From positions 28,272,001-28,336,000 of the forward strand of contig OX597829.1 of the NCBI GenBank assembly GCA_951406725.2: DNA of 64,000 nt. The letters are read 5' to 3'. Below the pieces are notes generated by a model, which saw only the letters and a program-made list of their open reading frames with translations, made no database searches and was not told the DNA's origin. The number at the start of each line of letters is the position of its first letter. The first letter of the stretch is position 1. Below, one piece after another: positions 1 to 64,000 of this stretch. Origin of the DNA: Octopus vulgaris (lineage: Eukaryota). The translations under genes and the position numbers were made by a program.

Positions 1-265
1 CTGTAGTAGAAGTAGTAGTAGTAGTAACAACAACAACAATAATAATAACAATCCTTTCTACTATAGGCACAAGGCCTGAAATTTGGGGGCTAATTGATTA
101 CATCGACTCCAGTCAACCAAGGCAGAATTCGAACTCAGAAAGTAAGGATGGACGAAATGACACCAAGCATTTTGTCCGGAATCTTAACAATTCTGTTAGC
201 TTGCTGCCTTAATAATAACGATAACAACAATAACAATAAGTATAACAATAATAATAATAATAATG

Positions 266-297
<32 letters not shown>

Positions 298-492
298 CGA
301 ATAGTAAAATTCAATAATAATGGTTTGTTGCACAGGTAAGAAACTGCAGACTTATAGGAAGTGGAGAAAGGGATGTTACAACATTCATGGCTTTTCCAAT
401 AGCACCAGCAGAATAAACAAACTTGGAAAGGAAACTGCAATGTGAACTTTATTCATCAAGATTGTATTGCCACAACAAGATGCAAACAATAG

Positions 493-570
<78 letters not shown>

Positions 571-918
571 CAACAACAACAACAACAGTAATATATACAA
601 AAAAATGTAAACAACAACTGCACTGCACAAATTAAAACAAAACACAATAACAACAACAAAAAATATCATAAAATTGCAAAGTTAAAAATCAATAAAGCTG
701 GATTGAAACAGCCCCAAAAAGGAAATAACAAAAACAAAAAGTTATCTTTCCCACACACACACATATGCACACAGTCACTAAGCTTTTAGCAATAAAGAAA
801 ACCATAGGCAGTAGTGTAATCTGGGATAATAGTTGAAATTTAGAAGTCAGTCACTTCACACACTGCACAATACATTCACAGGAATACATATCACAGCAGA
901 AATGTGAGTGTGTGTGTA

Positions 919-983
<65 letters not shown>

Positions 984-1056
984 GTATATATATGCATATA
1001 TAGATATATATGTATGTGTGTGTATGTATGTATGTATGTATATATATATATATTTA

Positions 1057-1607
1057 TGTCAGGTCACTTTTGAGTGCTACTGGTAACATGTAACCCAGTA
1101 CAACCTGTTGCATGTTCGGGTCATTGGTGACTAAACCGGCAACCCCACCAAGCTTGCTTTGTGAGGAGGGTATTTATTGGACACCCTGCGGGATGAAAAA
1201 CAAAGCCCGTCAAAGGGCGGAGGAACTTTTGAGAGTCAACAGCCATCCTATAAATGTTTTAAGGATGTATCATGTGTGGGGACATAGAAATAATCGGACT
1301 GAATACCCGATCGTGCGGTTAAACCATTGGGAGTGAAGGACTCCTAGCCTTTGTTAGGGCATCCTTCTAGGAGAAGGTAACTCAGGTAACTGGGATAACT
1401 CCGACATAAAACCTGCGGCTCAGTGGTTACCAATGATGTTGACTTGTTCTTCTTTTCGGATTATGGCTGCTGTTGCTTAGTGAGTCGAATTGACTCAGTG
1501 CACAGCCTTTCCTCACTTTAAAAAAAAATCTTCTTGCACAGGCATTGCACAATAACAACATTAAGCTTCGTGCAATGGCCATACTTGATAACGAGGGGGC
1601 AGCCACC
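1057..1607. repeat. Unclassified interspersed repeat between TA/TG microsatellites
   Basis: GC- and CpG-richer block sharply bounded by microsatellites. The segment GGCATCCTTCTAGGAGAAGGTAACTC resembles RTE-type 5' UTRs (from memory). Confidence 0.4.
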
Positions 1608-1654
1608 ATATATATGCATATATAGATATATATGTGTATATGTATGTATGTATG

Positions 1655-1712
<58 letters not shown>

Positions 1713-2158
1713 TACATACATACATACATACACACATTGTGGTTCTCAATCACAACTGTTTGATCATGAAACTCTGAGAAGTGATATTTTTGTGATGTTT
1801 TTGCAGCTTTAATAAGTGTGTTTGAGTGTGTATCTGTGTGTATGTGTAAATACATATGCACGCACATATATACATACCAAATGTATATGCTAAGGGAGAA
1901 GGATATATAATTTTATAACAAGCCTTATAATAAAACAATTACAAAACATGTCATCATGCATAGAACAGAAATGACAGGTGGGGGACAGTATAACCATAAC
2001 AATAATAATCATCTATTTTATCTGTATTACTGTTGTTGTTATTGTTAACAAACAATATAAATAATAGGTGATATTATATCTTCAGCTACCATATTGTCCC
2101 TTCAGATATCCAGTCATCAGGTTTTGGAGAATATTTCATTATTGTATGCCACCTTTAA

Positions 2159-2386
2159 TTAACCCTTAAGCATTCAGATTAATCTGTGAAATTTAATACT
2201 TATTTATTCACTTTGATTTGAATTAATCCTATATTGTCTCATAGCTTTGGAATTTTGATGATGTGGTTATTTATTTTCAGAATGACATTGTAGGGTAGGT
2301 GTGAGAGGCTGGATCTGGTCAGTTTGAACATATAACAGGTAGAATACTTCAGAAAGACAAGGCTGGTTTAAATGCTAAAGGATTAA
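2159..2386. mobile_element. piggyBac-like MITE (TTAA-CCCTTTAGCATT termini); related copies at about 11785-11996, 20685-20897, 37630-37851, 59584-59818, 60082-60651 and 60650-60860
   Basis: TTAACCCTTAAGCATT...AATGCTAAAGGATTAA terminal inverted repeats with TTAA flanks. The internal sequence is shared by many copies in the window. Confidence 0.7.
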
Positions 2387-3213
2387 AGAACAACTGTTCT
2401 TTATTTATTTTGAATTTCTAACATACTAAACCTTTAGGAGCACATTCAATGGCATACTAATATTTCATTTATAAGTATATTTTTGCTCATTATTTTACTG
2501 CTATAAATGCAATGGATAGAAAGACATTATACTTCATATTCTATGTGATAAGTATGTGCTGTTAGTAAATACAGCCTGCTGTCATTTGTAAGTGAATACA
2601 GCTTGGCAGCAAGTACCATTCTTTTTTGCTAATTGTTGTAGGTGCCTACATAGTCACAAGTTGAAAAGATACTGTTTTGACTTTCTTGGCCTTTACCCAG
2701 CAGAAGAACATGTTGGATATTAGAGATAGAGGGTGGCAGGGTTCCATTAGCACACAGCTGGTAATTGCTTCTGCCAAGTAAACTGGAGCAAAGGCAAGTA
2801 CCTCCTTGCTCAAGAACATAGCATACTACCTTCTTCAAGTACCTTGCTCAAGAACATAGCATACTACTTGGTCTAAGCATTGAATCCCCCAACCAATGAT
2901 CATGAGCTTGATACCCTGACCACTAAGCCACACACTTTCATACAAAGAATGTAGAGAAGAAATATTCTTACATAGTTATATTAAGTTCACTCAAATTATA
3001 AGCTTTCTTTTTTCTTCCTCTTCATGAATAACATGCTTCATATTTTAAGAGAATATTTAAAAAGTTTTGTTTAAAATTAAAAATTTTTAGAAAAACCTTT
3101 CATATTTTGAAACAGACTCTATATATATATATATATATAAAATGTGACCTTGTATGTACCGTTGGCGATTTTTTCCCTCTGTCTTCCCTTCTCTGGATCT
3201 TTCCTTCTCCTAT

Positions 3214-3248
3214 GTTTCCGACGAAGAGCTCCGCTCGAAACGTTAAAC
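3214..3248 (+). ncRNA. Minimal type-I hammerhead ribozyme-like motif (U4C core variant) in a (TA)n-flanked element at about 3138-3330
   Basis: GTTT-CCGACGA-A-GAGC(TCC)GCTC-GAAA-CG-TT-AAAC: stem I GTTT/AAAC, stem II GAGC/GCTC, palindromic stem III AACGTT. Confidence 0.6.
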
Positions 3249-3326
3249 CCTCCTTCTTTCCTGAGCGTCCAATAATACTATATTTGTTCCACATCCTCGC
3301 ATTGTTGTGTTTTCTTGTTTGGATTA

Positions 3327-3384
<58 letters not shown>

Positions 3385-3882
3385 TATGGATACATGCATA
3401 TGCACACACACACACACACACAACTTTAATAAATACATACTTTCTGTCAATCAATCCAATATTATTATTTTCATCATCTTAATTATCTTTTTAATGTCTA
3501 ATTTGGACAGCTCTCAAGTACAGCATATCTTTACATATCATTTAGCATTTAAACTAGCAATATCCAGTCAAAATATTTTCCCTGTATGATGTTCAAACTG
3601 GCCAGATCCAGCCTCTCACATCTACTGTCCACTGTTAGTCTAAAAAATATACAGTCACATCACTGAAATCTCAACACTACAAAATAATGCAGGATAAACT
3701 GAAAACAATGTGAATAAATAAGTATTACATTTGATAGAGTAATCTTAATGTTAAACATACCATCTCACAAACCAGTTCGGTTACCTGGACATCCTTGTTA
3801 CTTATTTGCATTATATATATATATATTACGTAGATGTACTCGCATAGCAAGTGATTTGATCTGAGATCATGTGCTGGAACGA

Positions 3883-4184
3883 AAACAATTGCAGCGTGGA
3901 AGGTGTTTGTAAGCCATTTAAGAAACACACAAAAGCTGTTCAATTCACTTCAACATTTAAGTTTAATTTGTCAAAATATTTTCGTCGCTAAAATCCGCGA
4001 CCTGTTCACTGACAAAAATCCGTGCTGCAAAAATCCGTGCAGCACGGATTTTTGTCAGTGAACAGGTCGCGGATTTTGGCGACGAAAATATTTTGACAAA
4101 TTAAACTTAAATGTTGAAGTGAATCGAACGGCTTTTGTGTGTTTCTTAAATGGCTTACAAACACCTTCCACGCTGCAATTGTTT
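3883..4184. repeat. Long palindrome (147-bp arms, 8-nt loop) in a (TA)n tract; probable inverted Penelope-like terminal repeat
   Basis: 3883-4029 is the reverse complement of 4038-4184 with three transition mismatches. An unpaired extension of about 55 bp lies on the left, with TA runs on both sides. Confidence 0.9.
4051..4100 (+). ncRNA. Hammerhead ribozyme-like fold with G3-C8 core (mirror copy at 3967-4016, minus strand)
   Basis: TTTGTCA-GTGAACA-G-GTCGC(GGATTTTG)GCGAC-GAAA-ATAT-TT-TGACAAA: 7-bp stem I, 5-bp stem II, palindromic stem III. Confidence 0.65.
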
Positions 4185-4260
4185 ATATATATATATATAA
4201 ATATATGAAGCAGGTGTATTAATATTATTTCAATAATATTTATATTTTCATGTATGTATA

Positions 4261-5072
4261 TAATGTTTCACATTATTAGGCAAATCAACCTTCTCTCAAT
4301 AAATAAATGTATATTCGTTCAAAACCAGTTGTTTTCTCATTGACTGTTAGCAACACCCATCTGTACACATTCTGTTAAAATGAATCGGAGCTGTGCCGAT
4401 GCCAACAAATGGTGGCCATTTTTGTGATTGGGCAACTATTATCATTTTTATTATATTTGCCTAATAATTTGTGACAGTGAAATAATTTGTGATGGTGAAA
4501 ACATAACCTTGTAACAGGTTTAACATTCCTAACTACCTACTTCAAGGGGCAACACCTGGTAGTTTTCGATATGTCTTCCCTGCCCCATTTGAAAACTTCT
4601 CTACATGTTGGACATGGGTTCTTCACAACTTCCCTTTTCACATGAGACAAAGTATGATTTGAAGCAAGGCTCGACTTACTTTTATCTGCTCTCGACTAGA
4701 CAGAAATAGGAGACTGCACAAATTTCTTCACTGTTTAGTAATCTCTTCCCAGTATTTTTGATATTTCTATAGCTGTTTTCCCTTTTCCAAGCTCTGACAC
4801 ACTGGTAAACTGCTCATTCAAGGTAAGTTCACATTTCTGACCCATAATGACACTTAAATTATGCACCTGCCTAATAATTTGAGACAGCAGAAATGTTGCT
4901 GCTATACAATAATGGCCACTGTTTGTTTTCATCTGTGCAGATCCGATTTATTTTAACAGAATGTGCACAGATAGGTGTTGCCAAAAGTCAGAGGGAAAAC
5001 AACTGGTTTTGAATGAATATACATTTATTCATTGAGAGAAGGTTGATTTGCCTAATAATGTGGGATGCAGTG
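4261..5072 (-). mobile_element. Internally deleted Tc1-family transposon with long TIRs
   Basis: CACATTATTAGGCAAATCAACCTTCTCTCAAT... at about 4269 is mirrored by ...ATTGAGAGAAGGTTGATTTGCCTAATAATGTG at about 5030-5062 over more than 120 bp; TA flanks. Internal remnant MGQKCELTLNEQ...GKTAIEISKILGRD resembles a Tc1 transposase N-terminal HTH. Confidence 0.8.
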
Positions 5073-5730
5073 TATAGTTTTGTCTTGGTTTTTGTCTATT
5101 GCATGTATTTTCTTCTACCAACACACAATACCATTTTAAGAAGCAGATATATGTTTATAAAACATTATTCCAATCTATTTTAAAATTATTATTCAATAAC
5201 AGTCATGATGCTTATTTTCTTTTTTTTTTCTTGCAGCCAATTTGAAAATGTTCATATGTACAAAGGTAAAAAGAATTCCAGGTGATACAAACAAGGTAAA
5301 AATAAATTATTAATAATAATTCGACACTAAATATTTACTGCTGACATCATTCATGTTCTGCACAGAAAACAATAAAATGGCATCACAAAAATTATATTCT
5401 AACATTCAAATAATATGGCAGAATAAATAACAATGCCATAATTGTATATTCAGTTAAAAATCTTGCAAATTTTTTTGTTCTTCCATTGGCTGACAATTTG
5501 ACCTAAATTGAGCAGACATACAAACACAAACCAGAACTAACAAAATATTAATTGCTCTCAATTAAGGAAAGCATTATGAATGACTATTAAAACCAAAATA
5601 TTTTCAAATAACATACAGTAGATTATTCTGAAAGTAATTTTATATAGAGAACAAATAATCTAAATCAGAAACAACCTCCATTCAAATAAATATAATTTTG
5701 CATCAAACTGTTTAATTTCAGTAACAATAA

Positions 5731-6117
5731 GCATAGGAGTGGCTGTGTGGTAAGTAGCTTGCTTACCAACCACATGGTTCGGTGTTCAGTCCCACTGTGT
5801 GGCACCTTGGGCAAGTGTCTTCTACTATAGCCTAGGGCTGACCAAAGCCTTGTGAGTGGATTAGGTAGATGGAAACTGAAAGAAGCCAGTCATATATATG
5901 TATATATATGTATGTATGTGTCTGTGTTTGTCCCCCCAACATTGTTTGACAACAAATGCTGGTGTGTTTACGTCCTCGTAACCGAGCGGTTCGGCAAAAG
6001 AGACCGATAGAATAAGTACTAGGCTTACAAAGAATAAGTCCTGGGGTCGATTTGCTTGACTAAAGGCGGTGCTCCAGCATGGCCACAGTCAAATGACTGA
6101 AACAAGTAAAAGAGTAA
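5731..6117 (+). mobile_element. tRNA-derived SINE, family A
   Basis: A-box-like TGGCTGTGTGG, B-box-like GGTTCAGTCCC (GTGTTCAGTCCC in this copy), body CACCTTGGGCAAGTGTCTTCTACTATAGCC, internal TA/TG repeat, tail TGACTGAAACAAGTAAAAGAG. Several near-identical copies in the window. Confidence 0.85.
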
Positions 6118-7746
6118 TAGATGAAACCAACATATTGCTTGATGCATCAAAAGATTTTAAAAAATTTGTTGTTCTTTACATTCTTAAAAAATATTTCAAA
6201 TCTTTCAATGAACTAAAATCTAATGCAGTAAGGAATAATGAGGGCTCTGATAGTTGAGTTTTGATAATTTTATATCCATCATGGGTTATAACTTAAACTA
6301 GTCTATTTCTGGCATTTATTTATGCATGTGAATATAACTGTGTGTGTGTGTGTGAATGTAACTGTGTATGTAGTCATTTAAGAAGTCATAAGTCAGTAAA
6401 AATAGGCATTTGTTTATTTGTCAATAGAGTACATTAAGTATATTAATTAAAGCATGCAGTATTATAAGATCCACAACAGCCAATCAGTAAAGCCAGCTGC
6501 AATGGATCTATAATTTTATATACCTTTAACACACATACACACACACACATATATGGAAACACACATGCACACGTCTTATTAGGTTGTACTTAATAAAGGA
6601 TTTGTTTAAACGGTTTAGAATTCAAGAATATATTTTCTGAGATTATGACTAAATGTATTTTCTAGAAACAAATGTACTTGATAAGCAGTGCTATGGTAGC
6701 TATTTTTCAGTTAAGTAAAGACAGGAAATCAGGGTATGTAATAATCAAGGACATTATTTTATACTTGCAACAGAATACAGGATCACAATATACATACACA
6801 TAACACACATTGTACACTTTACACACACACACAGACCAATGTATAAATATGTACAATTTTGGCTTGTCTCTTCTGACCACAAATTCCAAAAATTTCCACT
6901 ATGCAGTTATATACTATATGTACAAGCATGTTGTGCATAAATATTTGCATTCATGTGTATGCACATTTCCATTTGTGTATGCACACAGGTACATAAACAC
7001 ATTCAATATCTAAACATATATATACTGGAAGTTTAAAGTTTGTAAAAACTGATTTTAGAAACAGTAGAGGGAAGTGAACAGTTTCCAGGAATAATCACTG
7101 ACAGAAACAATTTGAACAATTTGATAAATGGTAAAATAAGGAATATAAAATATATAATTTCCAATGTAATACCAGTAAATGAGCAACAAGAATAGACGCA
7201 TAGAAGTAAAATCAAATAAACATTTCTACAATATATATATATTGTATACAAGCCTTTATACAACTTGTTAGTGTCGAATTGGCATAGGCATGGCTGTGTG
7301 ATTATGGAGTGCACCTTGTAACCACCTGGTTTTGAATACTATCAAACTGCATGGTGCCTTTAGCTGATGTGTTCTACAGCTGCCTTGTGAGTGATTTAGT
7401 AGATGAAAACTGTAGGGAAGCTTGTGGTAGGTGTATGCCGATATGAATGTTTGCATTCCACATTTTCAAATGAAAGTGGTGAGCAAAAATCAGTGATGTT
7501 ATAGTAACATTTCCTAACTTTTAAAAACAAGTGGAATAAAAAAAAAGGCCCTTACTTGAATGTAGGCAAAAATTAGCCAAAATTGAGGCATCTAACTATA
7601 AAACATTGCCTATTCATAAGTATTCATAACTATTCAGTCAAACCATGCCAGCATGAGCTAGACAAAGACTTATTAAAGGGAGAGATACTTAAATGCCAAA
7701 ACAAATGAATGACATACATATATGTGTTTACATAAATATATAAGAT

Positions 7747-7781
<35 letters not shown>

Positions 7782-8805
7782 TATATGTGTGTAAATATAT
7801 ATATACACACATACTTACATACACACACGTATACATATACATATATATGCATGTATCTATCATTTGTTTGTTTTACCATGAGTGTGTGTGTGTGTGTGTT
7901 TCATTTAACATCCACTTTTTCATCTTCACATGACTCAAACAGAATTTGTTGAGGCAGATTTTCTACAGCCAGATGCTCCTCTGTTGCCAACCTTCACCTG
8001 TTTCCAAGAAAGGTAATATTTCCTTATGACCAGACACCACCGAAGATTAGAAACAAAAGATGTCACTTGCATGACAGTGACACTTAGAATCATTAAATTA
8101 CATCAAGGCAAGGAGACTGTAAAACACACACACACACACTTCATTCACAAAGCTTTGGTTGGCCTAGGGCTTATAATAGAAAACATAAGCTAAATATAAC
8201 ACACAGTAGGACTGAATATGAAACCAGAAAGAAGAAGCCTGTAGTGTTAGAAACACAGCAAAATCCTCCCAGAAGATTTGAAAATAAAAACTGGCAGACC
8301 AATATCTTTTACACTAGGTAATTTCAATTATCTTAGTACAACACTTTAATATATTACAGATGCATTAAAAACAGGAACACATATGAGTGCGTGCACAAGT
8401 GCACGCATATATACACACGCACACACACTCTTTGTCATAGCATCCATAAACTATCTGTAAAGAATAGATAGGAATAGAAATTTTTTAAATTTAAAAAATT
8501 TACTAATAATAACATTGATAATTATATTTCTGATAATAATAAGGTTGATAAAACAAAAAGAAAAGAAAAGAAAATGGCAATAATTGTGATTGAGCTATCG
8601 CAACCAGCAATTTCTGTCTAAGACATTAGCAAAAACAGCCGTAAGAATTAAAATACTAAAGGAATTGAGAGTGCTGGTGGTGAGGAAATGTACAAAAAAA
8701 ATTCAGTATAATATAAATATATAAATACATAAAATAAAATAAAATAAAGCTCTACTAACTGCAATGGTATCTAATAATAGTAATAGTAATAATAATAATA
8801 ATAAT

Positions 8806-8838
<33 letters not shown>

Positions 8839-8948
8839 TACATCAGTACTATAAGGTATTAGTATGTATGTAAGTAAAAAAAGGTTAGTGGTTTGGCAGA
8901 GTGGTGGCTGCAAATGGTCAACTAAAACTGCATGAACCATAGTAATAG

Positions 8949-9059
8949 TCATAACACACAGGCACAAAAACAAATATGTTGTGTTACCCCATTGATTGCG
9001 ACATCCCGAGCAGAATACTTAGGATCATCGATATTTATCTTAGCCAGGTCTTCGTCAAT
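8949..9059 (-). CDS. ILK: Divergent ILK exon, probably terminal: IDEDLAKINIDDPKYSARDVAINGVTQHICFCACVL*
   Basis: TTCTGTTTTAG acceptor in phase 0, matching the previous exon. Begins IDEDL-AKIN like the canonical next ILK exon (IDEDMTARIS.ADVKFS), then diverges; TGA at 8951-8949. A weak internal donor GGG|GTAACA at 8988/8987 is an alternative end. Confidence 0.7.
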   Translation of the reverse strand: MDEDLAKINIDDPKYSARDVAINGVTQHICFCACVL

Positions 9060-10779
9060 CTAAAACAGAACATAGTTATCACAAACACGCACACACAAAC
9101 ACACAGAGAGAAAGAGAAAGAGCAAGAGAGAGAGAGAGACAGAAAGAGATCAAACAATGATGATGATGATGCTTATGATGCTGATAACAACAAGGTTGTG
9201 GTAATAGTGGTAGGGGGATTAGTAATTATGAAATGTTGGGCATGTAGAGGGAGGAACAAGTGATAATGGTTGCATGTGGTGGGAGGGGTTATGTAGAAGT
9301 GGTCCCAATACCATAGGTGTGCATGTTTGTATGAAGAACTAGACAAGCTAATGATGATATTGCATGTGGCAAAAGAAAACTCTTGTAGGACCACACGTGA
9401 CAAAAGAAAAAAAAATCATGTAGGACCAGAAGACACAAGACTAGATAATAATGTACTATACTTATTGCGTTGGGAGGTGGGTGCTAGTGGCAGGAGACAA
9501 TATGTAAAGTAATATAGTGTTACATGTGGAAAAAGTGGTGGGTAGAGATAAAAGAAAAATAGTGAAAAAAATTGTCATTTAGTGTCACATGTCTCCTGGG
9601 GGAATAGAAATCGGAAGAAAATTGGTGACAAACTGAAAACCTTGTGCCACAAGTTTTGTTGGGTATACAGGAGCAAATAAGTATTACATTTGAAGAAGAC
9701 AAGTGTCATGTCTGGGGAGTGAGTAGAGGTAAAAGGATATATTCAAAGGTGCTGGAAATTGCTAGGTATTTGTAGCTAAAGAAGACATTTAAAATAAACT
9801 AACACTGATGTTATATGATGTATAGCTAATTAATAATAATTATTAATTAATCAAACAAATTTATGTATTTACTCAAGAAATTACATTAAAAAAGTCTTTT
9901 CAAAATTATATGAAACATCATTTAATAATTTTTATAAAAAAAAAATTGTATTATTCATACTTAAAGGAATTTTTTGTCTTGTAATAATCAATCATTTCTT
10001 TGAAATAATAGTTAAAATGTAATTGACATGTTGCAGAACTAAATCTAATTTAAGAAAAGTATTATGAGAAATCATTTATTTGAAATGATTTTAAAATTTA
10101 TTTACCTTTTCATGAGACCATAAGTATTAACACCACTATTTATATCAGAAAGGTGAAATGATATATTTAATTAATTCATTTTAAAACGATGATTGGATAA
10201 GTTAGTACTGACAGGGACACAGCTGATGGCAATTATTTTCTCTTCTTAAGAATTGATGAATTCCATTTTAATCAAGTACATTTAGGAATGATGAATACTG
10301 TTTTAATATCAATAATATACATACTGAGAACTAAAAGCAATATTGGATTGAGTGAGGATGTAGGATTGAATAAACTGAGTGAAGACTAAATGATAGTTAA
10401 GCAACAAGGTTGATATGCAGATAGGAACACATGAAACACAGACAAATCGTTAGACAAACAGATACACAGACATGTAGGTAGACAGGTAGGTGGTTAGAAA
10501 GACAAACAGATAGGTACATTATTGTAGGGAGATAGATATTTAGATAAACAGGTAGATGGATAAATATAGTGATATATATATATATACACACACACATACA
10601 TGAGAGGGAGAGAGGAAGAGATACATAGAGAGACAAATACATAGATACATAGACAGTTAGACAACAGATAGATATGAATATGCAGACGAATATATAGGAA
10701 GCTACAAATAGATAGATAAAAAAAAGAGGAAAGAAAAGGGAAACAGAAATAGCTGGAGAGAGAACAAAAGAAAGAAAGT

Positions 10780-10916
<137 letters not shown>

Positions 10917-11632
10917 AGAGAATGAATGTTTCTGACAAAAGTAATGAAATTTACTGATTGCGATAGGGAAAGAACTTCAATATAAATCAAAGAACTCCAC
11001 CATTAAGAGGTTGATTTAACGTTTCATTAATGATGACAACTCATCACACATGGATATGAATTCAAATGTTTGATATTGGTAAATGATTATTTAATTATGT
11101 CAAGTCATAAGAAATATATGGAGGCTGCAAAAATTTGAAAACAACTTCTAGCAAGAAGAAAATAGAAAACTGCTAAGTTTCAATTAAAATTTATTAAATT
11201 GCTCAGTTTGAACATTATAATGACTTTAAGAGTCAGAGTAAATTTGTAAAGGAACAGTTAATTTAATTAAATGATTCCTATAATGGTTAAGATTAACAGA
11301 GATTATAAATAGGAAGTATTTTATATTAATACATTAAATATCTGAAGATACTGAATATAAAAACAATGCAGAAAATTTTTATCTGATGGTAAATGCTTAC
11401 AAGGAAGAAACAATATTTACTTAAATTTATTTTGAAAGAAAACAGTTAAGAATTGTAAAGTATGATAACAATAACAAATTAAGTACAATTTTAAAATATA
11501 ATCCATATAAAAATTAATTAAATACCTGTGTGATTGTGGTGGGGGGAAAGCTGATATGAAATGAGATGAATTTTAAATGAAGGCTCAGTGATGGTTTTAT
11601 TATGAAAAGAAGCATGAAAAAAATCAACTTAC

Positions 11633-11754
11633 CATGACGTGTTTGCTGTTAAGAGCAATATTTGGTATCATGGGTTCCATGGAGTGAAGAAATTCCATAC
11701 CTCTTGCAATATCCAGAGCAAATCTCAATGCTTGGTTTTGATCAACAACAATAT
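11633..11754 (-). CDS. ILK: ILK coding exon: [41 protein letters not shown]
   Basis: TAG acceptor, ATG|GTAAGT donor; 122 nt, phase 1/0. FALD.ARGM.FLH plus the ILK-type degenerate catalytic loop ALNS (no HRD). Confidence 0.96.
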
Positions 11755-12774
11755 CTATTTTAAAACAGAAAATAAAATTTTCATTAATCCTTTAAGCATT
11801 CAAATTCCTCTGTCAAATGCAATGCTTATTTATTCATGTTGCTTTGAATTAATCATGCATTGTCTTGTAGCTTCAAAATTGGTATATTTTCAGATTGAAA
11901 TTGTAGGGTAGGTGTGAGAAGTTGGATCTGGTCAGTTTTAACACAAAGTTAGAATATTTGGACTTGTTATGGCCAGATTAAATGTTAATGGGTTAAAGCC
12001 CTTTTAAACATAATATCATTATGATCCATGCAACAGTGGTGAAAATATTAAAGTAAAAATATGAAGAAGAAAAGACTCTCATCATCTCTGGTTTTACATC
12101 TACTTTTTTCCTACTAGTTTTGTTTTGAAAATAGGCTTGCAAATAAGCAGCCTTCTATGCATCATAACCTCAAACCAACCTGCAATGTGTTGGCTCTGTC
12201 GATACATTTGACTGGTATTTCTGATTAAAATATTTGATTGGAAGCATTAACTGATATATTCAATCTCTCCTCCTCTCCTAACAGTGTGACATTAACACTG
12301 GTTTCAAATTCTGGCATAAGGCCAACAAGTTCGGGGAATTATTTCATTGACCCTGATGCTCAACTAGAATTTATTTTTATTGACTCAGAATGAAAGGTAA
12401 AGTCGACGTTAGATGAATTTGAACTCTGAATGTGAAGCTGGACGAAATACTGCTAAGCATTTTGCCTAATGTGCTAAGTGATCATAACATCAATTTCAAA
12501 TTTTGGTACAAGACCAGCAAGTTTGGGGATGGGGTACATCAGCTCCATTGCTCAACTGGTACTTACTTTATTGACTATGAAAGGATGAAAGACAGAACTG
12601 ACCTTAGCAGCATTTGAACTCAGAGCATAAAATCAGAGAAATTGCTGCTAAGCATTTTTCCTGGTATGGTAACAATTCTGCCAGCTCATTACCTTACAAT
12701 GTGATAATAATATTCAGAGAAGTGAACAGGCAGAATAGTTAGCACATCAGGCAAAATGCTTATCGATGTTTCAT

Positions 12775-13175
12775 GACCCGGCAAGCCAAGTGAGACCATA
12801 ACCTCATGGCCTATGCCAGGGGTGTAACCAGCCCGCTTATGTGTACCATTCCTTCATTGGACACTAAACTTTGCTTGCAAAGACCTGTTGAGGCAAATGA
12901 ATCGTTACCAGTGCCACTGGACTGGCTCCGGTGCAGGTGGCATTTGAGCATGGCCGTTGCCAGTACCACCTGACTGGCCCTTGTGCCGGTGGCACATAAA
13001 AGCATCCACTACACTCTCGGAGTGGTTGGCGTTAGGAAGGGCATCCAGCTGTAGAAACCCTGCCAGATCAAACTGGAGCCTGGTGTAGCCATCTGGTTCG
13101 CCAGTCCTCAGTCAAATCGTCCAACCATGCTAGCATGGAAAGCGGATGTTAAACGATGATAATGATGATGATGAT
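12775..13175 (+). mobile_element. RTE 3'-end-related repeat with (ATG)n tail; related copies at about 38355-38850(-), 60903-61250(-) and 62885-63052(+)
   Basis: GGTTGGCGTTAGGAAGGGCATCCAGCTGTAGAAAC...CATGCTAGCATGGAAAGCGGATGTTAAACGATGAT matches the 3' end of the LINE at 28713-31590. Confidence 0.8.
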
Positions 13176-14540
13176 TCTGAGTTCAAATTCTGCTGAGGTT
13201 GACTTTGTCTTTTACCCTTTCAGGGTTGATAAAATAACTACCAGTTGAAGACGGGTTAATGTAATCGAGTTATCCCCTGCCCCTGAAATTACTGAGCATA
13301 AGCCAAACTTTAAAACTTGAGCCAGTCCTTCCTTTTCAGAATATCAGCCTGCTAGAATTTCCTCCCAGTTCATGTCTTCCCCACCAAGAGCTGACATTGC
13401 AAGAGAAACATTAATGGCATTAATCTTACAAGTGCAAGAAAGCCTGCAAAGGTAATGGACACTGAATTTTCTATCAGGCCGGGGCAAGGGTCGAGATTAA
13501 CTGTCCATGTTGAGATTCATCAAATCTTCTTGCAGTGCAAGGCTAAATATCAAAACAATAATGAATTTGTGTAAATGGTTCCACAAGACACCAGATGTTA
13601 CCAAGTTTACACAAGGGTATCTGTAACATTAATGTAAATCTAGCATATTAGTTCCACATGTTACCCAACTTTACATTTGGATTTTTCCATAATCCTTTGT
13701 ATAGTGTTTCATGCAAACAGAATTTCAAGTAATCTTAAACAGCTTTTTAAAAATCATACAATAATTATTCAGCCTTTTTTTCGTTTCATATTAATGAGAT
13801 TTCATAATTTATTTTTCATTTGTTTCAGTCATTAGACTGTGGCCATGCTAGGGCACCACCTTGAGGAATTTTTTAGTTAAATAAATTGCCCCCAGTATTT
13901 ATTTTTTTAAAACCTGCTACTTAGTCTATTTGTTTTCCAACTGGGGTATCTACTCTACAGAATGACACCTATACCTGTCCCTTGTATATCTTAAATCTCT
14001 CAATTAGCACAAGGCCAACCACCTTTTCCAGTTGAGAGGTTTTAGTCTTGCAAGGTGTTTGGTGACCCTGTCAATACTGATGTCACGTAAAATGCATTGG
14101 TTCTGGTGCCACATTAAAAGTATCATGTACACTCAGTAAAATGGTTGTTGTTAAAAAGGGCATCCAGCAACAGAAATCCTACTGAAACTGCCAATGGAAT
14201 CTGGTGCAGTCCCCAGTTTTGCAAGCTTCTGTTAAACAATCCAACTTATGCCAGTATGGAAAATGAACATAAAACAATGATAATTAAAATATATGTCATT
14301 ATCCCTGATGAAAATAACTGATATTTATTGCTACTGATTTCTAATATAGGCACCAGGCCACAAATTTGGGAGTGGGAGAGGATGAGTTGATTAAAGTGAC
14401 TCCAGCACTAAACTGGTACTTTAGTTTGGTTACCTCAGTGAAAGGTAAAGTCAACTTTGTTGAGATTTTAAAACACATTTAAATACCACAAGGTATTTCA
14501 TACAACACTAACTATTCTTAGATATTAAAGAAGGAATTAC

Positions 14541-14662
14541 CTGTTTCTCCATGAAGGACATTATAGAGTGATCCATGGACCATATACTGACTAATAACGA
14601 CCAAGTTAGGACGTTCATTACAACAGGCCAAAACAGGTAGAATATTGGCATGGTTGAATATC
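14541..14662 (-). CDS. ILK: ILK coding exon: RIFNHANILPVLACCNERPNLVVISQYMVHGSLYNVLHGET
   Basis: TTTTCAG acceptor, CAG|GTAATT donor; 122 nt, phase 2/1. RIF.H.N.LPVL and GSLYNVLH motifs. Confidence 0.96.
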
Positions 14663-14712
14663 CTGAAAAGTATAGAATATAATATCAGAATATATATGTA
14701 CACTTATATGAA

Positions 14713-15023
14713 ACAAAGAATGAAGACATATTATCAATGATATATTTAGCTTACATATGTTTCAAATAGTTTAGCACAATTCAATTGGTGCACATTGCAA
14801 TTTGCACATCTAATCATTCCTTCATTTGATCAATAAATTAGCCAGAATTACAGAGCTGCTGATTACCAAACTATTCTTCACAAAGTTAACATAGTTAATT
14901 AATTGATCAAATGAAATACTGATTAAATAAGAAAACCATAATGTGTAGCAGTCGCATTGTGCTAAACTATTCAAAACATTTGTAAACTAAATAAATCATT
15001 GATAATGTATCTTCATTTTTTGT
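14713..15023. mobile_element. MITE-like element with imperfect TIRs of about 68 bp
   Basis: 14713-14780 (ACAAAGAATGAAGACATATTATCAATG...TTTAGCACAAT) is an imperfect reverse complement of 14956-15023. Confidence 0.7.
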
Positions 15024-16559
15024 GATTAACACACTGAAAACAATTGGTAAGATACTTTAGATTTACAAATTGTACTGCTCATAAGAAATGTAAAACAACT
15101 TATACAGATTACTAAAATATCAACTGAACAATTTCAATAACTGGGTTCTATTTCTGTAGACTGCTTAAAGAGATATTCGCCTTATTTTATTTAATCCCTA
15201 TATTTATTCTGTAATAAAACTTCAGTTTACGACATAATTGAGAACATTCCATTTAGGAAGAAACATTTTTATGTTAATGAATGTGAAGACAAAAGCAAAA
15301 AATATAATGAATCTAATTTATATTTCAATTAAATAATTTTATTATATATTTTAATTAGACCATAATTTTGATAGTTTATATTCATCAGACAATATGAAAA
15401 TCCTTAAACTCAGAAGCCCTAGGATCTGACAAAGTTACAAACATATACTCAAGATTGAAAGAATCACTGGAACCCCGAACAACATCTAGAACTATTTAAA
15501 CTGGCACTACAAATTCCAAAGATACTTCTTCCTATGTGCATCCTTATGATATTTAGAAAATTTAAAGGTGGCAAGCTGGCCAAATTGTTAGAGCACTGGG
15601 AAAAATTCTTAGCAGCATTTTGTCTGTCTTAACATGCTGAGTTTGAATGCCACTGGGGTCAACTTTGCCTTTCATCCTTTCAGGGTTGGTAAAATATCCA
15701 ACATTTAATCCAAACACTATACATGAATATTATTAAATCAAGAATAGACAATTGCTTTAATAATAAGATTCATTTGCATCATTCTATCATCAGCAAAACT
15801 TTCAAATCTATCCCAATAAACCACATTTTTTTATTTAAAATTTTTTACATCCAAACCAAATGCAGTGGAAATGAACCTCCAAGACTGGTAGGAGGGAGTT
15901 AAGAAAAAAGGTATACACAAATCAGAGACTTGATCCCAAATGCTTGCAAGGCACCTAATGTGTCTAGATGGTGTTTTATTTTTCAAGTGGGTAAAAGATA
16001 AAAATCTACTGCCCTCATAGGTCATAGGCCTTGATGAAATTTGAACTCAGAATGCAAAGAACAGGAGCAAATACTTTTCTACTCTAGGCATAAGGCTGGA
16101 AATTTTGGGGGGAGGGAGTCAGTTGATTAGATCGACTTAATTTATCGACCCCTAAAAGGATGAAAGGCAAAGTCGATCATGGCGGAATTTGAACTCAGAA
16201 CATAAAGACAGATGAAATATTGCTAAGCATTTTGCCCAGCATGCTAACGTTTCTGCCAGCTCGCTGCCTTGAACAAGAGCAAATACTACAAGTTTAATGT
16301 TATGGCTGTTCTGCTAGTGCACCACCTAGATTAGTACTGACTTTATTGACCTTGAACGGATGAAAGTCAAAGGTGACCTTGGTGTGATTTGAACCCAAAG
16401 CACAGACAGAAGTCAGAACAATTATTAACAGACATTTTATCCAAAACTCTAAAGAATTTGCTAATTTAACCACCTTAAAGATTAAATATTCAATATCTTC
16501 TACTATATAAAATGTTGACCAGCAAACTATCTATCAGGTTGACAAGCCTGTGTAGAATA

Positions 16560-17200
16560 TAACAACAGAACATTTGATATCTGTTATTTCTCCAAGTGAA
16601 GTACCACAAGGTCCAATTCTTTCACCTACTCTTTTTTTGGAATCAATTACCTAACCAAATCCACTGACTCCCTTCTCTACAACAATCTCAAAGAACATCA
16701 TGACTGACTGACAATCCCACTCAATGATAATAAACATACCCTATACATACATATACACACACAGAAGAAAAGAAATTCCAAGAGTTACATTTTTGCAACA
16801 CTACCAGAACACAGAGAAGACATAGTAAAGTAAGCAAAACCATGTGTATTTGACCAACAGAAAGAAACAACCACATTAGCAAACAAACAATACATTAGAT
16901 CCATCAGAGAGTATTGAAAGCCTGCCTAGAATTCACAACAAATTACAAAACCTCTAAAATAGAACACAACATATCACCACAGGCTACACGCAGTCCATAC
17001 CCACTGAACACCAGCACAATAGAGCCAAAGACCACCAGGGCATGAGATGAGCACAGTTTATTGCTGCAGCAAGCAGCTTCCATCCCCAAAGTCTCTGACA
17101 CTATATGTACAGTCACCTCCATCGCTGAAACACATCTACAATACTACAGAACACTACAACATCCATCAATGTTATCTCTCGCTTGATAAACTTAAGAAAC
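16560..17200 (+). mobile_element. Heavily decayed LINE RT remnant (CR1/Jockey group)
   Basis: SEVPQGPILSPTLF at about 16596-16637 resembles the RT motif GVPQGSxLSPxLF; no open frame. Confidence 0.45.
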
Positions 17201-18113
17201 GCACATATACAGGATTAGTAACATCAATAACAGCATTAGTCACAAACACAGTGTTGAGATGCATAGTTACTAAAATAATGGTTACTAATTCAGGCACAAG
17301 ACTGGTAATTTTGAGAGGAAAGGGGTTAGTTAATACCATTGACCCCAGTACTTGAGTGGGACTTTACTGGAGTGATAATATGTGGGATTACAGCATTCAA
17401 CCTTTACCAGCAAGGAAAATAATGGATGTCAAAATGATGGTGATGATACATGAACAGGTAGATACTATCAGCTTCCAAATATACTCCCTTCGAAATCATG
17501 AGCAAAAAACATAATTGTACTTGTCTGATATTTAGTTCCCAATTGTTCAACCACCTCCCATAAGAAATCAGAAATATAAGATGGGTCTCAAGTGAAACAT
17601 TAAAAAAAAAAAAACACTGGATAAACTCCTAACAATGATACTAGACAAACAAATCATTCAAAGATTCACTCATGGAAGATCAGCTACTACAAACTCAGTC
17701 ATAGCCCAACTTCTAGTCATAAAGCAACAACAAGACAAAGAAAATAAATTAAAGCAGTGCTCCAGCATGGTCACATTCCTATGACTGAAACCACTAAAAG
17801 AATAATAGAAAGAATGACAGTGATGGTGATGATGATGTGGATGATGAGGATAGTGTACAAATAAGGCAGCAAACTTCGGGCCCATATTGGAAATTGATTC
17901 TGCATAATTCTATAATTTTTCCATTCTCAATAAAACTTTGTAAGTTCCTTGACATATTCTAAGTGTATGCTATATTTCTAAAACAATATATAACTAGCAA
18001 GTGAGTGTAATAAAAGTTCAAATAATTTGTGCAACTTAATCTTCTATAAGATATTAAAAAATGCATTTATTTGGAAGCATTTATAGCAGGAACTTTGGGA
18101 TTCTGATCCTTAC

Positions 18114-18223
18114 CTTAATCGAGGAAATTCTTCTTGAAAATCACGAGACATTCTTAAAGTACACTCTCTCAGTTTTAATTCTTTGGCCACAATTTCACTC
18201 CCCTGCCAAACACCTTGCAATGT
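18114..18223 (-). CDS. ILK: ILK coding exon (pseudokinase N-lobe): [36 protein letters not shown]
   Basis: TTTTAG acceptor, AG|GTAAGG donor; 110 nt, phase 0/2. WQG..IVAK and SRDF.EE.PRLR motifs. Confidence 0.96.
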
Positions 18224-19418
18224 CTAAAATAAAAACAAAATCAAACAGTTGTGACCATTAATTGCATTAACTTAATGTTTTCATTAGCATATTTCTAATA
18301 CCATTCATTACATTGTTATGTAAATAATCAAGAATTTGCAAAGATATATCAAAATAATCAATATTTTGGCCAGTATGGGGTAGATGTCTTCTACTATAGT
18401 CCCAGGTCGATTAAAGCCTTGTGAGTGGATTTGGCAGACAAACTGAAAGAAACCTGTCATATAGATGTGTGTGTAACTGTCTCTTTGCTTTGACATCACA
18501 TGATAGTTGTAAACAAGTGACAAGCAAGTGGTGTCCTTTGCTCTTAATCTTCTATGAAAAACATGTCTAGTCATGTGGAAATATGACCTTATTTGGAAAT
18601 AGGTAGGGCTTGGTGGCAAGAAGGGTATCTTCATAGAAAAAAATCTGCCTCAACAAATTGTGTCTGACCCATCTCATCTGAGCATGGAAAATGGGCATTG
18701 AAATGACAATTGTGATGATGATAACATTCTGTTGTTCTTTGGAACAAGATAAAAAAGATGGTCTTAGATGAAATTATGATTAAGTTAAATTTGAATATGA
18801 AATTTTTAAATTGAGAGGTTTTGTACTGGAGGTTTCAGGCATGGTGGTTTCAAAATGAGTCCAGCCACTAATATACAGAGGTGGGCTAAAGATCATGTGT
18901 CTTAATCACAAATTATAATTAGCATTTCTGAAAAAACTTTAATAAAGAAGCTTGCTTGCAAACCATGTGCTTTCATTTTCAGCCCCATTGCATAGCAACT
19001 TTGGCAAGTGTCTTCTACTACAACTCCAAATCAATCAAAAACCTTGTGAGTAGACTGGGAAGACGCCAACCAAAGAGAAGCCTGTCATGCACATACACAC
19101 ACCGAGAGTCTTTCAGTTTCCATCTGTGAAATCCACTCACAAGGCCTGGCTTCATAATGTTGTAGACTCCTAACTCTATATCTTCTACTGCTACAACAAA
19201 AGCTTCTGATCATCAGAACTTGTTACTTGCATACCCACTCTCAATATCAGCATCCCACTGAAATTCCCTTCTTGACAAAGTTTTTTGTTTTACAGACATC
19301 AAATTCCAAACTTTGGCAACACTAATCACATCAACATCAAAGTGATTGTGCCATCCTTCTGACAAAACCCATAAAAATCAAATTTACCTTGGATTTTAAT
19401 AGTTAAGTTAATACTTAC

Positions 19419-19504
19419 ACGTCCTGAATGGGTGTTGGCAAGTACATGTGCAAGCTTCAGTTGCGAACACTTAATACCAGTGTATCTGGATAATGTAGCA
19501 TCTC
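19419..19504 (-). CDS. ILK: ILK coding exon: RDATLSRYTGIKCSQLKLAHVLANTHSGR
   Basis: TTTTCAG acceptor, GTAAGT donor; 86 nt, phase 1/0. RDATLSR..GI and the HSG P-loop equivalent match ILK. Confidence 0.93.
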
Positions 19505-19749
19505 CTGAAAAGTTGAAGATAATTTTACATCAATAAATGAATTGAAACAATTTCTAATGTTAATGCAGTAGATTTTTTAATCGCTAGCATTTAGAATAAC
19601 AGCTAAACAATATACAACCTCTAACTCTTCAGTCAAATTACTAATAAAACATAAATACCTAAATACTAAATCTCACTTAGAAAAATTCTTATCTCCAGTT
19701 TCAAGCACTTTTTTTACTTTCAATAAAAATAATTATTTTCTAGCATATA

Positions 19750-20143
19750 CTCTTTTACTCTTTTACTTGTTTCAGTCATTTTGATTGTGGCCATGTTGAG
19801 CAAATCGACTCCAGAACTTATTCTTTGTAAGCCTAGTACTTATTCTACCTGTCTCATTTGCCGAACCGCTAAGTTACGGGGATGTAAACACACCAGCATC
19901 GGTTGTCAAGTGATGTTGGGGTGACAAACACAGACACACAAACATACACACACACACATATATATATACACACATATACACATATATACGACGGGCTTCT
20001 TTCAGTTTCCGTCTACCAAATCCACTCACATGGCTTTGGTCAGCCCAAGGCCACAGTAGAAGACACTTGCTCAAGGTGCAATGCAGTGGGACTGAACCTG
20101 GAACCACGTGGTTGGTAAGCAAGCTACTTACCACACAGCCACT
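19750..20143 (-). mobile_element. tRNA-derived SINE, family A
   Basis: Reverse complement of the 5731-6117 element. Confidence 0.85.
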
Positions 20144-20523
20144 CGTAAGCCTGTGTACAAAGCCTGAAATTTAGGTGAGGAAGCTAGTCAATATCATTTG
20201 ACTCCAGTACATTACTTGCACATAATTTCTATCAGCCCTAGAATGATGATAGACAAAGCTGACTTTGGTGGGATCCAAACCCAGAACATAGAGCCAGAAA
20301 AAATGCAGGAAGATATTTTGTCTGACACACTTAATAACTTTACCAATCCAATAATGATGATTCCTTACAAGTAAAAAACATATAACTATGTTTATGGTAT
20401 TTTCTATGATTTATTTTAACTATTTTTAAATATCTCTTGGTATGAAACAACAGTTTGAAAGTTTGTGATTATTTAAGACAGAAGACAAAAACGTGTTGTG
20501 GTCAGATGCAATATAATACTTAC

Positions 20524-20604
20524 GACTGCGGGTTTTACTACCAAGCCAACTTCGATCTTTGAAAGGAATCTTCTTTAGATCTCGAGCTAATTCAACAGCA
20601 CGGT
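20524..20604 (-). CDS. ILK: ILK coding exon (linker): DRAVELARDLKKIPFKDRSWLGSKTRS
   Basis: T-rich tract plus TAG acceptor, GTAAGT donor; 81 nt, phase 1/1. Contains the ILK motif IP[FY]KDxxWxGxxTR. Confidence 0.94.
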
Positions 20605-21212
20605 CTAAAGAGAAAAAAAAAAGTAAAAATAATAACTGTAAATATATGGAAATGTAAATATTTTGATTGTGCAGTTGAACTGTAAACTTTTAGCATTTAA
20701 ACCAGCCAAATTTGGCCCAAGTTTAGGTATCAAACCAATTTTATGTATCAAACTGTTCAGATCTGGCCTCTCACACCTACCCTACAATGTCACTCTAAAA
20801 TTAAACAACCATGCATCGAAGTCTCAAAACTATGAGATAATCCATGATTAATGCAAAATAATGTGTATTCAGAGCAATCTGAATACTAAAGGGTTAAAGA
20901 ATGATGAATCAAAGTGAAGAAATGACTCTCTCTGTCTGTCTGTCTCTCTCTCTGTATTTGTTTGTGTATGCGTGTGTGATGAAAAATTAACAGATGAAAT
21001 GGTACAACAATCACTGTCAATCTAAAATCTCAGAAGTGACCCATGCAAGCATGGAGAAGTAGACATCAAAATGATGATGATGACAACAATGATAATGACA
21101 TAGTTTTTTTAATGCTTTTTTTTTTTAGTTATTAAACAAGGTAAAAGCCAAAAACTCATGGTTTTTAATACATGAAAAATAACAAATTAAAAAAACAACA
21201 CAAAGTGAATAC

Positions 21213-21309
21213 CTTTTAAAACTTGTCTGAGAGCTGGTCTTGCTTTATCCAAAGGTGTTTCATCAAAGATATTTGCAATGCCTAACTGGGCTCCCATATT
21301 AAGAAGATC
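21213..21309 (-). CDS. ILK: ILK coding exon: DLLNMGAQLGIANIFDETPLDKARPALRQVLK
   Basis: TTGCAG acceptor, AAG|GTATTC donor; 97 nt, phase 0/1. Aligns with ILK [32 protein letters not shown]. Confidence 0.93.
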
Positions 21310-21705
21310 CTGCAATTTAAATTATCAAACAACATTACTTTTCAACCATTCACCTGATACCAATCCACCTGAGACCACCCTAAACTTACTTTTCTAAAGT
21401 AATCTGAATTAAAACCTTCCATCAAAATTTCGTGTTAATTTATGTTCCAAAATTTAAAAACAACAGAACTATTATACTAAATTCTTCATTATTTTCAAAA
21501 TTAACAGAAACAAAGCAAGTGATAATTTCAGCAGAAATATGCTAGCAAAATGGTTAAAAATAATAATTTCTTATTTTCTAGGCAAGCATGGTTTGTAAAT
21601 GTGTCAATTAATTACCATTCCAGCAACTGTATGTGTGCTTACTAGCACACATACAATCTCCTAATATAAGAATGAGCATAATGTTTTTATATATTTGCGT
21701 ATATG

Positions 21706-22096
21706 TAGAGTGTCTCTGTGGTAAGTAGCTTGCTTACCAACCACATAGTTCTGGGTTCAGTCCCACTGCGTGGCACCTTGGACAAGTGTCTTCTACTATA
21801 GCCTCGGGCTGACCAAAGTCTTGTGAGTAGAGTTGGTAGATGGAAACTGGAAGAAGCCTGTCGTATATATGTATATGTATATATATGTGTGTGTGTATTT
21901 GTGTTTGTCCCCCCCCCCAACATCGCTTGACAACTGATGCTGGTGTGCTTACGTCCCCGTAACTTAGCGGTTTGGCAAAAGTGACTGATAGAATAAGTAC
22001 TAGGCTTCCAAAGAATAAGTCCTGGGGTCGATTTCCTCGACTGAAGGTGGTGCTCCAGCATGGCCGCAGTCAAATGACTGAAATAAGTAAAAGAGT
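21706..22096 (+). mobile_element. tRNA-derived SINE, family A
   Basis: Same head, body and tail as 5731-6117. Confidence 0.85.
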
Positions 22097-25000
22097 ATAT
22101 ATTTGTCCAGAATCACACTGGACACAGGGGAGGAGAGAAAATAGTAATCCAGTGAAGGAGAAGTAGTAAGAGTAATAGCCCTTGACTGAGAGGGAGTGAG
22201 AGAAAGTAATAGCAATGAGAGAAAGGAAGGGGTGATAGATGAATAAGGAAGGAAGGGGTGAAAAAAATCAATGTTTCAACTCTGTGAGTATATAATAATG
22301 AAATTATTGTATACAGTGCTCAGATGCACCACATATGTATGTGTGTGTGTGTGTGTACAAGGGAAGTATGCGAATGTTTGTATGAGTGATTATTATGTAC
22401 CTTATTTTGTATCTTATTTATATATAAAATACTACAATTAGCTGTCATTTTTGATGGCATGGGGTCAGCTAGTGTGACTAAATAATAGATAACTGATAGG
22501 TTGTCCAATGTATACCAATACAAAACGAAGATGAGATGAAATTAATGAAACCCAAATTGTAAGCTAACAGTCTTAAGTATAAACAGATGAACTCTCTTTT
22601 ATGAAACACATCTACATATAATTATGAAAACTATACATCCTGTTGTTGGTGTATTAATCCTTTAAATGTTCACAGAAGCTAGCAGCTGTATGTAATAATG
22701 ACTACCACTACCACCACCAGTACTATCCTCTGTCCCATCAGTCAACAAGGGAACCTCAACCTGTTAGACACAGCAACCAAATCTCTCCAAACCCACACTT
22801 CATTTTAGAAAAAAAAATGAAGGAAACTCTGAACAAAATAGTCCATGGTATACAAAATGAATGGATTGTTACATCTTTTATCATAGGTTTGATTAATCGG
22901 AGCTGATCTGGGACTAAACAGTATTACTACCTCCACCACCACTATATATAACTGGCACTCTGTTGGTGACAATGACTAGGGTTCCAATCAATTGGAATAG
23001 CTTGCTTGTGAAATTAATGTGCAAGTGGCTGAGTACTCCACAGACATAGGAGCCCATAATATAGTTCTTAAGAGAGACTCAGCATGACACAGAATGTGAC
23101 ATGGTTGGCCCTTTGAAATACAAGTACAGCTCATTTTTGCCAGCTGAATGAGATGGAACAACGTGAAATAAAGTGTCTTGCTCAAGGACACAATGTACTA
23201 CCAGTGATCGAACTCATGATCTTACAATCATGGGCCGAATACATTAACCACTTCAGAAGAGTACTTTACAGGTGTGTCATTCATAAAAGAGATATCTCTC
23301 AGAAATTATATAGGTTACTAATTAACAGATTTCTATTCAGTTTATCTTGTCTTTCATTCATCTATCAAAATGTGAGAATCATATTCTGATTATACTAATC
23401 AAATTCCTTTACTTCCCCACTTGTATTGAACATTTACATATTTTCCCAGGTGACTATGACAAGCTTTTTGTATATATCATTAAAAGGAATTAAATTTACT
23501 TGATTATCTGACAGGCTATCAGATTCTTTTGTTACACAAGATGCAATAAAATAGCTATAATTATTACTAACCATTGATTGAAGACTATGGAGAACTCTGA
23601 TAGTTCACTAGAGGTATTAGGTTCTACACCATCTAAATAACATGACTATAGTGTGGATTCACTCTACTCTTAGCATTGTGGCAGGTATTTAAGATAGTGA
23701 GAAGTCTTGAGTAGTCTTGTCAATAGAAATTCTAATATAGTATATACAAACAAAAATGACTATATTTGACATGTCAACAGTAAATATATGGAAGATTATG
23801 TGAAATGTTTGATGGTGCATGACATGAATATAGATGATGACATGACAAGCAAAGAAGATGTGCTGTTGTATGTCAGTGTAAAATGTATAATGAACGTAAA
23901 GAAGTTTTATGAGTTGCGTGGAAAATGTAGGGGAATGTAAAGCAAGTGAGCAGGATTAAATTACAAAGGTGGCGAGTTGGCAGAATCATTAGTATGCTGG
24001 GCAAAATGTTTAGCGATATTTCATCTGCCGTTACATTCTGAGTTCAAATTCCATCAACGTCAACTTTGCCTTTCATCCTTTCGGGGCCAATAAATTAAGT
24101 ACCAGTTACACGCTGGGGTCAATGAAATTGACTTAATCCCTTTGTCTGTCCTTGTTTGTCCCCTCTATGTTTAGCCCCTTGTGGGCAATAAGGACTAAAT
24201 TAATATATGTACAAGATTTGTAGTGTTGTATGTAGAGAACAATACGGAGTGTATATAATATATATATGATAGCATATGACAATGAAATATGGGCAGTGAG
24301 TACAAAGTGCTTGAAGAGTAAAAAGATTCTTTAGAAAATTGAGCAGGAGTAATTAGAGGGAATAATTTATTACAAAGTCTTAAATAAACACTTGTTTGTC
24401 AAATCGAGTAACTTCATATGTCCTTCTGTGAACATACATCAACTTACTAGGGTTTCCCCCTCAATCAAATTTACTCAAAGGGCATTAGATGGTCTGGGGT
24501 AATAGTTAAGATACTGAGCATTGGAACTGAACTTGAAGTCAAGTTATTGTAAAGTAAACTTCTTAAGCACACAGTCATGCTAGTGCCTCTAATTTTCTTA
24601 ACTATTAAAACAGAAAAGTGATAAGATGGTGATGTGGAAGAATCATTAGCATGCCGGGCAAAATGCTCAGCAGTATTTCATCCGTCTTAACAGTCCGTGT
24701 TCACATTCTGCCAAGGTGGACGTTGCTTTTCATCCTTTTGGTGCCAATAAAATAAGTACCAGTTGGATACTGGGGTCAATGTGATCAACTTAACCATGCC
24801 CCCCAAATTGCTGGCCTTGTACCAAACTTTGAAACCATTATTACAGAACAATGCAATTAGCTAATAGTAAAATGATTAAGTTTTATGCCGTCTAAATTTC
24901 CAAGTTTCCAAATTATTATCCTATAATAGTGACCATCCATTTAATTTATTATTTGACTAATCCATATTATCCCATTAGCTCACATTAAAAAATAAACTTG

Positions 25001-25117
25001 ACAATTAGAGCACAGAGATGTGGACAAGCATAAGGAAACTTAACTTGATGATGAATAAATAACACATTTAGATCAGATAATTAAAAAAAATGCATAAAAT
25101 TATAGATTTTTATTTAC

Positions 25118-25213
25118 CTGTGATATATCACCATAGTTCCAAAAACAAGCATAGTGTAGAGGTGTGTTTCCGTGTTCGTTAATTGCATTTATATTGGCTT
25201 TGTTTTGCATCAA
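25118..25213 (-). CDS. ILK: ILK coding exon: [32 protein letters not shown]
   Basis: TTTTCAG acceptor, CAG|GTAAAT donor; 96 nt, phase 0/0. Contains the ILK motif [14 protein letters not shown]. Confidence 0.96.
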
Positions 25214-25333
25214 CTGAAAATACATGAAACACACAAATTTATATATATATATATATATATACCGGAGTAAACACATAAATGTGAAACAAGGTGGAAAAAA
25301 AGAGTACTCAAATACCAGTGGTAGAGTAATATG

Positions 25334-25556
25334 CTTTATTTAAAGCAGCAGAAAATTCAACAAAATCTGTTACTCTGAGTTTCTCGTTGCCGTTCATCAG
25401 ACAGTTTTTGCTAGAATGGAACCGATATATCAATTCAATCCAGAGTCTGGATTGAATTGATATATCGGTTCCATTCTAGCAAAAACTGTCTGATGAACGG
25501 CAACGAGAAACTCAGAGTAACAGATTTTGTTGAATTTTCTGCTGCTTTAAATAAAG
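25334..25556. repeat. Perfect palindrome (111-bp arms, 1-nt centre) in a (TA)n tract; probable inverted Penelope-like terminal repeat
   Basis: 25334-25444 is the exact reverse complement of 25446-25556. An unpaired extension of about 70 bp lies at 25262-25333, with TA runs on both sides. Confidence 0.92.
25486..25523 (+). ncRNA. Minimal type-I hammerhead ribozyme motif (mirror copy at 25367-25404, minus strand)
   Basis: CTGT-CTGATGA-ACG(GCAA)CGA-GAAA-CTCAGAG-TA-ACAG: canonical CUGAUGA/GAAA core, GUA triplet, GNRA-capped stem II with a mismatched base pair at its base. Confidence 0.75.
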
Positions 25557-26057
25557 TATATATATATATATATATATATCAGCAACATCATCATCATTGA
25601 CAAAACAGCCATTTTTCCATACTTTCATAAATCAGACAGAGTTTAATGGTGCAGATTTTCAATGGTCAGATGGCTTACCAGTCACCAATTAGTTTTCCCA
25701 TTTCCAGCAAGATAATACTTTTCCATGGCCAGACATGCTTTCAAAGAATATTGGAAATGAATGACACTGCTTGTTTGGCATTGACATGTACTGTCAATGT
25801 TAAAACAAGGAAACACAACCACAAACACACACACACACACCAGGTCTTTCAGTTTTCATCTACCAAATCCACTCACAAAGTTTTAGTCATCCCAGGGCTA
25901 TAGTAAAAGGTGACAGGCAGCAAGACTGAACTCAAGTGGTTGCAATGTAAACTTCTTAACCATACAGCCACACATAGACCTATTGAGCAATTTCAATTTT
26001 AACCATAAATATCATGCAATACTTCATCTAATAATGCTTCATTAATTAAACATACAT

Positions 26058-26790
26058 ATGAGGGGTGCTGAAAAGTTACTGGTTTTCAGGGTATCATAAA
26101 AGACCTGGCTGGAGGCCCAACTTTCCAAGTATTTTTACAGGGCTTTAGAAAAACAGAAGGTCTGCTGCAATGTGTGAATCTGAGAGGGGAATATCTATAT
26201 ATATAAAACTGTAGTTGTGTGAGTGTCTGTCCCCTTCGATTTAGATTCCTAACTACTCCCACATTTTGCGGTGCAGTTTAACCAAATTCGGGTATCTTAT
26301 AGTCGTGATTAATATCGAGCCCGTCTGGCTATTAACGCGCGTCTACGATGAGTCTACGATTTAAAAAATAATTTAACATCATTTTTTATTCCATTTTAAT
26401 GCATAATTTTTCGTGTGTCGATGGCGGTGGAGTTGGCGTCCACGCTCAAACACCTGCACCTGTGTTTGCTTCTCCTCCTTCTTCCCTCCCTCGTGAAGCT
26501 GTGGGGAAGGGAGTGTAAGGAAATCAATGTCGTAAAGCGTTGTCAAGGAGACCAGCGTTCTTTTAGAACGACTTCATGGCTTGAAGACACCAAAACAGAA
26601 ATGGCTAAGAAAGCCCGAATTGGCATCTATAAAGGAAGTAACTCTCTAAAAATGCTTATATAGTTATTTCCCTTACAAACCCGAGCAACGTCGGGCAATA
26701 CTGCTAGTATTGAATAAAATCATAAGTAACTGAACCTCTTCCTGCAGTTTGTTTTACCCAAAGCCAGGAACTTTTCAGCACCCCCTTGTA
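26058..26790. mobile_element. Mariner-type MITE interrupted by a Helitron; related copies at about 51297-51478 and 56245-56449
   Basis: TIRs GAGGGGTGCTGAAAAGTTACTGG and CCAGGAACTTTTCAGCACCCCCTTG with TA flanks. Confidence 0.8.
26194..26707 (+). mobile_element. Non-autonomous Helitron
   Basis: 5' TC, subterminal hairpin CCCGAGCAACGTCGGG, 3' CTAG; inserted between A and T with no TSD. Confidence 0.88.
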
Positions 26791-27176
26791 TATGTACATA
26801 TATATATATAAGCATACTTACATATAATATATATGCATATATACAACATATATGCATGCATATACACACATACACACACATACATATATACTATATATAA
26901 ACCATGAGATAAACATGGAATGAAAAAATCGTATAAATAAATAAAAGCATGTTAAAAATAAATAAATAAAAGCATGTTAAAAACTATCCTGTACCGAATA
27001 TTTAAATTCGTGAACTTTGTAAATATTTCTTTCAATAATTTATCGTAGTTGTTTATAAATAGCGAACATTAAAATAGAGAGACTGAGAGTCTTCGCCGAT
27101 TTCATGTCGATACAGAAGTTGACATTGAGAAGCTTTTTTAAAGAAGCGAACCATAAATATAAAGCAATATTTTTTA

Positions 27177-27419
27177 TCTTTATATATAAAACTGAAGTTG
27201 TGTGTGTGAGTGTCTGTCTACTTCGATTTAGATTCCTAACTACTCCCACATTTTGCAGTTCAGTTTAACCAAAAGTGGGTATCTTATAGTCGTGATTCAT
27301 ATTGAGCCCTTCTGGGTATTAGCGCGCGTCTACGATGAGTCTATGATTAAAAAAAAAAATTACCATCATTTTTCCGCATTTCCCTTACAAACCCGAGCAA
27401 CGCCGGGTGATACTGCTAG
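27177..27419 (+). mobile_element. Non-autonomous Helitron, shorter copy of the same family
   Basis: Same 5' TC...TATATAAAACTG start, hairpin CCCGAGCAACGCCGGG, CTAG end, A|T site. Confidence 0.88.
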
Positions 27420-27599
27420 TTTTTAATAAAAAAAAACTAAATGAAAACCCTATTACCTATTATATGTCAGAGGTCAAATTATTCATGCATCACAAGTAAT
27501 GAAGTAATTGGTGAAGCCATTTTCATGTGAAAAGTGAATACACATACATCTCTAGTGTATAAATTAGATATATATATATATAAATTTATATTTACATAC

Positions 27600-28500
27600 A
27601 CATATGATGATGGCTATCCACTCATGATTGAGGAAGACCATCTCTGACCATTAAGAACATTGTGCACCCAGACAAATTCATATTCTACACTAGTGGCTCT
27701 GTTTGTGACTAATGAGCCCAACTCTTGAGAAACATAAAGGTCCACAAATATTGCAGACCAAGCTTACTCTATTAACTACACTGGTGGTGCATTTTTGAGC
27801 AGCTCGCTTAAATTCTGCCTGAAAAATGCGTGCCTTTTTTTTCCTTCAAAAATACCCACTTTTTCTTTTACTTGTTTCTTCCATTGGTGACAATGATATG
27901 TGTTGCCTTCTCAATTGACCTCCCATATTTCACTTTCCATCAATGAGTGCTTTACACAATTCTTAAATCATAGTCTTGGTTTCTTCGGGGGGGGGGGGGG
28001 GGGTACTTTCCACAAACAAGTTTGCCATGTATCTGCATCTGCATAGAGATCCTCCAATCATAAGCCCAATCAAGGTGACCAGTCAGTGTATACAGTGCAC
28101 ATACCATCACCTCAATACTCAGAATGGATGTTGGCTCCTCTCAAGGCCTCTGTACCTGGAATCTGCAAGGACCAGCCAACATTCAGAATGTATGTCTGAT
28201 GAAAGCATTCAAGGACCTTTATGTAATGCTTATAAAGGGTTCATATCTCACATGGGCAAAGAAACAACATCAGCACACATATATAGTACATAGTGATGAT
28301 TTATTGGGAATAGACACAAGATTCAAGAACCCTGAAGGAATTGGTTACTTTCTGAAGCCTTAAAGATATTTCACCTTCTGGGGAGTGAGAATGGCTGAAT
28401 GTGCTGCCCAGATAGACAAACTTGCCAACCACTTGCAATACTATTACTTCAACTAAGATAGATGGTTTCATATATGGATTTCCTGATGCAAGCTGGAACA
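27600..28500 (-). mobile_element. Old decayed RTE (BovB-like) LINE fragments
   Basis: LQVVGKFVYLGSTFS...EGEISLRLQKVTNSFRVL resembles the RTE post-RT motif LEVVDKFxYLGS...EIxxRIxKAxxAFxxL. Confidence 0.6.
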
Positions 28501-28712
28501 TATGCATATACACATATACAAACATATACATACATACAGACAAAGTGGAACCAAAGAAGTCAGTTGATCAGAGACAAAATCACAATGGCTACTTAGGATC
28601 AGACCTACTACAATGGTCAGTAATCCACTACATTTATCACAAAGCCATTTTACCTCCTTAATCTCAATCTCCTAATGACAAGTGTAGTGTTTTTATATAT
28701 TTGTATATATAT

Positions 28713-31590
28713 ATCATCATCATCATCATCATCGTTTAACGTCCGCTTTCCATGCTAGCATGGGTTGGACGGTTCAACTGGGGTCTGGCAAGCCCGAAGG
28801 CTGCACCAGGCCAGTCAGATCTGGCAGTGTTTCTACAGCTGGATGCCCTTCCTAACGCCAACCACTCCGAGAGTGTAGTGGGTGATTTTATGTGCCACCG
28901 ACACAGGTGCCAGACGAGGCTGGCAGACGGCCACACTCGGATGGTGTTTTTTATGTGCCACCGACACAGGTGCCAGACGAGGCTGGCTGACGGCCACGCT
29001 CGGATGGTGTTTTCTTATGTGTCACCGACACAGGTGCGAGACGGGGCTGGCGGACGGTCACGCTCGGATGGTGTTTGTTACGTGCCCTCAGCACGGAGGC
29101 CAGTCGTTGCGGTACTGGCTACGATCACGTTCGGATGGTTTTCTTATGTGCCACCGGCACTGGTACCACAAGGATACAAATTTCATTGATGTTCATCTAT
29201 TTTGATTTGGTTCGATTTGATTTGATTTGATTCGATTCGATTCTCACTTGCCTCAACAGGTCTTCACAAGTGTCACAAGAAGGAAGGTATGCACAGGTGG
29301 ACTGACTACGTCCCAGGTAGGGGCCACGGATTATGGCTTCACTAGTCTTGCCGGGTCTTCTCACGCACAGCATACTTCCATAGGTCTCGGTCTCTAGTCA
29401 TTTCCATGGTGAGACCTAACGTCCGAAGGTCGTGCTTCACCACTTCGTCCCAGGTTTTCCTGGGTCTACCTCTTCCACGGGTTCCCTCAACTGCTAGGGA
29501 TTGGCACTTTCTCACACACCTATCTTCGTCCATTCTCGCCACATGACCATACCAGCGCAATCGTCTCTCTTGCACACAACAACTGATGCTTCTTAGGTAC
29601 AACATTTCTCTCAAGGTACTAACGCTCTGTCGAGTAAGTACACTGACATTACACATCCATCGGAGCATACTGGCTTCATTCCTCACAAGCTTACGCATGT
29701 CCTCAGCAGTCACGGCCCATGTTTCACTGCCATGTAGCATAGCTGTTCGTACACATGCATCATACAGTCTGCCTTTTACTCTGAGCGAGAGGCCTTTAGT
29801 CACCAGCAGAGGTAAGAGCTCCCTAAACTTTGCCCAGGCTATTCTTATTCTAGCAGTTACACTTTCAGCGCACCCGCCCCCACTACTGACTTGGTCACCT
29901 AGATAGCGGAAGCTATCAACTACTTCTAGTTTTTCCCCCGGAAAGTGACGGAAGTTGTTTTCTGCAGATTTTCGGAGGTCAATGCTCCAGAGCATCTGCC
30001 ACATACAAAAACTATCTTCCCATTTAGCCTACCTTTGACATTGCTGCACCTCTTATGTGTCCATAGCTTACACTGGGTACATCTTATAGAGTTTCTACCT
30101 ACACCTTTTCTACAGATCGAGCAGGGCCATCTTCCTGAGGATATTTGTGGATTTTCTAACTTTCTACTTATTAGTACTTTGGTTTTAGCTAGGTTGACTC
30201 TAAGGCCCCTCGATTCTAAACCCTCCTTCCACACCTGGAACTTCTCCTCCAGTTCTGATAGTGACTCAGCGATTAGAGCGAGGTCGTCAGCATAGAGGAG
30301 CTCCCAGGGGCAACCTGTCTTGAATTCCTCCACAATTGCCTGGAGGACTATGATAAATAGGAGGGGGCTGAGTACTGAACCCTGGTGGACCCCAACCTCT
30401 ACCTTGAATTCTTCTGTGTACATGCTGCCAACTCTAACCTTACTTACGGCATCTCTGTACATGGCTTGCACAGCCCTCACCAGCCATTCATCTATCCCTA
30501 GTTTCCTCATTGACCATCAGATGAGGGAACGGGGGACCCTATCAAAGGCTTTCTCCATGTCAACGAAAGCCAGGTACAGGGGCTTATCTTTGGCTAGGTA
30601 TTTCTCCTGCAGCTGCCTTACCAGGAATATAGCATCAGTGGTGCTTTTCCCTGGGACAAACCCAAACTGCATCTCATCTAAACTAACTCTCTCTCTAATT
30701 AGTTGGGCTATGACCCTCTCCGTAACCTTCATTACCTGATCCAACAGCTTGATACCTCTGTAATTATTTGTATCCAGGGCATCACCTTTACCTTTGTAGC
30801 AGTTGACTAGTATGCTGCTACACCAGTCATTGGGTATGACTCCTTCGTGTATCACCTGGTTGACTATACGGGTGACTAGGTTATAGCCGACACTGCCAGA
30901 TATTTTGAGCATCTCTGCAGTAATTCCTGATGGGCCTGGGGCTTTCCCTGTCTTCATGCTTCTAATTGCCTTAGCTACCACGGAACTATCAACTCGGATA
31001 GCTGGTCCCTCTGTTGGGTCAACATTCGGCAGACTCTCTTTATCCCATTCATTTTCTTTATTCAGCAACCTTTCATAGTGGCATCTCCAAACCTCTCTCT
31101 TTGCATCCTCATTTAGCGCAAGTGAACCATCATCCATGCGAACACACTTCTCTCCTACCACATCACGATTCTCTCTCACACACTGTCTTGCAACACGAAA
31201 TACCTCAAGTCTTTCATCCTCACGGCTCAGAACATTGGCAAATTTTTTCTTATCCGCTTCCCCTCTGGCTAAATAAACCTGTCTCCTAGCTTCCCTTTTG
31301 GCTGTCTGATACAATTCCCTGCTACCACCGTTCTTCCAGTCCTTCCAAGCCTGTCTCTTTTGTCTAATAGCCCTGTCAACCACAGTGTTCCACCACCATG
31401 TTACTCTGGGTCGAGATGGTACTTTGCTCCATCCACAGATCTGGTCAGTGGCTGTCAGCAGATTGTCCCGTAGGAATCTCCAGTTGTCTTCCACATTAAG
31501 TGAAGCTATATCCCCTTCTATTTCGTCAGAGGCTTCGAGTAGTATGTCTCTAAATCTCTGTCCATTTGCAGGATCTTTAAGCTTCCAGAC
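28713..31590 (-). mobile_element. 5'-truncated RTE-clade LINE (RT, PHD-like finger, 3' UTR, (ATG)n tail)
   Basis: ORFs 30517-31494, 29926-30510 and 29342-30004 join into one RT-bearing ORF (KAPGPSGI, QFGFVPGKSTTDAIF, AFVDMEKAFD, GVHQGSVLSP, YADD, FRYLG). It is broken by one TGA (30519-30517) and a 1-bp deletion near 29940. No endonuclease domain is present. Confidence 0.93.
28885..29165. repeat. Tandem repeats of about 60 bp in the LINE 3' UTR
   Basis: About 4.5 units of TTATGTGCCACCGACACAGGTGCCAGACGAGGCTGGCAGACGGCCACACTCGGATGGTGTT. Related arrays at about 38510-38830 and 61075-61240. Confidence 0.85.
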
Positions 31591-32570
31591 CCTTGTCCAA
31601 AATCACACATAGGAGTGAATGGTGAAGGAGAAAGAGAAAATAGTAATTCAGTGAAGGAAAAGTAGTGTGAGTGGTAGCCATGACCGAGAGGGAGTGAGAG
31701 AAAGTAACAGCAATGAGAGGGAGGAAGTGGCAAAGAGAGCACCATGTATCTTCTATGATAATAATCTACTATAATAATATTCTTGTGTATTTCTCCATCA
31801 CAACATATGAATGAGAAAGGAAGGGGTGAGATCCACCAACAGAAGTGGGATGGTGAAAAGTCAACAGTGAAACAAAAATCAAACAGCACTCAAGCTTTGT
31901 GTGAGTATATGTGTGTGCATGTGTTTAAAAGGGAGGAATGAGAATGTGTGTGTGTGTGTTTGTGTAAAATATATTTATATATGAGTGAGTGTATGTGTAT
32001 TTGAGTGAGTATATGTGTTTGTGTATGTTTATTTAGAAAGATAAATAGAAAATAGAATTACAGACACATGCACATTTACACATACATACATACATATATA
32101 TAAACAGACACACTTAAATAGGAAGAAAGCAAGCTGTGTAAAAGTATAGAAAACTGTATTTGCAACAGACTGTGCAACTCACACATATATATGTATACAC
32201 ACACACTCACACAGAGTTGAAGTACTGTTTGATTTTTTTTTCAACTTTTTGTACCCTTTTTATATATAAAATACTACTATAAGCCATCATTTTTGTCAGC
32301 ACAGGACCAGCTATTACATAATTATCTCCTGTTGTTAATGAACTCAGGAATTCTGGTCCTTATTATCATTTCAACCATAATATTCTATATGTTGAAAAAA
32401 TAATTTTTGAATTTTAAATGTTTTAGAATATCCACCCCCCACCACACACAAACTTTTTCCTCTAGCTGGATACTTTTCCCAGAATAAACCTTCTATTATT
32501 TGACTGAACTCGACACCCTAACTACTGAGCCATGCACTTCAATCATGAGGTATTGAGTTCAATTATGCAA

Positions 32571-32800
32571 GGCGGCGAGCTGGCAGAAACGTTAGCATGC
32601 CGGGCGAAATGCTTAGCGGTATTTCGTCTGCGTTATGTTGTGAGTTCGAATTCCGCCGAGGTCGACTTTGCCTTTCATCCTTTCGGGGTCAATAAATTAA
32701 GTACCAGTTACACACTGGGGTCGATGTAATCGACTTAATACCTATGTCTGTCCTTGTTTGTCCCCTCTGTGTTTAGCCCCTTGTGGGTAGTAAAGAAATA
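32571..32800 (+). mobile_element. tRNA-derived SINE, family B; other copies at about 50-210(-), 16075-16270(-), 23968-24192(+), 24630-24835(+), 36640-36825(-) and 55875-56070(-)
   Basis: Head GGCGGCGAGCTGGCAGAA...GAGTTCGAATTCC and conserved core GTCGACTTTGCCTTTCATCCTTTCGGGGTC recur throughout the window. Confidence 0.85.
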
Positions 32801-33377
32801 GGTATTGAGTTCAATTCTTAGACTGGGGTGTGCGTTTATTTCACGTTGCTACAGTTCACTCAGCTGTAGAAATGAGTTGTGACATCACTGGTGCCAAGCT
32901 GTAGCGGCCTTTGCCTTTCCCTTGGATAACATCAGTGGCTTGGAGAGGAGAGGCTGATATGAATGGGCAACTGCTGGTCTTCCATAAAAAACAACCTTGC
33001 CTGAACTTGTGCTTCCGAGGGGAACTTTCTAGAGCAATCCCATGGTCATTCATGACCGAAGGGGATCTTTACCCTTTATCCTTTTACTTGACCGAGATGT
33101 ATATCTTTATCAGTCAGTTCAACTACAGAAAGTGGGGTACTGTTTCTAAGTAAGGACACAATATGTTTATTGTTTGAATTTATGATCTTGCAACCAACAG
33201 CTCACATATTAACCATGTTGTGAATGCCTTGGCTCAAAGTACAACATCAGGGATGAGAATACTAACACATTTATAGAGGTCAGTTAACAACATATCTATT
33301 TGGTCATTAATACAAATTTATTGAAAATTTTCAAGTAATGCTCACAATAGTAAAATATTAAAAAAAGAAAAAGATGT

Positions 33378-33791
33378 AGGCATAGGAGTGGCTGTGTGGT
33401 AAGTAGCTTGCTTACCAACCACATGGTTCCAGGTTCAGTCCCACTGCGTGGCACCTTGGGCAAGTGTCTTCTACTATAGCCTCGGGCCGACCAAAGCCTT
33501 GTGATTGGATTTGGTAACGGAAACTGAAAGAAGTCCGTCATATATATGTATATATATGTATGTGTGTGTGTATACATTTGTATACCTGTGTTTGTCCCCC
33601 CAACACCGCTTGACAACCGATGCTGGTGTGTTCACGTCCCTGTAACTTAGCGATTCAGCAAAAGAGACCAATAGAATAAGTACTAGGCTTACAAAGAATA
33701 AGCCCTGGTGTCGATTTGCTCGACTAAAAGCGGTGCTCCAGCATGGCTGCAGTCAAATAACTGAAACAAGTAAAAAGAGAGAAAAAAGAGT
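33378..33791 (+). mobile_element. tRNA-derived SINE, family A, ending about 10 bp from an ILK splice donor
   Basis: Full-length copy; its tail abuts the donor at 33801. Confidence 0.85.
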
Positions 33792-33801
33792 ATGTATTTA
33801 C

Positions 33802-33967
33802 CCTCATAGCAATTTCTTTTTGCCCATGACTACAAGCAAGATGTAGAGCAGTATCATCACCCATGTTTGTGGCATTGATACGTGCTCCTCGTGCAATCAG
33901 CATATCCACAATATTGAGGCGGCCCTCCTTTGCAGCCCAATGCAAAAGACTAAATCGATGGTCATCT
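33802..33967 (-). CDS. ILK: ILK coding exon (ankyrin repeats): (G)[55 protein letters not shown]
   Basis: Polypyrimidine tract plus TAG acceptor (33970-33968) and GTAAAT donor; 166 nt. Translation closely matches the ILK ankyrin region DDHGFSPLHWACREG...GARIN..N.GDDTPLHLAASHG. Confidence 0.96.
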
Positions 33968-36003
33968 CTAGAGGGAAAGAAAAAAAAATCATATGTTATC
34001 ACACAAATTTCATCACAGGAAGTTATCAAATAAATATACAAATACAATTCATTCTGGAACACTGTTTGTTAACTCAATAGGTCGTTATATGAATAATTGA
34101 AATACATATAAATTGGGGTAATTTGTTCTAAGCCACACCTAAACTCCTTATACAAAGCATGACATGATGTTTTATTTCTCCATCCATCAATTATGAATAC
34201 ATAAATATATAGATATGTGTGAGTATTTATTATTTTTTTTATTTATGCGCCCTTTTCAAGCTTAGCCAGGCTCATGGGCCCGGTTTCTGTGGCATATGTG
34301 TTCCCCCCAGAAGGACGGGACGCCAGTCCATTGCAGCGTTACTCAACAAACAGGAAGAAAGAGTAAGAGAAAGTTGGGGCGAAAGAGTACAACAGGGGTT
34401 GCCACCACCCCCAACAGGAGCCTTGTGGAGCTTTAGGCGTTTTCGCTCAATAAACACACAAAACGCCCGTTCTGAGAATCAAAACCGTGATCCTCCGACC
34501 GCGAGTCCGCTTTTGTCAATCCATGGTTATGTTTTTAGCAAAAGATTGTGAGAAATATTGATATTTTCTATACAACCAATGAAATTTGCAACCATGAAGC
34601 GCAAACATGGACATAAACAATCATCTGTACATGTTCCCTTAGTCACTTAAATGTATAATCTATTTGTAATTTGTTGTTCAAATTTCAGTTCATTGGCTGA
34701 ATATAACTTTCTTCAGAAAAATTGTCTGCTACACCATTCATTTAGCATACCATTTACAGATGCTCTCCTAGCACTTATGATGCATGTGCTTAGTCTACTC
34801 ATGGTTTGTTGTTCAAATTTCAACTCGCTAAGTGAATGGTCTCCCAGTCACTTGTACATATGTGTAGTCTGCGCTACATTGATCGGATTTCAGCTTATTA
34901 TGCGAAGTTAATTTTCTTCTGAAAATCTTTTTGTTACACAATTTGTTCATTTAGAGAAACCTATATACATAGATGCCTCATCATATTACATATGAATTTC
35001 TAAAAACTAAGCCAAAATATTTTGGAGCTGCATTTGTCTTAATGGCTTGCTTGATCAGAGACAGTGCTGAAACTGAATAAACTACAAACATGGAAGAACT
35101 GTTCTAACCATTTGTCTTCCTTGAGTTGTTACAACCAAAATACGTTTCACCAGATCACATCAACAACCTCTGTTCCCCCACCCCACTCCCCATTAGCTGT
35201 GCTCAGCCCTTAATTTCATGTTATGTATCTTTGCCAATGATATCAATGTACTTTCACACACATACACAGCAGCAGCATGGTTAAGAAATCACTTCCAGCC
35301 ATGTGATTTTGAGTTCAGTCTCACTGAACTCTAAGCATGGCACTTTAAGCAAGTGTCTTCTAATATAGCTCTGGACTAATCAAAGACTTATTAACAGATT
35401 TGGTTTGTGAAAACTGAAAGAAGCCTGTTATACATATGTGTGTATGTGAACACTATATAACTATAATAATATGAAAGTAAAAATGCATAAAACTAAATGC
35501 ACTAATCCCCTAAGAACCTTCTCTCAAAATGTAACAGTGAAAAACATGTTAATGTGAAACTTATCTTCACTGCAGAGAATATAATTCGCAAGTATGATTG
35601 ATGAAAAAGTAAATATATATTTTTTAGAGTTATTTTTTTAAGAGTTGTCCCCAAAGGTGGGTCCAGAGGTTAGGAGATTAGCATGTGACAATATATTCAG
35701 TTTTAAATTTTTGCACCTTCTTTTAGTTGAAAGACTTTAAGAACGTTTCTAAATTTATAACTTGTTTCTAGTGAATAAACATTGGTGTGCCATGAAGGTT
35801 TAGGAGTCAAACAGTTATTAATATCATATTAATATATTATTAATGGTAGTAGTCTTTTAAGAATTTATTTGGAATCATTAACAGGTGATTTCTGCTAATC
35901 TGGCAAAGCAGATAACCCGACACAATTACAGAAACTAAGATTACAAGAAAATTGGTGATGCACATGTGAATACACACACACACACACACACACACATACA
36001 GAG

Positions 36004-36069
<66 letters not shown>

Positions 36070-36425
36070 TAACCGTAAGGCTCTGATTTCCAGTACTCGA
36101 GTTGCTTGTTTCTGATCATCAGCTGGTGAACTGGGCTTGGTTTCTTTTGAATGAAATGACAGTATGATTTACTGAAGAACTTATTCAAAATAATCATCTG
36201 AAGAAACATATTTCACACCTTTGTTGAACAATAGTGATTAAGCAATATGTTAATCATATCCATCTCATTAATGAACAACAGGTGTAGAAACAATTGTAGT
36301 GTTTGGAATAAAGAATGTTGTTCAGTCCATTTTCTCTATTCTTTTTATATAAACTTGATGAGTAATATGGATTCCATACACACACACACATATATATACA
36401 TACATATATAAACACACATACACAC

Positions 36426-36474
<49 letters not shown>

Positions 36475-37371
36475 CACACAGATATATTAGGAGTGAAATT
36501 TATGGTACTGCATTAAATACTTTAATCCCAATACACATAAAGTTAATATGAATATAAATGAACTGATAATATTATAATATACCATTAATGTAAACCAACC
36601 ACATTTTTTCAAACAAAGTATCAAAAATGATACTAGTTTCAAATTTTGGCACAAGGCCAGCAATTTGAGGGGAGGGACTAAGTTTCCAGTGACTAACTAG
36701 TACTTATTTTATCGACCCTGTGAGGATAAAAGGTAAAGTCAACCTTGGCAGAATTTGAACTGAAAACATAGAGATGAACAAAATGCCACCGAACATTTTA
36801 CCAGGCACAGTAATGATTCTGCCTTTAGTATCAATAGTAATATTAAACACCATACCATAAATTCCAATCTTTGACTAAATGTATTATACTCTGCAAGCAA
36901 TTTACTTGACCTGGATTTTCAGTTTGTACAGATATTTTTCTTCTTTTAAGATAAACCATCTACAGATATACCCCCTGTTAGCTGGTATTCACATGAGTAC
37001 TGACTGAAGATCTACCTCAGATTTTTAACTCCTTTTTATCTGATATACATACCTTGTGCGCACATGTGTCTGTCTGTCTATCTATCTATCTACACATTAT
37101 AACAATTTACTCTTTCAATTTCTCAGAGCATCAAACTAATAATAATTTCTATTGTGAACTTGTTTTATCTTGTCTTTATTATTTTTACTTCTTCACAAAC
37201 ATGTATACACAAGCACACACATTCATACATATGCACACACACACACACGAGAGACTGATGCAAAAAGAAACACAAGAGAGAAAAGGAGAGATATTTCTAT
37301 GTTTATGTGTGTGTGTGAGAAGAAAGAGAGAGGATAGACATATTTAATAGGTGTGTCATAAGAAATTGAAG

Positions 37372-37411
<40 letters not shown>

Positions 37412-40287
37412 AAAGAGAAAATATTACAGAAGGAATTTTTGTAATATTTCAGTAAAAATCTTTTGGTAAAAGAGGAAGTTATTTCCGCTGAATACGAATT
37501 TTCATTCATTTCAAGAGAACAAACACTTCACATTTCACAAATATTTACATAAAAGCTACAATACTGGATATGGTGTTGGAGTTTAAGATTTAATCCAGGT
37601 TATTTGACTGCCTTGCAACTGGAGATAATTTGACCCTTTTAATATTTAAACCAGCCATATCCAGCCAAAAGATTTTACTTGTTTTATGTTCAGACTAGCC
37701 ACATCTACCCCAACCCCATCAACTTTATAATATCATTCTAAAAAATCTGCAGTTACTCCATAAAAATCTCAAAGGTCTGAGATGATGAATGATTAATTGA
37801 AAACAATGTGAATAAATAAGCATTACATTTGACAGAATGCTAAAGGGTTAAAGAATTTGGGGTCAGTGTAGTTTCCATCATCCTCATTGTTGTTCTAACA
37901 TCCACTTTTCCATGCTTGCATGGGTCAGATGGAATCAGTTGAGGGAGGTTTTCTACAACTAGATGCTCTTCCTGTCACCAACCTTCACTTATTTCCAAGC
38001 CAGATAATATTTCCCCATGACTGGACATGCCTTTCACAGGTGATTGGAAACAAATGTGACTGGTTGTATGACAGTCACGTTTGTTCACAACTATTGTGCA
38101 ATGTCAATACAAGGAGTTATGCATGCATGTATATACACACATGCATGCATGTGGTTAAGAAACTCACTTTGGAAACCACAAGGCTTTTGGTTCAGTCCCA
38201 CGGTGCAGCACCTTGGGCAAGTGCTTCTACTATATAGCCAGAGCCAAGCAATGCTTTATTAGAGAATTTGGTAGACATAAACTAGAAACTGTGTGCAAGC
38301 CCATTGTAACCATCAACAATGTGGGTTGGTTAGAAGAAGATGATTGATTAGAAGAGCATCATCTTTGTTTAACGTCCATTTTCCATGCTGGAATGGGTTG
38401 AACAATTTGACTGAGGTCTGGAGAGCCAGTGGCTGCACCAGGCTCCAATCTGATCTAGATGTTTCTACAGCTGGATGCAATTCCTAACGCCAACCACTAT
38501 GAGAGTGTAGTGAGTGCTTTTTACATGCCACTGGCACAGGAGCCAGTCAGATGGACCTGGCATCGATCAAATTCAGATAGTGCTTTTTACGTGCCACCAG
38601 CACGGGGGCCAGTCAGGGGCTACTGGCATCAACCACATTCAGTTGGTGCTTTTTACATACCACTGGCACAAGAGCCAGTCAGAGGGTACTGGCATCGGCC
38701 ACGTTCAGATGGTGCTTTTTACATACTGCCAGCACAGGAGCCACTCAGGCAGACCTGGCATCGACCACATTCGGATTGTATTTTTTACATGCCACTGGCA
38801 TGGGAGCCAGTCAGGAGACACTGGCCACAGCTACGGTTTTGGTTTAATTAGTAAAGCAGGGTCGATTAGCTGAGGGCACATGTGAAATGTGAGACATTAA
38901 AAAAAAAATGGGTGGCTGAATTGTATGGTTTTCTCTCAAGATACAGTCTCTGGAAACAGCAGCAGAATAAGATGAAGACATGTCATGCCATTTTACTTGC
39001 TTCAAATAGCTTCTAATCTCAGCCCTAACAGATGTTTATAGAGGATTCTACTTTACTGCTAACCTTAAAATAAAAAAATAAAAATAAAGAAATAATATTC
39101 ACCCACATAACATATACCGCTCCACCTCTCGCTATTTCTTTACACATCTAAATCTAACAGCAGTATTTTTAGAACAGAACACTATTTATAATATCTATCC
39201 ATCCCAGTTCAGGTACTGCTACATTTTTTTTATTTTTGTTCATTTGTTTCCTTTTTGCTACCCAAAGGCAAAACAGATGAAAACTGATTATATGATATAA
39301 TACTTTATAAACAACTGTAAACGGCCATACACACACACACACATACATCTATGTATGTGTGTGTGTGTGTATTTATATATTTTCTATTAACCACATTGGA
39401 AAACTGTCTTCTACTATAGCCCCAGGCTGACCAATGCCTTCTAAGTGAATTCAGTACACAAAACTGTGTGGGGGCCCATTGTGTGTGTGTGTCTGCCCAC
39501 ACTGCTTAACAACTGGTGTTGGTTTGTTTATGTCTAAGTAATTTAACAATTTGGCAAAAGAAACCAATTAATAAAAATCCTTCAGGATGATGATACCCCA
39601 GTATGGCCAAAGTCCAATGATGGAAACAAGTAAAAATAAACAATATACATACACACACACATTTGAATTTAGAAATAAAAGGGGCGAAAAAAGTATTCAA
39701 GATTACATTAAGTATCTCCTTACAACTGTAAAATGATAAAAGGATGCTTGTGTGTGTGTGTGTGTGCATGTGTGTGTGCATGTATGTGTGTGTGTGTATA
39801 ATTGAAAACCAAGAGGAGAGTGGAGATTTATTCACATCCAAATTTACTTTTATTAAAAAGTTTTCTACACCACATATAACAATGACCAACATATGTTTCT
39901 ACTGCAGCAACTGCACATTGCTTTGTATGCAATTATGCATCCTAGTGCTGCAATTTCACCAAAAGCCCATCACTTACAGTTTTTTCAAAGTGAACTAATT
40001 CAAACAAGCTTCCTGTATAAAGTAATAATATTATGTGTAATTGTTATGAAAGTACTCAACCACAAGTATTATACAGTTTCTTGTGGTATAAAATAATACA
40101 ATCTCCAACATCTATTATGAATTGTTTCATTGTGTTACATTATATATATGTAATTCACTATTCAAGGAGCTTATATTTTGAGTTCACATTACAAGTGATT
40201 GTATTATACATCTCTCAGTCTGTCTGTCTCTCTCCATATATATAATGGAAGCTATGTCTGGGTTGATGCTTAAAATTTTACCAGTTT

Positions 40288-40375
40288 AAAATTTTGCCTG
40301 ATGATGGTAGATAGTATATTATGACTGCATTAAATAAATACAATTCTACTGAAACAGCTGTCTGTCATAAATTTT
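40288..40375 (+). ncRNA. Decayed type-I hammerhead motif in a (TA)n-flanked element at about 40240-40605
   Basis: CTGATGA (40298-40304), T, GGTAGA...TCTACT, GAAA, CAGCTG, TC: palindromic stem III and GUC triplet; stem I only partly paired. Confidence 0.6.
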
Positions 40376-40697
40376 AAGCACTATTTGCGTTTACTTTTTA
40401 TATGTATGTCACACGAAGGACCCACCACTAAGTAAGACTTATGGTTTAAATTGGATTTGGTATTTGCATATCTATGTTATCCAACCAATACTTGGTATTT
40501 TCAATGTTGTTTATTTCGCTGTGAGCTCTATTTTATCATACCTAGCCATTTCTGGAATCATGCAAGTTGATGTGCCTTGATTTTAATGAATCCACATAAC
40601 AAAATTATATATATATATATATATAGCTCAACATCATCACCATTTAACCCTCATTTGTCCATGCGTGCATCAGCTATAGACCTCCAAATGTGCAATA

Positions 40698-41988
40698 TGC
40701 AATGGAGTACCCAAAGGAAACCAGAATTTTGCAATATTATTTTATTCATTTAGTTTTACATGTTTATACTTTTACCACATTCAAAGTATTCTCTATTTGA
40801 ACCCATACACCAGTCGAGACATGCTTTTCACAGTTTGAAGCAGTCCTAGAACTCTTGCACAGTGATGCCTTTTAAAGCCTCTGTCATTTTTTTCTTCACT
40901 TCTTCCACATCTACAAAACGTTTTTCTTTAAGGACTTTTTTCATTTAGGAGGACAAAAAGTAGCAGGGAGCAAGATCAGGTGAATAAGGAATGTGGGTAA
41001 GCGGGGTCATGCAATTTTTGGTCAAAAACTGTCTCACACTCCAAGTGGTATGCACAAGTACATTGTCATCAATAAACCACCACTCTTCACTTTGCCACAG
41101 GTCAGGCCATTTTCATCTTACCATGTCTCACAAATGCTCCAGAACTGCCAAGTAAAATGTCTGGTTAACAGTTTTACCAGGGGGAATAAATTCTGTGTGG
41201 ACATTTCTTTTTGCATTGATGAAACAAATCAGTGTTGCCTTCACACTGGACTTCACTTGACACGCTTTTTGGGCATGGTGATATCAAATGACTTGATTGC
41301 TGCTTCTGGGTCATAGACATAGCAGCAGCTTTCATCACCAGTGATGACCTTTGAAAAATGGTCCGGATCAACTTCCAACTGTTCTTTCAGTTCAAGACAT
41401 GCATTCAGTCATGAGTTTTTCATCTTCTCTGAGCAAGCGAGGCATAAATTCTGCAACTCTTTTCATTCGCAATTCCTCACTCAAAATTCATTGGTAGGAG
41501 CTCCAGGACATACCAGTCATATCAAAAAGTTCAATTGTTCAGCAATGGTCTTTTGAGATCAGTTCATGAAGTTTTGTGATGTTTTCATACATTCGCGAAG
41601 TCAACAGTTGCCCTGATTGAGGTTTGTCTTCAAGTGACAAGTAACCGTTCCTAAAGCATGAAAACCACTCATAAACTTGTGTTCGTGGCAGCGTTCTTGT
41701 AAGCTGCTTGAGGCATAACAACTGTTTCGGTCACCATTTTCCCTAGCAGAAAACAGAATTTCATAGAAGCATGCTGTTCCTTCATTTCATTTCACCCATT
41801 GCAAAAATCAACGAACAAAGGAGAAGCACTGCAAAACAAATATGCACCATGTAGCATTACAATAACACTGAAAGATGCTAGTCGATAGACTGATGCTTGC
41901 ATCAAGTGGCTTCAAGTGGCAGAAGCATGAACTACAATGGGCTTGTCCCACAGAGAACATTTCTGCTTACTTGTGGGTACCCCTCATA
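40698..41988 (-). mobile_element. Full-length but degenerate mariner transposon
   Basis: About 1.3 kb with imperfect TIRs (GAGTACCCAAAGGAAACCAGAA / TTCTGCTTACTTGTGGGTACCCC). Transposase remnants EQHASMKFCFLLGK, RTQVYEWFSCFRNG..SLEDKPQSG, VITGDES and YSPDLAP, with multiple frameshifts. Confidence 0.88.
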
Positions 41989-44900
41989 TATAATTATTAT
42001 ATATATATATATATATACACAAAACAATCGAAGGAAGTACCTAATTCAACTGAATCTTACTTATATTTTATATACACACGCACACACACACACACATCCA
42101 TTCATTCATTCATCCCTTGCTATTCTGGTATTTCCCATTAAGTGCAAATCCACTGTTGCTCATCATTCACTACATACACATCTACCCTCATTTTTAACCA
42201 TCTGTTACTTTCCCCTCGCACCATCTTTCTTGAAATGCCCAAGCATCTTGCTACCACCATCTCTATCTTCCTTTCAGTTATTCCCACCCACCTCTAATGT
42301 GAGGTAACCATGTATCTCTGCTATAGCCTCTTAACACTTGGCATACTACCATCTCTGAGTCAAGGAAACCTTTTCCATTTTCCATTTTTTTTTCTTGTCT
42401 TGCATGTTACTTGGCAACCTCACTAGTGCTGGTGGCACAAAAAAAATATAATAATAATAACCCAGTACATATTGTACAGTGATTGGTGTTAGGAAGGGCA
42501 TTCATCTACAGAAATGATGTCAAAGCTAACACTGGAGCTTGATACAGTCCTGCTGCTTGCTGGATCATATGAAATCATCCAACCCATGCCAGCATAGAAA
42601 AAGATGGGGTTAAATGATGATGGTGAAGATGATGGTGATGGTGAAGATGATGATGATGGTGGTGGTGATGATGGTGATGAAGACTTTTGTTAACTCAAGT
42701 CTACACTAGAAGACATTTGTCCAAAGTGCTGAGCAGTGAGTGTGCTGATGTAAACTCTTGCTTAGAAACTTATAACAAGCAACATTTGCGACAATTTGTT
42801 TACTGATCTGAATCAGTTTCACTGTTTGTTTAGAAAGTTGAATAGGAAATAAAAGCAAAACGAATTTATCCCGCATCTGGCTGACATCAAGAAAAACTGG
42901 AAACTCTGTGTAAGGAATTGTAGCTAAGCAAAAGGATTGTAAACAGCATCAACACAAGTTTTAGAGAATGTGGTATTTAAGATAATCCCTACATGGCCAG
43001 CTCTTATGCTGGGCTGTGCAAGTCAGTGTTTCTCAAGGATGGGTACATATCTTACTGGTTGGGCATTGGTAATATTTTAATGGAACCATATCCAGCCAAA
43101 ATATTCTATCTCGTTTATGCTCAAATTGGCCCCTTACACCTGCCCTACAATGTCATTCTAAAAATAAACATCCTTTAAATCTCAAAGCTACGAGACAATG
43201 TGAGAATAATTCAAAACAATGTGAATAAATACATTAGACTAAGAAATCTGAATGCTAAAGGGTTAAGCAAGTAACAAGCAAATAAAATTTGCAATTAAGT
43301 TTCAATTAAAACTTTCATGTGTGTGTGCGTATGTGTGTATGCATGTGCGCACATGTGTATTTTGTATATGTCCCACAGGCACCCTCTGACATTTTTTTTA
43401 TCCAAAGGGACTTTTAACCCAATATTTACAAGCTATTTGTAGCAATTATAGTTTTATTTACTTCTGCAGTTCTAAATACTAACTTTGCCCATTCAAGGTG
43501 AAGCTTGCATGATTTTTGTTATTTAGAAGATCCAAGTCAGGTGTGGGGGGATAAAAAAAAGTCGAGACACAGAGGTAATGGTGCTGATGATAGTTTCCTT
43601 TGACTAGACAGAAGATATCATTTCTTTTTTTTTTTTTTGGTTCAGTTTTTATAAGAGCGTGGGAGCATAACAGATGACTTAACTAACATAGAATGGATAA
43701 AGGGTATACTTCAAATACTACTCACTACTGAGGCATTGAAATAAATATGCCAACTCATTATCAACTGCACCTAGAATATATCTGGGGATTTTTTGTTTTT
43801 TTTTTCTATAAAAATAGAATATCAGATGTAGTAGAGTTTCTCATCATTTAGTTTATATAATATAACTACACTATATAATGTCACACCTAAAATAAGGAAA
43901 GCTTTCATAAAACATAGACTGACAAGATTATGTTATCACAGTAAAGATGTGTGGTGAAGAAATTCATTTCTTTTTTAACTTCGCATGTGCCCTGGGTGAG
44001 TTCTACTATAGCCTTAGGTTGGTTAACGCCTTGAGGAATTTTGGAGCTGGAAATTAAATACATGCATGTGTGTGTGTGTGTGTGTGTGTGATGCCTTTGT
44101 ATGTCTTGTGGCATAAAAACCTTGCCTAAGCTTGCACTTGAAATTTTCCACTCCAAGTGCAGGCAGGCCTGGACAAAGTTTCTACAGAAAGACCAACAAC
44201 AAATCTCCCCTCTCTTCATGCCACTGATGTTGTCCAAAAGAAAAGTAAAGGTACACCAGGGTCATTGCAGACATTATTGCCACTCTCAGAAAGTAAGGAA
44301 CTCAAATAGATAAGGTAAAGCCCATGTAAAATATTCCCATCAAATGTCCTAACCATTCAGCCCATGTGTTTACACTGGACTGGTACTTTATCATCTCTAA
44401 ACGGATGAAAGATAAAGTTGACCTCTTTAGTGCAATTTGAACTCAAGTGCAGAGGGCCAGAAAAAACACAACATTCTAAAAACTCAGCAATGGCATGAAT
44501 GTATGGTTAAGAAAGTCTACTTCCCAATCATGTGGTTTCGGAGTCCCATCGTGCAGCGCTTTCAGTAAATGTCTTTTACTATAGCCTTGAGTTGAGCAAA
44601 GCTTTATAAGTGAATTTGGTACATGGAATCTACAAGAACCCTGTTGTGTGAGTGTGTCCTTGTCTTGACATTGTGCAAGAGTTGTCAACAAATGTTATCT
44701 TCATACAAGTAAGTGGAGCATTCATTTGCAATCTTCAGTAAAAACATGTCTGGCCATTATGCTGTTCAGCTTTGCAGGACTAAGGAAAATATTACCTTTC
44801 TAGGAAACAGGTGAGGATTGGTGACAAGAAACCAGAAACCACATGAAATCCACCTCAACAAATTCTGTTTGACCCATGCAAGCATGGAAAAGCAGACACT

Positions 44901-45164
44901 AAAAAGTGACAATGAGGAGAAGGAAGACAAACAGTGAATGGCAGCTTCTCCTCTTACTCTTATCAACTACAAAATCTATCTTGAAAGTATTTAGTAAGAC
45001 TAATTATCAGAGTGTACATTAGCAACTATAGAACTATATTAAGTTGTCCTTAGATAATGATGAAACGATAAATACATGAGATAATTATCCCTCCAAATTT
45101 ATGAGCTATGTGATATATATGTGTGCGTGTATGAGGGAGATAAATAATGTAATAAAAAATGACA

Positions 45165-45201
<37 letters not shown>

Positions 45202-45217
45202 TGTATATGTATGTATG

Positions 45218-45248
<31 letters not shown>

Positions 45249-45390
45249 ATATATATTATGGTGGTAATGATAATGTTGTGAGTAATGTATTTTAGGTGTT
45301 CCTCACATCATATCATCTGCTAATAAAAAAAACCTACAAGCATCAGAAATGTGGTAACTAAAAGGGAAGGGAGTTTCCATTATCATGATT

Positions 45391-45424
<34 letters not shown>

Positions 45425-45752
45425 CCATCATCATCATCATTATTATTAACTTATACTTTTTATATTTGTTTTATTTATCTTATTTCATTTCTTTCTTTTT
45501 TCTTTTTTTTTTTGTGATCAGCAGTTTGTAAAAACTAGGATACCAAATATGGCCAAGGCAAAGAGAAAAAAGAGATAAACACCTTATTGGCTTGCTGAGG
45601 AATGCTGGTGAGGGAAGCAAGTGGAGAAACAGGATGGTTTAGAGAGAAAGAAAGCGAGAAAGCGAGAAAACGAAAAATGAGGTGGTGAGTGAAGAGGAGA
45701 AGGAAGAGGAGAGAGAATAAAAGAGAAGTGAAAGAGGGAGAGAGAAACAGAG

Positions 45753-45792
<40 letters not shown>

Positions 45793-46172
45793 AAGTAGGC
45801 AATGGTACTAAAACTGTTATTACAAAGTGAGTGGGCTTGTTTGTGTAGGTTGTATGTTGGTGAAATTGCAATGAACCAGTTGTGTAAGCTAAACAAATTG
45901 TATATAGTTTTAAAACTGGCTCTCCTCTCCTGCACGAACAATAACATAACAGTTGGTTGTGTGTATGCTCTTACCCCACCTCTTTTTCTCTCTTTCTGTT
46001 TTTGTTTTCCTCACACATTTTCCATGTGTGAAATAAATTTGCAACTGATGGCAGAAAATCTTTTCTTTTAGAATTTAGCAAAAAAGAAAGTGCCTTTCAA
46101 AATCTTGAAGTAATATATATATAACCATTTCTTTTTCACTTATTTCCACTGCCAAAATTTTGCCATGGTTTT

Positions 46173-46220
<48 letters not shown>

Positions 46221-46709
46221 ACAAATATCTGTAATTTAAAAAACTATATCTGTACATTACCAGAAATTGCTATATAATTCATACTTTATTAAAGATCATG
46301 ATATATAATTTATATAAAATTAAATGATTTCACTCAAATATGACTAGCTGCTCTCGCAAACAGGTACTGTCCTAGCAGTAAATAGGTACCATACATCCTA
46401 CTATCTTAAAAATTAGTATGAATAGAGTGATTATGGGTTTCATACCCATGTCATGTCATGACTGGAATGCCTTAGGCCATAAATCTGCTCAATCAAGGTT
46501 GACCTGAGGTTAAACAAGTAAATAAGGAGAATCTCCTCACAAACACTCAACCTTTTAGAAATAGCAGCTAAATCTTTCTCAAATCATGATCTACCTTAAA
46601 GCAGGATACATGGGGCAATGTTAAGTTGATATAAAAAAAACAGGGTGAGGGTAAGAATCATTGGGATCACAACGCTACTCAACCAACCTGGTTAAACAAC
46701 AATATAACA

Positions 46710-47127
46710 ACTTTTGCTTTTACCTGTTTCAGTCATTTGACTGCAGCCATGCTGGAGCACTGCCTGAAAGGGTTTTTTAGTCAAAGAAATCAACCCCAGG
46801 ACTTATTCTTTGTAAGTCTAGTTCTTATTCTATTGGACCTTTTGCAAAATTGTGTTATGGGATGTAAACACACCAGCATTGGTTGTCAAGTAATGGTAGG
46901 GGACAAACATAGACACAATGATACACACACACATAATGCATATATATATATATATATATACATGATGGGCTTCTTTCAGTTTCCATCTTCGAAATTTACT
47001 CACAAGGCATTGGGCAGCCTGAGGCTATAGTAAAAGACACTTGCCCAAGGTGCCACACAATGGGACTGACCCTGGAACCATGTGATTGGGAAGCAAGTTT
47101 CTTACAACACAGTCATGCCTGCACCTA
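46710..47127 (-). mobile_element. tRNA-derived SINE, family A
   Basis: Reverse-complement copy, moderately diverged. Confidence 0.8.
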
Positions 47128-49639
47128 TATTAAATGTTTTAAACATTAAGATGGTAGATTGGTAGGACAACAAAATACTAGGTCAAATATGAAATTTTTA
47201 ATTTCATCCCTCTGTGTTTGAAGTTGAAAACTTATTGTGGCCCAATAAGTAAGGTCTAGAATTATATCACATCAAAATTGACTGTACCTCTTAAAATGTG
47301 TGAATTCTTGTGTAAATGTACGGGTAGGCTGATAAAGTAAGGACCAGAGTTACAACAATCAATATGTATGTCTTTGTGTAAAGATACAAAAAAAAAACAT
47401 TAAACATTCACATGTTGGTATATATTTTACAAACAGTTAGAAGAGAAGGCAGCACTCATGGACCTTTTCAGGGCATCTGGCAGGAGAGAGAAGTCTATAT
47501 CTCCTCAAACTGGAGATTGAGCCAAATACTTGCAATGGGAGGAAAACTAGATGTCAGGTGGCCATACCAAACCTGGTAAAAAGGGTAAAGACCTCCTTCA
47601 GTCATGAATGACCTTAGGATTGCATCTAGAAAGTTCACCTCCAAGGCACAGGTCCAGGTATGGTTGTTTATGGAAGACCAGCAGTTGCCCATATATACCA
47701 GCTTTCCCTCTCTATGCCACCAATATCGTCCAAGGGAAAGGCAAAGGTCAATACAGCTTGACACCAGTGACAATGCAACCCATTTTTACAGATGAGTGAA
47801 CTGTAGTAATGTGAAATAAAGTGCCTTGCTCAAGAACACAACATGCAGTTCAGTCTACAAATCGAACTCACTACCTCATGATTGTCAACCCAATACTCTA
47901 ACCATTGAGCCATGCACCTTCACTAAACCTAGTAATGTATTACTAGGTAATGCACATTAAACCTGGTAATGTATTTTTAAGTCTATCAGCCAAGTTAACT
48001 ATTGTAGGATTTGAACTTGGTATGCAAGGAACTGGAAAAAATACAATGCAGTATCCCATCTGATACTTTAACAATTCTACCAATATGCAGCCCAGGATTA
48101 TTATCATTATCATTTTTTTTTTGAACGGATAAAAGGCAAAAAGTGATCTCAGTGAATTTTTTTGAACTCAAAGATTAAATAATGCAAGGTATTCTATCCA
48201 GCACTCGTTGGTTGTGTTCTCTGCTAATTCACCACTTAACACAAATGTCAGTGAATGAAAATATCTAAACTGAGTTCTGAATCTGTACTGCCAGCTCCCC
48301 TAGGATACTGGAAAGTAACATCGATTTATGGAGTCAAAACAGTCATTTAAAAGATATTTGCATTAATTTATATTAATAAATTTTCAGAATTACACACATA
48401 CACACAGAGACTGTTTACAAAGATAAGAAACACTCACAGTGTAAAGTTTAGGGAGTGGGAGTGAAAGCCATTTCAGTTCAGTAACATATGGTATGCACAG
48501 AGAGAGAGAGAGAGAATAATTTAAATTTGTGATATCTGAGAAAAGTAAGAGGTATATGTAAGTTAGTGTTATGACAAGAAGAGGTTAGACAGTTAAAACA
48601 ACTTTTAATCTTGGGACAGCCAAAGTGTTATTCTCTCAATGTCTCATGCAACGATACAAAGCACTGAATATAGAGGATTATATGTAGATGTATGTAAAAT
48701 GTGTGATGGTGTATGGTAATGAAATATGGATGGTGAATGTGGAGGACTATATACATACATATATCATCATCATCATATAACATCCCTTTTCTCATGCTGG
48801 CATGCGTTGGACAGTTCAATATCAACAGAAGAGCCAAAGGAGTGCCAAACTCTAATGTCCGCTTTGGTATAGTTTCTACAACTGGATGTCCTGGGTGCTT
48901 TTTTTGTGGTATCACTTTTATATTCATTTTTTTATGCTGGCATGGTTTGAGTTATCTCCTATTGGTGGCTGCTGCTTTCATTTACTGATGCTCACCATTT
49001 AGCTTAGTTTCTGTGGCTGGATTCCCTTCCAATCATTAACCATATTACAGTGTAATGTATGCATTTTTCATGACACTAACACAAGAGAGGGTGAATAAAG
49101 AGGACCTCAAAAGCCTATGTATCTCTGCTCATTTGTTAACCTATCCACAAGGTACACTAGGAACATTTTTTTGTTCTAATCCTGGAAAGACCACCTCACT
49201 CACCAATCATTTTGAGGGGATGTGAGTTGCTGGCTTTCTATTGTGGAACCAATATAGGAGGGGTGGTGCCTTGTACACAGGACAATGTTGGGGGTCAAGA
49301 CAAGTAAACCAGAGAGGGGTGGAAATAACAGAGAGTGTCGTGATGCCGGCTGTGAGGCCAAAAGTGGGTGAAGAGAATACTCAATAACCCAGATTGTGTA
49401 TATTTGCTCAGATGACCAAGGAGGGGATTAGAGGAGAAAGCAATTATGTGAAAAGGACCTGGATGGTTGGGAAGAAGAAAGGAACAGTAATATAATTTAA
49501 GAGGCAAGATTATTTGGGGTGGAATCAGGTCGAGTGGGATTGACAACAACAGAGGTGGATAAAGGTAATGGTGAGAGATGAGTGGTAACAGAAGTGCATG
49601 TTAGTAATATGGTCAAATATTTTAGCTTTTCCAGATCGT

Positions 49640-50800
49640 GAGTCAATCATTTACTAACATAATCAAGTACACCAATGATTATTCGTATAAATGTGAATTT
49701 ATAATCAGGGTAGAAGAGTTGCAGGTTTCAAAGCAGTTCCCCATAACAATCTTTCTAGCTGATTTTGGAACGGTATCTCATATCTGCAGGGCAAAGTTGG
49801 AAAATTTGGTTATTTCTTACCTACACATAGTTATGTTCCCTGAATCCTGTTTGTCTGTATTCCTGTATCTTAATCTGTGATCTGTGTATTGTGATCATGT
49901 GTTTGTCTTAAGGACTCTCTAGTTTGTTCTATGTAATGCTCTCCACATCCTGAGCATTGCATAGATTATGTTTTCAGATGCATGAGTGCATTTTATTGTG
50001 AAGCACTGTCCTTGTTTAAAACAGATCTCTCATTCTTCTGACAGATTAAGACATATACCACAGTTAGGCCTTCTGCATTTTTTTAATTATTGATCCTATT
50101 GTGAAGTTTCGCCTTTGTTAGTATCTTTTGTTCTTTATGAAGGTATGTGTTTAGAGGATTTAGTTCAAACTGGGATTTTTTTTTCAGTGTTGGTATGTTT
50201 TAGAATATGAGGTTATACAGATCATTGTTTTAGGGATTGCAGGTGGAAACATGTAGTAATACTTTCAATTCTAATGTATTTATTTGTCTTGTATTCCATT
50301 ATCAGTTAAGGATAGTAATTCCTGTCAAGGAGTGTATCCTTCAGTTCTTGAAGATTTATGTCTTATGTCACGGATATTTGCACAGGATATTATTGTATAG
50401 ATTCTTATAGCTAGGTTATGAGCGACATTTATTCTGGTGTGTCTTGGATGGCATGAATTGAATAGAAAATATTGTTTGGAATTCATAAGTAAATGTTGAT
50501 CTCTTTTTCTTGTTGACTTATCAGGATGTATAAAAATGGGCATTGATTATAGCTATATTCCATGGTGGATGGTATACTTTTATTAATTCCATAGAAGAGT
50601 GTTTCAACTTGTAGTTTTTGTATGTTTTCATTCCACAGGATGAAGCAATCATCAATGTACCTTTTCCATTTTTCTTGTTTATATTTGAAGAAAGAGTTTC
50701 CATATTTTTGTAGTGATTTTTGGTATAGTGTAATCTCTAGATAACCCATAACTACATTTGCAAGGAATGAGGTTGTTTTTGTTTCCATCAAAGTCCCAGG
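49640..50800 (-). mobile_element. Decayed Penelope-like element RT and C-terminal remnant
   Basis: MxTKxxSFLANVVMGYLE...WKRYIDDCFILW and SKQYFLFNSCHPRHTRINVAHNLAIRI are typical of the PLE RT and thumb. Downstream sequence is frameshifted where a GIY-YIG domain would lie. Confidence 0.8.
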
Positions 50801-51607
50801 AATATAAATATAAAGTATGTGTTCCCTAGAATAAAGTTTAGTCCTATTATACTACATGTGTGTATGAGCACTTATGTATGTATGTACATACACACATATG
50901 AACTCTTTTCCTTGTATTTGTATTCATATACAGACATCTTTACAATGCATCAACGATAAGAATTTCATAGTTTAGAAATGATTCAAAGAATCTTGCTATT
51001 CTGCTGACAACATTCCATTATTTTATCTGTAAAGCAACATAGTATATCACTGATGAAAGATATTTTATACACATTATAACCATTTTTTTCCAAGTTGGCA
51101 TGATTTAGACATAACCTATTGAAGACTATTTGTAGTTAGATACACTTCTTGTCACCAACATCCACTTGTTTTTCTTTCAAGAAAGATATTTCCTATACCA
51201 CTGGTCCACAAAGATCTGCTGAACTACAAGACATGTTTCTGATTTTTGTTCATATGTTGTTGTTGATGAAGACATGCTCTCTCATGTTTGTACATACAAG
51301 CGGGTGTGGAAAAGTTGTTGGCTTCAGGTAAAAGAAAGTAGAGGAGGATCAGTTAATTATGATTTTATCCAACATATTCCCCTCTCAGATTCATACACTT
51401 ATTGCAGCAGTCCTGTAAAAGAAATTGGAAGGTTGGACCTCCAATTGGGCCTATCGTGATACCTTTAAAGCTAAGAACACACACACACATGCAATATATA
51501 TATATATATATATATAATTAATTAAGGGTAGAAATTGATATTAGTCAATTAAAACCAGTGGTCTAGCACATTAAAAAGAATCCGAAGATTAAAATATTTA
51601 TATATAC

Positions 51608-51797
51608 CAATTAAGGACTGAACATGAAAAGTGGACAGTCAACATGCTAGATATAGACGTCAAATCACCATTCTCCACAAAGATTATGTTCTCAAATAAA
51701 TATTATTTATTTGAGAACATAATCTTTGTGGAGAATGGTGATTTGACGTCTATATCTAGCATGTTGACTGTCCACTTTTCATGTTCAGTCCTTTAAT

Positions 51798-51799
<2 letters not shown>
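51608..51799. repeat. Near-perfect palindrome (95/96-bp arms, 1-nt centre) in a (TA)n tract
   Basis: 51608-51702 is the reverse complement of 51704-51799 with one indel near the outer end. An extension of about 90 bp lies on the left, with TA runs on both sides. Confidence 0.9.
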
Positions 51800-51852
<53 letters not shown>

Positions 51853-53367
51853 TGTATACAATATAATAAAAATCAAAGTGGAACACAGAAATGACCAATG
51901 GAAAAGTTTAAATAAAAATGAAAATCCTCTCATCAGCCATAGAGACCCGAATCAGCAGTTTCACACACACACACACATTAGGCTTCTGTATACTTTCCAC
52001 CTTCTAACATAGGAATCCTACAATCACTCTGTCCTTTTTTTTCCTTAATTTTAATATCCAAATTAAGTGTGAAAATAGTTTTCAACTAAATATATTATTT
52101 ACTGCAAAGATGAAGTGGAGTTTTTTATGTATCTGGATCAATAGTTTTTCAGCACTAATCACTCAACTATGATAAGTAAAACCTAATGTCAGATAATGCA
52201 ATGTACTTTACCAAAAGATGCAGTACAATAGCTGTATCTTATGGCTGTGTGGTCAGAATCCAAAGACTTTAACTTTTTTGTTATTTAACACCCTGAAACC
52301 CTCACTGGTTCTATAATAAAAAAACTTCCAGTTTAAATTTATCTAAATGAAAACCTTCCTTTAAAACTCTATGTTAATTTATGTTCCAAGCATCAGTTCA
52401 AGAAGGAAAAAGGTATTTTACAATATTCTTCATTATTTAAATTTATTTAAATACAGGCAGTGTATTTCAACAGACACTGGGTAACAAAAGCATTAAAATG
52501 ATCTAAATTAAAACCCTTATTAAAATACTCATGTTAAATTATGTTCCAAGCAGCTTAATAATGACAAAGTTATTTTATTAAATGGAAATTTATTGGAACA
52601 AAGGCAGTGTATTTCAACAGAAATATGGTAACGAAAAGGTTAATCTACCAGTTCTCAGTCTTTTGTAGTGTAGCAATGTCTTTCATTGAGTAGTGTTTAC
52701 AAACACCCACTCATAATCTTTTGTGAAAACAAAAAAAAGGTAAGTTATTGTAATCAAATAGAAGCAATAGTTTATTATTCACCTTTTCTTATAATATCCC
52801 ATGTACCGCTTTTTAGATATTTACTTCAAGTTTTTTATAAAAAAAAAAAGACTCAGATTATATATATTACACTGGACCTTGGTTTGGCTCATCATCAGAC
52901 ATGTTTCTTCTCACTGATAACACAATGTAGAACTGAAATTTTAATCCTGTCAAAAGTTTTGGGATATAAAAGTATTATATCTAATTAAAAAATTGTATTT
53001 CCTATGTAGCTTAAATGTTCATTTTTGTACTTTACAACCTCTCTAAACATGCAGCACGCCCCTTAGCAACCACTTGAGAGTTCACAATGCCTCCAATGAC
53101 TCAACATGTCAGCCTAGTAGGACCCATATGTCTTCATTTCTGTATGAACAGAATGATTTGAACTTATCACAGCAAGCTAATGAAATGACATGAGAATCCA
53201 TTCAGTTACTCCACAACTTTATTCAATGAAATGAACCAAAAACATGCTATTACTAATTTAGAGCCAAGTAGACTGGGACATTGAAGAATATATATCTCTT
53301 ACATTTGAGGTGGCAATATGGCAGAGTTGTTAGAATATCTGGTAGTATTTGTTCTGACTCTCTACAC

Positions 53368-54137
53368 CAATGGTTCTCAACCGTGATCCATATGGCCTCT
53401 GAGGGTCCATACAAGATTTTTGGGGGTCCATGCAGCAAAAAAGTAAAATTGGGTCCACAGTAGTATTTTAAAAGTAAATGAAAAAAATTTTGCATTAGAT
53501 GTGTGTTTTGTAGTAAGTATAGCAAGAAACAGCTAGGTTTCTTTCCCTAACATTTTACATAGTTCAACCTGTGCAAATAAATGAGTGAAAAACAAATAGG
53601 AATATTGTAAGAAGTTTCTATAAAACTAGTTTTTAAACATCAAATAGCTATGAAGGTCCACTAGGAGTGGCTGTGTAGTAAATAGCTTGCTTACAAACCA
53701 CATGGTTCTGGGTTCAGTCCCACTGCGTGGCACCTTGGGCAAGTGTCTTCTACTATAGCCTCGGGCCAACCAAAGCCTTGTGAGTGGATTTGGTAGATGG
53801 AAACTGAAAGAAGCCCGTCGTATATATGTATGTATATATATATGTGTGTGTATACGTTTGTGTGTCTGTGTTTGTCCCCCCCAACATCGCTTGACAAACG
53901 ATGCTGGTGTGTTTACGTCCCCGTAACTTAGTGGTTCGGCAAAAAGAGACCGATAGAATAAGTACTAGACTTACAAAGAATAAGTTCTGGGGGTCGATTT
54001 GTTTGACTGAAGGCGGTGCTCCAGCATGGCCACAGTCAAGTGACTGAAACAAATAAAAGAATAAAAGAAAAAGAAAAGAATAGAATTTTAATAGTAATCA
54101 AAGGAGTCTATAGACATAAAATGGTGGAGAACTCCTG
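53368..54137. mobile_element. hAT-like MITE with an 8-bp TSD, interrupted by a SINE
   Basis: Termini CAATGGTTCTCAACC and GGTGGAGAACTCCTG; flanks CTCTACAC (53360-53367) and CCCTACAC (54138-54145). Confidence 0.7.
53662..54070 (+). mobile_element. tRNA-derived SINE, family A, nested in a hAT-like MITE
   Basis: Full-length copy between the two MITE termini. Confidence 0.85.
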
Positions 54138-56549
54138 CCCTACACTCCGAGTTCAAATACCATTGAGGACAATTCTGCCTTTCATTATTTCGGAGGTTGA
54201 TTATATTGGTACTAATCTGGGACAATAGATCAGATAAACTGGTAGAAGAGTAAGAATGTCAGACTAGATGGCTTGCAGAATTTTTTTACAGCTTTATGTG
54301 TTTGGAGTTTAAATTCTGCTGTAGCCTATATGGGTAGTAGACTTAATTTGCCACCAAGTTTAATGCCTCCATTTGACACCTCACGTCTTTAATGGAGTCC
54401 ACTGTGTAGCAAACATTTCAGCCATGTCTCCAATTTGAGAATACCTTCCTCCCTCTCTCCTACCCAACAGTCTTGAAGGCCCTGTAATGGGTCAGGGGCA
54501 TTGTGCTCCCTTCCTGATTAAAAGATTAAAAAAATGGAGTGCAGGGATGATGAGAAAACAAACACCAAATTTAGTAACTAACTAAAACAGTACATACACA
54601 CAACATAACCAATATAAACTGATAAAATTTTGACATCTATAACAGATGTAGTTAAGAATTTCACCAATTTGCAGACAACATTCTTTTAAATTTTGTCTAA
54701 TATATTTCTGAAATTTTACATAAAAGTCTGAAATCTGAGTAATTCTGTTAAATTTGAATTTGTATACTACATATTGTGGTCTGCTAGTTGCCTGGAGTGT
54801 ACACAATCTCAATGATTATATACATAAAAATCAAAAAGACCACTTGAGTAGAGAGGGGAGAGGGGAGATGGGGAGGCAGAGGGAGAGGAAGAAGGACAGC
54901 TGCACTAGCATACACCTGATACTCATTTTCAGCTGAAAGAACTGGAACAACATGAAATGCCTTGTTCAAGGATACAATAAATACACCACCCAGTACAGGA
55001 ACTGAACCCACACTATTATGATCATGAGCCTAACATCTTAACCACTACGCCATGTACCTAGAAACTTATACAGATTAATTAAGCGTACATTTGTATTGAA
55101 GCTATATGACAAAGCATTTTATGACAGGATATCTCTGCCACTAGAGTCAACCTGATATGTGCATGGGCGGTTGATGAAACCAGAGAACTATTTCAGCTGA
55201 ATGACCAAAACAACTTCTTCATTGTATACATACAACAACAGCAGAAGCTGTCTTATGACATATTTTGCATAAATCTTATACTATCATGGATTAACAACAG
55301 GCTGCTATTATGTCATCATCATTATCATCATCATCATAACATCTGTTTTCATGTTGGTATGGACTGGATGATTTGACAGGAGCTGGCCATCTGGAGAGCC
55401 ATCCAGACTCCAAACTGTCTATTTTTTTTTTTTAAATACATCCAGCTCAACTATATTTAAACAGATCTATGTTCAAAAGTATTCATGCAGTGGTTACCAC
55501 AACTACCAGTTAATACGTTACTTTGTTATTCAAGATGGTGGGAGATTTAGATCTATTTCTACTGAGTCAAGTGGTCCTGTAGCCGTGCCTTGTTGGTTCA
55601 TGATCATATCTAGTTCCATCCATGACAAACCTCTTTTAGGTAAATGATACTCCAAACAATCATGGATTGGACAGCTTGATGGTATTATGCCATCATTTCT
55701 CTTGATTTTGTCACCTAGTCTGTGAGGACTACATTGCCCAATAAAGACAATATTTTGTTTTTATTTATCCCTTGAGATTCAAAAATATAAAATGGAATAT
55801 TTGACCAAACTTTACTAACCTACAAAAAACAGAATTTCAAACTGCTTTTACTCTACAAGTAGATTAAAAGATAATAATCCTTTCTACCATAGGCACAAGG
55901 CCTGAAATCTGGGAGAGAGAGCTAGTTGATCATAACAACCCCAGTACTCCACTGGTACTTATTTCATCAACCCCAAACGGATGAAAGGAAAAGTCGACCT
56001 TGGTGGAATTTGAACTCAGAAAATAAGGACGGACGAAATGCCACTAAGGATTCTGCCAGCTTGCTGTCTTAGATTGAAAGATAATTATAATAATAAAAAA
56101 TCATATCTACAGTTAAATGAAGACTCTTGAAGGGAATTACTAAATGTTAATTTTAGGGATATAAAGCAAGTGAATCCAAAAACACAGTCTTCAATGATGT
56201 GAGAGAAGCAATAATAAGGTTAATGTTAGACAATAACTATCATTACAAGGGGATGCTGGATTTGGGTAAAAGAAAATACAGGAGGATCAATTATGATTTT
56301 ACTCAACCTATATCCCTCTCAGATTCACACACCCATTGCAGCAGTCCTTCAGTTTTTTTAAGCCCTCTAAAAGAATTTGGAAAGTTGGGCCTCCAGCCAG
56401 GCCTTTCACGATATCCTTAAAGCCAGGAACTTTTCAGTATCTCCTCATAAATGAATGCCTTTGAGAACAGATGTTGCTTCTAGGAATGTGAAACAAATGA
56501 ATCCGAAGATAGAGTTTTCAGCAATGTGACAATAATACTAATAATAATA

Positions 56550-57210
56550 ATGCATTCTACAAAAGGCACAAGGCTTGAAATTTTGTGGGGAGGAATTGGT
56601 TGATTGCATTAACCCCAGTGCTTGACTGGTATCTATTTTATTGACCCTGAAAAGGTGAAAGGCCAAATTCCACCTGAGTGGAATTTGAACTCAGAGCATA
56701 AAAATGGACAAAATATCGCTAAGCATTTTGTTCAGCGTATTAAAGATTCTGTCAACTCACTACCTTAATAATGTTTTCAAATTTTGGCACAAGGCCAGTA
56801 ATTAGGGGAGAGGGGATAAGTCGATTACATTGACCCTAATGCTCAACTGGTACTTACTTTATCAACCATGAAAGGATGAAAGGTAAAGTAAACCTCAGTG
56901 GAATTTGAACTCTGAATGTGAAGATGGACAAAATTCCACAAAGCACTTTGCCAGGCATGCTAACAATTCTGTCACCATACCACACTACTCACTACCTTAA
57001 TAATCTTTTCTATTATAGGCATCAGGACTGAAATTTTGGGGGAGGGGGTAGTCAATTACATCAACCCCAGTGTTTGACTGGTACTCATTTTATGAACCCT
57101 GAAAGGATAAAAGGCAAAGTCGACCTTGGCAGAATTTAAACTCAGAATGTAAAGATGGATGACATGCCTCTGACCATTTTGCCCAACATGCTAATGATCA
57201 CTACCTTAAT
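56550..57210 (-). mobile_element. Three head-to-tail family-B SINE copies
   Basis: Three consecutive units of about 215 bp, each with GGCACAAGG...GGAATTTGAACTC...CTACCTTAATAAT-like sequence. Confidence 0.75.
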
Positions 57211-60200
57211 AATGATAACAAAACAATAATACTCATGTGAGACATACCTATAGTTAAATGAAGACCCTGGAGGGGAATTTACAGGTGTTATTGTCAGGAA
57301 TGTTAAACAAGTCCTTTTTTATCATTTTTAATCACCCCCCAAAAGATTTTAAAAATCAGAACATAGAGACATGTAATTAATTTTAGAAATTTTGTCTGAT
57401 GTTCCTTATGGTATTTCATCAGCTAGTTACTTCTTTCCATTGGTTCTAATAGCAAAATACCAGATAGTAAAATCTGGGAATATGAGTGACACCATGGTGC
57501 TAACCACTACTTGTAGATGAGACTGGCAAGCCTTCAGGCTGAATGTAACCATGATAATTTTTGGGGTCTCTCCCCCATCATTTTTGTTTTCTTCTCTCAC
57601 TGATAAATGAGATTCTGGAAGCTATAGAAGTAACTGTTAAATTGATTGGGTCAGAGATGTTTTGGCATGTTTTAATTATGTCAATGTATACTGTTAATTA
57701 CTTTTTCCCCCTTTGCACTGTCTCCTTACACTGCCGTCATTTACACAGAATTGGAATAACTGATTTGAAAACTGACAAACTATGAATCAGAATCAGAATA
57801 TTATTGGCCTAATGCCATTTAAATTAGCAGGTAACGTGGAATGTAATAATAGCTTTTATTTTTACATACCTGGGAAGAGTAAACACAAGTAATCCAGAGG
57901 GTCTTTGGTTCAAACCTTAATACAAATACTGCTTTACGCTATCAAATGTCTGTACAATGACTACTACTCCCTTTAGGAAAGCCACGAAACACATAGAACA
58001 ACCAAAATTGTTGTTAAAACCTGCTACTAAGGAATTAAATGTGAAAAATACAAGTCTTTATGAGTAAGCTGTTTTCCATGCTGGCATGGGTTGGATGGTT
58101 TGATTAGAGCTAGCAAGCAGGAGAGCTGTACTAGGTTCCAAACTGATTGTCTTGGTTTCCATGGCTAGATACCCTTTCTAACACCAACCACTTTACAGTT
58201 TGTGCTAGATGCTTTTTTAAGTGGCACTGGCACAGGTGCTATTATGTGGCATCAGCACAGGGCTCTTGCAGGCCAATCTTATTCAATAGGGGGTTTGTCA
58301 TTAACACTTCTGCTGTGGAGAACATGTCTTCTTGGGCAAGGCAAGGCACCAGATAAAAGAACCAGGACAAGGACATATTTGATAATCATAGCAGAGTGTT
58401 AGCTATGGATCCAGCAAGCTGTCTTTCGCTTAGCTTTATAGAACCAAGACAAACTAAGCAGCCACCAAATTAAAGGTCTTGTAGTGCTGTATTTTGTTTT
58501 GTTATGTTCTGATTTTAAATTCCACTGAATTGAAATTTGGTCTTTTATCTCTTCAGAGTTGACAAAACAAGTAAAGGTGGTGAAATCAATATATGAACAA
58601 AACCAATTTTTAAAGGTTTTATCCTACACTTTGTTATGTGTGAGATCAGGTGAACCACTTAGCTTTTGTCAAATACATGACGATCTCTTTACTGCTGATG
58701 TCATGAATAAATTAAATGTACCCAGTACAATCTGTAAAGTTGTTGATATTATGAACAGTGTCCAGCTACAAAAACCAAGCCAAAAATGCAACTTATGAGC
58801 AAAATATGGTCTACTAGCCCATCTGGAAGAGCTGCAACTCATGCTAGAATGGAAAGGGGCAGGGTTTAAAAAAAGCAGCTGATGATGATGATGATGATGA
58901 TTTCTACCTTATTTGATCTGTTTAAACCAGATTAAAATGAGATGTTCAAGTTTTCACTGATACACACACGCATACATACAAACACTATTTTAGGTTTCAG
59001 CTTGCAGAAACTAAATAAACAACTTTAATTTAGCTTCATTATGTGCTGTTGCCATTTGGGTAAGAAATACTTTTACCATATAGTCTGGTAATAATCTCAA
59101 ATCAAATAATAAAAAAAAATATACCATAATAAAAATAACTATGCATTTGGTTAAATGCCATATTAACATTGTTGGTTATCAGAACAGCAACAGCAGCAAC
59201 AACAAACAGCAACTGCAGCAGCAAACTAAAAACTAATTAATATTGCAATAATGATTATGACAGTTTAACATCATTTACAGTTTTGGAAAGACCAAATAGT
59301 TCTCACATGCAACAGATGTGAGTTCAATTCTAAGGAAAAAAAAGGTTCCAATATTGCAGAATGATTCCTGAACAATGCAGTTCATACAGATCATAGAAGT
59401 TCATGCTTTCAATGTACAATGTAGAATAGAATAAAGACTACTATTATACTGCCTTCAACATTACAATATTTACTGAAGGTCCATTCTATAACACCATTTG
59501 ATAGGAAAAGGGAGGGGCTAACAAGAATATGAATACAATACTGGCTGAGTAACCAATAGTTAAATTTTGAGCATCCTCTTATATTAACCCTTTAGCATTC
59601 AGATTTCTTTGTCAAATGTATTGCTAATCTAATCACATTATTTTGAATTAATCTTGTATTATTTTGTAGCTTTAAGATTTCAATGGTGTGTTGGAATATA
59701 TTTTTTAAATGACATTGTAGGGTTAAGTGTGAGAGACTGGGTTTGGTCAGTTTTAACATAAAAAACAGGTTGAATATTTGGGCTGGATATGGCCAGATTG
59801 AATGCTCAAAAAGGTTAAACTGGTTATATCCTACTAACTCTCACACAAACCCTACAATGTCATTCTCAAAAATAAACAATCACATCATCAAAATCTTGAA
59901 GTTGCAAGATAACTCACAATTTATTCAAAAACAAAGTTAGTGAATAAGCATTATATTTGACAGAGTTTGTTAAGGAGTCAACAAAATCAATCAAAGATTA
60001 CTGAGAGAAATAAATAAAACAAGTAATCTTTTGTTTCAGTCATCAGACTGCAACTATCCTGGAGTACCCCTTTGATGGGTTTTAAACCCTTTAGCATTCA
60101 GTTTATTCTGCTAAATATAATGCTTATTTATTCCCATTGTTTTCAATTAATTATGCATTATCTTGTAGCCTCGAGATTGATATAATGTGATGTTTATTTT

Positions 60201-60279
60201 TAGATTGACATTGTAGGGTAGGGGTGTAAGTGGCCTAATCTGGCTGGCTTCAACATTAGGTAGACTATTTTGGCTGGGT

Positions 60280-60612
60280 TGTTGAGACCCACTTCGGTCA
60301 TGACTGACCGTGGGATTGCACCTAGAAAGTTACCCTCCCAGGCACAAGTCCAGGCATCGTTGTTTATGGAAGACCAGCAGTGGCCCATGCATTCCGGCCT
60401 CCCCTCTCCACGCCACCTGTGTTATTCAAGGGAAAGGCAACGGCTGATACAGCTTGGCACCTGTGACGTCGCAACCCATTTCTACAGCTGAGTGAACTGG
60501 AGCAATGTGAAATAAAGTGTTTGCTCAAGAACACAACATGCAGTCAGGTCCAGGATTCGAACCCTCAACCTCATGATCATAAAATCGATGCTCTAACCAC
60601 TGAGCTATGCGC
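60280..60612 (-). mobile_element. tRNA-derived SINE, family C, inserted in a piggyBac-like MITE with an 11-bp TSD; related copies at about 47575-47922 and 32820-33065, partial at 22955-23250
   Basis: tRNA-like head on the minus strand (GCGCATAGCTCAGTGGTTAGAGC...GGTTCGAATCC). TTTGGCTGGGT is duplicated at 60269-60279 and 60613-60623. Confidence 0.85.
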
Positions 60613-62539
60613 TTTGGCTGGGTATGGCCAGTTTATTTACTAAAGGGTTAAACCAGCCACATCCAGCCCAAATATTCTACCTGTTTTATGGTAAAACTAG
60701 CCAGATCTGGCCTCTTACACCTATCCTACAATGTCATTCTAAAAATAAACAACCACATCATTGAAATCTTAAAGGTATAAAACAATGCCTGAGTAATTCA
60801 AAATAATGTGAATAAATAAGGATTACATTTCATAAAGTAATCTGAATGCTAAAGGGTTAATCAAATGAATTGACTGCAGTACTTAAACAAACCAACACCA
60901 GTTCATCATCATCATCATCATCGTTTAACGTCCATTCTCCATGCTAGCATGGGTTGGACGGTTCGACTGGGGATCTGGGAAGCCAGAAGGCTGCACCAGG
61001 CTCCGGTCTTATCTGGCAATGTTTCTACAGCTGGATGCCCTTCCTAACGCCAACCACTCCGTGAGTGTAGTGGGTGCTTTTTACGTGCCACCTGCACTGG
61101 AGCCAGGCGAGGCTGGCATCGGCCACAGTCGGATTGGTGCATTTTACGTGCCACCTGCACGGAAGCCAGTCGAGGCAGCACTGGCTTCGGCCACGATTCG
61201 GATGGTGCTTTTTACGTGCCACCGACACGGAAGCCAGTTATGTTCACATTTTCCATGTGACCTGATTTTCATTGTAGAATCTACTTTAACTATGGTTTTA
61301 GTCAGTTGCAGAGAGCACAAGTGAGGTTATGAAAAGAAGAGGTTTCCAGTCCTACCAAAGACAAATTTTCACACCAGGTAAAGAACAGAACAAGAGACTG
61401 AAGATTTGAAGTAGGAATATTAGTTAGTAACAAATAATTGTGAGATGTTAAAGAACACAAGAGTTCCTTCCTTAATTGACTAAACATTATATAATCCAAT
61501 GGGAGGGTTCGTATGTAGTCATTAGGTGTGCTAGAAGTAGCAAATAAATTTCTCTCAGAGGACACATAAAATAATTTGGTTCTCAATGTAATAAAAAAAT
61601 GGAATGGTCACAGCTGGAATGCCTTTGATAATAAATCCAATCCATGACTTCATGGATCAGACAGAGTTTATTGAGGCAGGTTTTCTACTGCCAGATGTCC
61701 TCCTTGTTGCCAACCCTCACCTGCTTTCAAGCAAGGTAACATTTCCAAATGACCAAACATGTGTGTGTGTTTGTGTCTGAGTTAGTCTCCTCGTTATTTC
61801 ACAACTACTGTTGGTTTGTTTACATCACCCCCAGAACTTACCAGTTTCACAAAAGGGACCAACAGAATAAGTACCAGACTTAAGAAAAAAAAAATTAAAT
61901 AATAAGTGCTGGGGTCAATTTGTTTGACTAAAACTCTTCAAGTCGGTGCATGGGCATGGCCACAGTCCGATGATTGAAACAAATAAAAGAAGAAAAAAAC
62001 CAAAAAAGACAGGCATTTCAAGAAAGGAAAATATATACAGAAGCCAGCCACCATAATCTGATATTTAGGGTGCAGATTCAAAATGGCACCTTCCATTCAA
62101 AACTAAAAGTATATCTCAATGCCAAGGCCTGGAACTAAAACAAGTGTGAAGATAACACATCTCTGCTGACACTAAGCTGGACTACATAGATATACTTTCT
62201 TGGCATCGGCAGTAATATTGCGTCTCAACAGCAGATGCTGTATGTGTGAGTGTTTGTGTGTGTGTGCATATGTGTATGATATAGTATTTGTAGGTGAATG
62301 ATATAAAGTGTAATGTATAGGCTTATGGTGGATGTGTAGACTCCGTTTTATGTATGTCTGTATGTTACTGTTAGAGAAACTTATGTATAAGTACACACAA
62401 GAGATAATGTATGACAGGATATATTGCAACAGTACATATCTGGTTTAGTTATTTTAATACTGAATTTTCCAGTAAGGCATTTAAATCATAGGGAAAAGTT
62501 TACGAAATATACAATACAGTGTATGTACGTATGTGTGTG

Positions 62540-62880
62540 TGGGAATGTACCAATTCACACAGCTGAAGTTGTTACGGAATGGCACAAGGAACATTCTAGT
62601 GAAGTTGAACATCTCATCTGGTCACCACAGTCCCCAGAACTCAATGTTATTGAACATTTACGGTGCATTTTAGGAAAACAAGTAGGGAGTCAATATCCTT
62701 CACCATCATCGCTACAAGAACTGCAGACTGTTTCAGCTGAAGAATGGAGAAAAATTCCTTTGGAAACAATTCAAGCTTTGTACGAGTCCGTACCTTGTAT
62801 AATTCAAGCTGTAATTACTACCAAAGGCAGTCCTACTCCATTTTAAAATAAATTTGTTTGAAATTTTAAGGTGTTTCGCA
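62540..62880 (+). mobile_element. Tc1 transposase C-terminal (DDE) fragment
   Basis: NVPIHTAEVVTEW...WSPQSPELNVIEHL...[31 protein letters not shown] matches the Tc1 WPxQSPDLNxIE region. Confidence 0.85.
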
Positions 62881-63052
62881 CCCATGACACTCATGAAGTG
62901 GTTGGCGTTAGGAAGGGCATCCAGCCGTAGAAACACTGCCAGATCAGACTGGAGTATAGTGTGGCCTCCTGGCTTCCCAGACCCCAGTTGAACCGTCCAA
63001 CCCATGCCAGCATGGAAAGCGGACGTTAAACGATGATGATGATGATGATGAT

Positions 63053-63505
<453 letters not shown>

Positions 63506-63513
63506 CATCATCT

Positions 63514-64000
63514 GCTACATCATCTGCATGATGTGGAAAATATTCCATCAGCATTGCCCAAATGATGTTGGCATCACCTTTAAGGTACATCCAAGGCTTG
63601 GGCCCCGTGCCATCCGCCCAAAACAAAAATCAGTCGAAGCACCTCAAAGGGCAATCACAAAAAAGATAGATGGCATGACAGGCCTCGACTATTGGGGTCG
63701 ACTAGAAAAGCTAAAACTCTATTCTCTCCAACGTCGTCGTGAGCGCTACATCATCTGCATGATGTGGAAAATATTCCATCAGCATTGCCCAAATGATGTT
63801 GGCATCACCTTTAAGGTACATCCAAGGCTTGGGCCCCGTGCCATCCGCCCAAAACAAAAATCGCACTCTCATCTCATAACAACAATACGGCACAATTATT
63901 TCACCTCAATTGGCCCCGCTCTCTTTAACATTACACCAAAACACATTAAAACAGAAACTGACCCTATAGGGTTCAAGAAGTCTTTGGACAGATTCCTTCA
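63514..64000 (+). mobile_element. LINE 3' coding fragment (CR1/Jockey group) with an upstream 118-bp duplication
   Basis: [32 protein letters not shown]...[13 protein letters not shown]...FKKSLDRFL is a typical LINE ORF2 C-terminus. 63514-63631 is identical to 63745-63862. Confidence 0.75.

What the first reader, a model, noticed from the sequence alone, without database searches (positions are those of the whole stretch)
8949..9059. Divergent ILK exon giving a truncated pseudokinase with a Cys-rich tail
Seen: after ...NSKHVM the next in-phase exon reads IDEDLAKINIDDPKYSARDVAINGVTQHICFCACVL*. The first 16 or so residues resemble the canonical exon (IDEDMTARISMADVKFS, with D-x-K kept); the rest is unrelated. 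It has several CpGs in an AT-rich context. I found no canonical downstream ILK exons (APAW.APE, ADMWSF, MEIGMK, PGIS) in 1-8900. Established: ILK's C-lobe binds parvin, and its ankyrin repeats bind PINCH. Inference: either an alternative last exon made by exon duplication, with the canonical exons further downstream, or a truncated paralog. The product would keep PINCH binding but lose about 100 residues including the parvin site. The ICFCACVL end could be lipidated; it is not a canonical CaaX, as Cys is at -3 and -5.
Basis: partly seen in the sequence, partly recalled or inferred. Interest (0 to 1): 0.8.

Follow-up and report, generated by a model that had tools for sequence, protein, structure and literature searches.

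The report
Ancient optional exon in octopus ILK
This is not a cut-short protein but an optional 72-base exon of the octopus integrin-linked kinase gene, kept in molluscs, annelids, brachiopods and ribbon worms, that adds a partial second copy of the motif beside the ATP pocket and likely tunes this cell-adhesion scaffold in some tissues.

Summary
The exon is real; the truncated Cys-tail reading is not supported. The coding exon is 9059-8988 (minus strand, 72 nt, 24 aa) and ends at GGG|GTAACA. The three missing C-lobe exons lie 8.7-11.6 kb beyond window position 1, and ILK is single-copy. All 4 runs laid on the exon splice 8988 to the canonical exon. Read-through depth (3.0) matches intron background (2.6-3.3), against 78.5 for the spliced exon. 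Inclusion varies by sample, from undetected to about half to nearly all. Long isoforms occur in cephalopods, gastropods, bivalves, a chiton, annelids, a brachiopod and nemerteans. The first 15 residues are almost invariant, and the donor is GGG|GTA in 40 of 40 other loci. The read-through tail is unconserved. The motif is in 0 of 76 named non-spiralian ILKs. The exon resembles the start of the next exon and repeats the D-x-K motif that binds Mg-ATP in ILK. Databases list it as isoform X1; seven literature searches found no description. Tissue and structural effect are untested.

The parts
8988..9059 (-). 72-nt phase-0 cassette exon of ILK, 24 aa (IDEDLAKINIDDPKYSARDVAING)
   Evidence: Translation; matches residues 324-347 of Octopus sinensis ILK isoform X1; spliced in RNA
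9060..9061 (-). AG splice acceptor of the cassette exon
   Evidence: Sequence; contigs of X3, X5 and X8 continue here into the upstream exon
8982..8987 (-). GTAACA splice donor after GGG; starts a 17,670-nt intron that leads to the canonical exon outside the window
   Evidence: Loose ends at 8988 read the canonical exon in 4 of 4 runs; GGG|GTA in frame in 40 of 40 other loci
8949..8987 (-). Intron start that reads VTQHICFCACVL* if the donor is not used; not part of the main mRNA
   Evidence: Depth 2.98 against intron background 2.6-3.3 in X3; no coverage in X24, X5 or X8; tail unconserved
11633..11754 (-). Upstream constitutive exon ending ...NSKHVM, donor GTAAGT
   Evidence: matches solved ILK kinase domains
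9060..11632 (-). 2,573-nt intron between the upstream exon and the cassette
14542..33967 (-). Seven further ILK coding exons (tblastn matches near 33966-33799, 25225-25118, 21312-21214, 20605-20525, 19508-19419, 18223-18113, 14667-14542)
   Evidence: the first coding exon (residues 1-30) was not found in the window
8858..8890 (-). ACTAAC and ACTAAT about 100-130 nt after the donor; candidate QKI/HOW-type splicing elements (motif name recalled, untested)

Best explanation
9059-8988 is an in-frame 72-nt cassette exon of the single octopus ILK gene, spliced between the NSKHVM exon and the canonical next exon, that likely arose by partial tandem duplication of that next exon early in spiralian evolution and likely gives some tissues a full-length 474-aa ILK with a modified ATP-pocket region. 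Shown: skipping gives the 450-aa form and inclusion the 474-aa form; both keep the ankyrin repeats and the whole C-lobe, and inclusion differs between samples. Inferred (about 0.55 among structural options): the 24 residues bulge out at the turn between the two strands before the Mg-binding D-x-K motif. The canonical copy would still form the pocket, and the 15 near-invariant residues would form a fixed surface that binds a partner or packs on the kinase, tuning the ILK-PINCH-parvin scaffold. The tissue (muscle or nerve are my guesses) is not shown.
For: Canonical exons found downstream with 97-100% identity to O. sinensis ILK. One match each for two ILK exons in G000. RNA: the cassette is joined at both ends in contigs of X3, X5 and X8 (depth 78.5, 90.1, 131.8), and 4 of 4 raw reads of X24 join 8988 to the canonical exon. 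The downstream GT-AG joints are present in X24, X23, X21 and X8. Inclusion varies: X8 131.8 of 264.1 (about half); X5 shows no skip branch among the pieces listed; X21 and X23 hold the downstream exons at depth 133 but next to none of the 15 cassette words. Paired long and short isoforms are on record for Octopus, Patella, Haliotis, Biomphalaria, Pomacea, oysters, Liolophura, Lingula, Owenia, Tubulanus and Lineus. Over 31 distinct long forms, 14 of the first 15 positions are 97-100% identical. In 40 of 40 metagenome loci the exon is 72, 78 or 81 nt with an in-frame GGG|GTA donor; the upstream exon is found in 35 of 40 and the canonical exon in 6 of 40. Synonymous codons vary at every one of the 15 positions. 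Human ILK D339 binds the cation and K341 the phosphates (PMC4718504, passages); the insert keeps D-x-K in register. For the loop-out model: cestode ILKs keep DED[IV]AKI but lose the insert's D-P-K, while the canonical D-x-K stays.
Against: No structure: both AlphaFold models have pLDDT below 50 over the C-lobe, so the packing is pure inference. Sample labels are coded, so tissue specificity is inferred from differences between samples, and contig depth is a poor measure of expression. X24 gave only 4 reads, none across the 9060 acceptor. Part of the invariance is built in: the DNA pattern fixed 13 residues and the 31-form table required DEDLAKIN. The length-based detection was motif-free and found the same motif. 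About 19 of 26 dereplicated loci come from one clade. Absence outside Spiralia rests on annotated proteins (best 120 of 601, plus cluster members), not on genomes. The long form is the rarer one in assemblies (2 against 285 contigs in oyster, 2 against 104 in one cephalopod cluster).
Confidence: 0.85

Rival explanations
1. Same cassette exon, different mechanism. The insert takes over the strand and D-x-K slot of the pseudo-active site, and the canonical copy is pushed into the activation segment near the parvin contact. Splicing would then switch the ATP pocket itself, possibly with two registers in exchange.
For: The insert aligns in register from A-K-I onward and keeps D-x-K. Its 15 residues are constrained although the short isoform does not need them. 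K341 relays ATP binding to the parvin salt bridge at R349 in simulations (PMC8933812, passages).
Against: The insert is one residue shorter in the turn. It has Asp before and Pro after the key Asp, where the canonical copy has a small residue and Tyr or Val. Cestode inserts lose D-P-K. The models were uninformative.
Confidence: 0.3
2. Besides the cassette use, the exon sometimes serves as a last exon (donor read-through with intronic polyadenylation), giving a minor truncated ILK that keeps the PINCH-binding repeats but lacks the C-lobe.
For: Three spliced, truncated forms ending in read-through exist in other spiralians (P0037, P0048, P0236). One X3 contig runs from the exon into the intron. 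ATTAAA lies about 640 nt after the donor.
Against: That contig's depth equals intron background, and 3 of 4 runs show none. The tails share nothing: 15 of 40 loci stop right after Val, and the others run 5-62 residues. The first AATAAA is 2.5 kb away in an AT-rich intron. Unspliced pre-mRNA from a 17.7-kb intron explains such contigs.
Confidence: 0.1
3. One reading: a truncated ILK or paralog whose Cys-rich end is lipidated.
For: The open frame does end in ICFCACVL*.
Against: Complete downstream exons, a single locus, a used donor and no conserved tail. Cys is frequent in many of the unrelated tails because these intron starts are TG-rich.
Confidence: 0.02

Closest known systems
Integrin-linked kinase (ILK / PAT-4) pseudokinase scaffold, human structures 3KMU and 3KMW
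   Same: Ankyrin repeats plus pseudokinase domain; E 3.9e-105 to 3kmu_A; D-x-K in place of DFG; no catalytic Asp.
   Different: The solved chains and 76 named non-spiralian ILKs lack the 21-27-aa insert. The three human isoforms in PMC8799556 (passages) lose N-terminal parts and are unrelated to this event.
RefSeq/UniProt ILK isoform X1 of Octopus sinensis, O. bimaculoides and other spiralians (e.g. XP_029648883.1, XP_014769821.1)
   Same: The same exon, already present in automatic gene models, with isoform X2 as the skipped form.
   Different: Only a pipeline label; I found no paper on its origin, conservation, regulation or function.
Tandem exon duplication-derived splice events (PMC8373072, PMC9741552; search listing and start of abstract only)
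   Same: Homologous neighbouring exons, ancient and kept under selection.
   Different: Those are mutually exclusive substitutions. Here the copy is partial (about 16 of 33 residues) and is added in front of the original, so both copies lie in one protein.

Membership tests
ILK / PAT-4 | N-terminal ankyrin repeats plus kinase-like domain, orthologous to ILK | tested here: met
ILK / PAT-4 | Complete C-lobe encoded and spliced | tested here: met
ILK / PAT-4 | Binds Mg-ATP, parvin, PINCH and kindlin | not testable with these tools
   Inferred from orthology; papers read as passages
Cassette (skipped) exon | AG/GT ends, length a multiple of three, both junctions in RNA | tested here: met
Cassette (skipped) exon | A skipped form exists | tested here: met
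   450-aa isoforms; X21 and X23 hold downstream exons but next to no cassette words; X8 branches at the canonical acceptor
Tissue-specific exon | Inclusion tied to a named tissue or stage | tested here: inconclusive
   Inclusion differs between samples, also within one study (X1 against X23, X4 against X21), but labels are coded
Mutually exclusive tandem-duplicated exons | Homology between neighbouring exons | tested here: met
   0 of 20,000 shuffles reach the score
Mutually exclusive tandem-duplicated exons | One copy replaces the other | tested here: not met
   The cassette splices onto the canonical exon; both copies lie in the 474-aa form
Alternative last exon / truncated paralog | Transcripts end after the stop at 8949, or a second locus exists | tested here: not met
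   3' end data not available
CaaX or palmitoylated C-terminus | Conserved terminal Cys motif | tested here: not met
   0 of 41 read-through tails match C-aliphatic-aliphatic-X; 21 distinct unrelated tails

The most novel reading that the evidence does not exclude
A spiralian-wide regulated exon supplies a second, alternative D-x-K metal-binding motif, so that splicing swaps the pseudo-active site of ILK and lengthens its activation segment next to parvin: a splice switch for ATP-dependent mechanical stability of adhesion sites, kept since the Cambrian.
Probability: 0.3. Interest if true: 0.7.

Novelty: new variant of a known kind. Interest (0 to 1): 0.45.

Why it matters
What ATP binding does for the catalytically dead ILK is still debated. 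Here is a natural, ancient variant that repeats exactly the motif that binds Mg-ATP, and it can be compared with its short twin from the same animal. It also adds a deeply conserved alternative exon to the adhesion machinery of molluscs, annelids and their relatives. The exon itself is already in automatic annotations, and the lipidated truncated protein proposed at the first stage is not supported, which lowers the surprise.

Tried and rejected
AlphaFold on alignments of 24 long and 22 short isoforms gave mean pLDDT 53.9 and 59.3, below 50 over the C-lobe; the models were not used and no fold search was run. The search of 50%-identity protein representatives was not available, so distant groups (rotifers, planarians, trematodes, cnidarians) were not sampled. 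The run search listed no holder on record as RNA; the RNA label of the contig runs is a guess, though they show spliced joints. In one search, repeats in the introns swamped the loose-end table, so the skip junction was not read directly and inclusion was estimated from contig depths. Splicing-motif test: TGCATG after the donor in 16 of 26 dereplicated loci (8.8 expected) and 0 of 26 before the exon (3.4 expected), but the loci are mostly one clade and the octopus lacks the motif; kept as a lead only. No complex prediction was run. Earlier findings of the scan: none. Literature searches listed no paper on this exon by title or start of abstract; the library lacks most subscription papers, and no supplements were read, where splicing atlases might list it. 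P0132 looked like an insert by a pattern slip and has normal spacing.

Full report
Observation. The segment follows a TTTTAG acceptor and is in phase with the exon 11754-11633 that ends NSKHVM. That upstream exon matches solved ILK kinase domains and is 100% identical to Octopus sinensis ILK, so the window holds an octopus ILK gene. The 151 bases around the segment occur once in G000.

The gene is complete. I took 100 kb beyond window position 1 and searched it together with the window using O. sinensis ILK isoform X1, P0002. Residues 324-347 map to 9059-8988. Residues 348-381, 380-425 and 425-474 map to three exons 8.7, 10.6 and 11.4 kb beyond position 1, at 97-100% identity, ending in a normal stop. 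Searches of G000 with the upstream exon and with the canonical exon gave one match each, so there is no sign of a paralog. The first coding exon was not found in the window.

The exon ends at 8988. Four runs were laid on 8845-9700. In X3, X5 and X8, contigs cover 8988-9060 at depth 78.5, 90.1 and 131.8; their loose ends read the upstream exon on one side and the canonical exon on the other. In raw RNA reads (X24), 4 of 4 reads laid join 8988 to the canonical exon; none crossed the acceptor. One X3 contig runs from the exon through the proposed tail at depth 2.98, the same as intron pieces upstream (2.6 and 3.27); the other three runs show nothing there. The downstream exons are joined by GT-AG introns in all 4 runs.

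Inclusion varies. In X8 the common downstream contig has depth 264.1 and begins at the canonical acceptor, against 131.8 for the cassette: about half. In X5 the listed contigs pass through both junctions with no skip branch. X21 and X23 hold the downstream exons at depth 133 in long contigs but next to none of the 15 sampled cassette words, while other runs of the same studies hold them. In X24, 4 reads cross the cassette junction against 34 across the next one. These are rough measures; 7 of the 24 listed runs were laid and the tissues are coded.

Conservation. Long and short isoforms are both on record for Octopus, Patella, Haliotis, Biomphalaria, Pomacea, oysters, the chiton Liolophura, the brachiopod Lingula, the annelid Owenia and the nemerteans Tubulanus and Lineus. 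Over 31 distinct long forms, 14 of the first 15 positions are 97-100% identical and one varies (I, V or F); the last 6-12 residues vary in sequence and length. A DNA pattern found 40 metagenome loci. In 40 of 40 the exon is 72, 78 or 81 nt and ends at an in-frame GGG|GTA; 35 of 40 show the upstream exon and 6 of 40 reach the canonical exon. Synonymous codons vary at all 15 positions, which points to selection on the protein. The pattern fixed 13 residues, so amino-acid invariance in these loci is built in, and about 19 of 26 dereplicated loci are one clade. Cestode ILKs carry a related insert starting DED[IV]AKI. The motif is in 0 of 76 named arthropod, tardigrade, priapulid, echinoderm, hemichordate and fish ILKs (counted by hand, tested; one is a fragment). 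This samples annotated proteins only, the best 120 of 601 hits plus cluster members.

The tail. Reading through the donor gives 21 unrelated tails of 1-62 residues in 41 sequences; 15 of 40 loci stop right after Val, and none matches a CaaX pattern. Against my reading, three spliced proteins from other spiralians do end in such read-through (P0037, P0048, P0236), so a minor last-exon use is not excluded. Their tails are unrelated to each other.

Origin and mechanism. The insert aligns to the start of the next exon with 9 identities in 17 columns and one gap; 0 of 20,000 shuffles reach the score, and 51 of 20,000 do once the first five residues are removed. Partial tandem duplication is the simplest origin (inference). 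In human ILK the DFG motif is DVK: Asp339 alone holds the cation and Lys341 contacts the phosphates (PMC4718504, passages). Lys341 also links ATP to a parvin salt bridge in simulations (PMC8933812, passages). The insert lies just before this motif and repeats it as D-P-K. Only one copy can fill the slot. I favour the insert looping out at the turn before the motif, with the canonical copy in place, because the insert's turn is one residue short, it has Asp and Pro around the key Asp, and cestodes lose its D-P-K while keeping the canonical one. The alternative, that the insert takes the slot, would explain its invariance well and gets 0.3. Structure prediction could not decide. Secondary-structure assignments here are recalled from kinase architecture, not computed.

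Known or new. The exon is in automatic annotations as isoform X1. A review of ILK isoforms covers only three human forms in the passages I saw (PMC8799556). Seven searches listed nothing on this exon; supplements were not read. It differs from known tandem-duplicated exon substitutions (listing only) in being additive rather than mutually exclusive. Verdict: a real, ancient, variably included cassette exon, a new variant of a known kind, interest 0.45. The truncated lipidated protein is not supported.

Noticed in passing
P0126, P0237 (oyster ILK): A different 7-aa insert at the same junction, also starting Ile-Asp; possibly a second small alternative exon in oysters.
   Followed up: no
P0059-P0063, P0105 (cestode ILK): All six cestode ILKs seen carry a 17-27-aa insert starting DED[IV]AKIG; it may be a constitutive, degenerate descendant of the same exon.
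   Followed up: partly
P0037, P0048, P0236: Spliced ILK forms of 356-361 aa from other spiralians that end in read-through of the cassette donor, with unrelated tails.
   Followed up: partly
L013-L052, first 250 nt after the donor: TGCATG in 16 of 26 dereplicated loci (8.8 expected) and none before the exon; CTAAC in 10 (2.7 expected). Rbfox- and QKI-type motifs by recall; the loci are not independent.
   Followed up: partly
window 63532-63905: A coding-like stretch occurs twice about 230 bp apart next to a long (TA)n array; local duplication or assembly artefact.
   Followed up: no
window 40984-41553: Broken frames on the minus strand resembling a mariner-type transposase (label recalled, not tested).
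   Followed up: no
window 27693-31500: GC- and CpG-rich block inside an ILK intron with LINE-like fragments (label recalled, not tested).
   Followed up: no
L012 285-510 and 1606-1819: Highly repeated SINE-like pieces in the downstream ILK introns that attract thousands of RNA reads.
   Followed up: no
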